Notes under the pieces: model-generated | What the model saw: only the letters and a program-made list of their open reading frames with translations | What the model was told of the DNA's origin: nothing | The model's database searches: none | Source: a virus | Lineage: Duplodnaviria; Heunggongvirae; Uroviricota; Caudoviricetes | Reading direction: 5' to 3' (one strand) | DNA: 64,000 nt | IMG/VR virus record: IMGVR_UViG_3300035655_000051 | Coordinates: 34,232-98,231 of that record | Part shown: positions 1 to 64,000 of the stretch, in pieces | Layout of the letters: each line of letters starts with the position of its first letter | Position numbering within the stretch: the first letter of the stretch is position 1 | Made by a program: the position numbers and the translations under genes

Positions 1-178
1 CAGTTTGACCAAGCTTGCTACATCGGCCCCTGATCAGGAGTGTGACTGCCTCGCTAATCCTGTTGCAAATTTCATTGATAATATCATTTGGGTCTGTGGA
101 TTTATCTCAGACGGAAAACGCATTATCAATCGGAGGGAATTATGAACTCAAATTCAATTATCAAATCAACTTGCACAT

Positions 179-253
179 TGGTGGTCCCGGCCTGAATTGA
201 ACAGGCGCACACGGAGCTTCAATCCGCTGCTCTACCGACTGAGCTACAGAACC
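179..253 (-). tRNA. tRNA-Phe (anticodon GAA)
   Basis: Reverse complement folds as a cloverleaf: acceptor GGTTCTG/CGGGACC with GU wobbles, D-arm GCTCAGTCGGTAGAGC, anticodon loop TTGAAGC, encoded CCA. Confidence 0.75.
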
Positions 254-259
254 ACGAAG

Positions 260-333
260 AGGTCCTAACCTGACTCGAACAGGTGACATAGAGATTAACA
301 GTCTCTCGTTCTAACCAACTGAACTATAGGACC
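260..333 (-). tRNA. tRNA-Asn (anticodon GTT)
   Basis: Acceptor GGTCCTA/TAGGACC is perfect; D-arm GTTCAGTTGGTTAGAAC; anticodon stem AGAGA/TCTCT with loop CTGTTAA; T-loop TTCGAGT. Confidence 0.8.
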
Positions 334-430
334 ATGATACCTTGCCTTTTTATGCCACTACTATGATTCTCGCGGGGTGCGCCTCCCTGCTACATAGGAC
401 AAGGAATAGCAGACATAATTTTGAAACGAG

Positions 431-505
431 TGGGGTTCGAACCCTGCATCTCTGGCGAATCGTAGCCGCCAGCACTTTTCCCTTTTAAGCTATCGCTCCA
501 TATAA
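431..505 (-). tRNA. tRNA-like element, atypical; possible Arg-ACG-type anticodon arm
   Basis: Perfect 6-bp stem CTGGCG/CGCCAG with loop containing ACG, plus a palindromic GGGTTCGAACCC T-arm-like motif. Acceptor and D-arm do not fold canonically by eye. Confidence 0.3.
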
Positions 506-640
506 ACGGCAGGTATTGTTACGCCCCTGCCAAGGCGCTCACCATCTACCAGCCATGTGGTAAACGACGGGACTTATGTAATCGATCCACAAACCATTGC
601 CCATGGATTTTATAAACCTTTGACCTGTATGCTTTGTTCT

Positions 641-715
641 TTGACCTTTAGTTAAGAATTTAAGCTTTAAGCTTTCAACCTTTAACCTTTAATCATAAAC
701 TTTAAGCTTTCCGAC
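641..715. repeat. Short tandem CTTTAAGC-like repeats (7-8 imperfect copies) between tRNAs
   Basis: Seen directly: ctttagttaagaatttaagctttaagctttcaacctttaacctttaatcataaactttaagctttcc. Confidence 0.5.
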
Positions 716-747
716 CATAGTTGAGCTAATATAGTGCTCAAATCTTC

Positions 748-818
748 TTCTGAATGTCGGATTCGAACCGACGTAACAACCTTGGCAAAGTCGTGTCTTA
801 CCTCTTGACCAATTCAGA
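748..818 (-). tRNA. tRNA-Gly (anticodon GCC)
   Basis: Perfect acceptor TCTGAAT/ATTCAGA, perfect T-arm GTCGG-TTCGAAT-CCGAC, anticodon loop TTGCCAA. Anticodon stem has wobble pairs. Confidence 0.6.
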
Positions 819-996
819 AACCCAAGTATCATCATATCATTACTTGAATTATGTCGGCTTATCAGGCCAGCTTTTTGAAGCGACTATTTGCTTTTTATTG
901 TTTGATTTCGCTCAAGCGATGCTGCCGCGAGCAAAGAGCGAACGATTACAGTTTGTCGTTTTCGATAGACAGTGAATATGCTTCGTTGATTAGGAA

Positions 997-1638
997 TCAG
1001 TATTCAATGGTGATCTCGGTGGTCGCATTGGATGCAGACAGAACCGCATCAACCTCGGCCTTGAACTTGCTGATTTTAGAAGTGATTTCGTCTCGAATCT
1101 TCTTGATGTCGATACCATCAATCAGGATCATAGTCTCGCGCTCAATATAACCGTCACGTGCGTCTCGAATAGCCTCAGGGTCCATGTTACTCTTTTCAGA
1201 AGCAGATGCAAGGCTCTTAGTGTAATCATCCGCACGATCACTCAGACGAGCATTTGCTGTTTCAATGTTGGCAATAGAATTCGAATACTGATAATCCAGC
1301 ATATTGAGCAGACGCTGCTTAAAATCGATGCCATGCTGATTCATATAAATTGCCTCAGCAACGGTATAGACAACACCGTTAATGGTCACAGTCGTCTTAG
1401 CATTGGACTCAGAAATTGCCCGCTTAATTGCATCATGACGGGCAATCAGGTCGTTGATGGAATCCAGAGAACTCTGTGCATCCTTCTTGTAATCCTCGAT
1501 AGGCACACCGTTCAGTTTCTTCATGCTCTGCTTAGCTGCTGCACAGAACTTAGCTTCGGAAATCGTCTTAAGGATTCGATTTTCCAGAACCTTCAGCTCG
1601 GCCAGACCACGATGGATTGTCATAGTTTCAGTAGTCAT
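997..1638 (-). CDS. hypothetical protein (about 213 aa)
   Basis: The ORF-track entry 997..1728 overlaps a tRNA. An internal ATG at 1638 follows an AGGAGA RBS and gives MTTETMTIHRG.... Confidence 0.5.
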   Translation of the reverse strand: MTTETMTIHRGLAELKVLENRILKTISEAKFCAAAKQSMKKLNGVPIEDYKKDAQSSLDSINDLIARHDAIKRAISESNAKTTVTINGVVYTVAEAIYMNQHGIDFKQRLLNMLDYQYSNSIANIETANARLSDRADDYTKSLASASEKSNMDPEAIRDARDGYIERETMILIDGIDIKKIRDEITSKISKFKAEVDAVLSASNATTEITIEY

Positions 1639-1689
1639 AATTATTCTCCTTTGTAATACATAATCTTTGATGCGGTCGCCCGCTGTTAA

Positions 1690-1764
1690 TGGAGCTGGTG
1701 GAGAATTTCGGAATCTCGACCCCGGCATTACAAGTACCGTGCTCTGCCTCTGAGCTACACCAGC
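1690..1764 (-). tRNA. tRNA-Thr (anticodon TGT), T-loop slightly atypical
   Basis: Perfect acceptor GCTGGTG/CACCAGC + T + CCA; D-arm GCTCAGAGGCAGAGC; anticodon stem CGGTA/TGCCG with loop CTTGTAA. Confidence 0.6.
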
Positions 1765-1767
1765 TTA

Positions 1768-2373
1768 TCAAGTGAGCATTTCTGCCCACGTATTTAAAAT
1801 GGATTCAATCGGATCTCTCTTCGCAAATCCATCTAGTTTTGATTCAGCGATCGTTTGATTCAGATATTCATGATAGATGTCTCTGTATTGCCACACACGA
1901 CCATGAGTATCATTTGTGTACTTACCACGTTTTATATACTTTTTATATGTACCCTCTCCCACCTGATATCGTAGGAGAGCTGCGGAGTCATTTCCTGTTG
2001 CATTTTTATGATAGGCAAGCAGGTGAACTCCACATCTAATTCCGACTCGATCATCCAACAGCTGATTCATTGATGTAATGCCGAGCGTTCTGTTCAAATA
2101 TTTGAAATTAACCTCATTGACTTGCATCAGCCCATAATCGATTGTGCCGTTTGAATTCATATGAGTCAGTCCGCTTTTAAATCGGCTTTCGTTATATATC
2201 ACGCCAAGAGCCAAACTATAATCGACGCCATATTCATCGCAGACTTGTGAAGTGTATTCTTTTAAATCCGGCTTCCAACTGTCGTATGTCCCAATTGGAT
2301 CATCAGCTGCAGCCGAAATAGTCACGCACGCAACCATAATCGTTGAGATACACGTCGCAATTATCCTCTTCAT
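1768..2373 (-). CDS. secreted lytic transglycosylase (SLT/lysozyme-like), probable endolysin or virion-associated muralytic enzyme
   Basis: N-terminal signal peptide (MKRIIATCISTIMVACVTISAAA). SLT motif E-S...GLMQVN (YNESRFKSG...DYGLMQVN). Preceded by RBS and the conserved promoter-like motif. Confidence 0.75.
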   Translation of the reverse strand: MKRIIATCISTIMVACVTISAAADDPIGTYDSWKPDLKEYTSQVCDEYGVDYSLALGVIYNESRFKSGLTHMNSNGTIDYGLMQVNEVNFKYLNRTLGITSMNQLLDDRVGIRCGVHLLAYHKNATGNDSAALLRYQVGEGTYKKYIKRGKYTNDTHGRVWQYRDIYHEYLNQTIAESKLDGFAKRDPIESILNTWAEMLT

Positions 2374-2392
2374 CTTATCACCTCCTTGCTGT

Positions 2393-2416
2393 AGATATAT
2401 TTAAGTCATGTTTGTG
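2393..2416 (-). promoter_or_regulatory. conserved promoter-like motif, copy 1 (minus-strand reading CACAAACATGACTTAAATATA)
   Basis: 22-nt motif found five times in the window. Here it lies about 20 nt upstream of the RBS/ATG of the 1768..2373 gene. Confidence 0.4.
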
Positions 2417-2453
2417 CATCGAAAGATAAAGAGCCTTTCGGCTCAATATCTTT

Positions 2454-3524
2454 TTAAATTTTTCGTGCTTTGGACGCCATCAAACAATACTCTCTATATA
2501 CCGTTTGCGGAACTGTATAATTACCATACTTTCCATCTATTATGTTTTCTTTTACAAATTCTAATCCGTACTTTTTTTCGTCCACTCTCATTTCGTGGAA
2601 CAGTTTTAATTTTGAAATGGTTGCGCCCTTTATAATAACATTTTTATACGGAGAATCTTCTGGAAGTTCTTTATTCGCTTTTCGTTCCACTTCCATAACC
2701 TTTTTTACGAACGAATACGGCACTTGCTGATCAGCTTCTTGTTCTTTTTTTCTTCCTCTTGAAGTATTTCTTAACAAGTATGGAGAATCAGCATAATACT
2801 CTATTCGATCATAATTTTTATTATTTCTTTCAAACGTTGTGCTATAACTATCAATGACTTTTGCACGATAAATAATATTAAATGCTGTTTCGTCATCGAT
2901 ATAAACATTTTGCACTGTATGTCCAGCGGCATCTACTTCTGTCTTTAATATTTTCGTTACAGCTGTAGATTCAAACTGATAGTAAAGCAAAATCATTAAC
3001 GCTGCCGGCATCGTATATTTTTCATGACCAAGCACAGTCGAAACATATTCTATAAAGGACTCCTTATCTTCAAAAATAAAGTCAGAGTCTAGAGAGTTTG
3101 TTTCGTTTTCGCTTGCAACCTCCATCTGTTTAATCAACATCGAAGACCAGACGTCGGTTTTGTTTGAGCTTCTAGATACTGTACTAGTCATATCATGACC
3201 ATAATACTGTTCGGCGTTGATATAATCGTTTTGATAACACCATTTAAGATAGGCTCTTAAAATAGATGTCATTCTTACTCTTCTTGTATCTGCCAAATTG
3301 TTAAGCCACAAAACACAAAGATCATTCATCTCTGTTGAGCCGCTTTTAAATTCACAGAAATCTTTATTGTATTTTGTTTCAACAATCGCAACCTTATTCA
3401 ACGCAGTTACTGCATCTCTTTGTCTGTACCTAGCGGCGTCTTCGTTTCTTCCACCGTTGATATAAAACTCCATGAAAGCAGCTTTGCGATCGTAGTTGTA
3501 CATCGTGCTGTCCATCATATTCAC
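2454..3524 (-). CDS. hypothetical protein (356 aa)
   Basis: Long protein-like ORF; no motif recognised. Confidence 0.6.
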   Translation of the reverse strand: MNMMDSTMYNYDRKAAFMEFYINGGRNEDAARYRQRDAVTALNKVAIVETKYNKDFCEFKSGSTEMNDLCVLWLNNLADTRRVRMTSILRAYLKWCYQNDYINAEQYYGHDMTSTVSRSSNKTDVWSSMLIKQMEVASENETNSLDSDFIFEDKESFIEYVSTVLGHEKYTMPAALMILLYYQFESTAVTKILKTEVDAAGHTVQNVYIDDETAFNIIYRAKVIDSYSTTFERNNKNYDRIEYYADSPYLLRNTSRGRKKEQEADQQVPYSFVKKVMEVERKANKELPEDSPYKNVIIKGATISKLKLFHEMRVDEKKYGLEFVKENIIDGKYGNYTVPQTVYREYCLMASKARKI

Positions 3525-3593
3525 TCCTTACATAGTGAGGGTGTTTTTATAATATTTTACACTATGTAAGGAGTTTTTTCAATAGACAATAAT

Positions 3594-4010
3594 TTATGCA
3601 ATTGTTAAAACAGGACTATCTGTTGATTCTTTTCTTAGGAAAGGGCACTGAACTTTCATTGCTTCCACAACGCGCTCCCAGTTTCCTTCCGTGAACTCGC
3701 CCACCGGTTCACTAAGCTGGCAATTTCGCAGCGTATCTCTTCCCTCAATGATCAGAGTGGAATCTTTGATTAACCCTCTTACCTCGCCCGCCTTATACTC
3801 AATGTGAACTGGATTGTACTTGCCGATCCGCTTTGTGGTGAACGGAATAACTTCGCACTGTCCAGAAGTCTTATTGTAAGTATTATTTGACACGACGAGA
3901 TACGGATGGACGCCAACGTATTTATGAGTACTTAGTCGGCTTTCATCGTCACTGGCATATCCAAAACGGATTTCGCCAATCTTCGGGATGCTCTTTCCAG
4001 CCACGAACAT
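3594..4010 (-). CDS. hypothetical protein (138 aa)
   Basis: ORF with strong RBS AAGGAGGT before the ATG; a consensus sigma70 promoter lies upstream. Confidence 0.6.
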   Translation of the reverse strand: MFVAGKSIPKIGEIRFGYASDDESRLSTHKYVGVHPYLVVSNNTYNKTSGQCEVIPFTTKRIGKYNPVHIEYKAGEVRGLIKDSTLIIEGRDTLRNCQLSEPVGEFTEGNWERVVEAMKVQCPFLRKESTDSPVLTIA

Positions 4011-4051
4011 ATTTATGACCTCCTTGTCTATGGCTTGTTCTCTATGGTACC

Positions 4052-4080
4052 ATTATATCACCTCAAACCTGACTTGTCAA
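4052..4080 (-). promoter_or_regulatory. sigma70-type promoter (TTGACA-17 nt-TATAAT)
   Basis: Minus strand reads cTTGACAagtcaggtttgaggtgaTATAATggtac: perfect -35 and -10 with 17-nt spacer, about 40 nt upstream of the 3594..4010 ATG. Confidence 0.55.
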
Positions 4081-4099
4081 GCGTTTTTATTCATTTTAT

Positions 4100-4123
4100 T
4101 TTTAAGTTATGTTTGTAAAATGA
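4100..4123 (-). promoter_or_regulatory. conserved promoter-like motif, copy 2 (partial: ACAAACATAACTTAAAAATA)
   Basis: Same motif family as 2393, 28896, 36493 and 50505. Here it sits just upstream of the sigma70-like promoter. Confidence 0.35.
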
Positions 4124-4445
4124 TTTTCATCAGTCCAGCCATCTCATCAGATTTTACAGCCACCTCATATCTAGCGCAATCTGTTTCAATGTTACACTGA
4201 AATTCATTGCCGTAAAGTATCAGCCCGCCCTCCTCGCAAAACATCGCTCCTTTCTGAGCGATCATGCAAGAGATCTCATACCCATTTTTTCTTTTCATGA
4301 TAGCAGCGCGTTTTGGATTTGTCCGAATAAACAATCCACTGTTTCCATCCGAACCGCACCATACATACATTTTTTCAAAAGACCGGATGTAGCTAAAAAA
4401 CTCCTCCGCAGTAAAAGTTTTTATCATCATGACCTCCAAATACAA
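4107..4445 (-). CDS. hypothetical protein (112 aa)
   Basis: ORF on the transcribed strand; no motif recognised. Confidence 0.45.
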   Translation of the reverse strand: MYLEVMMIKTFTAEEFFSYIRSFEKMYVWCGSDGNSGLFIRTNPKRAAIMKRKNGYEISCMIAQKGAMFCEEGGLILYGNEFQCNIETDCARYEVAVKSDEMAGLMKIILQT

Positions 4446-4543
4446 CCGAAATTCACATTGAATTCTGCGGCATTACTATTTTCAGTTGTTATTCTACCAT
4501 ATTATGTCTTAATATTCAACCCCCAATTTAAACTTCTTGGTTG

Positions 4544-4762
4544 TTATTTCAATATTGCAACTCGTAAGCTCTTTCGTACTTCCATAGCTTCCTCGTATCG
4601 ATCAATAGCTTCTTCAAGCGCCTCCTCCAATTCGCACAGGGCATCTTCTTCCGCTTCCCATTTATCATGGGTATCGCCGTCAGAATCAGGTTCTTCTCGT
4701 AATTTGGCATGATTCGCTTCAACGGTTCTAAGTACACCGGTTAATGCGTCATAAGCTTTCAT
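4544..4762 (-). CDS. hypothetical small acidic protein (72 aa)
   Basis: Acidic helical composition; chosen over the overlapping 4549..4737 frame. Confidence 0.4.
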   Translation of the reverse strand: MKAYDALTGVLRTVEANHAKLREEPDSDGDTHDKWEAEEDALCELEEALEEAIDRYEEAMEVRKSLRVAILK

Positions 4763-4776
4763 ATAATTACCACCTA

Positions 4777-5175
4777 TTACCGCAGCTTTCTCATATATGC
4801 TTGGGACGTTCTTTTCTGGCTCTCGTAGAAGGTAACGCCGGTAACATCGTCCACGACCAGATCATCATAAGGGATGCCCTTTTTGTTCAGATGATCAATG
4901 AACCAGCGCTTTTTTAGATAGCACCACGGGGTTCTGCTGAGGTCGCCGTAACTCGATGCAGGCCGCTCACATGCGTTGTAGGTTTTGCCGCAGATGCTCC
5001 ACCATTCTTTACGCACGCGCTCCCGCATTTGCAGAACCTCAGAGGTGCCATGAAGGCCATGCTCCTCGCCATACTGATAATCTGCCTTCTTGATTTTTGC
5101 GTTCTGTCCCGCGCTGACTGCACCAGCTGCACCAAGACCCAACATGCCTAAAAATAACGAAATAGCTCCACTCAT
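4777..5175 (-). CDS. hypothetical protein with N-terminal transmembrane segment
   Basis: Gly/Ala-rich hydrophobic N-terminus (MSGAISLFLGMLGLGAAGAVSAG) followed by a soluble domain. Confidence 0.5.
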   Translation of the reverse strand: MSGAISLFLGMLGLGAAGAVSAGQNAKIKKADYQYGEEHGLHGTSEVLQMRERVRKEWWSICGKTYNACERPASSYGDLSRTPWCYLKKRWFIDHLNKKGIPYDDLVVDDVTGVTFYESQKRTSQAYMRKLR

Positions 5176-5196
5176 GATAGTACTCCTTTATGTTTT

Positions 5197-5826
5197 TTAT
5201 TCAAACAAATCATTTCGAATACGCGGCATATAAGACCGCTTTTCAGATCGATCAAAAACTTTTTGCAGTTTCCCTGTGCCCCAATCTCCTCTGTCAAACT
5301 CCATAACACACTCGACAAGCACTTTTACATCTTTGCATTCTCGTCGTTTAAGCAACGCTTTTTGCAATTCTGTTTCAAGATAGCACTTTCTAACCGCATT
5401 CGCCTTTGCGAATTCAATGGCATGCTGAAGATCAATAATTTCGAGGCTTACATCGTTTAGCTCTTTACAAGCATCAACATATAATGACTGAATCGATCCA
5501 AGAGTCTCGTCTACAATCAACAGTGCCTGCTTCAGATTATGTAATGTCTCCCCTTCTTTGATTGGAATGCCAGCATCATACTGTTCCTGTTCAGCTCTTC
5601 CAACCTCAGCCATCACGGTCGTTTCTATCCGTCCAAGAATCTCTGAGACACTTTTTACTTTGAATCCTTTATCCTGTAATGCCTTTGGTAGACACGTGAT
5701 TGTCGCTTGTGCTTTTTCAGCCGGAAACAGCAATGCGTCACCAAGGCTGTCCGTTGCGACCAATAAGTTCTCGCTGTTTCTTTTAATGTAGCACGCACCG
5801 TTTGTAATAACACAGTTCATGCGCAT
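5197..5826 (-). CDS. hypothetical protein (209 aa)
   Basis: Protein-like ORF. Confidence 0.5.
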   Translation of the reverse strand: MRMNCVITNGACYIKRNSENLLVATDSLGDALLFPAEKAQATITCLPKALQDKGFKVKSVSEILGRIETTVMAEVGRAEQEQYDAGIPIKEGETLHNLKQALLIVDETLGSIQSLYVDACKELNDVSLEIIDLQHAIEFAKANAVRKCYLETELQKALLKRRECKDVKVLVECVMEFDRGDWGTGKLQKVFDRSEKRSYMPRIRNDLFE

Positions 5827-5858
5827 CCTCCTACCTTATTATAATAGGGGCTTGCAGA

Positions 5859-6467
5859 TCAATGCTCCCGCAGTACTACAGACTGCCCCTTTTTCAACAC
5901 CCAACAGTTCTTGCCGGCATATGCGCAATCTTCACAATGACCGCCACATTCGTTTGCGTCTGCCGGTGCATCGCAAACTCCATTTTTGAACGATACATAA
6001 GCAACTGGTAAATTATAGGTGTTATCCATATTATAACCCGGCCATTCTGAAAATAAAATATGTAAATTTTTGGGAATTTTCTTTTTCGCTGCCAAATACT
6101 GGTTAACGATTTTATACTGTTTTGTGAACGCCAGGAAGTGAGTATGCGGCAACTTACGAGCGACGCGGCACATCATCGCAAGATAATCCTGACTGATAAT
6201 GTCTCCACTGACATGCCACCTAAAATAAAAAGACCCGTAAGCTGCAGCAATTGCTTGCTGTTCGAAGCTGTCAGGGTCTGTCAACCAAAGATTCAGGTTG
6301 TTTTCATATGCGTTTTGTACCGTTCGTCGCCAATCGAAATGACTAACATAGCACGTCTTCGCACAAGGCACGTCAGGCGCACAAGTAACCACTCGTGGCA
6401 TAGAGATGGATTTAACATTACCCATCTTGCTGTTTGCGTTCGACACTGACAGCTTCAACATATTCAA
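5859..6467 (-). CDS. hypothetical Cys-rich protein (202 aa)
   Basis: Cys clusters CAPDVPCAKTCY and CGGHCEDCAYAGKNC suggest a metal-binding protein; family not recognised. Confidence 0.5.
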   Translation of the reverse strand: MNMLKLSVSNANSKMGNVKSISMPRVVTCAPDVPCAKTCYVSHFDWRRTVQNAYENNLNLWLTDPDSFEQQAIAAAYGSFYFRWHVSGDIISQDYLAMMCRVARKLPHTHFLAFTKQYKIVNQYLAAKKKIPKNLHILFSEWPGYNMDNTYNLPVAYVSFKNGVCDAPADANECGGHCEDCAYAGKNCWVLKKGQSVVLREH

Positions 6468-6684
6468 TTTTTACACCCTCACTTTAAGAGGGCGCACTCC
6501 TTCCTTATAATTATATCATCCTAATAGTACAATAAATTACACTTTCAAAACCGGCTCATCAGGCATTAAGGGTTCAAATTTCGATTCCACGTCCAGATCA
6601 TAATGATATGGGATGCCAAGACGATCTAATTCTTCCTTAAAAATTTCAGCCAATTCATCTGGCGAATAGTCTTCAATTTTCATT

Positions 6685-7140
6685 TTACACCACCTTTAGC
6701 GCCTGCTCATTGATAGTCATGGCTAACTCATTGACCTGTTTCATATCAACTCGGTCAGGCAGCTCTGTTTCTTTCTTGTCTGCCTGCAATCTTGCCTCAT
6801 AAATAGGAATCGTATGCTTGCGCAACTCTTCGTAGTCGTAGTCCCCGTTTCGAATCTGCATCAAAATATCGTGCTCAGCCCCACGATAAGTGTTGATCTC
6901 ACCTTTTTCTAAGATGTCAAACAACATATGATATAAGCGAATCACATTCATTACGATCTTATTGAAACGTTTTTCTCCACATGGAATATACGGTTTAACA
7001 TTTGGATTCACGCCAGATACTTCAACTTCATACAGGTACGCACGCCATTTAGCATCTGCTTCTTTAATTAACTTCCCTGCAAATCCACCAAATGAATAAA
7101 TCACACGCTTTGATAAAAACAAATTCTTATTATCGAACAA
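6685..7140 (-). pseudogene. possible downstream half of a frameshifted nucleotidyltransferase (or a separate gene with TTG start)
   Basis: The downstream ORF begins with TTG, has no ATG and overlaps the upstream NTase ORF by 40 nt in another frame. Read together they give about 275 aa, typical for this enzyme class. Confidence 0.35.
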
Positions 7141-7487
7141 CAGCTTGCGGTCGGGCTGTAAGTGATAACAAGCTCGTCTGGATTACCAAACTGTTCCAGC
7201 ATGTTTGGATTCCCGCTACACAATAACTTCGCAGCCTTGTTGAAGCTAAATACCGTTGTATCCGTCATCGTATCTACACGATGTTCAAACTCACCCAACC
7301 CGAGTAGATCCTCTTTGGAGTTCAAAGCGACACCGCGAATATCAACATCTGATCCTGCTACATTCGTTCCATAAGCATGGCTGCCGCCAATGGTCAGAAA
7401 CATCAAATGCTTGCCAAGGTGAGGATCAGTACGTAGAAAATCATAGGGTTCGCTATCAATGATACGTTGTAATTCTTCTCGTGTCAT
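7101..7487 (-). CDS. Pol-beta-superfamily nucleotidyltransferase, N-terminal catalytic part
   Basis: GGSHAYGTNVAGSDVDIRGV matches the GS...DxD NTase signature. The ORF ends only a few codons before an out-of-frame continuation. Confidence 0.6.
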   Translation of the reverse strand: MTREELQRIIDSEPYDFLRTDPHLGKHLMFLTIGGSHAYGTNVAGSDVDIRGVALNSKEDLLGLGEFEHRVDTMTDTTVFSFNKAAKLLCSGNPNMLEQFGNPDELVITYSPTASCCSIIRICFYQSV

Positions 7488-7613
7488 TTTACCACCTCTT
7501 TACGCTTTAGATTATTAACATCACAGCAATAAAACAAAATGCCCATGTCGGAACAATTAACCATGCCCAATCAAGGCAAAAATCAATAAATTGAGATAAT
7601 AAAATATAGTTCA

Positions 7614-8453
7614 TCATAACCCTGTTTGAACCGTATCAAATTCGATCGTCTCTCCTGTTTCTTTATTGACGCCATGTCCTACCACATGAACGATATAAGC
7701 CGGCCAGCGTTCTTTGTTTTCATCAATGGCGATACGAACAACACCTTTGAAATTTTTGATCCAAGTTGCACACCAAGGCTTTTCAAGATGATCATTATAT
7801 TTTGGATTAAACTTTAAGACAGAGACCAAATCAGCCACACATACCATACCGGCATCTGCACAGAATCCGCCCAGTTTAACATTCGTTTCGGGCACGAATG
7901 TAGTACAACGCCAATCACCGTAGTAAGTATTGGACTCTATTCCAATGATGCCATGATTGCTGATATCGCAACATTCAAATTTTCTCCGTTCGTCATTTGA
8001 CATATTATGAGACAGATAACATGGATCTGTAATGATAATATCTCCATCAAACTCCATAATACGATCTTCTGCTTCAAGATAACGATCTTTATATTCTAAG
8101 AATTCTTCATATTTTTTTGCCATATCTCGCAGTTTTTCAAATTCCTTCGAGATTTTCTTCAGCGCTTCATCGGAATCCGCACCCATTTCGATATCATGGT
8201 TAACATACCATTTCACAAAAAAGGAATCACTATCCGTTTCTGTGACCAATCTATGTACATCGAAACTGTCTGGTTCCTCGTTAAGCTTTGCAAGCGCCTC
8301 AAACAGTTTTATTTCGACATCAGCAACACGACGATCAATGGCGCTCTTAGCCCATTCAGGAATTCGATTCCATTCATCTACCAATGCCTGTGGATAATCT
8401 TTAAACTGTTCATGATATTCTTTATTTTTCTGTTCCACCCATTCGTGTGTCAT
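7614..8453 (-). CDS. hypothetical protein (279 aa)
   Basis: Protein-like ORF. Confidence 0.55.
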   Translation of the reverse strand: MTHEWVEQKNKEYHEQFKDYPQALVDEWNRIPEWAKSAIDRRVADVEIKLFEALAKLNEEPDSFDVHRLVTETDSDSFFVKWYVNHDIEMGADSDEALKKISKEFEKLRDMAKKYEEFLEYKDRYLEAEDRIMEFDGDIIITDPCYLSHNMSNDERRKFECCDISNHGIIGIESNTYYGDWRCTTFVPETNVKLGGFCADAGMVCVADLVSVLKFNPKYNDHLEKPWCATWIKNFKGVVRIAIDENKERWPAYIVHVVGHGVNKETGETIEFDTVQTGL

Positions 8454-8461
8454 AATTCACC

Positions 8462-9046
8462 TCAAATAATCAACTCATAAATCTGACCAAAGTAGCGGCA
8501 AAACTGTAAACCATCCAACGTCTCAATTGCTGAATCGAGCGCAAAGAAATGCACTTCGGTCGGATCAAATAAAAGCTGCTTGATGTTTTTCACATCAATA
8601 TCGTCATCTTCAAATCCAGCATCCAATCTATCTTGCTTAAATTCTTCATCAGATTCATATGTAAACATTACATCATTGTAGACTTTTTCCGTATCGAAAT
8701 CGATTGTTAGATCACCTTGCGACCAGTGCTCCAATTCTTCCATACCATCGTCCGTGATTGCAATCAAACCATAATTTCTGTCGATATCATCATTAAATGT
8801 TTCATTCGGATATTTTTTCTTGAACGTTTCTCGGTCGCGAATACTCACTCCACCACCGCATTTCTCAAGCTGTCTTGTAATGCGAAGAATAAGTTCGTCC
8901 TTGCTAGTAGAATTAAACCAATCTACATTGTCGATGATATCTTTTGCGTCCTGAAGGGCACTCGTAGTGTATGCAGACCAATGATAATAGATCTTAGCGA
9001 TATCTTCATCAAAAGCATGAATCGTAATAACTAATCTCTGTCCCAT
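8462..9046 (-). CDS. hypothetical protein (194 aa)
   Basis: Protein-like ORF. Confidence 0.55.
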   Translation of the reverse strand: MGQRLVITIHAFDEDIAKIYYHWSAYTTSALQDAKDIIDNVDWFNSTSKDELILRITRQLEKCGGGVSIRDRETFKKKYPNETFNDDIDRNYGLIAITDDGMEELEHWSQGDLTIDFDTEKVYNDVMFTYESDEEFKQDRLDAGFEDDDIDVKNIKQLLFDPTEVHFFALDSAIETLDGLQFCRYFGQIYELII

Positions 9047-9360
9047 TACTTTAATTCTCCTTTTTGATATAATCGTTTTTTATATTCTTCTGTACGTCGA
9101 TGTGCCAGTCGTTGAGATTCTGAGTCAAGAGCGTAAAACATCCAGTGGTCCTTTATGTATTGATCGTTTTTTGCTTTTGTTTCTGGATTCACAATCAACG
9201 CGATTGTTTTATGGCTCACATTGTATTCTCTAGCCAAACTTCTAAGCGAACATCCACCAGTTTGATATTTTCGTAGAATTTCCTTTTTCTTTTCGCTCGT
9301 AAGTTTTACTCGTCGATCTTGGATCTCTGAAAGCCGCACGTTTCTCCATTTATTTGACAT
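9046..9360 (-). CDS. small HTH DNA-binding protein
   Basis: Start moved to the internal ATG at 9360, which overlaps the upstream stop. Helix-turn-helix-like segment GCSLRSLAREYNVSHKTIALIV. Confidence 0.5.
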   Translation of the reverse strand: MSNKWRNVRLSEIQDRRVKLTSEKKKEILRKYQTGGCSLRSLAREYNVSHKTIALIVNPETKAKNDQYIKDHWMFYALDSESQRLAHRRTEEYKKRLYQKGELK

Positions 9361-9682
9361 CAACAGCCTCTTTTGCCTCACGAAGCTGTCGCATATTGTC
9401 CCAGATGATAAAATCGAACTCATCGTTTTCTGGAATATTGCAATCATAATCGTCTAAAAACTGCTCCGCAACATCTTCTGCGCAATCCAAAATTTCACTG
9501 TAAGTAACGCCATACTCTTCTTTGAACGCCTTTTCGTCGCAATCGCATGAATTGAACATGTCGTAAATGTGGCCCTTTGCGTCCTCAACTCGATATTTGA
9601 ATTCCTGATATCGATATGCTGCCTCAATTTGATCTTCAGTCATTTCGTATGTAATATCTGCCGTCGTACTTTTTACCTTCAT
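9350..9682 (-). CDS. hypothetical acidic protein (110 aa)
   Basis: Protein-like ORF. Confidence 0.5.
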   Translation of the reverse strand: MKVKSTTADITYEMTEDQIEAAYRYQEFKYRVEDAKGHIYDMFNSCDCDEKAFKEEYGVTYSEILDCAEDVAEQFLDDYDCNIPENDEFDFIIWDNMRQLREAKEAVDVK

Positions 9683-9826
9683 CAGTTAGCCTCCTCTATA
9701 ATTTTGATTCGATAATCATTGTCTTTGATTTTGTCGCGGACAATCATTCCATCTTTATCGAAATCTATAATTGACAGTCCAGCAAGAGCTAGTCCAGACT
9801 GAATCACATCATATAAATCATTAATG

Positions 9827-10027
9827 TCATTCATCATTTTCTCCATCAACTTCGATCGACATCAATTCGTCTTCATAATCGTTCATTTCATTCTCGTTAT
9901 ACATGATTTTTGCGATTCTTTCCGCTTCTTCTTTTGAGTCTGCCTCAATGACAGTCTCATAGTATCTAATTGCAGAAGCATATACCGTATATTTCATGCT
10001 ACACCTTAAATTCCATGCTTTAAACAA
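9827..10027 (-). CDS. hypothetical small protein (66 aa)
   Basis: Short ORF in the gene array. Confidence 0.35.
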   Translation of the reverse strand: MFKAWNLRCSMKYTVYASAIRYYETVIEADSKEEAERIAKIMYNENEMNDYEDELMSIEVDGENDE

Positions 10028-10254
10028 TAGTGTCCATAAGATAATCCTTCCGCGTCGGCCTTTCTTACAATATCCAGAAATGCTTCACGAGTTTTGTCTT
10101 TGGATTCTTTTTCTGCCCGCTTTTTCTGATTACAACGAGCAACCTTTTCTCTATTGACAATTCGTCGACACTCTTTGCAATATTTCATTCCACATTTGGG
10201 CCCATACCACGTAATTCCACATCTTTGACAGCTAAGTTCTCCATATGCAAGCAT
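10006..10254 (-). CDS. zinc-ribbon/zinc-finger small protein
   Basis: CQRCG...CGMKYCKEC...C cysteine pairs. Confidence 0.5.
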   Translation of the reverse strand: MLAYGELSCQRCGITWYGPKCGMKYCKECRRIVNREKVARCNQKKRAEKESKDKTREAFLDIVRKADAEGLSYGHYCLKHGI

Positions 10255-10256
10255 TT

Positions 10257-10820
10257 TTATACTCCTTCAATATGGCTTGCCATCATGTCTGCCGTGTGCG
10301 TCCAGAGCACGTTTGGATATTTTGCAATGGCGTTGCCATAATACTTCCACTCGTTTGTATCGGTCTCATATGCGCCCATGTGCCAGCGGATACAAGCGAT
10401 CTCCTCTTGGGTCAAGGTAACACAACTCGCCAGCATACAAATGGACTTTTCACCGTGATGACTGTAGATCGAATCATTTGTATAAACGTACTGATAATCA
10501 TTTTCTGTGCTAATCAGCTTGTATTGATCCATTTTGCAAACATCGTGTAGCAGGCCAACAATGAACGAAGAGCCGGGATTGTCCCACTTCAAATCAAGTT
10601 TCTCCGTTAACATCATAAGATTTTTTGCAACGGCCAAACTGTGTTCAGCTAAGCCGCCGGGGTAGTTACCGTGATATTTGGTAGAAGCCGGGGCGTCCCA
10701 GAATCCGTATGTATTAAGAAAATCCTTTACGATAATTGCTTTAGCTGGCATGAAATATTTATCAATCAGCTGATATGCTTCATTCTTAATGTTTTCCGCG
10801 TTCATTTTGCTCCACCTCAT
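10257..10820 (-). CDS. HD-domain phosphohydrolase
   Basis: H...HD signature (GGLAEHSLAV ... GLLHDVCK). Confidence 0.7.
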   Translation of the reverse strand: MRWSKMNAENIKNEAYQLIDKYFMPAKAIIVKDFLNTYGFWDAPASTKYHGNYPGGLAEHSLAVAKNLMMLTEKLDLKWDNPGSSFIVGLLHDVCKMDQYKLISTENDYQYVYTNDSIYSHHGEKSICMLASCVTLTQEEIACIRWHMGAYETDTNEWKYYGNAIAKYPNVLWTHTADMMASHIEGV

Positions 10821-11086
10821 TCTTCAATAATGTTTCCATCTTCAAAACGAATAGCAGCGACATAGTTTTCCTGCCCTTGCTGAAAACCAACCGTTTGGAT
10901 ATTTTTAAATGTAGAATTGTATTCGGTGATTGAAATCAGATCATTCCAATCAACTGTTTTTCCGTCTTTAGAGAAAAAGACACCAAGACCCGGATAATCG
11001 TCCGTGGCTCCAGTTGGTAAACATACAAAATATCCGTCAGGAATTGCAATCTTTGGAGTCGTTTCATCAATTACAAACATAATCAA
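10817..11086 (-). CDS. hypothetical protein (89 aa)
   Basis: ATGA-overlapped ORF in the array. Confidence 0.45.
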   Translation of the reverse strand: MIMFVIDETTPKIAIPDGYFVCLPTGATDDYPGLGVFFSKDGKTVDWNDLISITEYNSTFKNIQTVGFQQGQENYVAAIRFEDGNIIEE

Positions 11087-11496
11087 ATCTCCTCAAAACA
11101 GTCACAGTCAGAAACAATCTCGCTCGTAACATCTTTCTCGTATTTTTCAGAATCTCTGCAACAGCAATAATAGTGTTTTAGAAACGGATTTTTATCATCG
11201 ACATCAATCTTGTCATTGGGAAGCGGAAAACTGTATTTATCTCCAAGATAACCACAATCTGCACACTTCGTGACGGTATCTTTTTTAGTCCTGAGTTCAC
11301 CAATAACTCTCTTGGCCCAGTATTCAAAATCTGCCACAACATCATCATCCATTTCATATAGGTAATAGAAGTCGAGTTCACCGTAATTGTCGATACGATA
11401 CATTGCCTTTACAGTTCCGTATTCTGGATTGTGTCCGTCAATATATCCAATTCTATTATATCCATTGTGGGATTCTGTCTGAATAAGAGTCCACAT
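11083..11496 (-). CDS. hypothetical Cys-containing protein (137 aa)
   Basis: Protein-like ORF. Confidence 0.5.
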   Translation of the reverse strand: MWTLIQTESHNGYNRIGYIDGHNPEYGTVKAMYRIDNYGELDFYYLYEMDDDVVADFEYWAKRVIGELRTKKDTVTKCADCGYLGDKYSFPLPNDKIDVDDKNPFLKHYYCCCRDSEKYEKDVTSEIVSDCDCFEEI

Positions 11497-11605
11497 AATT
11501 CAATTCTCCTTTACAATTTTATTCTGGTAGCGGTTATGTCTACCCTAGTACCGCCAATCACCTAGCATTCGGACATTAGCCGAAAATAATAATCTCTTCC
11601 ATTGA

Positions 11606-11794
11606 TTACACCTCAATGTCAATATCAAAAGAAGAAGTTCCGTCTTCATTCTCCCGGTAGTTCATTTCAGCGAGAGAGTCCATACACTCCTTTAACTTCT
11701 TTTGCGTGTTCTCTACATCCGGATGGCTTAGAAGATACCGGAGTCGTTTTGCTCCATCAGCACTCAAAATAATATCTTCATTAACGTAGTGCAT
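11606..11794 (-). CDS. hypothetical small protein (62 aa)
   Basis: Short ORF. Confidence 0.35.
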   Translation of the reverse strand: MHYVNEDIILSADGAKRLRYLLSHPDVENTQKKLKECMDSLAEMNYRENEDGTSSFDIDIEV

Positions 11795-11795
11795 T

Positions 11796-12407
11796 TTATT
11801 CCTCGTTCACGATCTCGATCTGGCACATCTTCATAGCTGCCAGCGCATTCTTGTGGGACTCAGGAGTAACACCAGCGCAGCAGCTTGCATCCACAATGAT
11901 AGGAACCTCAGGTAGTGCTGCCTTAAGCAGAAGCGCGTTCGAAATGACACAGATATCCGTGCAAAGGCCGACCAGAGTGATGGAATTGATCTCAAAATCT
12001 GCCATTTCTCCAATTGTAGAGAAATGAGAGTCGCATAAATCTTCCATTAGCAATGTCGAACCGAAAGTTCTCTTTTCGTAAATTTTTGCTTGTGGATCTT
12101 TCATTTCCGGCAAAAGATCGTGTTCGATTTCATCAACAAATAACCAGCCCCTCGTATGTTCGATACAATGTTTTACAGGAAGATGTTTGCCTTCCTGAGT
12201 TTCGAGGTAGTTGTCATAATGCGTATCCTGCGTATACAGAATTTCACCATTCCAGTTCTTGATCTTCTCCATGACCTTTGGCACAATGGCCTGCGCTTCA
12301 GGAGTACCCAGCGAACCGGTGACAAAATCATTCTGCATATCGACAACGATCAGAATATCAACCTTTGTCTTTTCCATTACCAACTCCTCCTTGATTAGCC
12401 CCACCAA
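11796..12407 (-). CDS. isochorismatase-family cysteine hydrolase, nicotinamidase (PncA)-like
   Basis: LIVVDMQNDF (catalytic Asp region) and VGLCTDICV (catalytic Cys) match isochorismatase/PncA motifs. Confidence 0.7.
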   Translation of the reverse strand: MVGLIKEELVMEKTKVDILIVVDMQNDFVTGSLGTPEAQAIVPKVMEKIKNWNGEILYTQDTHYDNYLETQEGKHLPVKHCIEHTRGWLFVDEIEHDLLPEMKDPQAKIYEKRTFGSTLLMEDLCDSHFSTIGEMADFEINSITLVGLCTDICVISNALLLKAALPEVPIIVDASCCAGVTPESHKNALAAMKMCQIEIVNEE

Positions 12408-13159
12408 TTAAACAAGGTTGGGTCATACATAGGCATCGGCAAATCCTTAAACAAATTTGCCTCGTGCATCCGATCGATCTTGGCAGCAGTTGCAGTGTCT
12501 CCGCCAAACTCGCCAGTGCGAATATATTTGTCGAGGAAATCATAGGTGAAGCCGAAATTATCCTCGTCGGTCTTTCCAGTCAGCCCATCTGCAGGCGCTT
12601 TCTCGATGAACTTTTCAGGAAGACCCAACTCACGACCAACGGCTTTTACCTCAGTAACAGTCAGCTTACTGAGAGGACTGAACTGGCCAAATCCATCTCC
12701 TCCAACAGTTTGCCACCCGACGAAATTTTCTGAAGCGTTACAAGTGTTGGCCACTCGCCCATTCATACTCTGAGACACCATGAACAGAGTCGCCATACGA
12801 ATTCGTGCCGGCAGATTCACACGAGCCTGCTTGGAATCACATAGACCAGCTGCCCGTCCATTGGCCAGCAGCGCATTCACAGTCTCAGCGATATTGATCT
12901 CAAAGGACTTGATACCTAGATGCTTAACCAAATCCCGCGCTACATCGATGTCGTCCTGCACCCCTTGCGGCATCAGAACGCCGATCACTCGACCATTACC
13001 AAGCGCTTCACAGCACAGAGCTGCCACAATGCTGGAATCCTTGCCGCCAGAAATACCAACCACAGCATTGCAGTCAGGACCATTCTTGCGGAAATAATTC
13101 TGAATCCACGTAATGATTTCATCCTTTGTCTTTGCTGCATCAAATTCATACTTGCGCAT
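12395..13159 (-). CDS. nadE: NH3-dependent NAD+ synthetase
   Basis: PP-loop VVGISGGKDS; NLPARIRM and GDG/KLTVTEV stretches as in NadE; about 254 aa. Confidence 0.8.
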   Translation of the reverse strand: MRKYEFDAAKTKDEIITWIQNYFRKNGPDCNAVVGISGGKDSSIVAALCCEALGNGRVIGVLMPQGVQDDIDVARDLVKHLGIKSFEINIAETVNALLANGRAAGLCDSKQARVNLPARIRMATLFMVSQSMNGRVANTCNASENFVGWQTVGGDGFGQFSPLSKLTVTEVKAVGRELGLPEKFIEKAPADGLTGKTDEDNFGFTYDFLDKYIRTGEFGGDTATAAKIDRMHEANLFKDLPMPMYDPTLFNWWG

Positions 13160-13160
13160 A

Positions 13161-13649
13161 TTACTTCTCCTCCAGTTTCCATAGTTCTACGTCGACACCT
13201 TGAAATGTAGTATCGATTATTTTCTTAACTGTATTCCAATCAGCCCCACCACGACAACACCCAATCTTATATGGCATTGCTACTTTGAAGCCCTTGCTTC
13301 TTGCTTTTGTTGCGACAGTAGCGAAAGCGTGTTGTAGTGCAGCAAGATCTGTGTATTGTTTTCCATCATATCCGTAATTGTCTTGTGCAAAACAATTAAC
13401 GATACAACGATCATCAGACACCTTCACGAATTGAGCCGTACCCAAGAGAGTATGGTTGTGGTTCGTAATTGCGTTATAGCATCTTTTCAAATATGCGTAA
13501 TACACTTCTGGATAACGCTCGCGAACTTCTTTGGCAACACCTGACCCCATTACACCCTGACAATTCACCTGATGGCAAATAATGTCGGCATCGGAATCAA
13601 ATACGTTGCCTTCTTTGATTACAACAGCCATTAGAACTTCCCTCCCCAC
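13161..13649 (-). CDS. Macro-domain protein (ADP-ribose binding/processing)
   Basis: ICHQVNCQGVMGSGVAKEV matches the macro-domain VNAAN..L..GGGV motif. Confidence 0.65.
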   Translation of the reverse strand: MGREVLMAVVIKEGNVFDSDADIICHQVNCQGVMGSGVAKEVRERYPEVYYAYLKRCYNAITNHNHTLLGTAQFVKVSDDRCIVNCFAQDNYGYDGKQYTDLAALQHAFATVATKARSKGFKVAMPYKIGCCRGGADWNTVKKIIDTTFQGVDVELWKLEEK

Positions 13650-15109
13650 AGTCGGTCACGAACTTCTTTCAAACTGTACTCCTTGACCATCGCGCCATTA
13701 CGGAATACGGTTTGCAGCATGTTCCCGTCAGAATGAGCGGCGTGATCCATTAGGCCATCAGTACAAACCAGCTTTCCAGAATCATCCTTAGTGACATAAC
13801 ACATACCCTTCAGACTCTTCTTAAAGTGATCAGTGTCGGTCTTGGGGTCCTTGAAGATCTGAATCTCCTTGCCATTGACCACGCCATAAGTTGCCTTGAC
13901 TGCCATACCAAAAGTATCACGGGTGAACGGCTTCAACTGACCATTCTGCTCGATGCACTGCATGGAGAAAGAACCAACGCCGAGACTGACATTGTTGCAG
14001 GCGAAGCCGTGTGCTTTGAGTTCTGCATAAATCTTTTCGCAGCGCTGCACCGTAATGGAATCGCCATACAGAGCCTTTACATGAGGGTCTAGCACCTTAT
14101 AACCCTTACTGTTAACCGTGCCGCCGAAGATGTCCCACAGATGATAGACGGTCTGCGTAACGATTTCGACCGGATCGCCAGAGTCACCACGGATTAGCAG
14201 CGTACCATTATGAGCCATGATTTCATCCTTGAGCTGCGGCAGGATATTATCGACCAGATTCCAATAGTCGTAGGAATCAGATACCATGCTGAAGCTCATA
14301 TTGGGATACAACTCAGTCAGTGCCCGGCGGATGAAAGTGATCTCATCGCCATCGACTGCGAAGTTGGAACACATGACGCTATGCTCGGTACTAACAGCGC
14401 CAAACGCGACCGGCTCCTTAGTGCAATCACAGTGATACATCTCTTCCAGATACGGGACTGCAGGAACAGTGGCCGTATTCAAAAAGCTTAGACACCACCC
14501 AGCGCTGGATTTGACAGCAGACTGCATACACTCCTGACCACGGAAACTGAAATCGCCCAGAGCACGAGCATGAGGCACACCATCCTCGACGGTTTCATCG
14601 TAATACTTGTCCACGATATCACGATACAGAGTACCAACCGTCGCAGAAATCATCGGATGCCACAGCTCAGAACTCATAAATGATTCGAGGAACTGCGGAA
14701 CCCATGCAAAATCAGGATGCGTATTGCTCATCTCAAGGAACGGTACATGAATGGGGCAGCGAGTACCCTCGGGCAGTGCTTTGATCTCGACAGGAAGATA
14801 GCCCAGGTCATGCAGGGCAGCAATCTTATCGATATCATAAGCGTCCTTGCCAATGGTTGCGTCCAGGACACGCTGATAATTTGAGACAACCCACTCCTTT
14901 GGGAAATCAAAAAACCAACGTTTAAAATAATTCTGCAGATAATTCTTGCAGAACGCCTGAACACCAAACACAACGACTTCATCCACGCCATCCAGACGGC
15001 TCATGCGCGGAGTAAAATAACTGACCAGCTTAGTGGTGCCGGCCGGAAACTGCTTACTGTGAGTCGTCTTGTAGAAATCACATAGTAGCATCGGGTTAAT
15101 ATTGATCAT
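13631..15109 (-). CDS. nicotinamide phosphoribosyltransferase family protein (NadV/NAMPT-like; possibly a Namat-type nicotinamide ADP-ribose transferase)
   Basis: 492 aa, N-terminus PMLLCDFYKTTHSKQFP typical of the NAMPT family, directly downstream of a PRPP-synthetase-like gene. Confidence 0.8.
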   Translation of the reverse strand: MININPMLLCDFYKTTHSKQFPAGTTKLVSYFTPRMSRLDGVDEVVVFGVQAFCKNYLQNYFKRWFFDFPKEWVVSNYQRVLDATIGKDAYDIDKIAALHDLGYLPVEIKALPEGTRCPIHVPFLEMSNTHPDFAWVPQFLESFMSSELWHPMISATVGTLYRDIVDKYYDETVEDGVPHARALGDFSFRGQECMQSAVKSSAGWCLSFLNTATVPAVPYLEEMYHCDCTKEPVAFGAVSTEHSVMCSNFAVDGDEITFIRRALTELYPNMSFSMVSDSYDYWNLVDNILPQLKDEIMAHNGTLLIRGDSGDPVEIVTQTVYHLWDIFGGTVNSKGYKVLDPHVKALYGDSITVQRCEKIYAELKAHGFACNNVSLGVGSFSMQCIEQNGQLKPFTRDTFGMAVKATYGVVNGKEIQIFKDPKTDTDHFKKSLKGMCYVTKDDSGKLVCTDGLMDHAAHSDGNMLQTVFRNGAMVKEYSLKEVRDRLWGGKF

Positions 15110-15123
15110 TCTAAATATCTCCT

Positions 15124-15324
15124 TTATTTTACTGGGTCGTCTGGTCTAAAAAATGCGGGGCGCTTCACATTCGGATGCGCTTCATCGACATACGCCTCAT
15201 ACACTGCATTAAATTCAAATCCAAAATTATCTTTGATAAGAGGTATTTTAATATACAGTGTTGCATAATAATCTGACGAATCAAAAAAACGACCACCAAC
15301 CTCAATGTCTTTGAACTTTCTCAT
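15124..15324 (-). CDS. hypothetical small protein (66 aa)
   Basis: Short ORF. Confidence 0.35.
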   Translation of the reverse strand: MRKFKDIEVGGRFFDSSDYYATLYIKIPLIKDNFGFEFNAVYEAYVDEAHPNVKRPAFFRPDDPVK

Positions 15325-15333
15325 TCATGTTCC

Positions 15334-15567
15334 TCAGATATCAAGCTTTAGAAGAAAAACATCCACGATTTTTGAAACAACAGACTCATTACTCTTCCAA
15401 GCGTAAACGTCATCAGCGTTGATATAAGATCCATTTTCTGTGTACCAGCACTGTTTGTTGTGATCATAATGACCTTTTACGATATACTTCCCTGCCAGAT
15501 TCACCTTGAACATCACAACCTGACTGTTCATTGCAGGAAGTGCTTTATCTGTATCAATCCAAAACAT
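15334..15567 (-). CDS. hypothetical small protein (77 aa)
   Basis: Short ORF. Confidence 0.35.
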   Translation of the reverse strand: MFWIDTDKALPAMNSQVVMFKVNLAGKYIVKGHYDHNKQCWYTENGSYINADDVYAWKSNESVVSKIVDVFLLKLDI

Positions 15568-15569
15568 AT

Positions 15570-16397
15570 TTAGTCTTCATCCCACTTGTGTTCCAAAACA
15601 GTGATCTTGTCGTGATGGCCGGTGAAGATACTATCCGTGGTATAGACCATATGAATCAGCTCCGGGTCGTCAAACAGATGGCCGCGTTCCTGATTCAGAA
15701 TACTGTTCTCGCAGTGGCTGACATACATATCGATATCACCCGCACCCAGTTCCTTCAGCTTCTTGGCCGAATAGTACATAGTGCCGCCGTAAGAGCAGAT
15801 ATCATCGATCATCAGAACTTTGCCACCCTTGGGAGGATAACCGGTGACATCCAAGCCGAGAATCTTTCCGGTCTTCCAGTCACGCTTCTTGTCTCCGTGA
15901 ATGATATAAGCCTTACAACCCACACGATCGAGTGCCCAGTGAACAGTTTCCTCGTATCGTTTCATTGCGCCGGCATCCGGGAAGTAGATTACATCAGGCT
16001 TACTTTCTTCGATTGCCTGACAAATCTCACGAATCGGAGTGTGTACTTCACAACGATCGATCAGAGCCGGAGCCACATCGCTGTGAGGATCAAATACAAC
16101 AACGCGGTTAAATCCGCACCGATTGATCTCATCGGCAAACCACTTGAGAGTAAACACATCCTCATCGTGATAAGCGCGATCCATACGGGCGTTCGGAATA
16201 TACGGCATAAACAGCTCGACTTCTGCCCCGTTATCCTTTGCGTCCTTTGCGATCATAATGACTGTGGGGAGCTCTGCCATGGATTCAAACGTCCAGACGA
16301 TATTGATCGCATTGAGATAATTGATAGCTTTATCCTTCTTAATCAGCGGAGTGCCATCAGGGAAAGAACTGATTTCATAATAATTTGCTTTGACCAT
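15570..16397 (-). CDS. ribose-phosphate pyrophosphokinase (PRPP synthetase) family protein; possibly Adps-type ADP-ribose pyrophosphokinase
   Basis: 275 aa; PRTase-type PRPP-binding loop VLMIDDICSYGGTM; overall Prs-like layout. Confidence 0.75.
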   Translation of the reverse strand: MVKANYYEISSFPDGTPLIKKDKAINYLNAINIVWTFESMAELPTVIMIAKDAKDNGAEVELFMPYIPNARMDRAYHDEDVFTLKWFADEINRCGFNRVVVFDPHSDVAPALIDRCEVHTPIREICQAIEESKPDVIYFPDAGAMKRYEETVHWALDRVGCKAYIIHGDKKRDWKTGKILGLDVTGYPPKGGKVLMIDDICSYGGTMYYSAKKLKELGAGDIDMYVSHCENSILNQERGHLFDDPELIHMVYTTDSIFTGHHDKITVLEHKWDED

Positions 16398-16408
16398 ATT
16401 GAGCCTCC

Positions 16409-17512
16409 TTAGACCATGTAGTGAATGTCTCTTTCACGAGCACGAGAAATGATGACCTTTGCCACGCCATTATCCTTTTCAAAGGCTTCATAGCGATCTT
16501 TTTCATCCTCTACGTTCTTGGAATACGGATTGACCACATCAACCTTCTTGCCATCAATGAACTGCTCGCCGTTGGCGGGGTTATACTGGATATCCTCGGT
16601 GTTGATGTAGCAATCAGGCCAGAAGCCATCCTTCAGCTTGATCTCAAAATAGATACGCTGTGCACCATTGAACATATCAAAACGCTTGGTGCAGGATGTA
16701 CGGTAACCATCCTTGAATAGAACAGTGATCTTGTAACTGGTCTCGTTCATATTGATGATATTCAGATCCTTGATGGCCTCTGCGAATGGAGTGCCCAGAT
16801 TCAATTCAAAGGCAATAGACCGCAGGCAGTCGTAGTTCAGATCGATCTTGCCAGAAAAATCGACCACAGCTGGGATCTGATCGTAATACTTTTCTTCGAG
16901 CTTATCTTTGAGATAGGTTTCGACCTCGTCAGCGCCCGGGTAATCGAAGCGGAAGTGATAATGGAAGCGGCCGGGACGGTTGACCAGATAATCGTTCAGG
17001 CCATTGAGCTGGTTACAAGTGACAACGAAAAGCTTTTTGCCCGCGCTGGTGCCATCAAACAGACTCAGCATTGTATCCTGCGGATTTTCATTGTCCCGGG
17101 ACTTGAAGGTCTTATCAAACTCGTCAAACAGGATCATAACTTCCTGATTGATGGATTCGATAAAATTGGCGATACCGCCGATATAGCGGTTAGCCAGAAT
17201 TACAGGATAGCCCCGCTTAATGGCCTCGATTGCAATCATCTTAGCGGTCAGAGATTTGCCGATGCCTTTATTGCCGCTGAGAATGACACCCAAGTTGCGG
17301 TTGAACGCTTTGAACGAATTCAACACTTTAGCAACCTTGCCACTCTGGACACCATACACCTTTTCGTTGATGACCATATCAGGGCGGCGGGACAGATAGA
17401 AACCGGTCATCTCAGAACAGTGGATATCATAGGTACCCGCCGGGATCTTGTCATACGCCTTCATATCGTCGCCATACAGGAACAGATTGCTTGCGCTTTC
17501 AACAACTTTCAT
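16409..17512 (-). CDS. AAA+ ATPase
   Basis: Walker A GNKGIGKS, Walker B ILFDEFD, second region of homology NRPGRFHYHF. Confidence 0.7.
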   Translation of the reverse strand: MKVVESASNLFLYGDDMKAYDKIPAGTYDIHCSEMTGFYLSRRPDMVINEKVYGVQSGKVAKVLNSFKAFNRNLGVILSGNKGIGKSLTAKMIAIEAIKRGYPVILANRYIGGIANFIESINQEVMILFDEFDKTFKSRDNENPQDTMLSLFDGTSAGKKLFVVTCNQLNGLNDYLVNRPGRFHYHFRFDYPGADEVETYLKDKLEEKYYDQIPAVVDFSGKIDLNYDCLRSIAFELNLGTPFAEAIKDLNIINMNETSYKITVLFKDGYRTSCTKRFDMFNGAQRIYFEIKLKDGFWPDCYINTEDIQYNPANGEQFIDGKKVDVVNPYSKNVEDEKDRYEAFEKDNGVAKVIISRARERDIHYMV

Positions 17513-17529
17513 TTTTGATACTTCCCTTC

Positions 17530-17913
17530 TCAGTTCAGCTCTTCCAGCTTCTTCATCAACTGCTCGACATCCATATCTTCCAGTTCCTTGTCCTTCTTCT
17601 TTGCCACGATCTTCATAATCTTATCGCGCTGCGCCTTCTTCTCGGCAGCATTCACACGTGCCTCGGACTCAGCCAACTTGACAGATACGATATACTTGAC
17701 CAGCTCGATCTTGTTTGCCAGCTCAGTATCTTCGGCGCTCTTAACAGCCAGCAAAGAGTCCTCGTCTGCGGTCTTCTTCTGACGATTCAGAGTCTTAAAG
17801 ATTGCATCCAGAGCCTCAACATTCAGGTCCCACAGATCCTCAACAGTCATGACGCCCTTGTAGGTAAAACGGTAACGATTACGAGTTGCGATTTCAAACA
17901 GATTCTTTTCCAT
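17530..17913 (-). CDS. coiled-coil protein
   Basis: Start moved to the ATG after RBS GAAAGGGGA (MEKNLFEI...). K/E-rich heptad-like sequence. Confidence 0.5.
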   Translation of the reverse strand: MEKNLFEIATRNRYRFTYKGVMTVEDLWDLNVEALDAIFKTLNRQKKTADEDSLLAVKSAEDTELANKIELVKYIVSVKLAESEARVNAAEKKAQRDKIMKIVAKKKDKELEDMDVEQLMKKLEELN

Positions 17914-17933
17914 AATAATTTCCCCTTTCAAAA

Positions 17934-18206
17934 TTACAGTAACGACCGACAAACAAGACATTTTGCCGTGCCAACAAACATATCATCAGTCCAATGTTTA
18001 CTATGGTTGTCTTCTTCGATTCGGTAGTATTCTCCAACTTCAGCAATCGTCACAATTTTTCCAGCAAGTTTCATTCTTTCTTCTAATGACCACTTGACTG
18101 TTATAGTATATCCGGGATTGTTATTCCGATCTCGCATATGATACTCTTCGTATTGCACAAAATTATCGATTAAACACACCTTATCCCCAACTTTGTAACG
18201 AGCCAT
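17934..18206 (-). CDS. CKSLL-tail family member 1 (ends ...CLVCRSLL)
   Basis: YKVGDKV... N-terminal module shared with 20559, 20826, 21127, 22233 and 28934; conserved C-terminal tail. Confidence 0.65.
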   Translation of the reverse strand: MARYKVGDKVCLIDNFVQYEEYHMRDRNNNPGYTITVKWSLEERMKLAGKIVTIAEVGEYYRIEEDNHSKHWTDDMFVGTAKCLVCRSLL

Positions 18207-20278
18207 TAAATCACCACTTTCAGAACTCGCTCAGTAGCCCCCTGCACCTTAACAATGAAGGAATCATGCTTCGTCTCAGAGAAGCCAACGCCAGACAGCT
18301 GGTCATCTACCGACTGAACTGCCATCTGAGAACCGAGAGCCTCAAATACTCGCTTATGCTGTAGCAGTTCTGCCTTCAGGAATTCGTTGTAGAAACCATT
18401 GGGCTTTTCAGGATTGATACAATCCTTGAGCATGAAGAAGTAGTGACGGTTGCCATTACCAGTCTGCTCATCCCAATAGTTCGGAGAGTACATGGCCACA
18501 GAAACAGGCACAAACTGATTGGAGTTCACACCCCAGATCTCGCGGGTGCTAGTAGAACTGGGCAGCAGCTCTTTGATAGAGAACTTGCCATCCTTCAGCG
18601 TGACTTTTGCCACGGCGACATCCTGACCCTGATGCAGTGGCTTATCATAGTTAAACGAGTAGATGTTGCCGTCGAATTCAATCTCGGCACGGAAACCAGT
18701 TTTACCACCACGACTAGCAAAACATCTCACATAGAAGCTGTACTCGCCTTCCTTCATCTTTTTGATATCAGGCCATGTAATATTTTCGACCGCAGCTTTA
18801 CCCTGATTAGGACGAGTGATATCCACATCCAAGCGGCCATTAGTACGAGGATTCCAACAGTTGCCGAAGTAGATGTGATTCTTATCGGGTTCAATGCAAT
18901 GAGCATCCTCATCATTTGCATCGTACTCACCCGGCACATCGTTCCACTGAATCGAGAAACGCAGCACACCGTCCACTTTACCGCCAGCAGCCTTAACGTT
19001 TTCGCGAATATCACTGTCTGTCATATTACCGGTATACGCCCAACTGAAACCATTAGGCCACTTGAACATACTCGGCGCATTCTTATCCTGCGGAGCAATC
19101 AGAGACATCATATTCTTCTCGAAACGATTCTCCATGAATAGTTCCAGCCCAGTCGCAGTCGGCAACACATTTTTGATGAACTTGTCAATGCTGATTTCCT
19201 CTGCACGGTTAAACTTCTTGGGATCAATCGCAACAGTCTTAGCCATTGCCTCAAACGGATTTGTAGCACCAGCAATACGAGGAGCGGCATCACGGTTGCA
19301 GAACAGGATATTGTTTGCGGTGATATCGTCCAGAGTAGCAAACCGACGACCCAGACTGTTCATATAACCCAGCTCGGTGACAGTCTTCTGTGCATCTTCC
19401 AACATCTTCTTGGTGAAAATCGCCTTGGGACGCTTATAGTTTGCGGGAGCGACAACCTTCTCAAAAGCAGTCACAGCGGAATCCACATCCATGCCTTCGC
19501 TCAGATTGATAAGAAGGGCGCCGATAGCGGTGTTACGAATACGAAGCTGCGCCGCCGTAGCATATGTAGGAGCAAGCCATACAAAGGCAAGCTTTTCATT
19601 AACAGACAGCTTGTCATAATCAATCTTATCGTGCTTAAACTCCTTTACAGACCGCTCAAACTCCTTGCCGCGATACAGACTATTCTGAGCAATCAGCTCT
19701 AGCACAGTATCAACAGCCTCCATGGTTAGCTCTTCCAGAGAACGCTTAAACACGTTTGCGGAGTCACGCCACTGTGCCATCTTGGTAGCTACGTCATCTC
19801 CACTGGTAATAAAACGCTGCGGAATCTTTACTGCGAAATGATCCCAAGTATGTACATCCTTGTGGTTTTCATCGTACTCGTAGTTCATCTCGGTGCCGAA
19901 CATGTCCCCAGAACCGATCATATTGCGACTGACAAAGTACGGATTCACAATGGCGCGGCTCTTTACATAGGCGGCCAGTGCATCAACAACAGGCTGATAT
20001 TTGGCAGACTTTGCATCGAAATCCCAGATGGAAATCAAATTATAATTCTTGTCAAACGCCACCAACTTGCCGATATTCTTTACAAAACGGCGGCAGCAGG
20101 AACAATCGTACTCGCGCCGCTTACGGAACAGCTCATTCGTGCCAGCCGGGAAGCTGTCAAGATACAGATTGTACAGTTCATCCTCGTCAGCGTCAGTGAC
20201 AAACAGGGGATTCTCACTCTTCACCATCTCATTGAAGTGGTCCTGCAGCAGCGCACGAAATTTCTTGAAATCAGACAT
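18206..20278 (-). CDS. large hypothetical protein (690 aa)
   Basis: Uninterrupted protein-like ORF; no motif recognised by eye. Confidence 0.7.
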   Translation of the reverse strand: MSDFKKFRALLQDHFNEMVKSENPLFVTDADEDELYNLYLDSFPAGTNELFRKRREYDCSCCRRFVKNIGKLVAFDKNYNLISIWDFDAKSAKYQPVVDALAAYVKSRAIVNPYFVSRNMIGSGDMFGTEMNYEYDENHKDVHTWDHFAVKIPQRFITSGDDVATKMAQWRDSANVFKRSLEELTMEAVDTVLELIAQNSLYRGKEFERSVKEFKHDKIDYDKLSVNEKLAFVWLAPTYATAAQLRIRNTAIGALLINLSEGMDVDSAVTAFEKVVAPANYKRPKAIFTKKMLEDAQKTVTELGYMNSLGRRFATLDDITANNILFCNRDAAPRIAGATNPFEAMAKTVAIDPKKFNRAEEISIDKFIKNVLPTATGLELFMENRFEKNMMSLIAPQDKNAPSMFKWPNGFSWAYTGNMTDSDIRENVKAAGGKVDGVLRFSIQWNDVPGEYDANDEDAHCIEPDKNHIYFGNCWNPRTNGRLDVDITRPNQGKAAVENITWPDIKKMKEGEYSFYVRCFASRGGKTGFRAEIEFDGNIYSFNYDKPLHQGQDVAVAKVTLKDGKFSIKELLPSSTSTREIWGVNSNQFVPVSVAMYSPNYWDEQTGNGNRHYFFMLKDCINPEKPNGFYNEFLKAELLQHKRVFEALGSQMAVQSVDDQLSGVGFSETKHDSFIVKVQGATERVLKVVI

Positions 20279-20549
20279 TGTTATTATTCTCCTTTAATTT
20301 TTCAATTTTATTTGTAACTTCAAAACTATGCCAAACCCAACTGTATTTATCCGTCCATACCTCGCCAGTCGGTTCCCCGTCAACGATATCGGTCATTCTA
20401 TCAGCCCCGGGTAAATCTGCCATATTGAAAAGACATTCCTTTGTCTCTTCCTCAATAAATGCAGCCGCTTCTTCCTTTGAAGTAAAAAAATCAGGCTGAA
20501 AGATTTCGCCATCTGAACTGCATTCGATCACGCACCAGATTTCATTCAT
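20271..20549 (-). CDS. hypothetical acidic protein (92 aa)
   Basis: Protein-like ORF. Confidence 0.5.
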   Translation of the reverse strand: MNEIWCVIECSSDGEIFQPDFFTSKEEAAAFIEEETKECLFNMADLPGADRMTDIVDGEPTGEVWTDKYSWVWHSFEVTNKIEKLKENNNNV

Positions 20550-20558
20550 ACAATCACC

Positions 20559-20816
20559 TCACAACAATGATTTGCAGCAAAGCGGTTTAGCCGGCTCAAG
20601 CATTTCATCACTCCATGACCAAAGACCGAATCCTTCTAAAACATATGTAATGTAGCAATGTGAAACCGTTGTAATCTTACCAGCGTAACTACACATAGCA
20701 CTATTAACTCCGGGACTAAATCCCCATCTTGTTCCACTTACCATTTTGTAACTTCCGGACTCATGAAGATCTGGGCGGACTCTAACTTTGTCGCCGGGTT
20801 TATACTTGTATTCCAT
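20559..20816 (-). CDS. CKSLL-tail family member 2 (ends ...PAKPLCCKSLL)
   Basis: N-terminus MEYKYKPGDKVRVRPDL... and conserved tail. Confidence 0.65.
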   Translation of the reverse strand: MEYKYKPGDKVRVRPDLHESGSYKMVSGTRWGFSPGVNSAMCSYAGKITTVSHCYITYVLEGFGLWSWSDEMLEPAKPLCCKSLL

Positions 20817-20825
20817 TTCAAATCC

Positions 20826-21110
20826 TCACAACAAACTTTTGCAAATCAAGTTCTTTGGACGATCAAACATTTCATCTGTGTAATAATATGTTTTTCCATC
20901 CTCAAGAATTTTGTATCGACCGTTTGCCTTGTGAGAAATATGTACAATTTGTCCACGATAACCTACTTGCCCACGTCCACTCCATGACGTCTCAATGCCA
21001 TTGGCATCCGGTTCTGGACCAGATCTCATGTAATAAACTGTTCCAGATTGAAGATCTTCCCTGACGCGAATTGCTTCTCCATTTTTATATTTGTATTTGC
21101 TTTTCGACAC
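20826..21110 (-). CDS. CKSLL-tail family member 3 (ends ...RPKNLICKSLL)
   Basis: N-terminus KYKYKNGEAIRVREDL... and conserved tail. Confidence 0.65.
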   Translation of the reverse strand: MSKSKYKYKNGEAIRVREDLQSGTVYYMRSGPEPDANGIETSWSGRGQVGYRGQIVHISHKANGRYKILEDGKTYYYTDEMFDRPKNLICKSLL

Positions 21111-21126
21111 GTTCTTTTACCTCTTT

Positions 21127-21399
21127 TCATAATAGACTTTTACATGTAAACGGTTTTTTAGATTCTTCGAACATTTCATCTGTCCAATATCTGGAGCTTT
21201 CTTTTACCCTGTAACACATTACATTCCCACAACAATCATAACTCTCGATTGTTACTTGTTTCCCTCGAAGATTTTCCATAGAATGAATAGCAATAATGTC
21301 ATCATATGGAGTTTCTCCTGACAACATCTTGTATATTTTACGATCTGATAAATCTTTTCTAACCGTCACTTTATCTCCGGGTTTAAACTTATAGTTCAT
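21127..21399 (-). CDS. CKSLL-tail family member 4 (ends ...SKKPFTCKSLL)
   Basis: N-terminus MNYKFKPGDKVTVRKDL..., YWTDEMF, and conserved tail. Confidence 0.65.
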   Translation of the reverse strand: MNYKFKPGDKVTVRKDLSDRKIYKMLSGETPYDDIIAIHSMENLRGKQVTIESYDCCGNVMCYRVKESSRYWTDEMFEESKKPFTCKSLL

Positions 21400-21402
21400 A
21401 GT

Positions 21403-22218
21403 TTATTCTCCTTCAAACCAGTCGGAAACATTCTCAGCGACTTCATCAAGTTTTTCCTGATCCATTTTGATATATCTCATCGTAATACGTTGGTCGCTGT
21501 GATTAAATTTTGTTTGAAGAATATTCAAGATGTTCGCTCCATCAACTGTACCCTCGGCGCTTTGTAATGCTGCCATAGCATAAGTTTTACGCATACTATG
21601 AGTGGATAGCTCAATGTCCAAACCGCACGCCTTACCAGCTTTCTTCAAAAGGTTGCTCACCGATCTAACGTTAAGCTGTCCACCTTTCTTGCTCTGAAAA
21701 AGAAGCGTGTCACGGTCAATTCGAAAACTAATTGCCTGATAATATTCTCTTAAAGCTTCTTTTGCCATATGAGAAATTTTACACACGTTTCGCTTGCCGG
21801 TCTTCTGCTCGATCAGCTCAACATGATCTTTTACATGAGCGTTCTCATAATAAACATCAGCCGTTTTAAGCTTCAACAAATCGCCGCATCGAACACCAAT
21901 TGAACAGCCGAGAATAAACATCGTTTTGTTTCTAAGCGCGATTTCTTCAGATCCGTTAGACCCAAGGTACTCAACAATCTTCTTGAAATCTTCCTTTGAC
22001 TTGATAGGATCTGCCGGGGTTGGCTTTCTGCGCCCATCCTTGAGATAAAGACTATCCGTCCGACGAGGTTTCCGTGCTTTTTTCGTTGCAGTGGCACTTT
22101 TAACTGCCTGCTGAATAATTCGTTCAATATCGTCCTCTGTAACGACGAGTTTTGCAGGCCGATCTTCAACTGGGAAAAGAATGGTTTTTTGTGCCACTTT
22201 CTTTGCGGTTTCTGCCAT
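21403..22218 (-). CDS. tyrosine site-specific recombinase (phage integrase family)
   Basis: C-terminal catalytic region ...ELSTHSMRKTYAMAA...MRYIKMD has the R...HxxR...Y arrangement; 271 aa. Confidence 0.75.
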   Translation of the reverse strand: MAETAKKVAQKTILFPVEDRPAKLVVTEDDIERIIQQAVKSATATKKARKPRRTDSLYLKDGRRKPTPADPIKSKEDFKKIVEYLGSNGSEEIALRNKTMFILGCSIGVRCGDLLKLKTADVYYENAHVKDHVELIEQKTGKRNVCKISHMAKEALREYYQAISFRIDRDTLLFQSKKGGQLNVRSVSNLLKKAGKACGLDIELSTHSMRKTYAMAALQSAEGTVDGANILNILQTKFNHSDQRITMRYIKMDQEKLDEVAENVSDWFEGE

Positions 22219-22232
22219 TAAAATTCACTCCT

Positions 22233-22496
22233 TTACAAAAGACTTTTACATGTAAGTGGTTTTGGAGACTCGAACATCGTGTCAGTCCAATAATGGCTAT
22301 CCTCACAGAGCGTATAAACACCGCAGATTTGGCATTCGATTGTCATAAGTTGACCACGGTGTCTTTCCATATCTTTATTAACTCCCGGATCGCAGCCATA
22401 ACTTTCTCCGCTTTGCATTGGATATTCTGCGCCGGCTGTCAAGTCTTTCCGAATTCTTACTTTTTGTCCAATTTTATATTTGTAATCCATAATCAA
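22233..22496 (-). CDS. CKSLL-tail family member 5 (ends ...SPKPLTCKSLL)
   Basis: N-terminus DYKYKIGQKVRIRKDL..., HYWTDTMF, and conserved tail. Confidence 0.65.
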   Translation of the reverse strand: MIMDYKYKIGQKVRIRKDLTAGAEYPMQSGESYGCDPGVNKDMERHRGQLMTIECQICGVYTLCEDSHYWTDTMFESPKPLTCKSLL

Positions 22497-22771
22497 TCTC
22501 TTTTCTAAATTGTGAGTAACAGTTTGGCTGGAAGAACATTTGCGAGATAATTTGGAGGGATCTTTGATCCCGGAAGCATTGTCGAGTAAATGTTCTGATG
22601 GCCAATGAGTCGCAGTGATTGCAGCCGCGATCTCCAGCTCTGCTGGGATTAGGCTGCAGAACGGAGACTCCGCACTTGCGAACTAATTTGATCCATAGCT
22701 CAGGAGGGCGAGGCTGCCAACCTCAGGCAGCCCATGGAGCCCGTATGAGCGTGCTATGGTATTCTTCATAA

Positions 22772-22788
22772 CCGTCGGTCATCCGGCA
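22772..22788 (+). repeat. hairpin motif copy B (CGTCGGTCATCCGGCAG)
   Basis: 7-bp stem CUGUCGG/CCGGCAG with a 4-nt loop on the plus strand. Three copies in the window (22772, 24638, 36978). Confidence 0.5.
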
Positions 22789-22836
22789 GCTCGCGACGTA
22801 AAACGCCCGATATTCAAAAGAGATTACAATATATAA

Positions 22837-23175
22837 TTACTTGGATTCTTTGTCCTGTTTTCGCAGTTCATCAACAAGACATTCCAAACAGCTCTGTAGA
22901 GCGTCGTGTCCGGCCTCAAGCATTGCCTGATGAATATTCACTTCAAAATCACACAAGAGATCTGCACATAAGCTCATATCCTCTGCATCGATTTCTTTGA
23001 TGCCAAGCTCCTTGATTGCGCTTGCAACGTCGGAAGGCCCCCAATAGACCATTGCTCTGTGGTCGTCGATATCCAACAGGTCAACTGGACACCCGATGGA
23101 TTCCTCTACGACACTTGCCGCTTGATCGAGCAATTCAACTGGAGTGCCGCCATCTCTACACATCATTTCAATCAT
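22837..23175 (-). CDS. small acidic protein co-transcribed with the RT (112 aa)
   Basis: Its start overlaps the RT stop (ATGA); acidic and Cys-containing; no motif recognised. Confidence 0.5.
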   Translation of the reverse strand: MIEMMCRDGGTPVELLDQAASVVEESIGCPVDLLDIDDHRAMVYWGPSDVASAIKELGIKEIDAEDMSLCADLLCDFEVNIHQAMLEAGHDALQSCLECLVDELRKQDKESK

Positions 23176-24410
23176 TAGAAAACAACTCCTTCTTTTGGTT
23201 TTAAGTCAGCTTTGAGCATTGCCATCATATCAACATGATACTTTTCGTTGTACCGAGAAATCACCGTGTCGACCGATTCTTTTTCTACCATACGGTAGTA
23301 ATTCAGCCTGCCATTAAACTGCTGCAGGTCTTCAAGATCCCACGTTTTTCCTTCTTTCTTGCAGACGATGTAATTAGATGCCATCTTCTTAAAGTCCTTA
23401 AAATTGCGCCATCCGACTGTGATATCGTTATTGGCATTCCACATCAGACCGAGCATCCAGTTTTCGCTCGAATGCCGATTACCATAATGCGTTTTTTCTT
23501 CATTCAAAGTAAACGGAGCATTGATTGCATCCAACATCTCTTTGATGATATCCTGCATTTCCATCGGGTCAAAACTCAAATAGCAGCTGATGGTGATATC
23601 GTCTGCATATCTGGTGTATGTAAAAGTGCGAGAAATGCCGTCTTTCATGGTATATTTGTAAGAAAGCTTCTTATTTAACATATAATCAAACGGGATCATC
23701 ATAACGTTCGTGATCCACGGACTGATTGGCGTTCCCTGCGGAAGACCGCCGTTCAAGAAGCACAGGCGCATCGCTTTAGTCAGCTGGTTGTATCCATTTC
23801 GATCCTTCATAATGAGAGAAAACGGATAAATCTTGCTGAACATGCCGTAGATAAACTCAGGAGTGGAGCTCGGGAAGAATCCATGAAAGTCAAACTTGAC
23901 AGCCCAGTTGTTTTCATAGGTGACGATCTTTTCTTTCCCAGTCTCACGATCTTTTACTGTATATCTGTGTCCCGCCTGATGCTTTTTAATTGCACTCAGA
24001 GTGCCGCGCCCATTGATATATGCGTGTGCTGCCGTGTGATAATCAGCAATCATGAAACTTTTTAACAGCGTCCGCAACTCAACCAACGCATCGCTCAGTT
24101 CATTGTTCGGTGCATCAATTGGACGAACGCCACCAGTCTTCTTAGGAATTTCGAAGTGATAGTAATGCGTCGACAGGTCACGTACCGCTTCAAGACGGGC
24201 GTATTTCTGATTGAATTCCGTAAGCCGTGTAATCATATTGGTAACGTTTGTAATGGCTACGAGACGATCATTCAACCCATTACGCTGTACAGTTCGAGTA
24301 GAAGTTTCATCGCCAGCATATTTTAACTGGTTCACGTCAACGACTCCGCTAAGGATTTCATCAAACGTAATCTGCCTTGTTCTCGGCGGATTCCAATAAG
24401 TAACGTACAT
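23175..24410 (-). CDS. reverse transcriptase (retron/group-II-like, YADD type)
   Basis: RT motifs FEIPKKTGGVRPIDAP (1/2), LPQGTPISP (4), TYTRYADDITIS (5), FTLNEEKTHYG (6/7). 411 aa, no endonuclease domain. Confidence 0.85.
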   Translation of the reverse strand: MYVTYWNPPRTRQITFDEILSGVVDVNQLKYAGDETSTRTVQRNGLNDRLVAITNVTNMITRLTEFNQKYARLEAVRDLSTHYYHFEIPKKTGGVRPIDAPNNELSDALVELRTLLKSFMIADYHTAAHAYINGRGTLSAIKKHQAGHRYTVKDRETGKEKIVTYENNWAVKFDFHGFFPSSTPEFIYGMFSKIYPFSLIMKDRNGYNQLTKAMRLCFLNGGLPQGTPISPWITNVMMIPFDYMLNKKLSYKYTMKDGISRTFTYTRYADDITISCYLSFDPMEMQDIIKEMLDAINAPFTLNEEKTHYGNRHSSENWMLGLMWNANNDITVGWRNFKDFKKMASNYIVCKKEGKTWDLEDLQQFNGRLNYYRMVEKESVDTVISRYNEKYHVDMMAMLKADLKPKEGVVF

Positions 24411-24435
24411 ATGTTTACCTCTTCTAAATCGTGAT

Positions 24436-24679
24436 CTAAATGGTGGTTTGTATGCTCAGGGAGGTGCCTTCGACGGGACGTCTTCCTGCGAGTTTGCGTT
24501 TTGAGCTCATTTCCGGTACGTGTCTACGTTGATTATTTTGATCGACGAATCAGCATACCTGCAGAGTCGACGTACGCCGCATGCGATCACACGCCTCGGT
24601 TTTCCGGTGGGATGTGTATGATCTTACCTTTACGAACCTGTCGGTCATCCGGCAGGACTGTATATTTCAACAGTAATTC
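24436..24679 (-). ncRNA. candidate retron-like msr/msd non-coding RNA upstream of the RT
   Basis: About 245 nt of non-coding DNA bounded by a 9-nt inverted repeat (ATCACGATT at 24680-24688 and AATCGTGAT at 24427-24435). The second repeat sits just before the RT RBS, as a1/a2 repeats do in retrons. Contains palindromes around gcatgcggcgtacgtcgac. Confidence 0.3.
24638..24655 (+). repeat. hairpin motif copy A (CTGTCGGTCATCCGGCAG)
   Basis: Same 18-nt hairpin as at 22772 and 36978. Copies A and C share about 100 nt of extended similarity. Confidence 0.5.
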
Positions 24680-24702
24680 ATCACGATTTTTTTATTTATT
24701 CT

Positions 24703-25377
24703 TTATGCAGCCGTAACGTTAAAAGTGTACGGATTTGCAACGATCATTTTCTTCAAAGGTGCGATATTGGTCGCGAAATTGATAAAGTTCGTAACCGCCA
24801 AACAACACACGAAACGAACAGTCGGGGCGAGACCTTGAACGATGCCACATGCAGAAACCGGAGTGCCAGCCTGCGCATCTTCATGAGAGAAGTTCATAGA
24901 ATTCCATAAATTCTCTCGGTCTTTTTCCTTGCTCCAATCCGCTGCCCAGCACTGTGCATCATGGAATCCAGTGCGGACATCAAACACGCCCTTGATGTTC
25001 GGGTTGTACTTGTTCGCTTCCATGAACTGCTTGCGAATTTCGATGTTGTCGACCGCGAGGAACACATAACCGCGAATCATCTCGCCCTGCCAACCATTCG
25101 GCTTCAGAACGATTTCATCTTTGGCATCAGGATTGATGGCACAGATAATATCGCGAACCGCCTCGACTTTTGGAGCTTCAATATTGTTGGCGAAGAACAT
25201 CTGGTTGACGATATTCTTGCTTTCAACCTCGTCCATATCCCACAGCGTGAAATTCTTCAGACCATACCGTGCGAGAAGTTCCGCCACGGTAGAGCCAACC
25301 GAACCACAACCAATAATGTGGATCTGGCCGCTGATATCATCGGGGTTGAATACCATTTCAAGCTTACTCAGATTCAT
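24703..25377 (-). CDS. E1-like (ThiF/MoeB-family) ubiquitin-activating-type enzyme
   Basis: IHIIGCGSVGSTVAELLARYG (GxGxxG Rossmann), DMDEVESKNIVNQ and KVEAVRDIICAINP match the ThiF/E1 adenylation-domain pattern. Confidence 0.75.
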   Translation of the reverse strand: MNLSKLEMVFNPDDISGQIHIIGCGSVGSTVAELLARYGLKNFTLWDMDEVESKNIVNQMFFANNIEAPKVEAVRDIICAINPDAKDEIVLKPNGWQGEMIRGYVFLAVDNIEIRKQFMEANKYNPNIKGVFDVRTGFHDAQCWAADWSKEKDRENLWNSMNFSHEDAQAGTPVSACGIVQGLAPTVRFVCCLAVTNFINFATNIAPLKKMIVANPYTFNVTAA

Positions 25378-25392
25378 TTTGTAGTCCTTTCT

Positions 25393-26289
25393 TTAATTGT
25401 CATACGGAAAACAGCTGGAATTCCAGCACGTATCAAGATCTTCTGGATTCTCCTTGTAATAATTGACCAATGGATATCGAGTCTCAGACACTTCATTGAC
25501 TTTCGGAGCCGCTGCACCAGTTACCGTCTTGATTTGCGGCACTGGCGTTTGCGTGGCAACTGTTTGCGGGTACGTTTTTTGCGGCGTAACTGCTTTACCA
25601 TAGTAGGTGCCTGCTCCATAAGCTCCGTAATTTGCGACTGTGCTTGCGACATATACAGGGCGCTTTCGAACCGTTTTGTCTGCATCTTCGAGAAATCGAG
25701 TCGAGTCAAAATCTCCAACAGTAACCTTGACATCGGCTCCCTCATAGATGACATTGTCGGCCAGATCAATGACGCGAACATTGTACTGCCGCTTCTTGTT
25801 CCAGATCATAAAAATCTGATAACTCGTCGGCTTGAGTCCGTCAATGAATCGCCACTGATCCTCCATATCGCGGCTGCTCGGCGTTACACCGAAATCGACA
25901 TGGCTGTGTCCCTGAAATCTCAGGTTGCGAATCGTTTCAACAGGCAGCGCCTGAAACCACTTTGAAAATTCTTCCTGATCGGTGTCTACGGTGGTGCCAG
26001 TTACAGTCTGAGGATACAGCAGAATTTTGGTAATCTGAAAATGCGTCTTATCGATACGATTCACGATGCCGCGCCATGCAACCTCACAATCGAAGTGATC
26101 AATCAACGCAAACATCTGAGAATACGCTTCATAGGTGAAATTCACCTCGACAGCATCCTTCTTAACAGACGCAAAATTCTTCTTGTATGAGAAAGAATCC
26201 GTCTTAACCCTACCGGTCTTATACAGCTCCTGAACAAATTCACGTGCCATATCTGCTACAACCTGCTCCGTGATATTAATGGGTTTCAT
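25393..26289 (-). CDS. JAB/JAMM (MPN+) metalloprotease-domain protein
   Basis: QGHSHVDFGVTPSSRDMED matches the JAMM motif HxH-x7-S-xx-D; 298 aa with a Thr/Pro/Gln-rich C-terminal half. Confidence 0.65.
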   Translation of the reverse strand: MKPINITEQVVADMAREFVQELYKTGRVKTDSFSYKKNFASVKKDAVEVNFTYEAYSQMFALIDHFDCEVAWRGIVNRIDKTHFQITKILLYPQTVTGTTVDTDQEEFSKWFQALPVETIRNLRFQGHSHVDFGVTPSSRDMEDQWRFIDGLKPTSYQIFMIWNKKRQYNVRVIDLADNVIYEGADVKVTVGDFDSTRFLEDADKTVRKRPVYVASTVANYGAYGAGTYYGKAVTPQKTYPQTVATQTPVPQIKTVTGAAAPKVNEVSETRYPLVNYYKENPEDLDTCWNSSCFPYDN

Positions 26290-27793
26290 CTTCAGCGACC
26301 TCCTTCTTTACTGCTTCTGCTGGTGCTGCTGCGTCCTTTTCGTTCTTGAGAATGTCAAACACTTCTGCCACCGTGTACAGATTACCCGCGTTATCCTCGA
26401 TACACTTGCGAGTTTTGATATAGGATTCGTCAAACAAATCATACATGAGATCGCTTACAACGGTGCCATCCTTCCAGTTGATGGATGCGCTTGAACCAAT
26501 AATCGTAGTCAGGACGCCAATGTAATCGTGTTTTACACTAAGCGCATTGAGCATCTCTCGATAACCGCTATAGCACGCATGCCGATCGATATGAGGCTGA
26601 CGAATACGATCCTTCATCAAATCAGAGCGACCTTGCATATCAGAACCACGAACTGCTTCAACCTTGCAGCTGGAATACAGTCGCCATTCACAGTAGGTGC
26701 GAATAGCGAACCGATGTGTCTTCCAAATTGACACAAAGAAATCTTTCGTAAGTTCCGTGTCATACGGCGAACGCTGAAAAATGTAGCTTCGACTATTTGC
26801 CTTTTTCTCAACACAAGTGCGGAACTCGCCCTCATCACAATCGTTCAGCGTGCCAACATAACCAATAGAGATTCGATCACTGTTGGAGTCAAGATAAACC
26901 AGCGTCTTGCAGCGCTTCAGGAAATTAACAATTGCAGCTTCGTCATCCTCAGTGCAGCAAGCACGGTCCATGATCATAGTGAGTTTAAATTGAGCTTCTT
27001 CAAGACTTTTATTTCTCTCACGGATATCGTTATATTTACTTTCAATATCATCTTGAATACTACGAATGTATCGTTCCTGCCGAGAAATTTCGTTGGCGTA
27101 ATCCTTCTTGCAAAATCCCTTCAGAGCACCACGCAACTTCTTACCATAGAAATCGCCGGTCTCGTATGCCTTCTCCATGTATTTGCCGAAAGCTTTGTTG
27201 TCCTGATCATAAAGAGTACGCAGCATCGCCTTCTCATCATCAGTCAGCGGCTGATCAGCGAAAAACCACGGCATCAGGTTTGGCAAACAACTCGCTGCCA
27301 TGTGCATGGCCTGAATCAGATTCTTCTTAGCACAAACAACGACAACACCCTGCTTCTTTTCATTCTGATATACATAGACATTGCCATTCTTATCGATGTA
27401 CTTAGCTGCGACATCCATGATCTTCCAACCGGCAGCTTCGTAATCCGCATTGTACTTCTTGAACTCAGAAATAATGGCGTCTGCTTTCTTATCGTCGATC
27501 GTCTGAAACATGATGCCAAATTTCATCTGATTGAAAGCGTTATCTTCATGAACGAACATGTCCTTAGTGAACTTTTCGTCGTCGCCCATATAGAAATGTT
27601 GGCAATCAATAATTGACTGAATGCGATGTCCTCCCGAAATAGAATGCTTGATACGGTCATCATTGATCAGTACGCGCAGTACGGACAACATCACATTATC
27701 GTTGAGATTGCTATTGTCGCAATTCAGAATCAACGGATATGCTTCGTCGCAATCTCTCGAACCGATCTTGCTGGAATAAGCTGTGAAAGCCAT
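26276..27793 (-). CDS. large hypothetical protein (505 aa) in the E1/JAB operon
   Basis: Protein-like ORF overlapping the JAB gene start; function unknown (could be an E2-like or target component). Confidence 0.6.
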   Translation of the reverse strand: MAFTAYSSKIGSRDCDEAYPLILNCDNSNLNDNVMLSVLRVLINDDRIKHSISGGHRIQSIIDCQHFYMGDDEKFTKDMFVHEDNAFNQMKFGIMFQTIDDKKADAIISEFKKYNADYEAAGWKIMDVAAKYIDKNGNVYVYQNEKKQGVVVVCAKKNLIQAMHMAASCLPNLMPWFFADQPLTDDEKAMLRTLYDQDNKAFGKYMEKAYETGDFYGKKLRGALKGFCKKDYANEISRQERYIRSIQDDIESKYNDIRERNKSLEEAQFKLTMIMDRACCTEDDEAAIVNFLKRCKTLVYLDSNSDRISIGYVGTLNDCDEGEFRTCVEKKANSRSYIFQRSPYDTELTKDFFVSIWKTHRFAIRTYCEWRLYSSCKVEAVRGSDMQGRSDLMKDRIRQPHIDRHACYSGYREMLNALSVKHDYIGVLTTIIGSSASINWKDGTVVSDLMYDLFDESYIKTRKCIEDNAGNLYTVAEVFDILKNEKDAAAPAEAVKKEVAEDETH

Positions 27794-27936
27794 ATGTATT
27801 TCCTCCTATTTAATTTCAAAGCCCAGATACTGGACACATATAAGGCAGACTTTAACCGGCCTGCCAGCGGCTGCAGTGTTTAGAATATCGTTGTAACCAA
27901 TAACGAATTCAGCGGTTTATTTTCAAATTAGTGCGA

Positions 27937-28176
27937 TTAGTTCATACCAGTCGCATTGTCGTGCTTGGAGATGGAGGCCAGATACACCTCATCGCCGACG
28001 CCCAGCTCAGACAGCGGAGTGTTCAGCTGTGCCACCGTCAGAATGCAGCCATCCAGAGTGCTCTGGCCATTGGCGTAGTTCACGCCATGCTTTGCGAACA
28101 CGTCCTTCGGGGTCATGCTGGTAGCAACAACGTCCTCGATCTTGTCGTCATTAGTGGTAACCCAAATCTTAATCAT
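27937..28176 (-). CDS. small protein (79 aa), candidate beta-grasp/ubiquitin-like component
   Basis: MIKIWVTT... small protein at the head of the E1/JAB operon; ends ...NATGMN. Ubl assignment is speculative. Confidence 0.4.
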   Translation of the reverse strand: MIKIWVTTNDDKIEDVVATSMTPKDVFAKHGVNYANGQSTLDGCILTVAQLNTPLSELGVGDEVYLASISKHDNATGMN

Positions 28177-28273
28177 AGTATGTACTCCTTTTTAATTTGA
28201 AAAATATCGTTTACTCGTTAAAATGCCGGACGTATTGCGCAGGAACATCCGGCGTGGAACCTCGGCGGCGCTC

Positions 28274-28696
28274 TTACTCGGCGTCTGCGTCCTCACCATC
28301 GATAGTGATTGCAGCATTCATGGCAGCCTCATCAGCGTTGATGGACTCCATAGCGGCTGCGATCTGCTCCTCGATCTTGGTGCCGCGAACAATGGTCAGA
28401 CCAATCATGTCGCGAACCCACTCCTTGATCTCTGCCTCAGACTTCATGCCAGCAGGAACAGGACGGCTCAAAACGGCAACCTTATCGCCAGTGACTGCAT
28501 CCTGAGCAAAAGCCACGCCGAACTTGCTGATATCATCCTTAGAAGCAACAGCAATGGCGCTCACAAGCTTCTTCTCCTTGCCCTCGCCCTCATACAGCTT
28601 CAAAGCCTCGGGACGGAACTTCTCGACCTTCTTCAGGGTAGCGACATCGTATGCGGAAGTGACGAACAGGTTGTTGAACTTAACGATTGCTTTCAT
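28274..28696 (-). CDS. hypothetical protein (140 aa), probably highly expressed
   Basis: Start moved to the ATG after RBS AAAGGAGAAAAC (MKAIVKF...); acidic C-terminus. Confidence 0.55.
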   Translation of the reverse strand: MKAIVKFNNLFVTSAYDVATLKKVEKFRPEALKLYEGEGKEKKLVSAIAVASKDDISKFGVAFAQDAVTGDKVAVLSRPVPAGMKSEAEIKEWVRDMIGLTIVRGTKIEEQIAAAMESINADEAAMNAAITIDGEDADAE

Positions 28697-28741
28697 AATG
28701 TTTTCTCCTTTGTAATTAAAGATTGATATGTAAACGGGCAA

Positions 28742-28873
28742 TCACCCGTTGTACCTTATGCGGTTTGCAGTAGCTCCTTCATATCATCCAGAGCTTCATC
28801 CCATGTATCGGCCGACTGAATAAACTGACCACTATCCGCCGATACGATTTCATAGTGGCCGTCAACATACTTG
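28742..28873 (-). CDS. micro-ORF (43 aa, MVIKYVDGHYEIVSAD...)
   Basis: Below the ORF-track threshold, but preceded by RBS AAAGGAG and by copy 3 of the conserved promoter-like motif. Confidence 0.4.
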
Positions 28874-28895
28874 ATAACCATTTCTTCACTCCTTT

Positions 28896-28921
28896 ATATA
28901 TTTAAGTTATGTTTGTATGGT
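28896..28921 (-). promoter_or_regulatory. conserved promoter-like motif, copy 3 (CCATACAAACATAACTTAAATATATA)
   Basis: About 23 nt upstream of the micro-ORF ATG. Confidence 0.4.
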
Positions 28922-28933
28922 CAAAAAATAAAA

Positions 28934-29158
28934 TCACAGAAGTGATTTGCAGGTAAGTTTTACTGGACACGGCTCCCAAAATCTTTGCGGGCACCAAGTA
29001 ATCGTTGTTTCTCCACTTGTAAATGGGTCTAACATCTCTACAACTGGGTAAGCTCCATCAAATCTTACGATGCGCCCTCTTTTGTTGCGATTCACATCGT
29101 TTTCAGACACTTCATTGCCGATTCTAACTAATTGCCCAACATGTAAATCGTATTTCAT
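28934..29158 (-). CDS. CKSLL-tail family member 6 (ends ...CPVKLTCKSLL)
   Basis: Start taken at MKYDLHVGQLVRIGNE (ATGA overlap with the upstream gene); conserved tail. Confidence 0.6.
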   Translation of the reverse strand: MKYDLHVGQLVRIGNEVSENDVNRNKRGRIVRFDGAYPVVEMLDPFTSGETTITWCPQRFWEPCPVKLTCKSLL

Positions 29159-29412
29159 ACAACTGTCTCCTCTGTAATTGTCCATGTGTGACGATAACCA
29201 GCAGGAACGTCTGCAACACGCGCTCCCCAATCGTCAATATAGCTATCTCGCATACTTTCTGAATCATTTACGTCGTGTTCGTTCAAACACTCTAAGAACA
29301 AATCCTGCATCCTATCTGCCGCGTCTGCATGATTCGCATAAACGTGTTCAACACAAGCGAACGCCCATTCGTAAGAATTTTCGACACAGTCATGAAGAAC
29401 ATAAACCTTCAT
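29155..29412 (-). CDS. hypothetical protein (85 aa)
   Basis: Start at MKVYVLHD...; the long ORF-track version 29155..29679 overlaps a neighbour. Confidence 0.45.
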   Translation of the reverse strand: MKVYVLHDCVENSYEWAFACVEHVYANHADAADRMQDLFLECLNEHDVNDSESMRDSYIDDWGARVADVPAGYRHTWTITEETVV

Positions 29413-29428
29413 ACTGTCACCCCCCCAA

Positions 29429-29695
29429 TCAAAGCATTTCACAAAACTCGCCAAGCTTGATCCACAACCAATATGTAGACTGATCCATCCGAACAACATC
29501 AGGAACACCGCGAATAAGCGCCCACTCATGCGCCATCTTAAACAATCTTGCACACGCTGCTTGTTCCTGTTTGGTAAACTGTTCGTTCCAGAGCCTACGG
29601 CGAGTGCCACTGTTCCAACGAGCGCCTTCCCGAGTTTCGCAAACAAACATAAACGGAATTGTCTCGAGAACCTCCTCATGTGACATGGTGATCAT
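29429..29695 (-). CDS. hypothetical protein (88 aa)
   Basis: Protein-like ORF. Confidence 0.5.
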   Translation of the reverse strand: MITMSHEEVLETIPFMFVCETREGARWNSGTRRRLWNEQFTKQEQAACARLFKMAHEWALIRGVPDVVRMDQSTYWLWIKLGEFCEML

Positions 29696-29700
29696 AATGT

Positions 29701-30090
29701 TTAGCTCCTTTCATTTCCAGTTGTAGGGCTGAGTTCTTTTACTTTGTCGACTGCATAGTCGATTACATCAGTGACATATTCAGTGGCGTTGTTGATGTTA
29801 TCTTGTGTAAACATATCAGCAGCGAGCATTTTATAACAGGTATTGGAAGAAGGAGTAAAGACAAGAATCGCTAAGCTCACAATTGCCGCAATTGACATCT
29901 TTACAACAATCTTGCGCTCTCTTAAAACATCTTCATCCTTTTCTCCATAACGAGCGAAATCATGCAACCAATCAAACCACAAAAAACCAGAGATGGCAAC
30001 AAAACCAATAGAAGCGAAAAGCGCCAAAATCTGAATGGTGTCAGCCATGCCAATCAGATAAAACACCCACGGACTAATAATCGAATTCAT
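29701..30090 (-). CDS. small membrane protein with 3 predicted TM helices (holin-like candidate)
   Basis: Three hydrophobic segments (WVFYLIGMADTIQILALFASIGFVAISGFLWF..., AAIVSLAILVF). Holin role is inferred from size and topology only. Confidence 0.5.
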   Translation of the reverse strand: MNSIISPWVFYLIGMADTIQILALFASIGFVAISGFLWFDWLHDFARYGEKDEDVLRERKIVVKMSIAAIVSLAILVFTPSSNTCYKMLAADMFTQDNINNATEYVTDVIDYAVDKVKELSPTTGNERS

Positions 30091-30335
30091 ACGGCTGCGC
30101 CCTCCTCTTCAATTGCTTCCAAGAGCTTTTTCTTAATTGCATCGCATAGATCGGACATAACATTCTTCTTGTTTTCCATCGTAAGGGTTTCGTCTTTAAG
30201 AATATAAAAACGAATGATAGCAAGAAACCCGTTTACAGCACAATCAATGATCGTATCGTTTTCGGTATTCTCTCCATCGTCAGCATAAACACCGGCTACG
30301 TATTTATCGTCCTTAGTTTCAATAATAATCTTCAT
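30087..30335 (-). CDS. hypothetical protein (82 aa)
   Basis: Protein-like ORF. Confidence 0.5.
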   Translation of the reverse strand: MKIIIETKDDKYVAGVYADDGENTENDTIIDCAVNGFLAIIRFYILKDETLTMENKKNVMSDLCDAIKKKLLEAIEEEGAAV

Positions 30336-30378
30336 ATTGCTTAGCTCCTTTCATTTTTGTGTGTGGATATTTGAACAG

Positions 30379-30464
30379 TGGTGCGCCCGGCGGGACTTGA
30401 ACCCGCACGCCATCTCTGGCAGAAGATCTTAAGTCTCCTGTGTCTGCGATTCCACCACGGGCGC
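30379..30464 (-). tRNA. tRNA-Leu (anticodon TAA), type II
   Basis: Acceptor GCGCCCG/CGGGCGC + A + CCA, anticodon loop CTTAAGA, long variable arm, T-arm GCGGGTTCAAGTCCCGC. Confidence 0.8.
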
Positions 30465-30772
30465 ATATAAAAGAAAATCAGAAACAGCCAACATTCGTTT
30501 TACGTTCCAGTTTACTGGCTACCTGAAGGGTATTCGTCCGACAGCTACTCGGCTTGCACCTTATTCCCCTTCCTATTTGGCTCAGTATCATTTACCGGTG
30601 TGATACCTGTCGTTTGCCAATGAACGGCCAATCCCCGATCTAGCTGGAACAACTGATTTTCTATTCCTCATTTAGTTAGAGACCTAATGAGTAAAGATGT
30701 CTACCTACACCGGTTGTGGACGGACTTACCCGGCTGGATTTCTATGTAGGAGTCTCAAACCGTCGCACACAA

Positions 30773-30847
30773 TGGAGCAGCGAATGGGAGTCGAACCCAC
30801 GCCATCGACTTGGAAGGACGATGTACTAGCCGTTATACGACCGCTGC
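30773..30847 (-). tRNA. tRNA (probable Gly, anticodon TCC; one anticodon-stem mismatch)
   Basis: Acceptor GCAGCGG/TCGCTGC + CCA, T-arm GTGGG-TTCGACT-CCCAT, anticodon loop CTTCCAA. Confidence 0.55.
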
Positions 30848-30966
30848 ATATAAACCCGGCTTACTAAGCCTTATTGCCACAGCATACGCCATGGAGCCGG
30901 GAATAACAAGGAAGAAAAGAGGTAAAGCCCGAATAGGAGGAATGAGACCCTATAAGCGGGCATCGG

Positions 30967-31035
30967 AGTGACTGGTTGGACTTGAACCAACGGCGCGCAG
31001 TTAGCTTGCTGCTCTACCATCTGAGCTACAGTCAC
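30967..31035 (-). tRNA. atypical short tRNA-like gene (68 nt, anticodon arm and variable loop about 4 nt too short)
   Basis: Perfect acceptor GTGACTG/CAGTCAC, canonical D-arm GCTCAGATGGTAGAGC and T-arm GTTGG-TTCAAGT-CCAAC. Only 19 nt remain for the anticodon arm plus variable loop, with a possible GCAG/CTGC stem and 8-nt loop. Confidence 0.4.
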
Positions 31036-31188
31036 ATAAAATACTCGGCTTACAAAGGTCAACTGCACTCTTTCAAGTGAGCCGAGAATAATTGACGAAG
31101 AAGTATAAAAATGAACTCCCCCTTTCGGGGTGGTATCTCGCACAGGCGCGGCCGGATCTGACCGCTAAAGATCCTACCCATACGAGAT

Positions 31189-31275
31189 TGGTGCTCACAA
31201 GAAGACTCGAACTTCCACGTCATAAAAGACAAGGGACCCTAAAACCCTCGCGGCTGCCAGTTTCGCCATGTGAGC
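31189..31275 (-). tRNA. tRNA-Leu (anticodon TAG), type II
   Basis: Acceptor GCTCACA/TGTGAGC + A + CCA, D-arm GGCGAAACTGGCAGCCGC, anticodon loop TTTAGGG, long variable arm, T-arm TGGAAGTTCGAGTCTTCT. Confidence 0.6.
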
Positions 31276-31412
31276 ATATCAAGAGCAGGGTTGCGTACCT
31301 GCTACGACTTGTTCAGTCACGGTTGTCTTATGTTTGGAGGGACACGAAAACAACTAATCCGATATAAAGGAGAAATATGAGAATACGAGGGACGCAATGA
31401 CCAAACGCCCCA

Positions 31413-31498
31413 TGGTGCAGCTAGTCGGATTTGAACCGACACGGATTTTCACCAGCAGATTTTGAGTCTGCCGCGCCTGCCTATTACGCCATAGCTGC
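31413..31498 (-). tRNA. tRNA-Leu (anticodon CAA), type II
   Basis: Acceptor GCAGCTA/TAGCTGC + A + CCA, anticodon stem GCAGA/TCTGC with loop CTCAAAA, long variable arm, T-arm CGGTTCAAATCCG. Confidence 0.8.
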
Positions 31499-31537
31499 AT
31501 ATTGCTCGTCTTTCCGAGCCGCCACTGCTTGCGCAGG

Positions 31538-32449
31538 TTACTTCATATCGTTCAGTACAGGGATGCTGGCATCACCGCCGACATAAGTAGGAAGCTTACC
31601 ATCCCACTTTTCATACATCTGCTGCTGAATCAGCCGGTCGCTCAGAGACTCAGAGATGATTTTATTCGCCTCGGCTTCTGCGTTCGCCTTGGAAATCTTG
31701 GTCTGGTTCTCAATCTCCTGCGCCTCGTCATTGCGCTCGGCCACAAAGGACTTGTTAATAGCAGCCTGAACAGATGCATCGTCGTACTCAATGCCATCCT
31801 TCATGCCAAGGACAGTAATCGTGATACCGCGCTCTGCAAAATACTCAGTCACATCCTTGCGTACATACTCCATGATCTCGGCCTTCTTCTCAAGGATCTC
31901 ATTCATGGTGTACTTAGCGCACATTTCAACAAAGTCAGCTTCAACACGAGCACGGATTTCAGTATCCATAATCTCGGAGAGCTGCTTGTTGTTGTAGGAA
32001 TACAGGAACTTGACTGCATCATTTTCAGTATAGATCTGAGCAGAACAGTTCATACCGACGGAGAAGCCAATAGACTCCTTGCTTTCGGCAGAGATGGACT
32101 GGTTGATAGTGCTGGTGCCACTATCCTTGCCCTCGGACCATTCACGAGTAACAGGAGTTCTATTGACGACAACCAACATGTTATCCGGAACCCAAGTACC
32201 AATGATGTCAGTCGGCGACAGATGTCGCTTCGAGTAAGTAATGTACACCTGCTTGGCTGCAACCTTTGCCTCGGCGAGCATTTCCTCACTCTCAAAGGAC
32301 GCCTGTTTTCCCCCGCCCTCAGAGAGTGAAATCAGAAATGCAGTTTCATGAGGTTCGATTGTATACACCTCTTTCTTGGTGCATCCCGTAAATGTCAGCG
32401 CCATCACAATTGCACACGAAACCACGAAAATCTTTTTGAACTTCTTCAT
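31538..32449 (-). CDS. SPFH/band-7 (prohibitin-like) domain lipoprotein
   Basis: Signal peptide plus lipobox (LTFTGCT), then an SPFH-like core with a coiled-coil, Ala/Glu-rich C-terminal half. Confidence 0.6.
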   Translation of the reverse strand: MKKFKKIFVVSCAIVMALTFTGCTKKEVYTIEPHETAFLISLSEGGGKQASFESEEMLAEAKVAAKQVYITYSKRHLSPTDIIGTWVPDNMLVVVNRTPVTREWSEGKDSGTSTINQSISAESKESIGFSVGMNCSAQIYTENDAVKFLYSYNNKQLSEIMDTEIRARVEADFVEMCAKYTMNEILEKKAEIMEYVRKDVTEYFAERGITITVLGMKDGIEYDDASVQAAINKSFVAERNDEAQEIENQTKISKANAEAEANKIISESLSDRLIQQQMYEKWDGKLPTYVGGDASIPVLNDMK

Positions 32450-32461
32450 TCGTTCCTCCTT

Positions 32462-32686
32462 TTAATTTTTGAATAGAATATATACCACAGCTCCAATCGC
32501 AAGCGACAGAGCTACAGACACCGAAAGAGCCAATTCGCTGACACGTCCGTAAAGAGAACTTATACTTCCTGTTGCCATTTGAACAAGCGAGATGTGCCGT
32601 AGAAGTTTCTCAAAAATGTCATCGAGACTCAAAAACGAAACAGCCGATGCGCAGGCTGCCAGCAATAAATCTTTATGTTTTTTCAT
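32462..32686 (-). CDS. small membrane protein (74 aa)
   Basis: Two hydrophobic segments. Confidence 0.45.
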   Translation of the reverse strand: MKKHKDLLLAACASAVSFLSLDDIFEKLLRHISLVQMATGSISSLYGRVSELALSVSVALSLAIGAVVYILFKN

Positions 32687-32757
32687 AACTTACCACCTCA
32701 GAATCCTGTCTCAGCTTTTTGCCACAAATTGGGTCGTGATGACAAAACTCACACATT

Positions 32758-32943
32758 TTATTCGTCCTCGACTTCTTCGTCATCTACTACGTAAATCGCG
32801 TCAATTTCCTCATTGTCATCTGGGCTAATTTCTTCAGAATTATAAGCCTCTTCCGCAATCTCTTTTGCCTGTTCTTCAGACTCCGCTGGAACCCACATGG
32901 CATAAGACTGTCGTGTCCAAACGCTTACAAGGTATCGCTTCAT
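32758..32943 (-). CDS. small acidic protein (61 aa)
   Basis: Short ORF ending DDEEVEDE. Confidence 0.4.
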   Translation of the reverse strand: MKRYLVSVWTRQSYAMWVPAESEEQAKEIAEEAYNSEEISPDDNEEIDAIYVVDDEEVEDE

Positions 32944-32947
32944 GAAA

Positions 32948-33265
32948 TCACTCCTCTACCTTAAATACCATGTAGTACATGTGATTATCTTCACCGTTAT
33001 CAACCGCAGCTCCGATAGCATACTCGGGATACGGACACAAAGCACACCCACAGAAATCTGCATAAGAATCAGTGTTAATTCGCGTTGCGTTTTCATACCG
33101 TGCAGCTTCATCGCTTGGCATATTATCAAAGAAGCTCTGATAACTACGAGCAGCAAAATCAATCGCATCACTTCTCGACTGAAATGCTTTATCGAAACTT
33201 ACTGATTTGTAGATGTCAACTTTTTCGTTGGTATAATCGCTTACGACAATGTACATCTGAATCAC
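32948..33265 (-). CDS. hypothetical protein (105 aa)
   Basis: Protein-like ORF. Confidence 0.5.
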   Translation of the reverse strand: MIQMYIVVSDYTNEKVDIYKSVSFDKAFQSRSDAIDFAARSYQSFFDNMPSDEAARYENATRINTDSYADFCGCALCPYPEYAIGAAVDNGEDNHMYYMVFKVEE

Positions 33266-33933
33266 TCCTTCTCAAAGATATCAGTGTACTTGATGTACAG
33301 CTTACCGTTATGATAGTAGGTGTTGTATTCGCACTGGGTCACATACCACCAAGCCTTTTTATGCCCCGCCAGCAGGAGGTCGTGCAGATGATAAGTTTCT
33401 TTGTAGTTTTCATCTACATACTGCCGGAATGTAAGCTCGTCGATATCGTCGCTTTCTTGAACAATAGCTGAAATCTTGCTAACTTCGTATTCGTCCATAG
33501 AATCGTCCACAACGAATACCACTCGAACGATTTCTTTACCCCGGCGACAAATCTTGTAAAGCTCCTCTGCACAATGCAAATGATACACAACTCTATCAAA
33601 CTGTTCGAATGGAAACATTAAAATTCCATCATCATGATCAAAATCATAATAGCTCGTATGCAACTCAATCTTGCGACCAAGCTCTTTACACACCGAAAAG
33701 AATCCTGTCCACCACGCCTGATGTTCCCACCAGTGATAAAGTGGGTCACCGCCACCAGACACAGATACCCAATTGCAGTCATTACATTCGTTTTTCAGAA
33801 CATGCTCCAACTGCATATAAGAAGAATACTCGTCTGTCGGCGTCATCTTGAGCTTGTTATTGCGGACGATACACTCAGGGCAGCTGTAATGGCAACCAAA
33901 GTTCGTGATGATGCTGAGATATTTGTCATCCAT
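33262..33933 (-). CDS. radical SAM enzyme (small, activase/QueE-like)
   Basis: NFGCHYSCPECIVRNN gives the CxxxCxxC cluster-binding motif; SGGGDP glycine-rich SAM motif; 223 aa. Confidence 0.65.
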   Translation of the reverse strand: MDDKYLSIITNFGCHYSCPECIVRNNKLKMTPTDEYSSYMQLEHVLKNECNDCNWVSVSGGGDPLYHWWEHQAWWTGFFSVCKELGRKIELHTSYYDFDHDDGILMFPFEQFDRVVYHLHCAEELYKICRRGKEIVRVVFVVDDSMDEYEVSKISAIVQESDDIDELTFRQYVDENYKETYHLHDLLLAGHKKAWWYVTQCEYNTYYHNGKLYIKYTDIFEKE

Positions 33934-33939
33934 TTTGAT

Positions 33940-34194
33940 TTACTCCTTGTTAATGGTAAGCTGAATAGACCAATAATCTCTGTCGTTTCCAGTGTAAATC
34001 AAAGAGTCCAAAACTTCTGAGTGCCGATCGCACTCGTGATAGATTTCTGGACCATGGCTCTGAAGCCATCCAGACTCCACTCCGAACTTTTTAACGATTT
34101 CTCCTTCATCAATGACTGCGATGCCATCGGAAGCCTTATCTTTCGCTTCTTCAATCATCCATTCAACGATTTCTTTGATATTCAGATTTGCCAT
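33940..34194 (-). CDS. hypothetical protein (84 aa)
   Basis: Protein-like ORF. Confidence 0.5.
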   Translation of the reverse strand: MANLNIKEIVEWMIEEAKDKASDGIAVIDEGEIVKKFGVESGWLQSHGPEIYHECDRHSEVLDSLIYTGNDRDYWSIQLTINKE

Positions 34195-34218
34195 GATTCA
34201 TACCTTCTTTCAAAATGT

Positions 34219-34296
34219 TACTAAAAAATGGTGGGCCAGGAGGGATTTGAACCCCCGATCAAGCAGTTATGAGCTGCCGGCTTTAACCAGACTAAG
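34219..34296 (-). tRNA. tRNA-Met/fMet (or lysidine-modified Ile) (anticodon CAT)
   Basis: Acceptor GGGCTAG/CTGGCCC + A + CCA, D-arm GCTTAGTCTGGTTAAAGC, anticodon stem GGCAG/CTGCT with loop CTCATAA, T-arm GGGGG-TTCAAAT-CCCTC. Confidence 0.8.
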
Positions 34297-34675
34297 CTAC
34301 TAGCCCAAGAGAGGAGGATTTAACCATGTAACGACACCAGCTGAGTACATTGCATTCGACTTACGAACTTTGCGAAATGCAACTTACAGCATCAGTGGAT
34401 ACAACCAAAGCGTCTTAACATCCTGTCCTTTGGTGTCCATCCTCAAAGACTGCCCTTTTAAATTCACTCTCCGCCAGCTTGGGCACCAACTGACTAGACC
34501 ACTTTCGCAGGTCATCCATTCGCCTACTCATGTTGTCACCAGACCTTCACTCCACGAGGAGCTACCCCGTCGCAGTCTGTTCGCACAATTTCGGTCAAAG
34601 CGTTATGAATGCATTGCATCCACGGTGGAATTGCGCCACCCCAGCGACCTCGCACTACACTACGCTGCCACATCG

Positions 34676-34725
34676 AACCTAGCTGGAACCCAACAGAATC
34701 GAACTGTTGTACGACCATCGGCTCC
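34676..34725 (-). ncRNA. tRNA-like minihelix (acceptor plus T-arm only)
   Basis: Minus strand GGAGCCG-ATGGTCGTAC-AACAG-TTCGATT-CTGTT-GGGTTCC-A: canonical T-arm and a 6/7-paired acceptor stem, but no D-arm or anticodon arm. Confidence 0.35.
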
Positions 34726-34829
34726 ATATAAAGCAGGGTTATCGTACCTGCTCGGCATTTTCAGCCACGCGGTTTCGCCTAATGGAAACCGTTTTTATAC
34801 ACACAATAGGCACAGGTAGAAAGGAAAGA

Positions 34830-34906
34830 CCCTGTACCATGGTCGAGCATGAGGGATTTGAACCCTCGACTTCTTGCGCCCAAAGCAAGCGCCCTTCCAA
34901 ACTGGG
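34830..34906 (-). tRNA. tRNA-Pro (anticodon TGG)
   Basis: Acceptor CGAGCAT/ATGCTCG + A + CCA, D-arm GCCCAGTTTGGAAGGGC, anticodon stem CTTGC/GCAAG with loop TTTGGGC, T-arm GAGGG-TTCAAAT-CCCTC. Confidence 0.8.
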
Positions 34907-34974
34907 CTAATGCTCGATATATGCCGGTCTTTCCCGGCTGTCAGTCCCAAGGACAATGGAGGAAAGTAGATAGC

Positions 34975-36477
34975 TTAGATAGCTGCCGCCACAATCTTTG
35001 CGGCTTCCTTAAACACTTTCATATTCTTATCAGAATGTTGGAAAATATCAGGAGTAGCCTTGGGCGGCTTATTATGAGAACGTACATACGCCTTGCGCAT
35101 CCGATCCATCTTTACAGTGCCGATCGTGTCATAGATCTTTGCATAGGTAACCCAATACCCAATCGTCTTATCACCCAGCTTTTTTGCAATGGGTTCAACG
35201 ATCGGAAGTGTGATACTTGGCTTGTAGTAATAGTATTTCTTTTTCTTCTCTTTGACCGCAGGAGCTTCAGCCACCGGCGTTTCAATCGCTGGATCTTCAA
35301 CTTCAACCGCCTGAGCCTCTGCTACAACCTTGATATCATTGCCGCCCGGATTTTCGGGAGACAACACACTCGGAAGATCTTCAACCTTATGCCGTGTAGG
35401 AATCATGCTGGCAGGGATCATCGGCGGATTTCGCTTGCTCACATGCGGCTGCCTCTTTGCTTCCTCGGGATCAAAAAGATCGTTCTCGTAGCGATCCTTG
35501 AGTCGGCAATAGAAACTTGACCGAATATTATCGTTGGCCATCTCCACAATATCAATGAGCGGGATCGAATAAACATCCGAAATATCCTTTTTCTTCGCGT
35601 AGAGCTTTCGTTCTTCGTATACCGACCATCCGAACTCTTTCTCGAAGGTTTTGTACATGCCGTTAAAGATGTCTTTTTGGGGCACACCCTCAATGTGGGA
35701 GATTTTTCTCACCATCTCCTTAACGTCATGTTTCCACGAAGTTTCTGCTGGCTGAATGTAAGTCTTACGCGGAGTATAAGAACCATTCTGATAAGTCGGT
35801 TGCTGGATAGTCATTGCCAGCTGCTTCTTGATCTGTTCAATTGTGGAGATAATGATGTCGCTCTTGCTCACAATGCGTTCTGCCTTCTCAAGGTCTGCTT
35901 TTGTGAAATGAATCAAGTTCTCAAGAGCTTCCCTGTCCTGCCGGCGCTTTTCTTCCATCTCGGCCATCTGAGAACAAAGCTGGTTCTGAGACTGGCGAAG
36001 TTCCTCGATGCCTTGCGTCATGATTTCAAAGCGTGCCTGTCGCCGTGATTTCGCGTCGGTCATCTTCTCTCTGTTCAGAGATACGGTTTCGCCCTGCATC
36101 AGAGCTGTCATCACGTCCCAGCAAAAATCAATGAAGGCGTTCGCTTTGGGCTGGGTGCTGAACCGGCAGATTTCCATAACGCCACGCAAGCTATAACACA
36201 CAACTTCACGCATCTGCGTATGATTCCCGACCTCGACTAACATTTTGTTAGCCGAGCTCAGTTGATCAAGACGAGCCTTGTTACGCTTGTGAATCATGGT
36301 AATTGAAACTACGGGGTCTTTATATTCCAGCGCCGTACCAATCTGCTCCCGAGTCATCCAGAAATCATCCTGCGCCCTGCTGTGACCGACCGCCGGATTC
36401 TCGTAGACCTGAATCTCAAGCTCGCCGAACTTCCTTGTGGTCGCCAGCTGCATTGCTACGTTTTCATTCTCATTCAC
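34975..36477 (-). CDS. Bro-N domain protein (phage antirepressor/BRO family), 500 aa
   Basis: N-terminal FGELEIQVYENPAVGHSRAQDDFWMTREQIGTALEY matches the Bro-N fold signature. Long coiled-coil and Pro/Glu-rich linker. Confidence 0.65.
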   Translation of the reverse strand: MNENENVAMQLATTRKFGELEIQVYENPAVGHSRAQDDFWMTREQIGTALEYKDPVVSITMIHKRNKARLDQLSSANKMLVEVGNHTQMREVVCYSLRGVMEICRFSTQPKANAFIDFCWDVMTALMQGETVSLNREKMTDAKSRRQARFEIMTQGIEELRQSQNQLCSQMAEMEEKRRQDREALENLIHFTKADLEKAERIVSKSDIIISTIEQIKKQLAMTIQQPTYQNGSYTPRKTYIQPAETSWKHDVKEMVRKISHIEGVPQKDIFNGMYKTFEKEFGWSVYEERKLYAKKKDISDVYSIPLIDIVEMANDNIRSSFYCRLKDRYENDLFDPEEAKRQPHVSKRNPPMIPASMIPTRHKVEDLPSVLSPENPGGNDIKVVAEAQAVEVEDPAIETPVAEAPAVKEKKKKYYYYKPSITLPIVEPIAKKLGDKTIGYWVTYAKIYDTIGTVKMDRMRKAYVRSHNKPPKATPDIFQHSDKNMKVFKEAAKIVAAAI

Positions 36478-36492
36478 TTGTTTTTCCTCCCT

Positions 36493-36522
36493 TATGTATA
36501 TTTAAGTCCTGTTTGTGAAATG
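36493..36522 (-). promoter_or_regulatory. conserved promoter-like motif, copy 4 (CATTTCACAAACAGGACTTAAATATACATA)
   Basis: About 25 nt upstream of the RBS GGGAGG / ATG of the Bro-N gene. Confidence 0.4.
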
Positions 36523-36977
36523 ATGATAACACATTTTCTCTGCGTCGTCAATTGTTATTATAAACAGAACTTAAACATACTTTTTGTACTATTTTTGTCG
36601 ACTACCTTATTTATAATAGGCGTTAGGCAGCGCCTCAATTAGCTATGCATAAATCATTGTATATTATTCATCCTTTCTGCATATTTATGCATTATTATTC
36701 ATCGAGATCTAAATGATGTTGTTGCTCTTTTAAGCTCTCAAGAATTGATCTTAAAAAGGTCCCGAAGTTGATCAGTACCCGTCCAACTCGCGTTGATTGA
36801 GTTCAATTGATGAGCTTCTGTCGAACTTTGATGAGTTACTTCGTTGAGTTTCGGGCGTTTTGCAACCAAATCGCCTTGCTCGGCGTTCAGTGGTTCTGGG
36901 TCTGACGTCCGTCGACTCGTTCGGAGGCTGAAGGCAGGCCCCTCCGCCCCGGGATACCTCATCCTACCTTTGCGTAA

Positions 36978-36995
36978 CTGTCGGTCAACCGGCAG
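36978..36995 (+). repeat. hairpin motif copy C (CTGTCGGTCAACCGGCAG), with about 100 nt of flanking similarity to copy A
   Basis: cctttgcgtaactgtcggtcaaccggcag...attcatctcgatgttttta aligns with cctttacgaacctgtcggtcatccggcag...attcatcacgattttttta at 24626-24700. Confidence 0.5.
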
Positions 36996-37262
36996 CCGTA
37001 ACTGAAATACGTATTCATCTCGATGTTTTTACGATAACCTCAACGATGTTTTCCTAAGACGTGTTATCGGACGCGGTCATAATATCACCTCATTTCACAC
37101 CTTCGACCGTCTATGTAATTCTTGTTTTTTCGTTTCGCACGCTCTCCGTGACGGCTAGGAAGCCCCGCAACGGCTTTTCTGTGCTTCGTAATGAAATTCC
37201 ATTACAACGCATCAAAACCGCGTATAGTGCCATCTATGCCGTTCTGGCGACGTGTGCCGGCA

Positions 37263-37622
37263 TCAACTGCGTTCCGCGACATCTTTATCTGCCCACATCG
37301 AAACATAAAACACAGCTTCACCGAGATCCGACTTAAGATACCCCTCCAAGCCGCCAATAGTGTTTTTAATCTCGAAGGTCACCTTGTCGCCATTGATCTC
37401 GAACAGATGACCATCTCGCTTACGCTTGTTACGACAAGTGATAAAGTCCTCACCAGCCGCACCCTGCTCAAGCTTGACCCACTTGGTAGGAACCCGAATC
37501 AGAACGAACGACGAATCGTCACCGCTCCGAATCGAGAACTGATCGTACTGTTGGACAAGCCCGACGAACTTATCGAGGGTGAATTCATATCGACCGGGCT
37601 CAAAATTAGTCATATTGGTCAT
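37263..37622 (-). CDS. hypothetical protein (119 aa) with long purine-rich 5' leader
   Basis: ORF preceded on its own strand by RBS GGGAAGGAGAAAAC and an about 170-nt polypurine tract. Confidence 0.55.
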   Translation of the reverse strand: MTNMTNFEPGRYEFTLDKFVGLVQQYDQFSIRSGDDSSFVLIRVPTKWVKLEQGAAGEDFITCRNKRKRDGHLFEINGDKVTFEIKNTIGGLEGYLKSDLGEAVFYVSMWADKDVAERS

Positions 37623-37905
37623 AAAAGTTTTCTCCTTCCCTGCTTTCTTCTCCGCTGCTTCTTCGCTTTCGCTTCCTTCTCTCCGTTCTCCCTGATGGTT
37701 CTTTTTCCCTTAACAATCCTTTTAACTCCTATAATCCTCTTACTACACAACCATCACTATCACATCATCATCACTACATCAAACATCCTATTCTTTTTCT
37801 AAATTTTTTCGCCGTCACTCGCTCATCGCTCGCCACGGCTTCAAATCAGAGACGCTTCGCGATTGGACTTTGCCCAAACCCATTCGTTATTTCGTTTCTG
37901 ATTTT

Positions 37906-37940
37906 TTGAATTGTGAATTGAATGATTGAATAATTGAATA
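37906..37940. repeat. five closely spaced TTGAAT/GTGAAT repeats
   Basis: ttgaattgtgaattgaatgattgaataattgaata in a 480-nt ORF-free intergenic region; operator-like. Confidence 0.4.
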
Positions 37941-38105
37941 AATATACATTTCGTTGCATATTGACCAATTCGCCCAAACTGATCAAAATATATAGCTCTT
38001 CAGCTTCTATTATACAACAGTATGATGTTACAGTCAAGTGAATCTGCGTAGCTTTTTGAAGATTTTACAACTGTATAGGGTGAATTAAGTAACACTTAAA
38101 GAAGT

Positions 38106-38525
38106 TTAACTAATGCGAATCAGCCCTGCTCCAACACCCATTTTCACGCCGATTGAACCAAACTCGGAAAATTCTGGTGTATTGTAATTGACAGCATAGA
38201 TACAAGGACACATATTTTCAATGTCGCCCCAATCCCACGGCCATTCATCTTTCTCGTCGCTGACATAAAGCAGATTGTCAATGACGCCGAGCTCCTGATG
38301 GAATGACCGGATCACACTGTAAACAAGTCCGCCGTACTCTTCTTCAAATTCGTGGACGGCCGCTTTCTGTTGATCGTTCAGAGCGTAAAATGCACCCCAA
38401 GGCGGCTCACTGGACAGTGGAGTACCATTCTTCTCAAACAGTTTGACCGTATCAGAAAAGAATCCAAACGCTTTCATTCGCTTGATAGCTTCGGCACGCT
38501 TCTCTTCGATTGATACTTTCATCAC
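38106..38525 (-). CDS. hypothetical protein (139 aa)
   Basis: Protein-like ORF. Confidence 0.5.
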   Translation of the reverse strand: MMKVSIEEKRAEAIKRMKAFGFFSDTVKLFEKNGTPLSSEPPWGAFYALNDQQKAAVHEFEEEYGGLVYSVIRSFHQELGVIDNLLYVSDEKDEWPWDWGDIENMCPCIYAVNYNTPEFSEFGSIGVKMGVGAGLIRIS

Positions 38526-38528
38526 TTA

Positions 38529-38822
38529 TCACCTCCCACAATAGAGAGTCGGCGCTCCCTCAGAAATCACTTCGATCGTTTTGATTGAGCCCGGCGAAAA
38601 ACTCCGCCCACGAAGCTCTTCCAGCTTCGACAGGAAATCGAGAAGCGTATGCCAGCTAGTTGGCTTGTACCTCTGTTTTGCTCCTACACTCAGAGTTGCT
38701 TGAAGTTCGCCAACGATATAATCATCAAGGAAGTCCAGTCGAGCACCCGCCTCGCCGTCTTCCCAGCGACTTGTTTCGCTATTCCACTTAGCGACGTCAT
38801 ATGTAACTTCGATCGATTTCAT
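38529..38822 (-). CDS. hypothetical protein (97 aa)
   Basis: Protein-like ORF. Confidence 0.45.
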   Translation of the reverse strand: MKSIEVTYDVAKWNSETSRWEDGEAGARLDFLDDYIVGELQATLSVGAKQRYKPTSWHTLLDFLSKLEELRGRSFSPGSIKTIEVISEGAPTLYCGR

Positions 38823-39190
38823 TATACTTCACCCCTTTCAATCAACATTCTCGCCGCTTCTTTCAGGATGCAGACGCCCTGTGCACAACTCGCCACATCG
38901 ATATCGTTTTGTTTATACAGCATCCAAATCCCGCCAAAGAAACATATCGGGTCGCCAGCAGTATAACCAGCTGCATTCTGCCATAAACCCAGACCAGTAT
39001 TATTGAACAGCTTGTCCTTCTTGTAGGCTCGCCGCAGCTCTTTCAGTGAAATAGGAATGTACTGTTTGACCTTATCCAGACCGCCCAGATAGTCGATATA
39101 ACGAGCATAAATTTCACGATGATCGAGTTCTCTGCCAGTCCGCTTATCGATAGTATTGCAAACGATGCCGCATGCCTGTTCGAGTGTCAC
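38822..39190 (-). CDS. hypothetical protein (122 aa)
   Basis: Protein-like ORF with overlapping stop/start. Confidence 0.5.
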   Translation of the reverse strand: MTLEQACGIVCNTIDKRTGRELDHREIYARYIDYLGGLDKVKQYIPISLKELRRAYKKDKLFNNTGLGLWQNAAGYTAGDPICFFGGIWMLYKQNDIDVASCAQGVCILKEAARMLIERGEV

Positions 39191-39204
39191 AACTGCGTCC
39201 CTCC

Positions 39205-39579
39205 TTACTTGTTAGACTTGCATTGATATTTTCGCTCGATCATTTCGGCTTCCACCAAAGTCATGCCGTGCTTCCACCGAATATCAACAACGGATTCAAC
39301 CCAGTTCCCGGTCTTACGATTTTTTACGACACGAACTTCCTCAACATCTTTGTGAATCTGTGTGCCGGGTTTCGGGAGATAAGTCAAAACAGTTTCTTCA
39401 GAATGTTCCAAATCGTAAGAGCCAACAAATGTACAATCACGTTTGATCAGATCAAAGATCTTTTTGCGGTTCTGTTTAGATAGGTTTCTCACGACTGCGT
39501 CACCTCCCCTGGCACTTTCATAATCGACCAGCTTTTGAATTCTTTTAACGTTTTGATTCTTGCAGAATATGTGTGACAA
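39205..39579 (-). CDS. hypothetical protein (124 aa)
   Basis: Protein-like ORF. Confidence 0.45.
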   Translation of the reverse strand: MSHIFCKNQNVKRIQKLVDYESARGGDAVVRNLSKQNRKKIFDLIKRDCTFVGSYDLEHSEETVLTYLPKPGTQIHKDVEEVRVVKNRKTGNWVESVVDIRWKHGMTLVEAEMIERKYQCKSNK

Positions 39580-39770
39580 ATAGACAGCGGCTTATCATTG
39601 AGATTAGATCCGCAATCCATCCAAAGATCATTTGCTTCTTTCAAATCGTGGTCAAAATCGGCATTCATAATTTTCTGAAGCTCTTCCACATTGTTTGATA
39701 CATGGATATTGCCAACGTATGCAGAAACATTATTGGCCACAATTTCAGTCAAGACAAACATATCTTACTC

Positions 39771-40106
39771 CTACTCTTCGAGTGTGATATCATCGTGGCC
39801 AGCATCTTCAAGCGGTTCATCCGATGCCAGCGCAATGATCTCGTCAATGTTGTTTTCGATCAGATATTTGACATCTTCCAGTCGCTGATCCAGAATTTCT
39901 TTCATCTGGGTTCTGACTGCTGTTTCGCCGATATATGCGTAGTTGCATTTCAGAGCCAGAATCAGATCATCAAACGTGACGGGATCAAGAATTGTATCGC
40001 TGGGAATCATGTCCTTACCGAGTTTCCAACGTCCTGCATCACTCATATAATGTCTCCTTATAAAAATCCAAGAGTTCGGAAAGCTCTTGTTCGTATAATT
40101 GATCAT
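39771..40106 (-). CDS. hypothetical acidic protein (111 aa)
   Basis: Protein-like ORF. Confidence 0.45.
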   Translation of the reverse strand: MINYTNKSFPNSWIFIRRHYMSDAGRWKLGKDMIPSDTILDPVTFDDLILALKCNYAYIGETAVRTQMKEILDQRLEDVKYLIENNIDEIIALASDEPLEDAGHDDITLEE

Positions 40107-40267
40107 AATATTGATCTAAATATTTCTGTTCATAATCTCGAATTTCATTTTCGAGGTTTTGCTTTTCTTCTTTGAGTCTTTGTTTTTCTTCAAAGAAATC
40201 ATCGATTCCTTCTTCGATAGGATTATCTCTTAATGGTTTCATTAGGGACCCCTTACACGCTACGGCG

Positions 40268-40606
40268 TTAAAACCTCCTGAACTTTACGAACTTGCCGTT
40301 GCTATCGTAGCATGGCGAATAACAGTTGATTTTCTTGAGTTCTCCCTTGCATGCATTGACAAAAGTATATACGAAAATGGGTTCGCCCTGAACAATAATT
40401 GCATCAATACTATCCGTTCCAAATTGGTGCATAATATTCTGTTCGGTTTCTACCGCCATACCCTGAACGTAAATCGTATTGTCCTGCGGAAGAATCGTGG
40501 GTAACTCATAGCCACGAATGACACCATCGGTACACATCCTACAAGCCGCTTTGAGCTGTTCCGGCGACCAGTTCATAATGGGAAGTTCCGTCATATTGAT
40601 AACCAT
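40268..40606 (-). CDS. hypothetical protein (112 aa)
   Basis: Protein-like ORF. Confidence 0.45.
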   Translation of the reverse strand: MVINMTELPIMNWSPEQLKAACRMCTDGVIRGYELPTILPQDNTIYVQGMAVETEQNIMHQFGTDSIDAIIVQGEPIFVYTFVNACKGELKKINCYSPCYDSNGKFVKFRRF

Positions 40607-40834
40607 ATTTATATCTCCTTCAATAATGGAAGAACGTATTCACGCTGCGAGCTTTAGAATCATTGTGCATCGCATTGGCAGCCCACCGTCGCGCCTCGTC
40701 ATAGCTTGCAAATTCACGACAGATCGTTTTGAATGGTTGGAATCCAAAAGAGTCACGATACAGAACGATATCATACTTGCGGAGTGTGTCGCTGTATGCG
40801 CCGCCGGATACATCGTTCATACTGCATGCGCTGC

Positions 40835-41251
40835 TCATACTGCGCCGCCTTCTTTTAACGGATATTCTTCAATGAACATGTTCTGCCGAAGCACTGCATA
40901 ACCATCGTCGGAACTGTTGAACTTCCACAGGTCAGTCAGATAAGCGCCGAGGACACAAAACTCCACACCCGGCTTGAACGCCTTGATTTCGATCCAGATA
41001 TCGAGGTTGCCGCTGCCATTGAAATAATCGTCGTTTGCCCGCTCATTCTTTGCGAGCAGAATCTGACCAGAATAAACATGACAAGAACTATCAAGACCAA
41101 CAGCACCAAGCATCATCTTGTGATAGTCTTCAACATATTCGTCGAAAATGGCTCGATTCATAGCCCCGAGCTTTTCGCCCTCTGCGATAGTGAGAATGTT
41201 CTTCATATCATCAGAAATAATTGCGGTCATATTGCGTAGCGCTCCTTTCAT
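40835..41251 (-). CDS. hypothetical protein (138 aa)
   Basis: Protein-like ORF. Confidence 0.5.
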   Translation of the reverse strand: MKGALRNMTAIISDDMKNILTIAEGEKLGAMNRAIFDEYVEDYHKMMLGAVGLDSSCHVYSGQILLAKNERANDDYFNGSGNLDIWIEIKAFKPGVEFCVLGAYLTDLWKFNSSDDGYAVLRQNMFIEEYPLKEGGAV

Positions 41252-41628
41252 TTCACTTCTCTTGATTCAATCTGGATATAGCGTTCGAGCTCATCACCGC
41301 TCCAGTTTTTCCAACGATAACGAAGATTGCCATCAAATTCAACGTCATAACACTCTGGGTCTGCACTCACCGATTTTGCCATTTCGGCCAACGTTTTCAT
41401 AGCACGCTCACGACTGCCATAAACATCCCCATTGTAATGATTGAACATCACCCACGGTTGTCCCTTGACTCGTTTGGAATAGGAATTATCTAAGATAAAC
41501 ACCATCATTGTTTTGCCATCCTCCTTTTTTACCCGCTGCGTTCTCTGCGGATTATACATAACAGCGCTCATACCATGTAGAAGTAAGAATGCTTGATTTC
41601 GGGAGTGTATTTGTCCTGAGTGACACAC
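41248..41628 (-). CDS. hypothetical protein (about 126 aa)
   Basis: Protein-like ORF. Confidence 0.45.
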   Translation of the reverse strand: MCHSGQIHSRNQAFLLLHGMSAVMYNPQRTQRVKKEDGKTMMVFILDNSYSKRVKGQPWVMFNHYNGDVYGSRERAMKTLAEMAKSVSADPECYDVEFDGNLRYRWKNWSGDELERYIQIESREVK

Positions 41629-42539
41629 TCCAAACCAATGATATGCTTGTTGCTTTGTAGGAGCGCCTTCTGACCCGGCGACAAGATACAGTCAAGCAGC
41701 ACTCGCATTGCAGGCTTACCACCCTTCAAGATAACATCCTGATACTCGATCACGTGGCTTTTGATCCTTGGCGGGAGGGATTCAATCAACTTCGCGGTGT
41801 TCATGTTAATTTCCTCTTTTCTTTCTGCGTGTGTATCTTATTGTATTGGATGTGGTTACGTCTGCCCCGGTACCACCAGTCGCCCGGTTTCTGAAAGCTT
41901 CTTTACATACGTTTAACTTGTCCGTTCGAGAATCACCCAGACCCGCATTATAGCGAACCTTATGGGTCGATTACGTCTATTTGCGACTACCGCTAAACTC
42001 GTATGTATGATGCGAACTTATGCTCGGATGCGTCGAGCACATTGCAACGTCATTCTATTTAATTTGAAAATTTCAGTTAGATGTTAAAACAGTTTGTATC
42101 GCCATCCCATGAAAATTTTCTCATTGAAGTAAGACGCGACCCTTGCACCAAATGCTGCGCCCACCGATTGCGGGCTAAAAATTTTACAATTCAAGCTATA
42201 AACCCTCCTTTCGTTTAGTTTCGCTCACTTCAAGTAACACCCTCTAGTTTACTTTTATCATTGATTTATCAGCGTGGCCTTTGCGTCAAAATCAAATCAA
42301 ATTTCACTAAAGCGGTGGAGCGCCCTTCTGTTTATGCAACCGCTTCGATCGTGACGCTATGTGCCCCACTTGCGATTGCATTTCTGGGCTTGGGACCAGT
42401 ACCAGTTCTGCAGAACCAGTAGCCGCATTAAACCCCGGCAGCACAGCTGTTGCACTACCGGAGTTCCCTCTGCGAATATTTTTTGTTATGATATCATCCG
42501 CGACTGTGTTATGTATATAGGGAATTTCTGGGAATTGCT

Positions 42540-42965
42540 TTACTTGTTCGCCGCAGCCGCATCGTTCTTTTTCGGAACCGGCAACTTAAATCGAACCAAG
42601 ATTGTGGTCGGCCGAACGCTAGAATTAGTCGACAGATGGCTCTTATATGACCGTCTGTCCTTCAAACGAGAAATCACTTCTTTCTGTGCGTCCTTAGACA
42701 AAGGTTCCGGTTTCGACACTGCTTCTGCCGACTTGATATTAGCATCAAAATTCGCCACACGGAAACAGCCCTGCCGATGTGTTTGGGTTTGCTTGATTTC
42801 AACAGGCTCCAAATAATTTCTGTTCAGATTCATCTTGACGACTTCTTTTTCAGTGAACAGCTCGTCGGCAATGTAGATAGACCATGCTTCTTCGTTTGCC
42901 TTACGCCCTTTGCCGCGATACATGGGTTTGTTGTTGGCACTCCTCTTGGTACGATAGTAAAGCAT
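42540..42965 (-). CDS. hypothetical basic protein (141 aa)
   Basis: Protein-like ORF after a 730-nt ORF-free spacer. Confidence 0.5.
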   Translation of the reverse strand: MLYYRTKRSANNKPMYRGKGRKANEEAWSIYIADELFTEKEVVKMNLNRNYLEPVEIKQTQTHRQGCFRVANFDANIKSAEAVSKPEPLSKDAQKEVISRLKDRRSYKSHLSTNSSVRPTTILVRFKLPVPKKNDAAAANK

Positions 42966-43010
42966 TTTTGTTACCTCTCTCTTTTTATTGAATTGTGTGT
43001 AGCAGCGCTC

Positions 43011-43289
43011 TTAAATGAATGCTGCCGCTTTATTTATCGCAACAGCAACAATCACAATCACTGCTGTGCTATACAAAACGAATTCGAACGGACCATCTTG
43101 ATAGACAGATACGATACCGCTCACTAAATTTTTTACCGCACGATACAAGCCCCGACAAATTCGATTGAATCGCGGGAATGCATCTAGGTAATAAAACCCA
43201 CGACAAATCTGAATCCCAGCATATGGAACAACAAAGATTCCAACTGTGACCCAGATGGCGTGGCTACAAAGCTCTTGCCATTCAAGCAT
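43011..43289 (-). CDS. small membrane protein (92 aa)
   Basis: Two hydrophobic segments. Confidence 0.45.
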   Translation of the reverse strand: MLEWQELCSHAIWVTVGIFVVPYAGIQICRGFYYLDAFPRFNRICRGLYRAVKNLVSGIVSVYQDGPFEFVLYSTAVIVIVAVAINKAAAFI

Positions 43290-43910
43290 TTTCTGATCTC
43301 CTTAGATTCAGATTCTGATGAAATCGTCGATATAGTGGCGCTGCCCACCCAGATTGAAGTACGGACGCCCACTTGACGTATATTTGACTTGGCGTGTCCC
43401 ACAGTCCTCGATCGTATCGCCGTTGTTGATACCTACATGAATGCGCTCATCGTCACATTCGTAGATTTCATAACCGCCGAAATTCGAAATAGGATACACT
43501 ACGATTGCTTTAGGCGAGCTGGGTTGCTTTGCGACAGTAATTGGCTCGACTGTGAATTGTTCCACCATAGTTGGCACCTCCGTTGTATCTGCGGTCGTAA
43601 TTCATTCGAGCTCTCTTGCCGAACATCTTTCGACTGCTGCGTGTCATATCGTGATCGCCATGTACAATGAAGCCGTGACAGTTTGTGATAGTCGCCACCA
43701 GACGGCAGTTCGATTCAATACGCCGCCACATCACTTTCTTTGGCAACGAATCATACGAATGCTCGGCCGGAAATCCCATTCTTGCTCGCCGAAAAAAATC
43801 AGGCGTGAGTTCGTGGTCGTTAATTTTGACAATCCGAATGATTTTGATATCCTCATTCAGAACTACACCATAGAGGTCGCCCGTCATGGTTTCATAGATT
43901 TCGCTGACGA

Positions 43911-44246
43911 TCATACGACTGCGCCCCTTTCAATCATGCTTGCAAACAACTTGCGACCTGCTTTGCCCATATCTTCGGGATACAGAATCGGCTCACGACC
44001 ATTGATCTCGGCGATGATTTCTGCACCCATAATGTCGAGTTCGGCAAGAAATGCGGTCATGCTCAACCCGCCGTAATTTTCGGGGTTATACTCATCAGCA
44101 AACGGCCAGCCACTGTCGCAGGAGTCCATCACAGATTCGATACTTTCATCGCCACGTAGATGCACAACATTGATGAGATCGTCGCGATAGTAGACAAACA
44201 CAAAGATATCCCCCACATTGTCCTCGTAAAAGTAGTTGAAATACAT
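43911..44246 (-). CDS. hypothetical acidic protein (111 aa)
   Basis: Protein-like ORF. Confidence 0.45.
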   Translation of the reverse strand: MYFNYFYEDNVGDIFVFVYYRDDLINVVHLRGDESIESVMDSCDSGWPFADEYNPENYGGLSMTAFLAELDIMGAEIIAEINGREPILYPEDMGKAGRKLFASMIERGAVV

Positions 44247-44257
44247 CGCAACGCCTC

Positions 44258-44749
44258 TCAGTCTCGCTCGTATGCTTTTACGACGGTGTTCTTGTGGGTC
44301 ATGGTCATACGAGAAAGATTCGACTGAGCAACTCCCCTATCCAGCATCCGGATTGTTTCGTATGCCTTGCGGGCGATGTCCTCATGAGAGAATCGGGATA
44401 CGGTTTCGCTGCCATCCTTGTATCGGATTGCGACAGTCCACTTAGTACCGTCATCCACGATACGTCCGGCAGTGGGGCGCTCCTGCTGTGACGTTTTCTC
44501 CTGCTGTGCCTGCTGTGCTCTTGCGGCCTGCTCCTGCTTGCGCTGCTTTTCAGCCTCGGCACGGAGACGCTTTTCTTCTGCATCAATCATGACGCCGATT
44601 TCTTTGACGTCATTCATGACTTTGTTCGCCATTTCACGTGCCATCTCGCCAGTCTTTTCGCCAGTGAACTTGTCGGCAAGCCCATCATAAAGCCACCACT
44701 TGTCCATAGCGGCTGCCTGTGCATACTGAAGTACTTTCAATTGATTCAT
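44258..44749 (-). CDS. hypothetical protein with Gln/Ala/Glu-rich coiled-coil (163 aa)
   Basis: Low-complexity RAEAEKQRKQEQAARAQQAQQEK segment. Confidence 0.5.
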   Translation of the reverse strand: MNQLKVLQYAQAAAMDKWWLYDGLADKFTGEKTGEMAREMANKVMNDVKEIGVMIDAEEKRLRAEAEKQRKQEQAARAQQAQQEKTSQQERPTAGRIVDDGTKWTVAIRYKDGSETVSRFSHEDIARKAYETIRMLDRGVAQSNLSRMTMTHKNTVVKAYERD

Positions 44750-44885
44750 AATAGATTACCTCTCTTCTTTCTGGGACGTGCGATAGTCTCTTACAAGCCG
44801 TTCGTAGTCGTCAATATTGGAACGCCAGCCGCCTTCGTACAGAGCGGCCGCAATAGACAGCATATCAAATTTCATAGAATCCATT

Positions 44886-45440
44886 TCAGTCTACCTCGTC
44901 TTCGCTCCACAAGATGTCATCGATAGAATCATCTGAGAATTTGTCAGGTGTGCCGTTGCTATTCATAATGAGGACAACGTGCTCTCCCTTCTGTTTGGGG
45001 CAAAATCCGTTCCAGAACCATAAAGATCCGTAAGAATCTCGCACCCAGCAGCTGAGGCAGTTCGTGTTATCAGTCGCAATCCATCCATCAACAACGTAGT
45101 AGCCAAAGGGGCCAACGATGTCGCTTTCATAGTCACGCCACATAGGAGACACGGCAATGAGAACATCGTCGTAGATATTGTCTGGGGTTCCCACGTCTGA
45201 CATAGTCATCTCGACGTACTGCCCGACAACGTAGTCACAAACGTCGGCGGTGAAACACCACAACTCGCCAGCATCATCGAGTACTTGGTACTCGCCGGCG
45301 CTTTCGCTCCAGATCGTGCCGGATTGGACATAGGTCGTGGGCTCTGCCGCCTTGACAGGCATTGTGAAGATTGTGGCTGCGAGCATGACGCTTGCGATAA
45401 CGACCGCCATACCCCGAACGGATTCCGAAATTGATTTCAT
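44886..45440 (-). CDS. secreted protein (signal peptide), 184 aa
   Basis: N-terminal signal MKSISESVRGMAVVIASVMLAATIFTMPVKAAEP. Confidence 0.5.
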   Translation of the reverse strand: MKSISESVRGMAVVIASVMLAATIFTMPVKAAEPTTYVQSGTIWSESAGEYQVLDDAGELWCFTADVCDYVVGQYVEMTMSDVGTPDNIYDDVLIAVSPMWRDYESDIVGPFGYYVVDGWIATDNTNCLSCWVRDSYGSLWFWNGFCPKQKGEHVVLIMNSNGTPDKFSDDSIDDILWSEDEVD

Positions 45441-45763
45441 GATGATACTTCCTTTCTGTGTGCTCTGCGAGGGACGCTGTTAGTGGGGACGCCGCTGGTG
45501 GAATAGCTCTTTGATTGCGAGCTGAATCGATACGGCGAATCCGATACCGACAACGATACCGCAGAAGAAAATCGTTTCGCTGCTGAAGTAGTCCATAATA
45601 ATGCTCCTTTCGTTATGCCCAGCACTTAGCATGGCTTTCATAGTGGACACCCGCTTCTTCAAGGGCTTCGGTGTAAATCTCCGCAAGCTCTTTGTCGCCA
45701 AACATAATCGCGACATCGAGGGCGGATTCGATTGCGATAATAGTCATGATGTTACACCTCTTT

Positions 45764-46090
45764 TTAGCAGGGACGGCTCAGGCTCTTGCATCCGATAACA
45801 TGGCCAGCTTCATCACGAACTTGTCGCCCGGGAATTCGAAGATCCTTGCGATTCTTGCACGCATTTGCCACGAGGGCAGACACGACCAGAATTGTTTCGG
45901 GCTCTTCTGCTGGAAGTCCTTCGACATCACCATACACAGTGATTTCATCAGGGATACCGTCAACAGTGGCCGCTACCGTGTAAGAGGTAGCCACACGAGG
46001 CAGGATTCCGCTTGCAGGAATTGTACGGATGATGTCGCCGTTATCGACAACAAAAGAAATCTCGTGAGGTGTGCAGTTGATAACTTTCAT
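45764..46090 (-). CDS. hypothetical protein (108 aa)
   Basis: Protein-like ORF. Confidence 0.45.
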   Translation of the reverse strand: MKVINCTPHEISFVVDNGDIIRTIPASGILPRVATSYTVAATVDGIPDEITVYGDVEGLPAEEPETILVVSALVANACKNRKDLRIPGRQVRDEAGHVIGCKSLSRPC

Positions 46091-46310
46091 TTTCTTGTCC
46101 TTTCGTGTGTGTGTGTAAATGCCCGTTGAGGGGCGTATCGGTAGCGGTATACTATCTTCCCCGTGACCGCCAATCGCACGGCATCGCTCCTTTTGGAGCA
46201 GAGAAAAGAGGTAAAAAGAAAACGCCAGCCGAATTTAATCGAATGACGTTGGGGTTGACTAATTGATTTTATTAAAAGTTTAAACTATAATCTAGCTAAG
46301 AGGTGATACT

Positions 46311-46568
46311 ATGAAACCGAAATTGACTTGTTATAGACCTAAATGTAATAACCCAGTTTTTCAAGATGGATTATGTTATAAGCATTTATGTAACAAACGA
46401 CAAGGAATTGCGAAAAAGAATGGAACATTTATTAAAGTTCGGTTTACGCCAAAAGAACTCAAACAGCTTCAATCCGATAAAATCACTTGCTTAAACTCAA
46501 ATTTGGGAAATGATTCAAGTCCCAAATTAGGTGCAGACGGTCAGTGGAATCACGGTAACAATAAATAA
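46311..46568 (+). CDS. small Cys-rich (zinc-finger-like) protein on the opposite strand
   Basis: CYRPKCNNPVFQDGLCYKHLC; preceded by RBS AGAGGTGAT; the only plus-strand gene inside the leftward block. Confidence 0.45.
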   Translation: MKPKLTCYRPKCNNPVFQDGLCYKHLCNKRQGIAKKNGTFIKVRFTPKELKQLQSDKITCLNSNLGNDSSPKLGADGQWNHGNNK

Positions 46569-46592
46569 CTCATTAACGCTTTCCGCTTTTGA

Positions 46593-47162
46593 TTAAATAG
46601 CCGGATTTAATGGCCTTCTGTCTCTGTTATCAAAAGAAGGACTCATGCCAGTTCCATCCATATATGTCTGCATAGAGCGGTTCAGCTTTTTCTGCTTTCC
46701 GTTCATCTCAATGGATTCGCCGTAAAGAGCGCAGCTAAGTTCAGAGTATCCGTAGCCACTCATAGACGATTGACGATATTTTAGTTTATACTTTTTACGT
46801 CGGATACAGTCAGGATTAGAGGCTTCTTTATGCCAAATAGAAGCCTCTTTTTTCATTTCGTCATGGTTGGGATTTACCATTTTGGTTTCCCACTTGTAAA
46901 GCTTGATACATCCAACCTTTGCCGCTTCGATAACATGACAAACAATAGCTCTATCGGGGATATCGTCCCATCTGGATTTTGTTTTCATGTCACGATGCTT
47001 GAGTCGCATCTCTCCGGTTTTCACGTTCAGACGAGGCTCCGCGACAAATTCCTTGCCATTGAGCGTGCCGTACAGTCCCATATATGGAACTTTGCAGCCA
47101 TTGTACGTCATTCCTTTACGATTGACGCACTGGATAACTATGCCATTTTTGTCTTTAAACAT
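46593..47162 (-). CDS. hypothetical basic protein (189 aa)
   Basis: Protein-like ORF; no confident motif. Confidence 0.5.
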   Translation of the reverse strand: MFKDKNGIVIQCVNRKGMTYNGCKVPYMGLYGTLNGKEFVAEPRLNVKTGEMRLKHRDMKTKSRWDDIPDRAIVCHVIEAAKVGCIKLYKWETKMVNPNHDEMKKEASIWHKEASNPDCIRRKKYKLKYRQSSMSGYGYSELSCALYGESIEMNGKQKKLNRSMQTYMDGTGMSPSFDNRDRRPLNPAI

Positions 47163-47324
47163 TTAGCGCATTACCTCTCTTTTCTTTCAGAATCTTAGTT
47201 TAAAGCCCCCGCGCCACGTCAAGGCGTTCTGAATTTGCGGGAGTGAGCAGTTTAACGTCATGCTCGGGACACTAGATATTATTTTTGATTTCATACCCGG
47301 TGGATTCCTTTCTGATTTTATTAT

Positions 47325-48014
47325 TTAGAACGTGAAGTAGACGGAGCATTCATGGATAAGTTTTCCGTCCTTATTGCTATAAAATTTTGCAAACAGGATT
47401 CGTTTGGTTCTAGTCCAGTTCGACTGCTTATTGATAAACATGTTCTGAATATCTCTCATTGCGTTTTCAAAGCCTACTTTATCCAGCTCATAGCAGAGAG
47501 TTTCAAAACTGTTTGTTTCCTTGTTATGCACTCTTGCTTCCAGAACAAATGGCGCTTTGAATCCGACTTCATCAATGGCTGCATTCGTCACGATGGGATG
47601 AGGATACGTCCAGTACGCGCTTGTGGTGCTCTTGTTTGCTCTGGTGATATCGCCGACTTTTTTGACGACAGGCTTGCACTCAGGACGAGAGTACATGATA
47701 TACCCATCCCTTGCGTTCTCAATATGCAGAACAGGCAGACCAGCAGACAGCATCTTGAACACTGTCTCATCGTCCACATCGGAAAGTCTTTCACCACTTT
47801 CCATGATGACGTTGTACAGAGTGCGAGTGATAATCTCGACATCTGCGTCTGCAAAGTCGTGGGTCAGGTCGTAGGTCAGTTCGTCAAGCTGGTAATAACC
47901 ATGCTCACGGACGTGGTCGGCGTCAATGGTTTCTCTTATGACATAAGGGCAAGACATAGTGATAACCTCTTTTCTGAGTGTACAAAATGCGCCACACTCT
48001 TGAGCGCTACGCAT
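47325..48014 (-). CDS. hypothetical protein (up to 229 aa)
   Basis: Protein-like ORF. Confidence 0.5.
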   Translation of the reverse strand: MRSAQECGAFCTLRKEVITMSCPYVIRETIDADHVREHGYYQLDELTYDLTHDFADADVEIITRTLYNVIMESGERLSDVDDETVFKMLSAGLPVLHIENARDGYIMYSRPECKPVVKKVGDITRANKSTTSAYWTYPHPIVTNAAIDEVGFKAPFVLEARVHNKETNSFETLCYELDKVGFENAMRDIQNMFINKQSNWTRTKRILFAKFYSNKDGKLIHECSVYFTF

Positions 48015-48076
48015 ACCGCGTTGGAAAGAGGCCGCTTTGAACGGTGCGACCTCGAAAGGGTATCCGTTAGTGCGTG

Positions 48077-48928
48077 TTACTGCTCAGCCTTGGCAAAGAA
48101 CTTGCTCTTGCTTGCAAAGTCGTACTTCGAGGAACGCGCCTTGCCATCAAAAGACAGACCCTTGGAGATGGTGACAACAATCTCGTCAATCATGGCCTTG
48201 TCGCCGATGCCCTTGACAGAGCCCTGTTTTGCGCGGTTTGCTGCAATCTTGAGATATTTGACGTCACAAGACAGCGCGGTGCAAGTTGCAGACAGTTCCT
48301 CGGGGAGCATGGCGTTCCAAATGGCCTGGAGCTGAGCAAGACGCTTGCCCTTGTTGATAGGACCGATAAAGCAGTCCAAACCCATATCTTTGAGAGTCTC
48401 CTCGACCTTAGTGCTACGAACCATCTTGGCCGCGTTGAGTTCGGTTGCAGTCTCCTCAGAGAGCATACCGTTGAACAGCATAATCAGCTTTTCGTAACGG
48501 CCATCGGAGCAGAGAGAAACCGCCTTGTTGGGCATAGGCTCTCCCTTGTCGTTGGTTTCAACAGCGTTCAGGGTCTGGTAATACTTTTCGAGGGTCTTGA
48601 ACTTGATAAGCATCTTTGCATCCTGGGTGGACAGAACCATAGTCTTGGGGTCAGTGGTGATCTTCACGCCGGCGTAGTAGGGGTTAGGAGCGTAGGAGCG
48701 CCACATTTCAGCGCGTTCCATAGCACAGAACTCAGCACACTTTGCATCACAGGCGGCCTTGTTGGAATTTTCGACTGCCTTGTTGAGCGTAGCGGTGACG
48801 TTCTGAGACTGCTCAGCGGTCAGAACGGTTTTCTGGTCGTTCAAGAACTTTACCAGTTCAGGGATGGTCAGTTCGTTCAGCTTGCCCGCCTTAGCAATGG
48901 CATCGTAGTCAGCATAAACTTTCAGCAT
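48077..48928 (-). CDS. hypothetical protein (283 aa), first gene of the leftward block
   Basis: Protein-like ORF immediately leftward of the divergent control region. Confidence 0.55.
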   Translation of the reverse strand: MLKVYADYDAIAKAGKLNELTIPELVKFLNDQKTVLTAEQSQNVTATLNKAVENSNKAACDAKCAEFCAMERAEMWRSYAPNPYYAGVKITTDPKTMVLSTQDAKMLIKFKTLEKYYQTLNAVETNDKGEPMPNKAVSLCSDGRYEKLIMLFNGMLSEETATELNAAKMVRSTKVEETLKDMGLDCFIGPINKGKRLAQLQAIWNAMLPEELSATCTALSCDVKYLKIAANRAKQGSVKGIGDKAMIDEIVVTISKGLSFDGKARSSKYDFASKSKFFAKAEQ

Positions 48929-50310
48929 AATAGTTACCTCTTATCTTATAAAAACTTGCACTAAACCGGATTGTTTAGCGCTCTGGTACGGTACGCTTTT
49001 GGAGAGTGCATACCGATGACCGTCTCTTTTATGTAAAGCCACACTTGTAGCTTATATGCTTTTGGGAATGTGCTTTTCTCTAGGCCATTGCACTGTTGCC
49101 CGTGTTCCATTATGGCACGGACTTATACAGCCCGTGTGCTGTCCATCGTGCGTTAGTTAGTCTTGGCGCACTTTACCCATCTGGAACTAATGGTGTTCTT
49201 TTGCTTGCACCCTTGCCCGCTATTCTAGCTTATAGTAGGGGTGGTACAAGAGCTTTTTTCTCCTCTAGGCGGTTCTACGCCATCAAACAACCGTTGCTAT
49301 CTTTGGAATTGTATCTATTGTCGCCAGCTCTGGCCTTGGCGTTTTCTACAAAACTATGCTTACGCATAACAGTCCCCGTGGTGTTATCTTAGGTTCTGCC
49401 TTTTGTTCAGTTTTCAAGGTACTCCGCCCCCCGCACTTCTCCCACGTTCTTGGGAATTATGCCGGTAATGTTTGGCCATCGGGGTTTGGGCGCACTAATT
49501 GCTCAGATAGGAGACCCATGTTTTGAAATGGCAAGGCATAAACCTTGACCGGATACCCGGCGCGGTATAAACCGCCCACATGGGAAAATCCAAACTTTGC
49601 AATTTTCAAGGTGCGACTACTCCCCGGGGTGCGGGTGCCGTTCCGGTGTTTCCCGCTCCCCTTGGAGTGACTATACAATACCATATCCAGATTTTTTGTA
49701 AAGCAATAGTCTATGCGCCAAAATCCACCGCCCACAAAAACGGAATGGAAGTCGCCTATATATAAATAGGTATAAATTCCGTATTCAGGGACTACCTAAT
49801 CCCACCTTTTAACAAAAGGTCATATTAGCCGAAAAACCGCATGAATCCTAGAAATAACGGATGATTGACAGGGCAAGAGGGGGGCAGGTTGAAAATCCGG
49901 GGTCAGCCCGCGCGAAGCCCGAAGGGCTTAGTTGTTTCATCTCCCCATCACGTCCCAAATCTCCCGAGCTCGCTACTGCGTTCACAACATTTCTACATCC
50001 ATCTGTGCAGCACCTCACTTCCCAATTTTAATCTCAACAGCCATGTCAACCACCGCTCTGCAGCCCCTATTTCCACCCATCAAGATCGCACAGCTGTCGC
50101 CTACAACACCACACGCCGCCATACCACAGTACATTGCTGCGTAGCCAAAAAACGTCCCGAAGCCTCACCCGGTAAACAACGTATTATCGTTCAAATTTAC
50201 ATGGTATTATATTGTTACAAATTGCGCCTATCATCGTAATTTCATCCCGCTAGTATCCCATAAAGACCAAAATTCACTTCCCTGATCGCTCAAATTTCGC
50301 TCATTTTTTG

Positions 50311-50381
50311 ATCAAAAACGTTAAATTTTGCCCTAAAAACGCTAAAAATGCCACTAAAAACGCACATTTCACGCATAAACG
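50311..50381. repeat. phased CTAAAAACG iteron-like repeats (5 copies at about 10-bp spacing)
   Basis: gatcaaaaacg...ccctaaaaacgctaaaaatgccactaaaaacgcacatttcacgcataaacg in the divergent intergenic region; candidate origin or regulator-binding array. Confidence 0.4.
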
Positions 50382-50465
50382 CTGTTAAACACTCCATTAA
50401 GCAGCTGTCCTGCGCAGCATCGCTAAAAAACAACGTATCGCCCCGGAAAATATATGCAATTTCGC

Positions 50466-50494
50466 TTGCAAATAACAAAAATTTGGTGTATAAT
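50466..50494 (+). promoter_or_regulatory. sigma70-type promoter (TTGCAA-17 nt-TGTGTATAAT, extended -10) for the rightward block
   Basis: Seen directly: cTTGCAAataacaaaaatttgGTGTATAATat. Confidence 0.5.
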
Positions 50495-50504
50495 ATAGGT
50501 ATGA

Positions 50505-50528
50505 TATATTTAAGTCCCGTTTGTGCTG
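50505..50528 (-). promoter_or_regulatory. conserved promoter-like motif, copy 5, facing the ORF-free 48.9-50.3 kb region
   Basis: atatatttaagtcccgtttgtgctg in the same orientation as the other four copies. Here no protein-coding gene follows on the minus strand. Confidence 0.35.
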
Positions 50529-50652
50529 CTGAGAGCATTTCTCGCCCGCTATGTTCTGGCAGCTCAAAATTTCGCCCTTACAAACAGTACTTAAACATAT
50601 TAACCGTAAACGATATCCAATACATCCTTATCAAGGAGGACAATGATCCACT

Positions 50653-51999
50653 ATGAAATTCTATGATACCTCTGCCCTACTAGATCTCCCGCCTGATACT
50701 CTTCTGGCAGAGCCGTTCCTAATTGCTGACATCACTCTCTATGAGCTGGAAGACATCAAGACTAGTGGCAAGAAGGATGAAGCCACCAAAGCTAAGGCAC
50801 GCACCGTCACTCGCCTGCTCGCCGAACATCCAGCAGCGTACACAGTAGTATCTATTGATTACCATCAGCTATTCTCGATCCTGAATGATGTCCCAGTCAA
50901 AGACAACAACGACGGAACGATTATGGCTGCTGCTCGATGGTATCTGAATGAACTGATTGAAAAGAAAGAAGACGCAGAGAAGATTCAGACCAGAACAGGA
51001 GTGTTTGAAAAGTCGGCCGCAGATGAACTTGTAGCCAAGACGACTGCTGATGTTGATTCCTTCTGTTTTGTTACCAGTGACCTAAGCTGCTTCAATCTTG
51101 CGCAGCGGGTTATGAAACTGCCCTGTGAGTTATCTCTTGACTCCTGCGGTGCTCACAATGACTACACTGGCTGGACAGAGGTTGCCCTAGAAGATAGCGG
51201 CGAAGAAGCATTGGCAATGGCCTACTCCAAAGACGTCGAGCAGAAGAACCTGTTTGATACGCCCACGAACGGTTATGTCTTGATTCCAAATGCCGACGCT
51301 GATGGTAACACAGCTGGACTTCGCTGGGATGGCTCGCATTATGTACCTATTAAGTATAAGAATCTGAATACCGCATACTCTGGTAAGATCAAACCACTCA
51401 ACAATCAGCAAAAACTTGCCTTTGACCTACTTCAGAATGACGATATTACAATCAAACTGCTTCTTGGTGTGTATGGCAGCGGCAAGGACTTCCTGATGGT
51501 TAATCATGCTGTTGATCTGATCGAAAAGGGCAAGTATGACAAGATCGTCTGGGTTCGCAACAATATTGAGGTCAAGGACACAAAAGAAATTGGCTTCCTG
51601 CCCGGCTCTATGCTTGAAAAGGTATATCCGTTCGCGGCGAATCTGGCCGATTGTCTTGGCGGCGAGGTTGCATTGGAGCGAGCTATCACTGATGGATGGG
51701 TAGAGATTCAGCCGCTCGGCTTTATTCGTGGACGCAGCTTCAATCGATCTATAATTTATTGCAGTGAAGCGGAAAACCTCACCAAGCAGCATATTCAGTT
51801 ATTGATTGGTCGAGTTGGTGAGGGCAGCACACTGTGGATTAACGGTGATTTGAGACAGATTGACGATGTAGCTTTCGAACGAAATAACGGCATTCAGAAG
51901 TTGATTGATAAACTGGCAGGAAATGAACGCTTTGGAACGGTTTACTTCCCTATTACGGAACGTTCTGAGACAGCCCGTCTAGCTGACATGCTTGATTGA
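50653..51999 (+). CDS. phoH: PIN-domain plus PhoH-like ATPase (PhoH2-type)
   Basis: N-terminal PIN-like MKFYDTSALLDLP...; C-terminal PhoH signatures GFIRGRSFNRSIIYCSEAENLT and LLIGRVGEGSTLWINGDLRQID; Walker A variant GVYGSGKD. Confidence 0.75.
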   Translation: MKFYDTSALLDLPPDTLLAEPFLIADITLYELEDIKTSGKKDEATKAKARTVTRLLAEHPAAYTVVSIDYHQLFSILNDVPVKDNNDGTIMAAARWYLNELIEKKEDAEKIQTRTGVFEKSAADELVAKTTADVDSFCFVTSDLSCFNLAQRVMKLPCELSLDSCGAHNDYTGWTEVALEDSGEEALAMAYSKDVEQKNLFDTPTNGYVLIPNADADGNTAGLRWDGSHYVPIKYKNLNTAYSGKIKPLNNQQKLAFDLLQNDDITIKLLLGVYGSGKDFLMVNHAVDLIEKGKYDKIVWVRNNIEVKDTKEIGFLPGSMLEKVYPFAANLADCLGGEVALERAITDGWVEIQPLGFIRGRSFNRSIIYCSEAENLTKQHIQLLIGRVGEGSTLWINGDLRQIDDVAFERNNGIQKLIDKLAGNERFGTVYFPITERSETARLADMLD

Positions 52000-52408
52000 G
52001 GAGTCGCGCAAGATGATGGAAGTAAAAATAAGCGGCCTGAAAGTAGCGGACTACTGGTCTCCTACCGACGGATGGAACTATGACGCCATTGATAGTCTTG
52101 CAAAAGAATTGTGTGACCGCTATCGAGAAGCTGAAGCCGAACTGACAGTAGAGTTATTCAAAAACTACATGGAAGAACAAGTTGGGTGGATGATTCGACC
52201 GTTTGTTCGTCGAGGTATGAAAACCAGCGAACGAATGTTTATAGACGCCATAGCTTATCAAGCCATAGAAAAGATACTTACTTCTGATATTGACAAATTG
52301 GTCACACTAAATGAAATGCGAAAAGAGTTAGAAGACGTAGCCTTGCATCGATATTTGATTACGCCGTTTGGTAAATTACATAAAGCTGCGCAAGCAGTAG
52401 GAGAATGA
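51992..52408 (+). CDS. hypothetical protein (138 aa)
   Basis: Protein-like ORF. Confidence 0.5.
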   Translation: MIEESRKMMEVKISGLKVADYWSPTDGWNYDAIDSLAKELCDRYREAEAELTVELFKNYMEEQVGWMIRPFVRRGMKTSERMFIDAIAYQAIEKILTSDIDKLVTLNEMRKELEDVALHRYLITPFGKLHKAAQAVGE

Positions 52409-53181
52409 ATATGACTGACATTATTTTATCTGTCGAAAACAATGAAGCAGTGGTATCCAGCCGCCAGATTGCTGAAAATTTTGGAAAACGGCATAACGAT
52501 GTGATGGAAGCAATTCGTAGTATTTTAGCTACGGAAAATTCCGTAACTAAATTTTTTCACGAGTCAACGTTTGAATATAGAGGCCAAACTTTTCCGATGT
52601 ATTTAATGAATCGTGACGGATTTAGTTTACTCGTTATGGGGTTTACTGGTAAATCAGCGCTGGAATGGAAAGTCAAATACATCACAGCATTCAATGAGAT
52701 GGAGAAGCAGCTTACCCAACCAAAGCAGTTATCCAAAACAGAGATTTTATCTCAGGCACTTTTGATTGCTCATGAAGAACTTGAAGAAAGCAAAAAGCAA
52801 ATCACAGCCTTAACGGCAAAAAATGCAGAGCTTATCCCAAAAGCAGAATTCGCAGACGCAATTAGCGCGTCGAAGGCAAGTGTTCTTATTGGTAGTTTCG
52901 CTATTGTGCTAAAGCAGGATGGTTGCGACATTGGCCAAAACCGCCTGTTCAGATATTTACGTGAAAACGGATATCTCATCTCGCAAAAGGGCGATAGATA
53001 CAACACGCCAACACAATGGGCTATGGAGATGGGATTGTTCGAGGTTGAGACTACCCTTTTTACCACAGCTTATGGTAATGCAAAAATTTCTTACACCACA
53101 CGAATCACTCCAAAAGGACAGCAACATCTCATTAATAAACTTGTAAAAAAGTGCGATTCGAATTTGATGGATGTCGTATGA
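52405..53181 (+). CDS. phage regulatory protein Rha N-domain fused to antirepressor KilA-C-type C-domain
   Basis: N-terminus ...VVSSRQIAENFGKRHNDVMEAIRSI... (Rha pattern); C-terminal half ...GSFAIVLKQDGCDIGQNRLFRYLRENGYLISQ... (ANT/KilA-C pattern). Confidence 0.65.
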   Translation: MNMTDIILSVENNEAVVSSRQIAENFGKRHNDVMEAIRSILATENSVTKFFHESTFEYRGQTFPMYLMNRDGFSLLVMGFTGKSALEWKVKYITAFNEMEKQLTQPKQLSKTEILSQALLIAHEELEESKKQITALTAKNAELIPKAEFADAISASKASVLIGSFAIVLKQDGCDIGQNRLFRYLRENGYLISQKGDRYNTPTQWAMEMGLFEVETTLFTTAYGNAKISYTTRITPKGQQHLINKLVKKCDSNLMDVV

Positions 53182-53663
53182 TAGAGGCTTTACAAAATAT
53201 GGAAAAATTTATCGCCCCACGCGGCAGTGGCCGCACCTATCAAATATGTAAATACGCAATTGAAAATGACTGTGACATTATTGTGCCAACGATAAATCAG
53301 TTTAACTACATTGTTGACACAATACAAAAAATATGTTCTGCCTCTGATGGAGAATGGATTTATTGTGGCATTGATAAGCCTGCAGCCACGGTTAACGTTG
53401 CAGTATGGAATGGTCAGCGGCAAATAAAAATTTATGACGCTGGAATTCTTACTATTGCATATTTTATGCATAGTACAAAACCAGTTGTGATCGATGATAT
53501 TGATAAATGTATGGACTACATTGTTGGTAATCGCATGATAGCCGCCTGCTCTATAGCTACGTATGACCCGTCTGATGTCGCATTTCACCCTGAAATCACA
53601 GATGCAGATGATACGGCCATAGGAAGACCAACGCTGCAACTAACCTGTAGGAGTTTGCTATGA
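53151..53663 (+). CDS. CKSLL-tail family member 7 (170 aa, ends ...LQLTCRSLL)
   Basis: Unrelated N-terminal region with the conserved C-terminal tail. Confidence 0.6.
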   Translation: MRFEFDGCRMIEALQNMEKFIAPRGSGRTYQICKYAIENDCDIIVPTINQFNYIVDTIQKICSASDGEWIYCGIDKPAATVNVAVWNGQRQIKIYDAGILTIAYFMHSTKPVVIDDIDKCMDYIVGNRMIAACSIATYDPSDVAFHPEITDADDTAIGRPTLQLTCRSLL

Positions 53664-54004
53664 CAACAGATATTTTTGGAATGACTAATTACAAGAAGAA
53701 TGAGAAAGAAATATTAGAACTCGCAAGTAAGGAAATCTGTGAACAGCTTAGCGAAGAGCTTAATAAAAAAATAGATTCTATTGTAATTCATGTCGATGTA
53801 GACCGCAGATACATACATTATGATCCTCCGTCATCTTTTATGATAAATTCAATGGAGATCTTTAAAGTTGATATCATGTCCGGGTCGCATTTGGAGACAA
53901 TCGAGGGGAAGGCTGCAGAAAGTATTTATAAGCGATATCTTGAATTGGTTGGCAAATATGCGTTGCAATTCAAAAAACCGTTTACCTGTAAGAGCCTATT
54001 ATAA
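53660..54004 (+). CDS. CKSLL-tail family member 8 (114 aa, ends ...FKKPFTCKSLL)
   Basis: Conserved tail; ATGA overlap with the upstream gene. Confidence 0.6.
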   Translation: MTTDIFGMTNYKKNEKEILELASKEICEQLSEELNKKIDSIVIHVDVDRRYIHYDPPSSFMINSMEIFKVDIMSGSHLETIEGKAAESIYKRYLELVGKYALQFKKPFTCKSLL

Positions 54005-54030
54005 ACTCAACAGTTGGAGGACCCCATGGT

Positions 54031-54294
54031 ATGACACGAGAAGAAATTATAAAAGAAGCGATGGGTTACGCACAAATTGGACGCTTCGGTTACTACAAAG
54101 GAACTTACGATGAGATGTTAGCTGTTTTAAAATGTTTTGCTGATACTGATGCAGAATACGTGAATTTTCAAGATATGCGATGGCACTTAGATGAGAAAAA
54201 CGGAAGACTCTATTATGAACGCTTGTTTGATCAATGGGAGCCAAAACCAACGCCATGGTATCAAAAGCCATTTACCTGTAGGAGTTTATTATGA
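54031..54294 (+). CDS. CKSLL-tail family member 9 (87 aa, ends ...YQKPFTCRSLL)
   Basis: Conserved tail. Confidence 0.6.
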   Translation: MTREEIIKEAMGYAQIGRFGYYKGTYDEMLAVLKCFADTDAEYVNFQDMRWHLDEKNGRLYYERLFDQWEPKPTPWYQKPFTCRSLL

Positions 54295-54503
54295 ATCACA
54301 CTGTAACTGCCAGAGTCGCAATGCTGACTTCTGCAAATTATGACGCCAAAAACGGAATCTATGTCCCATTAAGTGACAACAACATGGTGTGGGTCATGCC
54401 ATTCAAATCGTATCGCGATCTTAGAGCGTGGTATTTAAGAGCAAACGATGGTTCAAAAATATTTCATTAGATATGGTTTGGACCCGGGTATACATATAAT
54501 TCC

Positions 54504-54710
54504 ATGAGCGATGTAGCGACACGACTTGCGAAAGAGTTTGATCAGCTTAATGATGTGGATTATTGCAGACTTGCCAATAAAGATGGCATTTTAGATTTGT
54601 TCCATCCTATTGAACTTGACTATACATGGACTTGGGACCATGTCGTAAAAATCAAAGCACCATGGTATGAACGGAATAAAAAGAATCTAGTATGCCACAG
54701 TTTATTATAA
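54504..54710 (+). CDS. CKSLL-tail family member 10 (68 aa, ends ...NKKNLVCHSLL)
   Basis: Variant tail (His in place of Lys/Arg). Confidence 0.55.
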   Translation: MSDVATRLAKEFDQLNDVDYCRLANKDGILDLFHPIELDYTWTWDHVVKIKAPWYERNKKNLVCHSLL

Positions 54711-54741
54711 GTGCGCAGCAGCGCCGCAGAGGGAACTCGCA

Positions 54742-55152
54742 ATGAGAGTATTATTCGTAAAACCAGAAAACTACCAAGCAGTATGTAACTGGTATGACAG
54801 ATTAAAAGAAGTAAAAAATCATCCAAAGACAACTGTAATATGTCAGAGCCCAGAAGAGTTCCGCGCACAGTTCGACAAAGATAAATTTGGAGTCAGATAT
54901 ACTACTTTCTATTTCGATGAAGAATTTGGAATGATCAACACTGTAAAATGTTTCAAAGAATTTGTGAGACTATATGGCGATGAGGATGCGCGTTATATAT
55001 CTGCAACAATGAAAATGAGAACCATCAACATTGACCGATTATTATGGGCTGGTGATTTCAATGTATTTAAAGGATTTTGTATTGAGCCCGACTGTATTGA
55101 TGATGTTATCAGAAGCGCGAAAAGACCGTTGTCATGTAAGAGTCTGTTGTAA
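54742..55152 (+). CDS. CKSLL-tail family member 11 (136 aa, ends ...AKRPLSCKSLL)
   Basis: Conserved tail. Confidence 0.6.
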   Translation: MRVLFVKPENYQAVCNWYDRLKEVKNHPKTTVICQSPEEFRAQFDKDKFGVRYTTFYFDEEFGMINTVKCFKEFVRLYGDEDARYISATMKMRTINIDRLLWAGDFNVFKGFCIEPDCIDDVIRSAKRPLSCKSLL

Positions 55153-55167
55153 TAGGAGATTAACAAA

Positions 55168-55389
55168 ATGGATGTTATTGACTTAGATCTTATTGGGAAT
55201 CCAGAGAACCCTTATCGTTATTGGATATCAAACGATTTAGCAAAAAATGCAACCATTACTATTCCAAAAGAACAGCCTGTAAAAGAATCAGCATGGGATA
55301 GAATAAAAACCATAGAAGAACAAATCGCAGATATTTACGACCAATTAGATAAACTAAAGAAGCCACTTCGGTGCAAATCGCTTCTATAA
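55168..55389 (+). CDS. CKSLL-tail family member 12 (73 aa, ends ...LKKPLRCKSLL)
   Basis: Conserved tail. Confidence 0.6.
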   Translation: MDVIDLDLIGNPENPYRYWISNDLAKNATITIPKEQPVKESAWDRIKTIEEQIADIYDQLDKLKKPLRCKSLL

Positions 55390-55679
55390 GGAGGATTATT
55401 ATGAAAGAAGAAGAATTTTCAAAACAGGATATTTTTAATATTGGATTCGCCGTAGTTGATGCGGTGCGTAATTATAGTGTCACAGTAGATAATATTATTG
55501 ACGCTATTCAAGTATACGCGGACTGGCAGGAAGTTATTGGCGATGCTTCACTGTATGACACGCTTTGGATGGAAGATTATACGCCTATGTCCCCTTCTTT
55601 GACCCGATATTTATATCATAAGCTATATGGGTTGGAAGAATACGACAACGACAGCGAGGAGGATTACGGCGATGAGTGA
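55371..55679 (+). CDS. hypothetical acidic protein (102 aa)
   Basis: Protein-like ORF. Confidence 0.45.
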   Translation: MQIASIRRIIMKEEEFSKQDIFNIGFAVVDAVRNYSVTVDNIIDAIQVYADWQEVIGDASLYDTLWMEDYTPMSPSLTRYLYHKLYGLEEYDNDSEEDYGDE

Positions 55680-55848
55680 CCGCAAGCGAGATAAGAATTC
55701 TAAGAGTACATATATGAGAGCAGCCCGCAAACAACGCATGATTGAAAACCAGTTTATGCAGGAGATTGAAAAAGCACAGGAAGCTCCGGCGTCTAAATAT
55801 AATAAAAAGTCCCACAAGCAACGCCGCGAGTGGGATGATGAAGAGTAA
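55675..55848 (+). CDS. small basic protein (57 aa)
   Basis: Start at MSDRKRDKN (ATGA overlap with the upstream gene). Confidence 0.4.
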   Translation, partial: SDRKRDKNSKSTYMRAARKQRMIENQFMQEIEKAQEAPASKYNKKSHKQRREWDDEE

Positions 55849-55862
55849 GGAGGAATGTAACA

Positions 55863-56201
55863 GTGGATAAAGATCCTAAGAAGCCCGACGATCTGCAAGA
55901 CGAAAACTGTCAGCATGGCATGATGAGTACAAATATTCCTTTGACTATTGCGGTATCGGCTTTTATCAATAGCAAAAACTGGTTTGATTGGATACTGCAC
56001 GCTGCTGAGACACTGGTAATCTTCTACTTGACCTATCAGATTATTGGCAAAGTGTTATTCGTTGCGCTGGTTATTACTCCCCTTCTTGTATTTTATATCA
56101 GCAGTGCAATTGATTGTTACTACGCTGTGTGCGATGGCGAGTGGGATGACAGCGACGATGACTCTGGCGATGAAGACGATTTCCACAACAAATTAAAGTA
56201 A
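55863..56201 (+). CDS. membrane protein with acidic C-terminus (112 aa)
   Basis: Two hydrophobic helices then DDSDDDSGDEDD. Confidence 0.45.
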   Translation: MDKDPKKPDDLQDENCQHGMMSTNIPLTIAVSAFINSKNWFDWILHAAETLVIFYLTYQIIGKVLFVALVITPLLVFYISSAIDCYYAVCDGEWDDSDDDSGDEDDFHNKLK

Positions 56202-56217
56202 AGGAGAATTGATATAG

Positions 56218-58767
56218 ATGTTTTCTCCTCCATTGTATAGCGTTTTAAAGTTTCCTCTTAACTATATTATTACCCATGATTATAATTTCAAACTAACTGA
56301 CGAAGAACTTATTCATTTCACTGTGTTACAGGGAGATAATATGATGTTCCGCCAAATTCGTATGATATCTATGAATGACGATAAGTTTCAGAAATTTGTT
56401 GTTTTTGTTGACGCTACAGGTGGATACAACAAACCAAAAGCTCTTGAACGCCTTGTAAAACACGGATTTAAAATCAATGGAGAAACGTATTTGTTTAGTG
56501 AACGCAGTGCAAGTATGGTTCGTCAAAGCATGCTCAGCTTTGTTGAGCGTCATATTGCACCAGAACTTGATAGGCGAATTAGTATGGGGCTTGATTTTTC
56601 TGAAACGCCAACTGTTCTTAGCAAATATTATGCTTATCGTGGTTTGAATCTGTCGTCTGCTTTTTGCTTACCGGAATGGGAACCTAAAATTTGTATCGTT
56701 GATGATTACGAGAACACAATTAAAGACCAAATGGTTGAATATCTATACGATAAAACAACAGAATTCATTGATAAAGCGGGTAACAAAAGAAGTTGGACAC
56801 AAAAAGATGTTGCTGTAAAGAAAGCCGATATCACTATTAACTGCTTCGATGGTGCAGGTATTTGTCACCCAGAAATCATGCGCCAGATTGAACGCAAAAT
56901 AAATACTGATGAACATATTAACAGTTGTATTATTCGCGCACCATATATCAAAGGATGCATGCACGAGATTGATTATGAATCATTTTATGCGGAGCGTGGC
57001 GTTACAAAAATCAAAGATATTTGGGGGCAAGAATATGATGTAACTCCCGGCAGCGAACCACTTATGATTCTTACCGTCAGCCTTTATAAAGGATATAAAT
57101 ATTTCAAGAAAGACGGCACATATAAAGACTGGGAGAGATATTGGGAATGGTTTCGTAAAACAAAAAGCTGCTTTGCTATTGCGAAATGGAATTATAGTGC
57201 TGAACGAGAAAATTTAACCACAAAATGCAATTATCAAATTTTGCAAAATATAGACCTAGAATTCGATGATTTCAAACACTTCGCTGACATGTCTGTAGAT
57301 TTTTATGAAAAGGTCACAAGTGATGATATTTTTTACACTGATTGTTTCCTTGGATTAATGGCTGACGATGTCAATCCTTTGAATCACTATATTGCTGCAT
57401 TAGCACGTAATCAAGAAATGATTCACGAGCCATGCGTTAAAGAGTACGTCCATTCCTTACTTGATAAAACTCGTGATGGATTTAAATGTGGGAAACTCTG
57501 GATGAATGCAACATTTAAATTTTGGGTACCAGATCTTGTTGCTCTAATGGAATGGGCTGGCGGGCTCCCTGTTGTTGGAGCGTTAAAGGCTGGTGAGATT
57601 TATACTTTTGATCGTCGTGGCGTTGCACTTGGAGACCGCATTTGTGAACGAAACCCCCATATATCAAGATCAGAGCACCTGCTTGTTAGCGCCGTCGATA
57701 ATGAATTGACTCAAAAATATTTTCATGGACTTGTAAATTGTTGTTTCACTTCGATTTATGACATTAACGCACCTCGGCTCAATGGTTCCGATTTTGACGG
57801 CGACCTCGTCCTTGTTATTGATGAACCTTCCATGATTCCTGGAGTACATACAGATATTCCTATTACGTTGGATCTTGAGGACAAAAAGACTGCTCTTGCT
57901 GAAACTGATACCCTTGACAATAAATTTGCTTGTACTCTTCGTGGTCTTAAAAGTCAAATTGGCGAGATTTCAAATTTAAGCACTGTCTATCAAAACAAAG
58001 TTCCTAAGACTGAAAAGACAAAACAAGAATATTTGAAATATGTTTCTCTTTTGTCCGTCGCAAATGGAAAGGAAATCGATAGAGCTAAAACTGGCTGCGG
58101 ATATAAGATTCCTAGAAATATACAGAAATATGGTACTGGTCCTAAGAGTACGCCATATTTTATGAAATATGCAGGCCCTTACTATGCACGTTTACATAAT
58201 CTTAGCAAGGCACACAGCAATATGAATTTACTCTGTATGAGCCTCGAGCGCTGGGAGCGTGGAGTCCGTTGGCATAAAGAGCCTGCTGGTAGTTTTGATT
58301 GGCACATAATGTACGATTCGGAAATTGGCTATGATCAGGCTGTATTTAATGAGATTGAAGCAATCTTTCTGGACTTTAATAAATATCGCAAGCAGCAGTT
58401 GGAGCTTGAAAAGAAAGCCAAAAATTGGAAACTTTATCGTAAAGAGCTTGAAGGTATCATGACGAAAGAAGAAGCAAAGACCTATGAAACCAACTGGCAA
58501 GCAATTTATAACGTGTATCGTAATAAGTGCAAGCTGATCTGTCCTGATGTTCGTGAGTTGGCTAATATTCTAGTCGTGTTGTGCTATGAAAAATATCCCA
58601 ACAAATTTAAAAAGTTCCTATGGCACATGGCTGGTGCTGGTGTGGTTGAAAATATCAAACCAGTTCCTGTGCAGTTACCAATTCACGACCCGAACGGCGA
58701 GTATGAATATCTTGGTCAGAGATACAGTCTGGCTGAGCCGAGAACCTATGAAGCGAGGGTGAAGTAA
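56218..58767 (+). CDS. large protein with the DFDGD metal-binding motif: candidate YonO-like single-subunit (two-barrel) DNA-dependent RNA polymerase
   Basis: 849 aa. NGSDFDGDLVLVIDEP recalls the universally conserved NADFDGD catalytic loop of multisubunit RNAP beta-prime and of the SPbeta prophage RNAP YonO. Size is similar to YonO. Confidence 0.45.
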   Translation: MFSPPLYSVLKFPLNYIITHDYNFKLTDEELIHFTVLQGDNMMFRQIRMISMNDDKFQKFVVFVDATGGYNKPKALERLVKHGFKINGETYLFSERSASMVRQSMLSFVERHIAPELDRRISMGLDFSETPTVLSKYYAYRGLNLSSAFCLPEWEPKICIVDDYENTIKDQMVEYLYDKTTEFIDKAGNKRSWTQKDVAVKKADITINCFDGAGICHPEIMRQIERKINTDEHINSCIIRAPYIKGCMHEIDYESFYAERGVTKIKDIWGQEYDVTPGSEPLMILTVSLYKGYKYFKKDGTYKDWERYWEWFRKTKSCFAIAKWNYSAERENLTTKCNYQILQNIDLEFDDFKHFADMSVDFYEKVTSDDIFYTDCFLGLMADDVNPLNHYIAALARNQEMIHEPCVKEYVHSLLDKTRDGFKCGKLWMNATFKFWVPDLVALMEWAGGLPVVGALKAGEIYTFDRRGVALGDRICERNPHISRSEHLLVSAVDNELTQKYFHGLVNCCFTSIYDINAPRLNGSDFDGDLVLVIDEPSMIPGVHTDIPITLDLEDKKTALAETDTLDNKFACTLRGLKSQIGEISNLSTVYQNKVPKTEKTKQEYLKYVSLLSVANGKEIDRAKTGCGYKIPRNIQKYGTGPKSTPYFMKYAGPYYARLHNLSKAHSNMNLLCMSLERWERGVRWHKEPAGSFDWHIMYDSEIGYDQAVFNEIEAIFLDFNKYRKQQLELEKKAKNWKLYRKELEGIMTKEEAKTYETNWQAIYNVYRNKCKLICPDVRELANILVVLCYEKYPNKFKKFLWHMAGAGVVENIKPVPVQLPIHDPNGEYEYLGQRYSLAEPRTYEARVK

Positions 58768-58768
58768 T

Positions 58769-58957
58769 ATGTTCAATAAACTCTGTGCTGTTTGTGCTAA
58801 ATATAACGAATGCACATGGATGCAAATAAAAGCACTTAATAGTCCAATTGTTGATTTAGAAAGTATTATTGGATCAGGTTATTGGACGAGAACATGTTGT
58901 AAATATTTTGTTTATGATTCTACCAAAGAAGAACCAAGGGTAAATGATGAAGTTTAA
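58769..58957 (+). CDS. small Cys-containing protein (62 aa)
   Basis: CAVCAKYNEC...CC. Confidence 0.4.
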   Translation: MFNKLCAVCAKYNECTWMQIKALNSPIVDLESIIGSGYWTRTCCKYFVYDSTKEEPRVNDEV

Positions 58958-59150
58958 GATATTAGAATTGAGACTTTTTGATATGAAAGGAAACGATATC
59001 ACAGAAGTTGGAATTCGTTGTATGAAATGTGGGTGGTATCATAGTATAGCACAATATAAATGGGACGAAATAAAAAACGATACGCGATTTATCTTTTGTA
59101 AAGAATGTGGAGAAGAAACACCACACAGACTGGAGGCTCTTAATGTTTAA
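58944..59150 (+). CDS. zinc-ribbon protein (68 aa)
   Basis: CMKCGW...CKECGEETPH. Confidence 0.45.
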   Translation: MMKFKILELRLFDMKGNDITEVGIRCMKCGWYHSIAQYKWDEIKNDTRFIFCKECGEETPHRLEALNV

Positions 59151-59403
59151 TCTATTCAAGAAAAAGAAACCACAACAGGAGGAAGATCCACAGCAGATGG
59201 AATGCCCCAAGTGTGGCGGGACAATGACGCTGACAAGCGGGCTGACATATAAATTCCACTGCCGGGGGCAGGAACTCGAAGCCTCAAATGTTACCGCCAT
59301 GAAATGTGCGAATTGTGGTGAGATGATGTTTAGTTGGGACGAAGCTCAACGTATCCAAAAATTCGCTCATGAATCTGTTAGCTGGGAGGATAAAACAGAA
59401 TGA
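59146..59403 (+). CDS. zinc-ribbon protein (about 85 aa)
   Basis: CPKCGG...CANCGE; start taken at the ATG overlapping the upstream stop. Confidence 0.45.
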   Translation, partial: FNLFKKKKPQQEEDPQQMECPKCGGTMTLTSGLTYKFHCRGQELEASNVTAMKCANCGEMMFSWDEAQRIQKFAHESVSWEDKTE

Positions 59404-59675
59404 AGAGGGTTTTTGTTATATTGATTTCCATCTGTTTGATAGGATGTTTGCTGACTGGCTGCGGTACAAAAGAAGACCAATATGGTAATTGGGCCGACAA
59501 TTATAGTGACAATTTTTATCATATTTTAAATACTTCTATCGTGTACGCCAAGGATACAAAAGTCATGTATTATTACATTAATGGTGGTGCAGGAGCGAGC
59601 TATATGGCTCCATACTATAATGAACATGGACAGCTTTGTCGTTACGTTGATGGCAATATTGTACCAATCGAGTAA
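59400..59675 (+). CDS. small lipoprotein
   Basis: Signal peptide plus lipobox (LLTGCG). Confidence 0.5.
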   Translation: MKRVFVILISICLIGCLLTGCGTKEDQYGNWADNYSDNFYHILNTSIVYAKDTKVMYYYINGGAGASYMAPYYNEHGQLCRYVDGNIVPIE

Positions 59676-59684
59676 GGAGGTTAA

Positions 59685-60497
59685 ATGGCTTATACGACAT
59701 TTTATTGCAACGAAAATATGCTTCTTGACAATTGGAAATATTATAACGAGTCAAACCTGATGCTGCGTAATTTATTAAAGCGGACAAGCCTCTCCCCTAT
59801 TGAATGTGCCACGATTTATTATGAACGAATGCGAAACCCCGAGTCTGTCAGTTATGATCGCAGCCATCTGATCCAAACATTCAGCCGAGGGCGCAAAAAT
59901 AACGCACCAATACTTGACGTACATCAAGTTGTTTTATATCAGAAAGATTTAGATTATATCACCGACGCTCGCCGCCGCTATCACATCAACTGGGCACAGC
60001 TTAGAGTCTTGCTTGGAATTATCTTCTTCTGCAGACTATATGGCAGTGACACGGTGGCATTAGACACTGATTTTAAAATGAAGCGGTTTGGAAAATGTTT
60101 TGATGAACAGACCGAAATCATGTATCACGGTGGACCCAACTGGGACGATGGATACAACACAGTACGCGGCATGTACGAACTGTCTGACGTGCATCATCTA
60201 CTCTATCGAACTGGAACAGACGATATTGGCTGCTTATATACATATCCGAATTTTACACTTGATAAAGATGACGTAATTGCGTACACGTTCAATGTAACAC
60301 CTGAGAACAATCGATTGAATCTTAGTAAAGTGGCACGGGAATTGTTTGATCCCAAAGAATGCTATTGTACTGTTTGTGGTGAAAAATATATCGCAAAGAG
60401 ACCGAATGCCAGTCTATATTGCAAAGAGTGTGCAGTAGACAAAGAGAAGGCACGTATCGCAAAGAAGAATGCAAATAGAGTTAATGACCGAAATTGA
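59685..60497 (+). CDS. hypothetical protein (270 aa) with C-terminal Cys cluster
   Basis: CYCTVCGEKYIAKRPNASLYCKECAV. Confidence 0.55.
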   Translation: MAYTTFYCNENMLLDNWKYYNESNLMLRNLLKRTSLSPIECATIYYERMRNPESVSYDRSHLIQTFSRGRKNNAPILDVHQVVLYQKDLDYITDARRRYHINWAQLRVLLGIIFFCRLYGSDTVALDTDFKMKRFGKCFDEQTEIMYHGGPNWDDGYNTVRGMYELSDVHHLLYRTGTDDIGCLYTYPNFTLDKDDVIAYTFNVTPENNRLNLSKVARELFDPKECYCTVCGEKYIAKRPNASLYCKECAVDKEKARIAKKNANRVNDRN

Positions 60498-60566
60498 CTT
60501 TATTTTCTTAATATATGAAAGGGTATAGCTCTTTCAACTTTAAATTTAAAAGGAGATTTAATACAT

Positions 60567-60764
60567 ATGATTGAAATTACTAAGAACGAAGCAACTTACC
60601 TGCGGAAGATCATCCCCAATGTGCACATTACTCGCACTACTCATAAGTGGTACGCGGAAGAAATCAAGTCTGTTCTAACCCAGCTGCCCGGCAATGTTGA
60701 AGCCGAGGAGGCATTGCGCGAGCTAAATCGCACTCATCGCACCAACTCTAATTTTGAGATCTGA
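60567..60764 (+). CDS. hypothetical small protein (65 aa)
   Basis: ORF preceded by RBS AAAAGGAGA. Confidence 0.45.
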   Translation: MIEITKNEATYLRKIIPNVHITRTTHKWYAEEIKSVLTQLPGNVEAEEALRELNRTHRTNSNFEI

Positions 60765-60772
60765 GGTGCAGA

Positions 60773-61972
60773 ATGGACGAAATTAAAAAGAATGAATTCA
60801 GAAAGACGGATGACGAATCCTTTGACGAGTACATGATGCGTATTGGCAATGCATGCTCTGAGCGAAAATTAACATGGGATCAAGCAGCCGTAGTTTTGAA
60901 CGAAGCTACAAATTCCAATTTTGGGGAATGTGCTTATCGAAAAAAGTACAAGTCGTGGAAAGCCGGCTACGACTACGCGCTTGAACATATGTGCGGTAGC
61001 ACTGTGGCCGACGAGCTGCAGCGGCTAAAGATAGAACAGGTCAAGATGCGAGACGAGCGGGCGGCAACAAACAAGGTTTATCGTGATATTGCGCGTGCTG
61101 AATCCATCAAGGAAATGATCGCAAGTGCTGTTGTGCCCTACGACAAGAATGATTTCCTGAATATCGTACAGTACGAAGGTAGCGGACATGACTTAATTGT
61201 GTGCCTATCTGACTTACATACAGGCGCTGGCATTGACTCCGCGTGGAACAAGTTTGATAAGGAAATTTTAAAGGCAAGGCTGGAAAGCTATGTCACTCAG
61301 GTATTTAACATCGTTGAGCGACATGCCGCTGAAAAAATCCATGTGCTGTTGCTTGGTGATCTTATCAATGGTCATATTCATATCAACACTCGAGTTCAGA
61401 ACAATGAAAATAGTATCGAACAGGTTATGACGGCCGCAGAGTTAGTGAGCAACTTTGTAGCAGAACTGTACGAAGTATGCCAACATATTGATGTGTATTC
61501 GGTCAGCGGCAATCATTCACGGGTTTTCCCCAACAAGGAAGAACAAGTTGCCGGAGACGAACTCGAAGCGCTGATTCCGTTCTATATGAAGGCACGGCTA
61601 CAGAATCTGGCTGGCATTGAAGTAAAAACAGAGAAACTTGATCCTACGTTTGGTGGATTTAAGGCTCGTAATAGTCTGGTGATGTATGCACATGGAGACA
61701 AAGACTCCCCTGCTAACGTCGTCGAACACTTGACCATGATGGTAAAACAGCCGATTGATCTGGTTTTCCTCGGACATCGCCACACAAACGGAATGACAAC
61801 TGTGCACGGGACAAAAGTTATTGAAAGCGGCTGCGTATGCGGCACTGATAGTTATGCCGTTGGTATTCGTAAGAATGATATCCCACAGCAGGCCGTAGCT
61901 GTTATTGCTGATGATGGTTTGACTTGTCTGTATGATGTGAAGCTGGAAAAGCCAGCAAAGATAGTAATTTAA
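60773..61972 (+). CDS. calcineurin-like metallophosphoesterase (SbcD/Mre11-type fold)
   Basis: Ordered motifs LSDLHTG (DxH), LLGDLINGH (GDxxxxH), SGNHSRV (GNH), GHRHTNG (GHxH). Confidence 0.7.
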   Translation: MDEIKKNEFRKTDDESFDEYMMRIGNACSERKLTWDQAAVVLNEATNSNFGECAYRKKYKSWKAGYDYALEHMCGSTVADELQRLKIEQVKMRDERAATNKVYRDIARAESIKEMIASAVVPYDKNDFLNIVQYEGSGHDLIVCLSDLHTGAGIDSAWNKFDKEILKARLESYVTQVFNIVERHAAEKIHVLLLGDLINGHIHINTRVQNNENSIEQVMTAAELVSNFVAELYEVCQHIDVYSVSGNHSRVFPNKEEQVAGDELEALIPFYMKARLQNLAGIEVKTEKLDPTFGGFKARNSLVMYAHGDKDSPANVVEHLTMMVKQPIDLVFLGHRHTNGMTTVHGTKVIESGCVCGTDSYAVGIRKNDIPQQAVAVIADDGLTCLYDVKLEKPAKIVI

Positions 61973-62149
61973 ACATTGTAATTCATAGAGATTTTTAGAC
62001 GCTCTGGGCTTGACCGCTCAGGGCGTTTTTATATGTCGCAGGTGACAGCGCCGGTGTGCTGACTTGGCTCATAACCAAAGACAGATGCGTTCGACTCGCA
62101 TACCTGTACCCATGAAATTAAATTGTAAAGGAGGTTCCAGAATTCAAAG

Positions 62150-62410
62150 ATGGAAGAAAAATTTCATAAAGATTTAGGAGGCGATTACTTCTACTGCTAT
62201 TCCCGCCGTTGTGCATTCTTTATTCGTGCAATGGGAATTTTCTATGAAGAGATTGGCGAGCATCCAACTACGGGCTCTGTATATACAAAGTTCCATAAAA
62301 CAAAAAAGCTCAATGAAATTTTAAAGCTATGGGATGATATCAAGTATCGCTTCGACAATATGTCAGATGACGGAACGGTGGTGAAGGACTATGGCCAGAA
62401 CTGCCGTTGA
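62150..62410 (+). CDS. hypothetical protein (86 aa)
   Basis: Protein-like ORF. Confidence 0.45.
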   Translation: MEEKFHKDLGGDYFYCYSRRCAFFIRAMGIFYEEIGEHPTTGSVYTKFHKTKKLNEILKLWDDIKYRFDNMSDDGTVVKDYGQNCR

Positions 62411-63389
62411 AAAGAAACCGCCACGCATTAAGGTTCCTGCCTCATGGAGTGGTGGCAAATGTATGTGCTGCGGAAAGATCTATGATGTGCGCAAAGGAAA
62501 TTTCTCAAAGACGCAAAGTCAGTGGTTTATGGGAAACGATGGATATCTGCCGTGGTGCAATGAATGCAAAGAAGAAATGTTTAACTTCTATGTAAAGAAA
62601 TACGGAGACGAAAACGAAGCAATTAAGCGATTAGCTATGCTGTTTGATATGTTTTATTGTGATGGGCTTCTTGAGGCAGCAGAGCACTCTACTCCCGGTT
62701 CTCCAAAAATCAATACATACATGGGACGGCTCAATATGCGCCAGCACGCTGGAAAGTCTTATGACGATACATTGGATCAGGAGAAGAAGGACGCGCTGGC
62801 TGCCGGTCGTACTGGTAACACAAAAGTCACTCAGAAGATGATTAGATTCTGGGGTGATGGATTTGATGAACGTGATTATTTATTCCTTGAGGATCATTAT
62901 CAAAATTGGATCACTCGTCAAGAATGTAAAACTGTTTCACAGGAGACTTTGTTTAAGCAAATTGCAAAAGCAGAACTCAACTCTGAAAAAGCATACGCGA
63001 CTGGTGATACAAAGAAAATTAAAGAAGCAACTGACAATTTATTGAACTTGATGACTTCTGCCAATGTTAAACCTAATCAGACAAATGATAATGCATTAGC
63101 AGAATCAAACACATTTGGAACACTGATTCAAAAATGGGAAGAAGAAGAACCAATCCCAGAACCAGCACCCGAATGGCAAGATGTAGACGGTATCGGCAAG
63201 TATTTTAGGGTGTGGGTATTAGGTACTCTATTGAAGATGTTTAATCTGCCTAATCCTTATCAAGAAGAGTTTGATAAAGAAATGGAAAGATACACAGCTC
63301 ATAAACCATCGACTACTGAAGATGACTCGGCTGACGGCAGTTTACGAGAGACGATTTTCGGTCCTGGCGAAGGCGGTGGTTCGTCTTGA
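62391..63389 (+). CDS. hypothetical protein (332 aa); possible terminase small subunit by position
   Basis: Lies immediately upstream of the terminase large-subunit gene. N-terminal Zn-ribbon-like CMCCGK...CNECKEE and a Gly-rich C-terminus. TerS assignment is positional only. Confidence 0.35.
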   Translation: MARTAVEKKPPRIKVPASWSGGKCMCCGKIYDVRKGNFSKTQSQWFMGNDGYLPWCNECKEEMFNFYVKKYGDENEAIKRLAMLFDMFYCDGLLEAAEHSTPGSPKINTYMGRLNMRQHAGKSYDDTLDQEKKDALAAGRTGNTKVTQKMIRFWGDGFDERDYLFLEDHYQNWITRQECKTVSQETLFKQIAKAELNSEKAYATGDTKKIKEATDNLLNLMTSANVKPNQTNDNALAESNTFGTLIQKWEEEEPIPEPAPEWQDVDGIGKYFRVWVLGTLLKMFNLPNPYQEEFDKEMERYTAHKPSTTEDDSADGSLRETIFGPGEGGGSS

Positions 63390-63442
63390 GTAATGAAAAA
63401 TTGACAGATAAAGAAGTTGCCAATTCGAAATCAGAAAAGATA

Positions 63443-64000
63443 ATGAATACTGTTGCCGTTCGGTGTTCGTTCTATAGGGCCAATCCGCAGCGATTCGCAA
63501 AAGACTGTTTGAATTTAAACTTAAAACCATTTCAGCAGTTGCTTTTATTTTTGATGGTCCGATGCACAGGCTTTACATTCATCGCTGCCCGTGGCATTGG
63601 AAAGTCCTTTTTGACTGCCGTATTTTGTGTGATCACCTGTATTCTTTGGCCCGAAAGCAAAGTATGTATCGCGTGTAAAGTCCGAACGCAGTCTATAAAT
63701 ATTCTTGATGAGAAAATCATGAAGGAAATATATCCAAACAGTCCATTACTGCGATCAGAAATAAAAAAATGGGAAATCAATAATCAGAAGGCAGAAATCT
63801 TGTTTAAGAATGGTAGCTATATTAAAGTTGTCACTGCAAATGATAGTTCGCGCGGTTCTCGTGCCACTGTTCTTGTCTGTGATGAGTATCGCTTACTTTC
63901 TAAAGATGTTATCGATCTGATTCTGAAAAAGTTCCTAAATATTGTTCGTCATCCTGGCTATCTTAATAAACCGGAATATGAGCACATGGCTGAACGAAAC
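63443..64000 (+). CDS. terL: terminase large subunit, N-terminal ATPase part (runs off the window end)
   Basis: Walker A IAARGIGKSF and Walker B VLVCDEY in an open frame that continues past position 64000. Start could also be the TTG at 63386. Confidence 0.7.
   Translation, partial: MNTVAVRCSFYRANPQRFAKDCLNLNLKPFQQLLLFLMVRCTGFTFIAARGIGKSFLTAVFCVITCILWPESKVCIACKVRTQSINILDEKIMKEIYPNSPLLRSEIKKWEINNQKAEILFKNGSYIKVVTANDSSRGSRATVLVCDEYRLLSKDVIDLILKKFLNIVRHPGYLNKPEYEHMAERN

Follow-up and report, generated by a model that had tools for sequence, protein, structure and literature searches.

A conserved and oriented 20-bp repeat in a human-gut phage genome is the probable operator of an MrpR/SroF-like repressor

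The DNA analysed here, referred to below as the window, is a stretch of 64,000 nucleotides from an uncultured virus of the Caudoviricetes (IMG/VR record IMGVR_UViG_3300035655_000051, positions 34,232 to 98,231). From position 1 to about 50.3 kb, all genes are read leftward; the rightward genes begin at 50.65 kb. The leftward part contains an operon that begins with the gene of a PemK/MazF-like toxin and ends with the gene of a 356-aa protein, a putative repressor. The rightward operon is headed by a PhoH-like gene and includes the gene of a YonO-type single-subunit RNA polymerase (RNAP). It also encodes Ant/Rha-like and BRO-N-like proteins. A reverse transcriptase gene was inspected for DGR-type repeats in its vicinity, and none were found.

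Within this region, an element of 20 bp with the sequence ACAAACATAACTTAAATATA occurs repeatedly. Copies were counted by a pattern search on both strands, for exact matches and then for matches with up to three mismatches. The sequence TATATTTAAGTYNYGTTTGT has four exact plus-strand matches (at 2396, 28897, 36497 and 50505), where 0 are expected in the 64-kb window. When up to three mismatches are tolerated, the count rises to seven, whereas chance alone would give 0.11 (Table 1). The seven copies are spread over 48 kb and lie in distant intergenic regions. Read toward the downstream gene, their consensus is AyAAACr-NN-ACTTAAA-N-ATA, with 17 fixed positions, and the predicted operator form is ACAAACAnnACTTAAAyATA. 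The element is asymmetric and lacks dyad symmetry. All seven copies share the direction of the adjacent downstream transcription unit. At two loci they form divergent pairs (36497/36560, 63 bp apart, and 50505/50580, 75 bp apart), with segments of 43 bp (36517-36559) and 55 bp (50525-50579) in between. An earlier note on this DNA had described five copies with the same sequence and in one orientation. All five exist at the loci that it named, with start positions that were 0-4 nt off (4097 instead of 4100, for example). However, one of them, at 4097, is not exact but carries a mismatch, and the two copies on the opposite strand, at 36560 and 50580, had been missed.

Table 1. Copies of the repeated element and neighbouring features, in window coordinates
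Feature	Position	Strand	Remarks
Copy 1	2396..2415	-	Sense strand ACAAACATGACTTAAATATA; exact match
Copy 2	4097..4116	-	ACAAACATAACTTAAAAATA; one mismatch (plus strand reads TATTTTTAAGT...)
Copy 3	28897..28916	-	Exact match
Copy 4	36497..36516	-	Exact match; about +1 to +20 of promoter 36551-36523
Copy 5	50505..50524	-	Exact match; inverted, about +4 to +24 of promoter 50466-50494
Copy 6	36560..36579	+	ATAAACAGAACTTAAACATA; divergent partner of copy 4
Copy 7	50580..50599	+	ACAAACAGTACTTAAACATA; 75 bp from copy 5
Sigma-A-type promoter	4052..4080	-	TTGACA-17-TGnTATAAT, 12/12; just downstream of copy 2
Sigma-A-type promoter	36523..36551	-	TTGACG-17-TGnTATCAT; between copies 6 and 4
Sigma-A-type promoter	50466..50494	+	TTGCAA-17-TATAAT; runs through copies 5 and 7 into the PhoH...RNAP operon
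Gene of putative MrpR/YopR/SroF-family integrase-fold protein	2454..3524	-	356 aa; Pfam MrpR_N_CB
PemK/MazF-like toxin gene	3594..4010	-	PF02452, E 2.4e-8; first in the operon that ends with the repressor gene
YonO-type single-subunit RNA polymerase gene	56218..58767	+	849 aa; Pfam RdRP PF05183, E 2.8e-14

The copies differ in their placement relative to genes. Copies 1, 3 and 4 end 2-8 nt before a Shine-Dalgarno (SD) sequence and 15-22 nt before a start codon, a position that had previously been ascribed to four copies (15-25 nt upstream of the RBS/ATG) and that is confirmed for these three. Copy 1 lies between the repressor gene, whose terminator ends 15 nt before it, and an SLT-domain gene (1768-2373), whose SD follows after 8 nt. 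Copy 3 is separated by 2 nt from the SD of a 41-aa gene (28756-28881), which is followed by a 155-aa gene, and copy 4 by 4 nt from the SD of a 500-aa BRO-N/Ant-like gene (34975-36477). Copy 7 precedes the SD of the PhoH-like gene by 34 nt. Copies 2 and 6 lie upstream of -35 elements, at a distance of 16 nt from that of the toxin-repressor operon promoter and of 8 nt from that of the leftward promoter shared with copy 4, respectively. Copy 6 faces an ORF-poor stretch at 36.6-37.2 kb, and copy 5, in its sense direction, points toward 1.3 kb of DNA in which no ORF is credible. The settings of copies 2 and 5, upstream of a sigma70-like promoter and beside a long ORF-free region, had both been recognized correctly in the earlier note. 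The two ORF-poor regions of the window have no Rfam match, and they resemble neither each other nor the non-coding gap downstream of PyonO in SPbeta.

The element does not itself look like a promoter for the host polymerase. No acceptable pair of -35 and -10 hexamers at a spacing of 16-18 bp can be placed inside the 20-mer, in line with what had been noted before. Host-type promoters are nevertheless close to several copies. Among the 33 strong sigma-A-like sites of the window, 3 are located at most 17 nt from a copy, with 0.35 expected (P about 0.005, a value that is somewhat inflated because motif and promoters both favour intergenic DNA). The three include the only 12/12 site of the window. 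The register between motif and promoter differs among them, and copy 7 adds a further register, at about +79 of the rightward promoter 50466-50494. In a contig from a separate phage (L129), the order is TTGACA-17-TGnTATCAT, then the motif, then the RBS. Such a variable register with respect to host-type promoters is the behaviour of an operator and not of a promoter. Copies 1 and 3 are located after hairpins and next to an RBS, and have only weak -10-like hexamers upstream.

The location of copies 1, 3, 4 and 7, which would all lie in a 5' leader beside the SD, may be taken as a hint that the motif acts in RNA, as a 5'-UTR element for translation control or processing. This possibility is very remote. 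Copy 2, being upstream of the -35 of its promoter, is not part of the RNA made from it, and a transcript from the promoter next to copy 5 contains that copy in antisense. Moreover, the motif as read from the sequence has no self-complementarity, no complementarity to the SD and no Rfam match.

The element is not confined to the window. When viral contigs were scanned, a family of contigs from human-gut phages, about 75-150 kb in length, turned out to carry 3-6 copies of the motif each, in orthologous places. In orthologous sites of related contigs, 9 of 140 columns are variable within the motif, compared with 86 of 350 in the flanks (Fisher P about 1e-6). Copy 1, for example, is invariant in its orthologues, while its flanks vary. 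The 20-bp element is under selection, because its columns vary far less than the flanks among orthologous sites. A relaxed scan beyond the window, a check that the earlier note had suggested, added two sites, one before the gene of a Sak4-like recombination ATPase and one before a 196-aa gene, so that there are about nine copies per genome (seven in the window and two outside). The genes downstream of the copies are non-structural and comprise the Sak4-like gene, the toxin and repressor operon, the RNAP operon and the gene of a peptidoglycan-lytic protein. As a set of presumed targets, they resemble the MrpR regulon. The earlier note was right in regarding the motif as a phage-specific regulatory site that acts in cis where transcription units begin. 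In bacterial genomes, the motif scan returned scattered single matches in unrelated taxa, consistent with chance, and pointed to neither a host nor a prophage. An integrated prophage copy was also sought in bacterial genomes and was not found. The phage carries a gene for a 271-aa tyrosine integrase.

The 356-aa protein, which is encoded between copies 1 and 2, is the best candidate for a protein that reads the element. Its assignment to a family required sensitive methods. A word-indexed homologue search returned near-identical proteins only, and pairwise BLAST and phmmer comparisons with MrpR and the PDB were too weak to decide the family (BLAST against MrpR gave an E of only 0.006, indicating remote similarity). 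The window protein has a weak Pfam match to MrpR_N_CB and no match to the integrase catalytic domain. An exhaustive HMMER search yielded 35 diverse relatives, and a family profile was built from an alignment of 32 sequences. PF22822 (MrpR_N_CB) is matched by all 32 aligned members, and PF00589 (Phage_integrase) by none of the 32. The three best PDB matches of the profile are SPbeta YopR/MrpR (E about 5e-7), and hhalign aligns the family with SPbeta MrpR over 255 columns, near full length (E 3.9e-6, probability 87%). An AF2 model of the protein (pLDDT 88.9) has phi3T SroF as its best Foldseek match in the PDB (E 6.6e-6), followed by Cre, XerA and lambda Int. Since the Pfam, profile, hhalign and AF2/Foldseek results agree, we place the protein among the integrase-fold repressors of the MrpR/YopR/SroF family. 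There is no invariant Arg or His in the 32-sequence alignment. According to profiles and model, the family thus appears to have kept a recombinase fold and lost the catalytic signature. A search of bacterial genomes with an alignment of eight family members revealed no related loci. Thomasclavelia phage TR-TP1, with its MazF-like/integrase/lysozyme synteny, was considered as a relative and discarded, as its integrase does not belong to the MrpR family; its AT-rich genome yielded no clean repeat.

The recombinase fold raises the question of whether the copies could be sites for a tyrosine recombinase, with the inverted pairs, which bracket or adjoin promoters at two loci, forming an invertible switch of the shufflon or inverton type. 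This is extremely unlikely. The family has neither a match to the integrase catalytic domain nor the invariant Arg and His residues, and most copies are single and tens of kb apart. In Cre/Fim-type systems, segments as short as the 43 and 55 bp between the paired copies preclude intramolecular synapsis. In about a dozen related contigs, the segment between paired copies is in one orientation throughout.

The other candidate reader is the phage RNA polymerase. Its gene product matches SPbeta yonO in a tblastn comparison (E 2e-13). Near-identical relatives show what follows the RNAP gene. Over the next 10 kb, they encode an exonuclease, a 332-aa protein, the large terminase and the portal, a gene order that is also that of SPbeta. 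SPbeta YonO is a single-subunit DNA-dependent RNA polymerase that transcribes the late genes, and a single start site has been mapped for it (PMC5467207). The primers used for start mapping place this start between positions 60,331 and 60,573 of the SPbeta record. In the earlier note, the motif was tentatively considered as a promoter for the phage polymerase. On this reading, the enzyme would bind the contiguous 20-mer, and transcription would start within or just after the TATA end and give rise to short-leader mRNAs. The window does encode a genuine YonO homologue, and the promoter sequence of YonO-type polymerases is undefined in the literature (PMC5467207). The motif is contiguous, asymmetric, co-oriented and TATA-ended, and in this respect loosely similar to T7-class promoters. 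The reading would also suit copies 1 and 3, which follow hairpins and adjoin an RBS without a convincing sigma-A promoter. It is difficult to reconcile with the distribution of the copies. With up to three mismatches allowed, the motif is absent from 51-64 kb of the window. It is also absent, in four relatives, from the 10 kb beyond the RNAP gene, where the exonuclease, terminase and portal genes are found. SPbeta YonO, by contrast, starts upstream of exactly that late module (PMC5467207). One copy heads the operon of the polymerase itself, and others are located upstream of, over, and inverted within sigma-A promoter regions. No conserved initiating nucleotide follows the motif among the copies. 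Finally, the analogous element of SPbeta is a proven repressor site (PMC10516654), and there is none in the PyonO region (60,331-60,573).

Mosaic relatives separate the two candidate readers. In four contigs, _121457, _125079, _137781 and _136856, the repressor is only 38-39% identical to that of the window, with 39% in _121457, and the polymerases are 91, 70, 62 and 63% identical, respectively. None of the four contains the motif. Three more contigs with a 92% identical polymerase lack it near the RNAP gene. Conversely, contig _104138, which combines a 97% identical repressor with a 63% identical polymerase, has kept the motif both ahead of the RNAP operon and in the surroundings of the repressor gene. 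The motif is hence present with the 97-100% repressor allele across polymerase identities from 63 to 100%. It is missing from four contigs with a 91-92% identical polymerase, and present in one with 63% identity, opposite to what would be expected for a promoter of this enzyme.

The group with the 38-39% identical repressor has a different control region upstream of PhoH, and a repeated element of its own, CAACTGTTATTATCTACC[G/C]TATA (CAACTGTTATTATCTACCsTATA; core CAACTGTTATTATCTACCGTATA). It came to light when, within one contig, the control region of PhoH was set against the repressor locus, and exact copies of its core are present four times in each of three contigs and twice in a shorter one. 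Other candidates for the variant repeat were discarded. When whole 21-kb loci of the diverged relatives were searched for repeats de novo, the output was noise, including AACATAATTCA, which is located inside coding sequence, and a search restricted to intergenic DNA suggested TGAAAwwTAAATAT and AAAGGTTAAAsTTT, which were not convincing. The variant sites are positional orthologues of window copies 1, 3, 4 and 5. They are found after the repressor gene terminator (copy 1), next to the RBS of a small M(V/Y)IKYVDGHYE gene (copy 3), next to another RBS (copy 4), and just after the sigma-A -10 upstream of PhoH (copy 5). Because motif presence and element swap track the identity of the repressor and not that of the polymerase, the cis-element is swapped along with the repressor allele, whichever polymerase a contig carries. 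We favour the repressor over the polymerase as the reader of the motif, since the motif avoids the late module and co-varies with the repressor gene. That it should be a polymerase promoter, as was suggested earlier, is quite improbable. The alternative in the earlier note, a site for an activator or sigma factor, came closer in pointing to a regulatory protein, but the factor with the best support is a repressor, which that note did not consider.

The motif could also be bound by another phage factor (a repressor, an activator or a sigma-like protein) that is encoded in the same swapped module, with the MrpR-like protein as a bystander. The comparison of mosaic genomes followed two proteins only, the polymerase and the MrpR-like protein, most ORFs of the window are without annotation, and the Ant/Rha-like and BRO-N-like products of the rightward operon may come to mind as candidates. 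We nevertheless regard this as unlikely. Among about 55 window proteins that were scanned, there is no sigma factor or other dedicated DNA-binding regulator. The MrpR-like gene is located directly between two copies, and the window element and the variant element are each found directly beside their own MrpR-like gene. Moreover, apart from the MrpR-like family, no family is known whose members recognize long asymmetric boxes in monomeric form.

Taken together, the motif is probably the repeated operator of the 356-aa master repressor of the MrpR/YopR/SroF family, and the counterpart of the SPBRE and Phi3TRE elements. Homology, geometry and co-variation are the grounds for linking motif and repressor. 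If the protein works like SroF, a single monomer would clamp each box and read almost every base pair. Monomeric clamping would account for a non-palindromic 20-mer that is conserved base for base, without the need for a special polymerase. The boxes lie where early transcription units begin, or close by. Copies 4 and 5 cover about +1 to +20 of a sigma-A-type promoter, copies 2 and 6 shortly precede a -35, and copies 1 and 3 are found between terminator and RBS. Bound repressor could block initiation or act as a roadblock to elongation. Copy 2 is likely an autoregulatory site of the putative repressor, through which the toxin-repressor operon would control its own expression. We propose that the RNAP operon is a downstream target of repression, and that the polymerase is not the reader of the motif. 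Silencing of the PhoH-Ant-...-RNAP operon would then have the indirect effect that the late genes stay off. For this phage, physical binding, the sign of regulation and a lysogenic lifestyle are what we infer.

Copies 1 and 3 are the least well explained part of the repressor-operator model. They could be accommodated if the same 20-mer were both an operator and a phage-specific promoter element. At these copies, the box, with or without the integrase-fold protein bound to it, would then recruit the YonO-type or the host polymerase after induction. We consider such a dual role quite improbable. If it were true, a YonO-class promoter or specificity factor would for the first time be defined by its sequence.

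If the operator assignment is correct, the system of monomeric MrpR/SroF repressors, itself a recent discovery, extends beyond the arbitrium phages of Bacillus, to uncultured human-gut phages of about 135-150 kb with a YonO-type polymerase. The analysis predicts two operator-repressor pairs at orthologous positions, with ACAAACAnnACTTAAAyATA and CAACTGTTATTATCTACCsTATA as the respective operators. In the manner of immunity cassettes, such pairs would be swapped without regard to the polymerase gene. The findings also advise caution in annotation, as a long oriented repeat in a phage that encodes an RNA polymerase need not be the promoter of that polymerase.

With respect to known systems, the similarity to phage polymerase promoters is a loose one. 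T7-class single-subunit RNA polymerases use contiguous, oriented promoters of about 20 bp. The window motif is likewise a contiguous oriented element of about this size that ends in TATA. Unlike T7-class promoters, it has no conserved start nucleotide and a variable position relative to genes and host-type promoters, and the polymerase of the window is of the unrelated double-psi beta-barrel, YonO type. The system shares with SPbeta a homologous polymerase and the order RNAP, small genes, exonuclease, terminase and portal (Forrest et al. 2017, PMC5467207). However, PyonO is a single site upstream of the late module, with undefined sequence, whereas the window motif is present in many copies, none of them there.

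The comparison with phi3T is closer at the level of the protein than of the DNA. SroF binds the asymmetric 26-bp Phi3TRE box as a monomer and reads 24 of the 26 bp (bioRxiv 10.1101/2025.11.27.690993). Its sites occur at multiple positions across the phi3T genome (bioRxiv 10.1101/2025.11.27.690993; Chmielowska et al. 2025; PDB 9rgl). SroF is the best structural match of the window protein, and in both systems box specificity differs by repressor allele, as is the case between the two groups of gut phages. In contrast, the boxes have no sequence similarity, and neither a Sar-like antirepressor gene nor a perfect LexA box was found in the window (there are 5 LexA matches with one mismatch, against 1.75 expected). 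AimR-like proteins or other arbitrium genes were not seen among the scanned ORFs of the window, which covers only part of the genome. An antirepressor under LexA control and an arbitrium module are, however, marks of the SPbeta-like regulatory circuit and not of the operator as such.

The closest counterpart is found in the Bacillus subtilis prophage SPbeta. Its master repressor MrpR, also known as YopR, binds the SPbeta repeated element, SPBRE, in 10 early promoter regions and represses them (PMC10516654; Kohm et al. 2023). We re-derived SPBRE from the SPbeta genome and obtained 12 copies of (t)agACAAAtAcAAAaAATATGTATAT, all co-oriented with transcription. They are located next to an RBS (yopM, yopV) or upstream of a -35 (aimR, yonT), and form pairs 64-68 bp apart at two loci. 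One SPBRE heads the yonP-yonO operon, and another heads the operon that ends in mrpR.

The two elements differ in several respects. SPBRE often itself supplies the -35 and -10 (TAGACA-17-TATAAT), unlike the window motif, and the SPbeta pairs are direct repeats, whereas those of the window are divergent. The repressors are only remotely similar, and the window phage is an uncultured human-gut phage. The sequences of the two elements have a 5' ACAAAnA and a 3' TATA in common, which amounts to only about seven positions and could be due to chance. The idea that the shared ACAAA end is a half-site for the conserved N-terminal domain was not adopted, as this domain reads the centre of the box in the SroF-DNA structure (bioRxiv 10.1101/2025.11.27.690993). 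Despite these differences, the two systems are organized alike. In both, a long, asymmetric and AT-rich element is co-oriented with downstream transcription, and a genome of roughly 135 kb contains about 7-12 copies of it. The proposed binder in the window phage is a homologue of MrpR. In both, the placement varies (next to an RBS, over +1, or upstream of a -35), some copies are paired at similar distances (63-75 bp in the window), and copies are located ahead of the repressor's own operon and of the operon that encodes the YonO-type polymerase.

A part of the window without a credible ORF, 1.3 kb at 48965-50290, has a raised GC content (about 50% versus about 44%) and is kept at 89-96% conservation by close relatives. 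Within it lies a 30-nt island (49922-49951), which includes the hairpin AAGCCCGAAGGGCTT. Even diverged phage groups, in which the DNA around the island does not align, show 90-97% conservation of the island itself. The region may encode a large non-coding RNA; its search against Rfam gave no match. A second, ORF-poor stretch is found at 36640-37260, and the rightward copy 6 of the repeated 20-bp motif (36560..36579) points into it. This stretch has no Rfam match either, and no similarity to the region at 48.9-50.3 kb.

Outside the window, a third type of control region, located about 330 nt upstream of PhoH, is present in the phages L168, L173 and L188 (contigs _123751, 3300008725_000447 and _134837), which have RNAPs that are 92% identical, but PhoH proteins that are only 53% identical. 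Neither the window motif nor the variant element, known from phages with a 38-39% identical repressor, is present in this control region of the PhoH...RNAP operon. The motif pattern is also matched exactly three times within 1.4 kb (2354-3717) of L335, a contig of a Gammaproteobacteria MAG (CAZRTB010000001.1). L335 is bacterial and unrelated to the phage family, and its three matches are possibly a local repeat.

Other features of the window are collected in the table. The tRNA types are Phe, Asn, Arg, Gly (two), Thr, Leu (three), Met and Pro. The NAD-related cluster, with isochorismatase/nicotinamidase-like, NAD synthetase, Macro domain, nicotinamide phosphoribosyltransferase and ribose-phosphate pyrophosphokinase products, may counter NAD-depleting host defences. 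A DGR-type template/variable repeat pair was sought around the reverse transcriptase, within 20-29 kb, and was not found. The tyrosine integrase gene is flanked by a 40-nt direct repeat (80% identical, 21126-21165 and 22232-22271), and the two copies may represent att-like sites or cassette boundaries.

Structured RNA, tRNA and protein-coding features of the window
Feature	Position	Strand	Remarks
Type-P5 twister ribozyme	42384-42474	-	46.5 bits vs gathering score 37.6
tRNA gene clusters, phage-borne	179-819, 1690-1764, 30379-31498, 34229-34916	-	eleven to twelve genes
PemK/MazF-like toxin gene	3594-4010	-	first in operon with repressor gene 2454-3524 (-)
NAD-related gene cluster	11796-16397	-	
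Tyrosine integrase gene	21403-22218		271 aa
Reverse transcriptase	23175-24410	-	RVT_1, E 3e-13
ThiF-family protein gene	24703-25377		adjoins reverse transcriptase gene

The Bacillus phage SPbeta also carries non-coding DNA of about the length of the ORF-free region at 48965-50290; it follows the YonO-dependent late promoter PyonO, but the two regions show no sequence similarity. The repressor operons can also be compared: that of SPbeta mrpR begins with yopM, which acts on the host MazE/MazF system, and in the window the leading gene encodes a PemK/MazF-like toxin.

Follow-up and report, generated by a model that had tools for sequence, protein, structure and literature searches.

A phage gene island with a predicted nicotinic acid route from ADP-ribose and nicotinamide to NAD+

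Does a phage that carries a kinase and transferase pair resembling NAD+ reconstitution pathway 1 (NARP1) next to three further genes of NAD+ metabolism rebuild NAD+ by the described reaction, or by another one? The question is raised by positions 11796-16397 of the window, as we call the whole stretch of 64,000 nucleotides of viral DNA that was analysed, where seven closely packed minus-strand genes run in the same direction (Table 1). NARP1 consists of Adps and Namat (Osterman et al. 2024, bioRxiv 10.1101/2024.02.11.579819), and the structure of Namat has been reported (Lan et al. 2026, PMC12774641). An earlier note on this DNA had claimed five of the genes as a NARP1-like pair extended by macro-domain, NadE and PncA-like proteins. 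All five are present where it had placed them, with family matches in Pfam, NCBIfam and PHROG that are strong and beyond chance. Two gene starts were revised. For the macro gene (previously called as 13161-13649), ATG 13631 is the most likely start; it shares the letters TAATG with the stop codon of the transferase gene and lies behind a GGGGAGGG ribosome-binding site. For the nicotinamidase gene (previously called as 11796-12407), the most likely start is ATG 12377, with a GGAGG site ahead of it. Two small ORFs, absent from the earlier note, lie in the 460 bp between the kinase and transferase genes of the window. They are found in some close relatives only, and across loci this slot varies from -3 to about 1600 bp and is filled with interchangeable small ORFs; we regard both as variable cargo outside the core of the module.

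Table 1: Genes of the island (positions of the window).
Gene product	Position	Strand	Length	Remark
Adps-like kinase (ribose-phosphate-pyrophosphokinase homologue)	15570..16397	-	275 aa	
Small ORF	15334..15567	-	77 aa	no Pfam, NCBIfam or PHROG match; putative variable cargo
Small ORF	15124..15324	-	66 aa	no Pfam, NCBIfam or PHROG match; putative variable cargo
Namat-like transferase, NAMPT family, 'Ala-type'	13631..15109	-	492 aa	
Macro-domain protein, Adpp-like	13161..13631	-	156 aa	length from ATG 13631
NH3-dependent NAD+ synthetase NadE	12395..13159	-	254 aa	
PncA-type nicotinamidase, isochorismatase superfamily	11796..12377	-	193 aa	length from ATG 12377

The kinase matches PHROG 619 ('ribose-phosphate pyrophosphokinase', 1.7e-61), and none of the curated NCBIfam Prs models reaches its cutoff with this protein, TIGR01251 giving 85.6 bits against a cutoff of 113 where verified Adps proteins score 96-124. 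It shares 37% identity with SPbetaL1 Adps, whose biochemistry has been characterised, with solved Prs enzymes at 38-61 bits, and in the alignment it keeps the catalytic lysine (K162 of SPbetaL1) within DKKRD. In a bootstrapped NJ tree five Prs (human, E. coli, Burkholderia and two archaeal) are split from all Adps-like proteins at 100%, and the module kinases form one clade with the SPbetaL1- and FADO-type Adps (98%), surrounded by lineages in which NARP1 has experimental support. SPbetaL1 Adps is reported to convert ADPR and to give no product in an assay designed for Prs activity, and 97% of Adps genes adjoin a Namat homologue; kinase and transferase genes are adjacent in nearly all of the 262 loci that we collected. 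We predict that the kinase converts ADP-ribose and ATP into ADPR-pyrophosphate (ADPR-PP). The choice between PRPP and ADPR-PP had been held to be unreadable from the sequence; the phylogenetic placement does allow a usable reading, which favours ADPR-PP but is not decisive.

The transferase belongs to PF04095 and PF18127 and matches PHROG 448 (2.8e-162) and NF006629 (462 bits), a model that carries the name 'nicotinate phosphoribosyltransferase', as do the bacterial homologues in their sources. Among solved structures SPbetaL1 Namat (9w5w/9w5x) comes closest to it, with 435 bits versus about 186 for human and Xanthomonas Nampt, and the AF2 model (pLDDT 93) aligns to 9w5x with a Foldseek TM of 0.91-0.93 and to Nampt with 0.87. 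H. ducreyi NadV is also nearer to the window transferase than human NAMPT is, and therefore the similarity to Namat alone does not prove the use of ADPR-PP. The H. ducreyi protein was deposited as NadV and crystallised with NMN.

We scored the 20 NAD+ contacts of the Namat crystal structure in 91 dereplicated sequences and found fixed differences at the two nicotinamide-pocket positions only: the Asp215 position is Ala in 88 and Ser in three of them, and the Ala242 position is Ser in all 91. The window transferase carries both changes (Asp215 to Ala, Ala242 to Ser) as well as Gly213 to Asn, and its Ala for Asp215 recurs in all 120 closest homologues. The remaining contacts are mostly kept in the window protein, including Arg40 (here Arg38), Phe392, Thr398, Arg399, Asp400, the catalytic His and Arg306. 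Among the 91 sequences the adenine and phosphate contacts, which the NadV outgroups lack, are retained (Arg40 in 88, Phe392 in 90, Thr398, Arg399 and Asp400 in every one), and the catalytic core residues His, Arg306, Asp308, Phe189 and Tyr15' are invariant across the module proteins. The SCL loop also has the length found in Namat, including the stacking Arg (TPRMSR aligned to TPRTSR of SPbetaL1). Unlike in NARP1, however, the SCH signature motif of the window-type transferases is interrupted by a hairpin of 9-16 residues. The window protein reads GSFSMQC-IEQNGQLKP-FTRD, with Phe at position 3 and position 7 displaced by nine extra residues, a break in the published Namat signature motif. This insertion, GSFSMQCIEQNGQLKPFTRD, is modelled as a hairpin by AF2 and shifts Tyr396, one of three adenine-stacking residues, out of place; it could alter the binding of ADPR-PP.

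In NAMPT, Asp219 sets the substrate specificity, D219S switching substrate affinity and D219A abolishing activity, and Namat D215A shows an approximately 8-fold loss of NAD+ synthesis. Because the Asp that binds the amide of nicotinamide is missing and the Namat signature motif is broken, the transferase probably does not perform the described NARP1 reaction, in which nicotinamide and ADPR-PP give NAD+. We predict that it joins nicotinate and ADPR-PP to form nicotinic acid adenine dinucleotide (NaAD). Aligned with Adps/Namat and Prs/NadV sequences, as the earlier note had proposed, the island has an Adps-side kinase and a transferase with the adenine clamp retained and the nicotinamide pocket switched. 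The NARP1-like pair that it had claimed is borne out by the clade of the kinase and by the closeness of the transferase to crystallised Namat, but not by Asp215 or the signature motif.

The pocket switch is mirrored in the gene neighbourhoods, which we counted within 6 kb in the 262 loci. Where the 215 position is Asp or Glu (39 loci), neither a nicotinamidase nor a NadE gene is present at any locus, whereas nearly all of the 223 loci with Ala or Ser have nicotinamidase, NadE and the kinase, in several gene orders; going by the genome loci listed, many exceptions are due to contigs that are cut short. As the covarying transferases form a single monophyletic clade (100% bootstrap), this covariation represents one or two evolutionary events and must not be counted 223 times. 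The macro, NadE and PncA-like genes are linked to the kinase-transferase pair in more than 200 loci, and the linkage of the module is kept through at least four gene orders, divergence to 51% identity and swaps of short and long NadE. The macro protein accompanies the module in phages, and the same other four genes (kinase, transferase, NadE and nicotinamidase) are found in chromosomes of Lachnospiraceae and Ruminococcus, usually adjoining NrtR, an ADP-ribose-responsive repressor that is a direct neighbour in 36 of the roughly 54 bacterial loci that are complete; PARG flanks one. This company of macro protein, NrtR and PARG speaks for an ADPR setting. The four core genes are a chromosomal operon in gut Clostridia and not phage-specific. 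The linkage agrees with the extended route that had been suggested for the macro, NadE and PncA-like genes, but a deamidated route would seem to require both NadE and the nicotinamidase, which do not look like optional extras. The macro-domain addition, one part of what had been thought to go beyond the described two-gene pathway, has since been described as NARP1-AP, which combines Adps, the macro-domain phosphatase Adpp and Namat (bioRxiv 10.64898/2026.01.28.702374).

NadE exceeds the cutoff of TIGR00552 (168.8 bits, cutoff 63.65) and matches PF02540 at 1.3e-49; its best solved relatives are NH3-dependent NAD synthetases (top hit 2e18, 111 bits), and the SGGxDS ATP-binding loop is present as GISGGKDSS. 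We predict that it converts NaAD into NAD+. The nicotinamidase matches PF00857 with 78 bits, and its best solved relative is the Pyrococcus horikoshii nicotinamidase 1ILW (56 bits), most other matches being nicotinamidases too. With 29.5 bits it stays below the cutoff of 174 of the NCBIfam equivalog PRK11609, a model built on E. coli-type PncA. Of its catalytic triad, Lys94 and Cys133 are found in 182 of 182 module homologues and Asp10, like the nicotinamidase-specific metal ligands Asp52, His54 and His71, in 179-181 of them, the remainder being alignment gaps; conversion of nicotinamide into nicotinate is the predicted reaction. The macro protein (PF01661; PHROG 335 'phosphatase', 4e-43) is 31% identical to the macro protein that accompanies NARP1 in Pseudomonas phage PN09 (E 5e-21) and 27% to Adpp from Vibrio phage Gary, a characterised enzyme (E 8e-12), and shares with NARP1-associated macro proteins the motifs HQxNC...SG[IV]A, GQ.YG and IGxG.GGxDW. 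Of the solved structures, the macro domain of DarG is nearest (44.5 bits; NF048014, 72 bits), with Poa1p at 23 bits. It is predicted to free ADP-ribose, for example by dephosphorylation of ADPR-1''-phosphate.

The analysis shows directly which genes and families are present, which active-site residues are kept or replaced, where the proteins fall in the trees and how constantly the genes stay linked; every substrate and product and the anti-defence role we infer. We think that the island is, somewhat more probably than not, a 'deamidated NARP1', a self-contained system that would rebuild NAD+ from ADP-ribose and nicotinamide via nicotinic acid. The nicotinamidase would turn nicotinamide into nicotinate, the Adps-like kinase would produce ADPR-PP from ADP-ribose and ATP, the Ala-type transferase would condense nicotinate and ADPR-PP directly to NaAD in an undescribed reaction, and NadE would use ATP and ammonia to complete NAD+. 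As proposed, these four enzymes would make the pathway complete without an adenylyltransferase. The macro protein may supply extra ADPR from ADPR-1''-phosphate or other ADP-ribosyl adducts, like Adpp in NARP1-AP. The phage would likely use the island to keep NAD+ available against its breakdown by host defences or metabolism, and in gut Clostridia the chromosomal operon, often beside NrtR, may recycle endogenous ADPR. Any advantage of the ATP-costly detour of deamidation and re-amidation is speculative.

Several known systems share parts of this scheme. Like NARP1, the island has a Prs-derived kinase side by side with a NAMPT-derived transferase, but the window-type pair is nearly always accompanied by nicotinamidase and NadE, its predicted product is NaAD and not NAD+, and its core set is common in bacterial chromosomes as well. 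The macro-domain gene within the operon and its motifs recall NARP1-AP, from which the island differs in the low identity of this protein, in a sequence that is closer to the macro domain of DarG than it is to Poa1p, in the position of the gene after the transferase and not between the two core genes, and in the deamidated remainder of the pathway. Preiss-Handler salvage, encoded by pncA-pncB-nadD-nadE operons such as the NrtR-controlled one of Clostridium acetobutylicum (PMC2330246), likewise begins with nicotinamidase and ends with NadE, with NaAD as penultimate compound, and NrtR also stands beside many bacterial copies of the module; here, in contrast, the Adps-like kinase and Namat-like transferase stand in for PncB and NadD, and ADP-ribose, instead of PRPP and ATP, would provide the ribosyl-adenylate part already assembled. 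The prs-nadV operons under NrtR in Shewanella and Acinetobacter (PMC2330246) resemble the module in having a second Prs paralogue, a NAMPT-family gene and an ADPR-sensing repressor, but those tabulated there contain neither pncA nor nadE, a comparison made by gene content and not by sequence. NARP2 (NadV and NMNAT/Nudix) and NARP3 (PnuC and NadR; PMC13464706) are also phage-encoded means of NAD+ replenishment, but use other enzymes and amidated intermediates (NMN, nicotinamide riboside).

The main rival of deamidated NARP1 is an analogue of the Preiss-Handler pathway in which ADP-ribose is no substrate: the Prs-like enzyme would make PRPP, the Ala-type transferase would form NaMN from nicotinate and PRPP, host NadD or a phage NMNAT would give NaAD and NadE would finish. 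The Asp-to-Ala/Ser switch and the link to nicotinamidase and NadE fit this use of nicotinate equally well, Namat accepts PRPP in vitro according to the literature, and classical nrtR-pncA-pncB-nadD-nadE operons are known in Clostridium (PMC2330246). The interrupted SCH clamp motif with the displaced Tyr396 also agrees with it, and at 7-8 viral loci an NMNAT-like gene with the motifs GRFQTFHKGH and ISATMVR lies within or beside the module (e.g. 5377-5955 of locus L068), which suggests a mononucleotide intermediate at least there. However, Pfam revealed no adenylyltransferase among the 20 larger ORFs of the window, phmmer with the L068 protein as query found no NMNAT-like ORF in the 64 kb, NMNAT, NadR and PnuC were not detected in the window ORFs examined, and no adenylyltransferase was detected near most loci or is among the frequent bacterial neighbours of the module, although the lack of nadD in the operon counts for little, since the bacterial hosts have a NadD themselves. 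Furthermore, the kinase belongs to the Adps clade, where its neighbour is an enzyme reported to be without Prs action, it is linked to the transferase at nearly every locus although PRPP is available in cells anyway, no prs is among the genes of the classical pncA-pncB operons that PMC2330246 tabulates, and the adenine clamp (Arg40, Phe392, Thr398, Asp400), which would be needless for PRPP, is kept. We consider this route unlikely. No paper was found that describes either deamidated NARP1 or this PRPP/NaMN route.

A blend of both models, an Ala/Ser-type transferase that takes ADPR-PP as well as PRPP with nicotinate, would combine ADPR recycling as in NARP1 with extra NAD+ from PRPP as in NARP2, the NMNAT-like genes completing the second branch in some phages. 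SPbetaL1 Namat already has both activities, the NMNAT-like gene is patchily present, and Adps-like partner and clamp residues are both retained. Nothing specific argues against this blend, which sequence cannot separate from its two parents, but SPbetaL1 Namat given both donors made only NAD+ according to the literature, and we find it improbable. Least credible, and in our view very improbable, is an ordinary NARP1-AP making NAD+ from nicotinamide and ADPR-PP, with nicotinamidase and NadE as independent genes that merely boost the Preiss-Handler pathway of the host. The gene-level likeness to Adps-macro-Namat operons and the high overall similarity to Namat speak for it, yet the nicotinamide-binding Asp is missing from 223 of 223 module transferases and NAMPT and Namat with corresponding mutations are crippled towards nicotinamide, the substrate would be destroyed by a nicotinamidase expressed alongside, and the strict co-occurrence over rearranged gene orders in phages and bacteria is not explicable by chance adjacency.

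In summary we see about an even chance that nicotinate and ADPR-PP react to NaAD in a third kind of entry into NAD+ synthesis, with ADP-ribose replacing PRPP and the adenylyltransferase step, which abundant gut Clostridia (Lachnospiraceae, Ruminococcus, Oscillospiraceae) would encode in an operon often beside NrtR, and which large gut phages would carry with a macro-domain feeder against NAD+-depleting immunity. If true, this would add a new reaction and the flow from ADPR via ADPR-PP to NaAD to a metabolic map thought essentially complete, and two pocket positions (Asp versus Ala/Ser, and Ala versus Ser) would allow amidated NARP1-type transferases in databases to be told apart from deamidated ones. 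It would also widen the set of NAD+ reconstitution strategies and give a clue to the hosts and defences met by large gut phages. NARP1-type chemistry would then be core metabolism of common gut bacteria and not a phage weapon only, with a bearing on how the gut microbiota handle nicotinamide and nicotinate.

The island comprises seven genes on the same strand with short or overlapping gaps (see the table), and the gene families that the earlier note had assigned to it were borne out by strong Pfam, NCBIfam and PHROGs scores. The most likely, refined start of the macro gene overlaps the transferase stop codon as TAATG behind a GGGGAGGG site, and the likewise refined start of the last gene is preceded by a GGAGG site. 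Promoter-like and terminator-like sites between positions 11000 and 18300 were not above the shuffled expectation, which is consistent with co-transcription of the island genes, and no riboswitch was found near the island by Rfam. The window is phage DNA: its 93–99% identical relatives are contigs of mostly 50–150 kb from the viral collection, one related 35-kb GenBank record comes from human faeces, and phage-typical genes are present along with 12 tRNAs, which lie in four clusters. The protein cluster that contains the window transferase (P0001, 90% identity) represents 2,626 sequences, which means that the lineage of this phage is frequent in public metagenome data. Among the relatives (L001–L073) the kinase–transferase gap is a hot spot of small ORFs, ranging from −3 to about 1600 bp and filled with interchangeable cassettes, among them the two small ORFs of the window, a Cys-rich ORF of 85–89 aa, ORFs of 130–157 aa and ORFs of 54–57 aa. 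Further away, the region with the reverse transcriptase and the integrase-family gene might belong to a diversity-generating retroelement, to a retron or to the remnant of a group II intron.

Features of the island and its surroundings in the window, and related genes in other collected loci (L numbers; positions are those of the respective locus)
Feature	Position	Strand	Remark
Whole island	11796-16397	-	
Prs-like/Adps-like kinase	15570-16397	-	275 aa; first in transcription order
Two small ORFs	15124-15567	-	77 and 66 aa; between kinase and transferase; no family match
NAMPT-family transferase	13631-15109	-	492 aa
Macro-domain protein	start ATG 13631	-	after transferase in transcription order
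NadE		-	after macro gene in transcription order; family match
Isochorismatase-family protein (nicotinamidase)	start ATG 12377	-	last gene of island
AAA/nSTAND3-type ATPase	16409-17512	-	367 aa; immediately upstream of kinase
HD-domain phosphohydrolase	10257-10820	-	187 aa; weak match; about 1 kb downstream of island
ORF	18206-20278	-	690 aa; no Pfam match
Phage-integrase-family gene	21403-22218	-	near RVT_1
Reverse transcriptase RVT_1	23175-24410	-	
ThiF-family (E1-like) protein	24703-25377	-	followed by 298-aa and 505-aa ORFs without Pfam match, to 27793
tRNA genes (four clusters)	182-818, 1693-1764, 30382-31498, 34232-34916	-	twelve genes
Type-P5 twister ribozyme RF02684	42384-42474	-	46.5 bits; gathering score 37.6
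NMNAT-like gene, L068	5377-5955		
NMNAT-like gene, L090	3261-4040		
NMNAT-like gene, L091	8246-8836		
NMNAT-like gene, L249	12005-12655		
NMNAT-like gene, L252	10517-11092		
NMNAT-like gene, L253	11505-12080		
NMNAT-like gene, L254	8604-9045		
Conserved ORF, L076-L078	9481-9816		111 aa; no recorded Pfam family; between transferase and long NadE in some Lachnospiraceae operons

In NARP1, Adps converts ADPR and ATP into ADPR-PP, from which Namat forms NAD+ with nicotinamide (bioRxiv 10.1101/2024.02.11.579819). The window kinase retains the catalytic Lys and shows 37% identity to Adps of SPbetaL1 and 40–42% to its bacterial counterparts, compared with only 38–61 bits against solved Prs enzymes, and like verified Adps it scores near or below the TIGR01251 cutoff. 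In a bootstrapped neighbour-joining tree with five Prs outgroups, Prs and Adps-like kinases were separated in 100% of replicates and the module kinases grouped with SPbetaL1/FADO-type Adps in 98%, placing them among the lineages with experimental support for NARP1; these were represented by SPbetaL1, FADO, Bas63 (with the Felixounavirus phage Barry as stand-in) and the mycobacteriophage DyoEdafos (with Krypton555 as stand-in). Canonical salvage by Prs and NadV was rejected because the kinase falls below every Prs cutoff and is nested in the Adps clade and because the transferase resembles Namat much more than Nampt.

The best solved relatives of this transferase are the two crystal structures of SPbetaL1 Namat (435 bits), followed by NadV from H. 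ducreyi (325 bits) and the Nampt enzymes from Xanthomonas and human (about 186 bits). Its AlphaFold2 model (pLDDT 93) superimposes on Namat with a TM score of 0.91–0.93, and this predicted structure confirmed the Namat fold while being silent on ligand preference. The contacts between Namat and NAD+ have been defined in a 2026 structure paper, in which Asp215 (SPbetaL1 numbering, used throughout) contacts the nicotinamide amide and adenine is held by a ‘selectivity clamp’ consisting of the SCL loop with Arg40 and the SCH motif GS-X-Phi-X-Phi-X-Phi-TRD with Phe392 and Tyr396 (PMC12774641). In the window protein the nicotinamide pocket is altered, with Asp215 replaced by Ala, Ala242 by Ser and the neighbouring Gly213 by Asn; in its own numbering these are Ala213, Ser240 and Asn211. 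When 91 dereplicated module proteins were compared with 31 Namats carrying Asp at this position, the 20 published ligand contacts showed fixed differences only at Asp215 and Ala242, besides Tyr396, which is displaced by an insertion of 9–16 residues. AlphaFold2 predicts a short helix and then a beta-hairpin for this insertion, the hairpin covering about residues 386–394 of the window protein. At Ser190, roughly half of the module proteins have Asp, so that this position varies without being a fixed difference. Arg40, Phe392, Thr398, Arg399, Asp400, the catalytic His, Arg306 and Asp308 are all kept, and the adenine-binding half of the site is mostly Namat-like. The NadV outgroups instead show GMGGGLLQ and a shorter loop. 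NadV from H. ducreyi (PDB 9ke8/9keo) is much nearer to the window protein and Namat than human NAMPT and has the 11-residue motif spacing of Namat (GAQTYQRNTRD), but not the equivalents of Phe392 and Arg40, showing that the boundary between Namat and Nampt is not simply set by similarity.

Asp219 of NAMPT, according to reviews citing Khan et al. 2006, sets substrate specificity, with D219S listed as switching substrate affinity and D219A as inactivating the enzyme, and the D215A exchange in Namat lowers the activity with nicotinamide about 8-fold (PMC12774641). The pocket change is therefore of the kind expected for a switch from an amide to a carboxylate substrate. The NARP1 pairing proposed in the earlier note holds in so far as the kinase lies in the Adps clade and the transferase is nearest to Namat, but two defining Namat features are missing, for which reason plain NARP1 or NARP1-AP was rejected as a full description; likewise, the comparison with characterised Adps and Namat suggested there gave an Adps-like kinase and conserved adenine contacts but a changed nicotinamide pocket. 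NARP3, consisting of PnuC and NadR (PMC13464706), proved to be unrelated.

In 262 loci that encode a full-length transferase, taken from viral contigs and bacterial genomes, we compared the residue at the Asp215 column with the gene content within 6 kb. None of the 39 loci with Asp or Glu carries a nicotinamidase homologue or NadE, whereas nicotinamidase, NadE and kinase accompany the transferase in almost all of the 216 loci with Ala and the 7 with Ser; the exceptions among the listed genome loci are mostly truncated contigs, five having downstream room yet no NadE. The linkage persists down to 51% transferase identity and across different gene orders, which are kinase–transferase–macro–NadE–nicotinamidase in the window lineage and nicotinamidase–kinase–transferase–(macro)–NadE in other loci, with the macro gene standing first or 5 kb away in a few. 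As all Ala/Ser transferases form one clade (100% bootstrap), the covariation points to one or two origins that were then maintained over a long time, as opposed to many separate events.

Among solved structures the isochorismatase-family protein comes closest to the nicotinamidase from Pyrococcus horikoshii, its other matches there being mostly nicotinamidases, and nearly all 182 module homologues keep the Asp-Lys-Cys triad and the nicotinamidase-typical Asp/His/His metal site, the exceptions being alignment gaps. NadE scores above the cutoff of its equivalog model and is similar to ammonia-dependent NAD synthetases. Two types of NadE are found in the module, mostly the short ammonia type and in about 20 loci the long glutamine type, and the short type is also found in 53 bacterial loci, which weakens the argument for an independent recruitment of the short NadE by phages. 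NARP1-AP adds the macro-domain phosphatase Adpp, which converts ADPR-1''-phosphate into ADPR and occurs in 15% of NARP1-carrying phages (2026 preprint, bioRxiv 10.64898/2026.01.28.702374). The macro protein of the island has motifs in common with the macro proteins associated with NARP1 and a match to Gary Adpp (E 8e-12), yet its sequence is no further from DarG-type macro domains than from these.

By their source names, the homologues nearest to the transferase (64–68% identity) come from Lachnospiraceae and further Clostridia, and they are located on large chromosomal contigs amid ordinary cellular genes, in the order nicotinamidase–kinase–transferase–NadE. This arrangement was found in eighty genome loci, mostly from Lachnospiraceae, Ruminococcus and Oscillospiraceae and a few from Elusimicrobia. 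Among the 148 genes flanking about 54 complete bacterial loci, 36 encode NrtR (NUDIX plus NrtR winged helix), an ADP-ribose-responsive repressor of NAD genes, and no adenylyltransferase family recurs. The paper defining NrtR already noted unexplained prs-nadV operons as well as classical nrtR-pncA-pncB-nadD-nadE operons (PMC2330246); compared to the latter, the module has Adps-like and Namat-like genes in place of pncB and nadD.

On balance we lean towards a four-step route, the simplest one in which each conserved gene has a role and nothing else is required: nicotinamide would be converted into nicotinate and ADPR into ADPR-PP, both would be joined to NaAD, and NaAD would finally yield NAD+. 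Its main rival, in which nicotinate and PRPP give NaMN and NadD is then needed, seems rather unlikely given the nesting of the kinase in the Adps clade, its near-universal linkage to the transferase and the conserved adenine contacts. In its favour the clamp motif is interrupted, and an NMN/NaMN adenylyltransferase-like gene (about 192 aa, with GRFQTFHKGH and ISATMVR motifs) lies within the module or next to it in 7–8 viral loci, which are a minority and mostly have a Ser-type transferase. This gene, of which the window has no copy, counts against the route via ADPR-PP and NaAD, and its presence in L068 and six to seven other viral loci rules out that an adenylyltransferase never accompanies the module. 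A transferase accepting both donors, which sequence alone does not separate from the ADPR-PP and PRPP models, appears improbable, and an ordinary NARP1-AP standing beside unrelated neighbours is very unlikely.

If NAD+ is indeed rebuilt via NaAD, the deamidated detour might pay off where free nicotinamide is scarce owing to an active nicotinamidase of the host; alternatively, the ATP-driven NadE step might render the reconstitution irreversible. The macro addition is already known (published as NARP1-AP), as is bacterial NARP1. Full-text searches, with most subscription journals outside their scope, found no literature linking ADPR-PP, Namat or NARP1 to nicotinate, NaAD, NadE or nicotinamidase and no prior description of phage combinations of NadE, PncA and Prs. 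What is new here is the prediction, specific enough to be tested, of a reaction in which nicotinate and ADPR-PP would form NaAD and of which no earlier description was found.

What the first reader, a model, noticed from the sequence alone, without database searches (positions are those of the whole stretch)
17934..22496. Tandem array of paralogous small proteins that all end in an invariant ...KP[LF]xCKSLL tail
Five genes (17934, 20559, 20826, 21127, 22233) plus one at 28934 encode 85-98 aa proteins with a shared N-terminal module ([KY]YK.GDKV.VR.DL ... YWTDEMF). All end in P-x-x-C-[KR]-S-L-L-COOH right before the stop. At the DNA level the tail differs at synonymous sites: AAACCGTTTACCTGTAAGAGCCTATTATAA at 53973-54002 versus AAACCACTTACATGTAAAAGTCTTTTGTAA on the minus strand at 22233-22262. 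So selection is on the peptide, not on a DNA element. The last three residues S-L-L-COOH fit a class-I PDZ-ligand or ssrA-like hydrophobic C-terminal degron. I know of no described phage family with this tail. A tyrosine recombinase is embedded in the array.
Basis: seen in the sequence. Interest (0 to 1): 0.8.

Follow-up and report, generated by a model that had tools for sequence, protein, structure and literature searches.

The report
Shared C-terminal tag on phage proteins
About fifteen small, otherwise unrelated proteins of a common 150-kb human-gut phage all end in the same short flexible peptide (…C-x-S-L-L), whose phage-specific versions change together with a phage-encoded ubiquitin-like conjugation gene cluster, so the peptide most likely plugs these proteins into that machinery.

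Summary
Twelve ORFs in the window (six on each strand, in two main clusters about 30 kb apart) end in C-[KRH]-S-L-L-stop, against 0.015 expected by chance. Ser is encoded by both AGY and TCN and Leu by all six codons, so selection is on the peptide. Five proteins share an SH3-like, Mind-bomb-repeat-like domain; the others are unrelated. AlphaFold models the tail as a disordered extension. In related about 150-kb gut phages the tail has four versions: K (K-P-[LF]-x-C-[KR]-S-L-L), E (N-E-C-x-C-E-S-L-L), F (Φ-x-F-x-S-L-L) and N (…C-K-N-L-L). Each genome uses one version at both loci (43/43 contigs), although neighbouring genes recombine freely between versions. Within the ±10 kb scanned around the two tail clusters, only one block shares no alleles between the K and E versions: tyrosine recombinase, retron-type RT, E1 (ThiF), JAB peptidase, an E2/RWD-like 505-aa protein and a putative Ubl. 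Best reading (about 0.45): a C-terminal β-strand docking motif linking small binding proteins to this phage-encoded ubiquitin-like machinery. Thiol chemistry, a DNA element and a conserved host degron are disfavoured. The partner and the function are inferred, not shown. No prior description was found.

The parts
17934..18206 (-). Tail gene 1 (90 aa, SH3-like module, ...AKCLVCRSLL*)
   Evidence: ORF and tail. Module alignment. phrog_7488 hit. The gene lies between p127 and p690, whose alleles are shared between tail versions.
20559..20816 (-). Tail gene 2 (85 aa, SH3-like module, ...AKPLCCKSLL*)
   Evidence: A GAGG-type SD-like sequence lies upstream of the start.
20826..21110 (-). Tail gene 3 (94 aa, GTG start, SH3-like module, ...PKNLICKSLL*)
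21127..21399 (-). Tail gene 4 (90 aa, SH3-like module, ...KKPFTCKSLL*); the modelled member
22233..22490 (-). Tail gene 5 (85 aa, SH3-like module, ...PKPLTCKSLL*)
28934..29158 (-). Tail gene 6 (74 aa from the ATG with an SD-like sequence; different N-terminal part; ...VKLTCKSLL*)
   Evidence: No PHROG or Pfam hit.
53178..53663 (+). Tail gene 7 (161 aa; weak phrog_1828 match to the body only; ...LQLTCRSLL*)
53660..54004 (+). Tail gene 8 (114 aa, ...KKPFTCKSLL*); its start overlaps the stop of gene 7
54031..54294 (+). Tail gene 9 (87 aa, ...QKPFTCRSLL*)
54504..54710 (+). Tail gene 10 (about 68 aa, start uncertain, ...KKNLVCHSLL*)
54742..55152 (+). Tail gene 11 (136 aa, ...KRPLSCKSLL*)
   Evidence: Orthologues carry a K-type or an E-type tail according to the phage. 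One variant ends RPLSFKSLL.
55168..55389 (+). Tail gene 12 (73 aa, ...KKPLRCKSLL*)
21403..22218 (-). Tyrosine recombinase inside the array; part of the version-specific block
   Evidence: Pfam Phage_integrase 1.6e-17. XerA/C/D-like. Maximum K-E identity 64%.
22837..23175 (-). p112, acidic 112-aa protein translationally coupled to the RT; version-specific
   Evidence: Maximum K-E identity 41%, 39 fixed columns. K1=K2≠E site excess, 27 against 9 and 15.
23175..24410 (-). Retron-type reverse transcriptase; version-specific
   Evidence: Pfam RVT_1. NCBIfam retron St85 family. PADLOC RT_II-A 2e-37.
24703..25377 (-). E1-like adenylating enzyme (ThiF family, 224 aa); version-specific
   Evidence: Pfam ThiF 7e-21. 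PADLOC CBASS E1-E2 1.6e-15. Conserved GCGSVGS and SACG motifs.
25393..26289 (-). JAB/JAMM metallopeptidase (298 aa); version-specific
   Evidence: Invariant E...HSH...S..D motif across 41 distinct sequences. Weak PADLOC JAB hit. 70 fixed K/E columns.
26276..27793 (-). p505: two alpha/beta domains joined by a long helix; RWD/UBC (E2)-like; best candidate reader of the tail
27937..28176 (-). Putative ubiquitin-like protein (79 aa) with a conserved ...K[HM]DNA end followed by 1-4 variable residues
   Evidence: Alignment. Profile against PDB: the top two hits are SAMP2 (E 0.21) and PF1061 (E 0.3), both below threshold.
28274..28696 (-). p155/p140, unknown protein at the edge of the block; version-specific
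   Evidence: Maximum K-E identity 67%. K1=K2≠E excess, 28 against 15 and 12.

Best explanation
The tail is a short linear docking motif. It is a flexible C-terminal beta-strand-like peptide: hydrophobic(-7)-x-[Cys/Phe](-5)-x-[Ser/Asn](-3)-Leu-Leu-COOH. It tags about 14-19 small early or accessory proteins per genome as clients of one phage-encoded partner. These proteins are SH3/Mind-bomb-repeat-like binding domains plus several unrelated folds. The partner is most likely part of the gene block embedded in the array, which looks like a Bil/CBASS-Cap2-type ubiquitin-like conjugation set: putative Ubl, E2/RWD-like p505, JAB peptidase and E1 ThiF. A retron-type RT and a tyrosine recombinase sit beside it. 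In the preferred version the tagged proteins act as interchangeable substrate receptors or substrates. The variable domain binds a host or phage target, and the common tail docks on the E2-like protein (or on the Ubl) by beta-strand addition with recognition of the free carboxylate. SHOWN: the tail exists, is selected as a peptide, is always terminal, is modelled as disordered, occurs on unrelated domains, comes in genome-wide coherent versions, and co-varies with the block. INFERRED: which protein reads it, and what happens after docking.
For: (1) The tail is strictly terminal, with 12 observed against 0.015 expected. SLL is by far the commonest C-terminal tripeptide in 84 related loci, 522 against 82 for the next. 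(2) Selection is on the peptide: Ser uses both AGY and TCN, Leu uses all six codons, and all 50 full-length orthologues (63-99% identity) keep C[KR]SLL, with one truncated 80-aa relative lacking the tail. (3) AF2 gives a folded domain (pLDDT above 90) and a disordered tail (pLDDT 49). (4) The same tail sits on unrelated families. Of the 150 best hits to the domain profile, 46 of 52 single-domain proteins carry the tail. None of 97 longer, mostly multi-domain, proteins does. This fits a tail that replaces covalent fusion. (5) Four versions (K, E, F, N) change in concert across all paralogues, including Cys to Phe and Ser to Asn. (6) The version is identical at two loci about 30 kb apart in 43 of 43 contigs. 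The F-type case was predicted and then confirmed. Genes beside and between the tail genes (p690, p127, AAA, PhoH, p849) have 94-100% identical alleles in both versions. Locus-2 alleles are shuffled among island classes within a version but never across versions. (7) Within ±10 kb of the two tail loci, only the island genes lack any shared K/E allele (maximum 41-74% identity). The K1=K2≠E site excess is clearest for p505, p155 and p112. (8) The island contains an E1, an intact JAMM peptidase, an RWD/UBC-like protein and a likely Ubl. (9) Precedents: Cap2 and Cap3 read a disordered, clade-specific C-terminal tail of a non-Ubl protein (bioRxiv 10.1101/2022.03.31.486616). From my own knowledge, the closest fold match, the MIB1 REP domain, is the substrate-binding domain of a ubiquitin ligase (fold match).
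Confidence: 0.45

Rival explanations
1. The tail proteins are themselves the conjugated moiety. The E1-like ThiF adenylates their C-terminal Leu, and they are ligated to targets and released by the JAB peptidase. This is what CBASS Cap2 and Cap3 do with the C-terminal tail of the cGAS-like cyclase.
For: The tail is disordered, strictly terminal and clade-specific, next to an E1 and a JAB that best match the CBASS E1-E2 and JAB models. Co-variation with the island is shown.
Against: All known E1 substrates end in Gly or Ala, whereas here the end is Leu-Leu. The island has its own Ubl-like protein with a different, conserved ...DNA end plus a trimmable extension. That protein is the natural E1/JAB substrate. 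One adenylation site is unlikely to accept both ends (inference). ThiF shows little grouping by version.
Confidence: 0.12
2. The tail is a C-terminal degron or PDZ ligand. A host protease (ClpXP, Lon, or a CtpA/Prc-type tail-specific protease) reads it, which gives the tagged early proteins a short life.
For: S-L-L-COOH fits the class-I PDZ pattern [S/T]-x-hydrophobic-COOH. It is a non-polar C-terminus on a disordered tail. The Leu-Leu end is common to all versions.
Against: Phages of different versions share 94-100% identical alleles of many genes. They therefore recombine and probably infect the same hosts, yet their tails differ in charge, at Cys/Phe and at Ser/Asn, and never mix. A conserved host protease would not impose this. 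No protease or PDZ gene was seen in the roughly 90 kb examined.
Confidence: 0.12
3. The tail is a targeting peptide that loads the small proteins into the capsid or another virion compartment for co-injection. It would be analogous to the T4 capsid-targeting sequence or to encapsulin cargo peptides, with the versions co-evolving with a structural protein.
For: Diverse small proteins, in hypervariable arrays, share a terminal peptide, like the T4 internal-protein loci (my own knowledge). The unscanned part of the genome probably holds the structural genes, so a version-specific structural partner cannot be excluded.
Against: The tail genes lie among early or accessory genes (antirepressor, PhoH, NAD salvage, RT), not in a structural module. 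The one tail-fibre-like gene seen (997-1728) was not tested for version association. Within ±10 kb of the tail loci, the version-specific genes are the island genes.
Confidence: 0.08
4. The tail works through cysteine chemistry. Examples would be an AIP-like five-residue thiolactone ring (Cys is fifth from the end, as in staphylococcal AIPs), a lanthionine, or metal binding.
For: Cys lies exactly at -5 in K, E and N tails. A second Cys lies at -7 in E tails. An adenylating enzyme that could activate the carboxylate lies nearby.
Against: All F-type tails have Phe at -5: 12 or more at locus 1 and 7 at locus 2. A K-type orthologue has RPLSFKSLL. Tyr replaces the -7 Cys in some E tails. No AgrB, LanM or YcaO-type enzyme was found.
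Confidence: 0.03
5. The shared end reflects a DNA or RNA element read in frame. It could be a site for the embedded tyrosine recombinase (shufflon- or integron-like), a ribosome-binding site or a terminator.
For: A tyrosine recombinase sits in the array. In a few junctions the [KR]-S codons AGG AGT form the SD sequence of the next gene.
Against: Synonymous positions are saturated: Ser is split between AGY and TCN, and all Leu codons are used. No DNA motif is conserved downstream of the stops. The SD overlap occurs only in some junctions.
Confidence: 0.02

Closest known systems
CBASS type II: C-terminal tail of the cGAS-like cyclase, read by Cap2 (E1-E2) and Cap3 (JAB)
   Same: A disordered C-terminal tail on a non-ubiquitin protein has a conserved extreme end. 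The end differs between clades. It is read with high specificity by an adjacent E1-type enzyme and a JAB peptidase. The window's ThiF and JAB best match these PADLOC models.
   Different: The CBASS tails end in Gly or Ala and there is one client per operon. Here the end is Leu-Leu, there are about 15 clients per genome, a separate Ubl-like gene is present, and the system is phage-encoded.
Bil (BilABCD) bacterial ubiquitin-like conjugation operons
   Different: Bil is a host defence system whose Ubl ends in Gly. Here the Ubl-like protein ends in ...DNA. The E2-like protein is 505 aa with an extra domain and a long helix (predicted coiled coil). The set sits in a phage beside a retron-type RT. 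No family of tagged client proteins has been described for Bil.
Families of substrate receptors sharing a docking motif for one ligase (F-box or SOCS-box proteins; poxvirus ankyrin proteins with a C-terminal PRANC/F-box-like end)
   Same: There are many paralogous genes with a variable binding domain and a short conserved element that docks on a common enzyme. The arrays are hypervariable (my own knowledge; analogy only).
   Different: Those motifs are folded 40-50-residue helical domains that use host SCF ligases. Here the element is a 7-9-residue terminal peptide and the presumed ligase is phage-encoded.
C-terminal beta-strand-addition motifs: class-I PDZ ligands, LIR/AIM (Atg8-binding) and SIM (SUMO-binding) motifs
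   Same: These are short alternating hydrophobic peptides, often flanked by charge. S-L-L-COOH fits [S/T]-x-hydrophobic-COOH. F-x-S-L fits [W/F/Y]-x-x-[L/I/V].
   Different: No PDZ domain was found. Cys, not an aromatic residue, occupies the LIR anchor position in most tails. The Ubl-like protein does not group by tail version.
T4 capsid-targeting sequence on internal proteins
   Same: Unrelated small proteins in hypervariable loci share one terminal peptide (my own knowledge).
   Different: The T4 signal is N-terminal and is cleaved by the prohead protease. There is no evidence here for packaging or cleavage.
Mind bomb REP / SH3_15 repeat and SPbeta YorP (for the N-terminal module)
   Different: The window proteins themselves do not reach any Pfam threshold. 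They are single modules with the added tail.

Membership tests
Class-I PDZ ligand | C-terminal [S/T]-x-hydrophobic-COOH | tested here: met
   S-L-L followed by a stop in all 12 window genes. N-type relatives have N-L-L, which breaks the pattern.
Class-I PDZ ligand | A PDZ-domain receptor that reads it | tested here: inconclusive
   No PDZ domain was found among the window proteins scanned. The host proteome and about 60 kb of the phage genome were not examined.
ssrA-like / ClpX C-motif-1 degron | Non-polar ...L-A-A-COOH-like end read by the conserved host ClpX | tested here: not met
   The end is S-L-L or N-L-L. The flanks differ between versions and co-vary with phage genes, which a conserved host reader would not impose.
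CBASS type II Cap2/Cap3 client tail | Disordered C-terminal tail with a conserved extreme end | tested here: met
   AF2 tail pLDDT 49. End conserved in all 50 full-length orthologues, with one truncated 80-aa relative lacking the tail.
CBASS type II Cap2/Cap3 client tail | Terminal Gly or Ala that fits the E1 adenylation site | tested here: not met
   The terminal residue is Leu, rarely Ile.
CBASS type II Cap2/Cap3 client tail | Adjacent E1(-E2) and JAB genes, with no separate Ubl | tested here: inconclusive
   E1 and JAB are present, but a separate Ubl-like gene is also present.
Bil-type Ubl conjugation operon (for the island) | E1 adenylating enzyme | tested here: met
   Pfam ThiF 7e-21 (cut-off 28.1 bits, score 74.8).
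Bil-type Ubl conjugation operon (for the island) | JAB/JAMM peptidase with an intact E...HxH...S..D motif | tested here: met
   The motif is invariant in 41 distinct sequences. The HMM support is only weak.
Bil-type Ubl conjugation operon (for the island) | E2 (UBC fold with a catalytic Cys) | tested here: inconclusive
Bil-type Ubl conjugation operon (for the island) | Beta-grasp Ubl with a reactive C-terminal Gly | tested here: inconclusive
   The profile's top PDB hits are SAMP2 and PF1061, at E 0.2-0.3. The conserved end is ...DNA, not Gly. No structure was predicted.
AgrD / AIP thiolactone peptides | Invariant Cys five residues from the mature C-terminus, plus AgrB and a cleaved C-terminal recognition tail | tested here: not met
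   Phe replaces Cys in F-type tails and in P0222. A stop follows directly. No AgrB was found.
Shufflon or integron-type recombination sites | Conserved DNA core repeat at each cassette boundary | tested here: not met
   329 distinct tail DNAs with saturated synonymous sites.
T4-type capsid-targeting sequence | N-terminal peptide cleaved by the prohead protease; proteins found in the virion | not testable with these tools
   The tail is C-terminal. Packaging needs virion proteomics.
SH3_15 (Mind bomb repeat) domain, for the module | Match to the family model or fold | tested here: inconclusive

The most novel reading that the evidence does not exclude
A bacteriophage encodes its own ubiquitin-like conjugation system (Ubl, E1, E2-like, JAB). 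It steers that system with a repertoire of about 15-20 interchangeable adaptor or client proteins. Each has a small variable binding domain (SH3/Mind-bomb-repeat-like or another fold) and a common 7-9-residue C-terminal docking peptide. The peptide and its reader have diverged into at least four orthogonal specificities within one recombining phage population. This would be a viral counterpart of F-box-type substrate-receptor families, built on a terminal short linear motif.
Probability: 0.25. Interest if true: 0.9.

Novelty: new variant of a known kind. Interest (0 to 1): 0.8.

Why it matters
If the tail is the address label of a phage-encoded ubiquitin-like system, it would show three things. 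First, phages, and not only their hosts, would use Ubl conjugation. Second, target choice could be delegated to a fast-evolving family of small tagged adaptors. Third, reader and tag could split into orthogonal versions within one gene pool. The motif also gives a practical handle. It identifies the client set by sequence alone (about 15 genes per genome and hundreds of variants in gut viromes). It also allows direct tests by peptide pull-downs and by swapping versions. Even if the partner proves to be something else, a strictly terminal, concertedly evolving peptide shared by unrelated proteins of a very common gut phage lineage (at least 598 IMG/VR contigs with a homologue of its 690-aa marker protein) has, as far as I could find, not been described.

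Tried and rejected
- **Related loci from the mixed paralogue alignment.** I used neighbouring conserved proteins as anchors instead.
- **Cultured phages.** tblastn of the module against 50,697 phage records found only tail-less homologues in Enterococcus and Brevibacillus phages. In Brevibacillus phage Sundance the module is the N-terminal half of a 165-aa protein.
- **Literature.** Full-text search for the motif strings and for phage-encoded Ubl/JAB/ThiF systems returned nothing relevant.
- **Thiolactone or Cys chemistry.** Considered because Cys is fifth from the end, as in AIPs. Dropped after F-type tails and a K-type C-to-F variant were found.
- **DNA element or recombinase site.** Rejected on codon diversity.
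- **SD-overlap explanation.** It holds only for some junctions.
- **Electrostatic complementarity between tail charge and p505.** No asymmetry: 29 against 35 columns.
- **AAA ATPase, p127, p690, PhoH and p849 as readers of the version-specific part.** Rejected, because their alleles are shared between versions.
- **A second block with no shared K/E alleles (window 1768-5826: SLT transglycosylase, MrpR-like recombinase domain, MazF-like toxin, p209).** For the three proteins present in all K sub-lineages, these are as far from each other as from E. So this looks like lineage-specific hypervariability rather than linkage to the tail version. The 209-aa protein, absent from K2, could not be tested this way.
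- **Foldseek on p505.** No significant match. The AFDB library was unavailable.
- **Host assignment.** Only a 4.4-kb contig binned into an 'uncultured Peptococcaceae' MAG.

Full report
**1. What is in the window**

The window has 43.5% G+C. It is part of a large phage genome. Near-identical proteins lie on contigs of 145-155 kb. The only related GenBank phage records are unannotated human-faecal scaffolds. The 690-aa neighbour protein p690 (DUF8224, phrog_1735) has at least 598 matching stretches in IMG/VR (597 confirmed as relatives by tblastn). It also has 54-56% identical homologues in about 155-kb Bacillus phages. Antirepressor matches point to a Firmicutes host. The only genome-collection hit is a 4.4-kb contig binned into an 'uncultured Peptococcaceae' MAG.

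**2. The observation**

- Twelve ORFs end in C-[KRH]-S-L-L followed directly by a stop.
  - Minus-strand stops: 17934, 20559, 20826, 21127, 22233, 28934.
  - Plus-strand ends: 53663, 54004, 54294, 54710, 55152, 55389.
- C[KRH]SLL never occurs elsewhere in the six-frame translation. Two hundred shuffles give 0.015 terminal and 0.56 total occurrences.
- Most of the genes have an SD-like sequence at the right distance from the start.
- At the DNA level the five core codons are saturated with synonymous differences. In the window Ser is TCG, TCA, AGT or AGC. In 329 distinct tail DNAs from relatives Ser is AGY 144 times and TCN 185 times, Leu uses all six codons, and stops are TGA 192, TAA 137 and TAG 0.
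Selection is on the peptide.

**3. What carries the tail**

- The five genes at 17934-22490 share a module (33-52% identity). It matches the N-terminal half of phrog_7488, without the tail.
- AlphaFold2 gives a compact beta domain for residues 1-80 (pLDDT above 90) and a disordered tail at 81-90 (pLDDT 49).
- A profile search of 1.84 billion representative proteins finds 2,510 relatives. Among the best 150, 46 of 52 proteins of up to 125 aa (essentially all single-module) end in [C/F]-x-[S/T/N/Q/G]-L-[L/I]. None of 97 longer, mostly multi-module, proteins does. Several of the long ones reach the Pfam SH3_15 threshold.
- The other seven window proteins have different N-terminal parts. They gave no hit or only weak hits to the body.
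- The tail is thus an add-on to unrelated small domains.

**4. Versions of the tail**

In ±10-kb loci around conserved anchors from 80 or more related contigs, the tail comes in phage-specific versions:

| Version | Motif | Where seen |
|---|---|---|
| K | K-[PQS]-[LF]-x-C-[KRH]-S-L-L | this window |
| E | [NDST]-E-[CY]-x-C-[ED]-S-L-L | most relatives |
| F | [GP]-hydrophobic-x-F-x-S-L-L | one 150-kb contig |
| N | P-F-x-C-[KRN]-N-L-L | another 145-kb contig |

- A K-type orthologue with RPLSFKSLL also exists.
- What is common to all versions is hydrophobic(-7)-x-[C/F](-5)-x-[S/N](-3)-L-L-COOH. This alternation is that of a beta strand with a free carboxylate.
- The Phe variants argue against thiol chemistry.

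**5. Coherence within a genome**

- Of 162 loci with at least three tails, 158 are pure. The four exceptions are spurious ORFs or one hybrid, NKCVCRSLL.
- In 42 contigs for which both tail loci were retrieved, the version is the same at both: 14 K/K, 28 E/E, none mixed.
- For the F-type contig I predicted F-type tails at the second locus. I then found seven.
- Orthologous genes carry different tails in different phages. So tails change in concert rather than by gene replacement.
- The neighbouring genes are mosaic.
  - p690 and p127 lie between tail genes. AAA, NAMPT, PhoH and p849 lie beside the clusters (p849 is about 1 kb from the second cluster).
  - All of these have alleles 94-100% identical in K and E phages, with no fixed differences.
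  - There are 22 allele-class combinations among the 42 contigs.
- Second-locus alleles are shuffled among different island classes within a version, but never across versions.
- Caveat: the number of independent lineages is small. There are about eight island/second-locus combinations, all concordant, which I estimate at roughly P = 0.01 under free association.

**6. What co-varies with the version**

- Within ±10 kb of either tail locus, only one block apart from the tail genes themselves has no allele shared between K and E: window 21403-28741.

| Gene | Maximum K-E identity |
|---|---|
| Tyrosine recombinase | 64% |
| p112 | 41% |
| Retron-type RT | 67% |
| ThiF | 74% |
| JAB | 53% |
| p505 | 46% (103 fixed columns) |
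| Ubl-like | 47% |
| p155 | 67% |

- Two deeply diverged K sub-lineages allow a site-pattern test, counting K1=K2≠E against the two alternatives.
  - The excess is clearest for p505 (72 against 39 and 42), p155 (28 against 15 and 12) and p112 (27 against 9 and 15).
  - It is weak for JAB, ThiF and the recombinase.
  - It is absent for the RT and the Ubl-like protein.
- Extending the scan to about 90 kb revealed another hypervariable block (window 1768-5826) without shared K/E alleles. Its genes are an SLT transglycosylase, an MrpR-like recombinase domain, a MazF-like toxin and a 209-aa unknown.
  - For the three of these proteins present in all K sub-lineages, the sub-lineages are as far from each other as from E.
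  - I read this as lineage-specific hypervariability rather than linkage to the version.
  - The 209-aa protein, absent from K2, could not be tested this way.
- About 60 kb of the genome was not reached.

**7. What the block is**

- ThiF is a Pfam-level E1-type adenylating enzyme (7e-21). Its best PADLOC matches are the E1 part of CBASS Cap2.
- The 298-aa protein keeps an invariant JAMM motif, E...HSH...S..D.
- The 79-aa protein has a conserved ...K[HM]DNA end followed by 1-4 variable residues. This is the pattern of a Ubl that a JAB peptidase trims (compare). Its profile's two best PDB hits are the Ubls SAMP2 and PF1061, though only at E 0.2-0.3.
- p505 has homologues only in this phage lineage.
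  - Its AF2 model (pLDDT 84) shows two alpha/beta domains joined by a long helix.
  - An invariant QPHID...C407 follows the four-strand sheet of the C-terminal domain, where E2 enzymes carry HPN...C.
  - Foldseek found nothing significant, so the E2 assignment is probable, not proven.
- The RT is retron-type. A 292-nt non-coding gap lies upstream of it.

**8. Interpretation**

- The data fit a short linear docking motif that marks a set of small proteins as clients of one phage-encoded reader located in the co-varying block. Step 5 (coherence) and step 6 (association) are shown.
- I favour docking on the E2/RWD-like p505, or on the Ubl, by beta-strand addition. The tagged proteins would then be substrate receptors or substrates of Ubl conjugation. 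Four points support this.
  - The closest fold of the module is the substrate-binding domain of a ubiquitin ligase.
  - In the longer, mostly multi-module, relatives the tail is absent.
  - CBASS provides a precedent for E1 and JAB enzymes reading a clade-specific disordered C-terminal tail of a non-Ubl protein.
- Direct activation of the tail by the E1 is less likely. The end is Leu-Leu and a dedicated Ubl-like substrate exists.
- A conserved host protease or PDZ reader does not explain orthogonal versions among phages that exchange genes.
- Capsid targeting cannot be excluded without proteomics and the rest of the genome.
- Counter-observations:
  - L055 lacks the recombinase, RT, E1, JAB and half of p505 yet keeps intact tail genes.
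  - L074 and L080 belong to the tail-less sister lineage. They carry four E-type tail genes that probably came in with the p690-p127 segment.

**9. Novelty**

No Pfam, PHROG, NCBIfam or PADLOC model covers the tail. No cultured phage in the collection has it. The literature searches found no description. The concept of a shared terminal docking peptide is known. This motif, its concerted versions and its link to a phage-borne Ubl/E1/E2-like/JAB block appear to be new.

Noticed in passing
window 21403-28741: A phage-borne gene block combines a tyrosine recombinase, a retron-type reverse transcriptase with a small coupled ORF and a 292-nt non-coding gap upstream (24411-24702), an E1 (ThiF), a JAB peptidase, an E2/RWD-like 505-aa protein and a putative Ubl ending in ...DNA plus 1-4 residues. 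It looks like a Bil/CBASS-Cap2-type conjugation set carried by a phage.
   Followed up: partly
window 42384-42474 (-): Match to the Rfam Twister-P5 ribozyme, 46.5 bits against a gathering score of 37.6.
   Followed up: no
window 179-1764 and 30379-34916 (-): Twelve tRNA genes lie in two clusters, including three tRNA-Leu and two tRNA-Gly.
   Followed up: no
window about 10257-16397; L004 16518-19818: A NAD-salvage block: nicotinamide phosphoribosyltransferase (13631-15109), Macro domain, NAD synthase and isochorismatase/nicotinamidase. Its alleles are 93-98% identical across tail versions.
   Followed up: no
window 1768-5826: A second hypervariable block holds an SLT lytic transglycosylase, a 356-aa protein with an MrpR-like recombinase core-binding domain, a MazF/PemK-like toxin and a 209-aa unknown. 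Alleles are only 30-80% identical even between phages with the same island.
   Followed up: partly
window 18206-20278: The 690-aa protein (DUF8224, phrog_1735) is conserved at 54-56% identity in Bacillus Herelleviridae-like phages. It matches 556 phage records, including Salmonella, Klebsiella and Caulobacter phages, and its function is unknown.
   Followed up: no
all tail genes (window and loci): None of 329 distinct tail genes uses TAG as its stop (TGA 192, TAA 137). TAG is also rare in long window ORFs, 2 of 46.
   Followed up: no
L055 8826-9497; L074 and L080 12068-13204: One contig has a natural deletion of the recombinase, RT, E1, JAB and the C-terminal half of p505, yet keeps seven tail genes. 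Two contigs of the tail-less sister lineage carry four E-type tail genes between p690 and p127.
   Followed up: partly
L118 (K-type locus 2): One gene ends in NKCVCRSLL. This is an E-type skeleton (C-x-C) with Lys in place of the Glu, and it sits in a K-type genome. It may be a tail caught in conversion between versions.
   Followed up: no
window 53655-53663 and similar junctions: In some junctions the tail codons TGT AGG AGT form the Shine-Dalgarno sequence of the next gene, and the stop overlaps the next start (CTATGA).
   Followed up: partly
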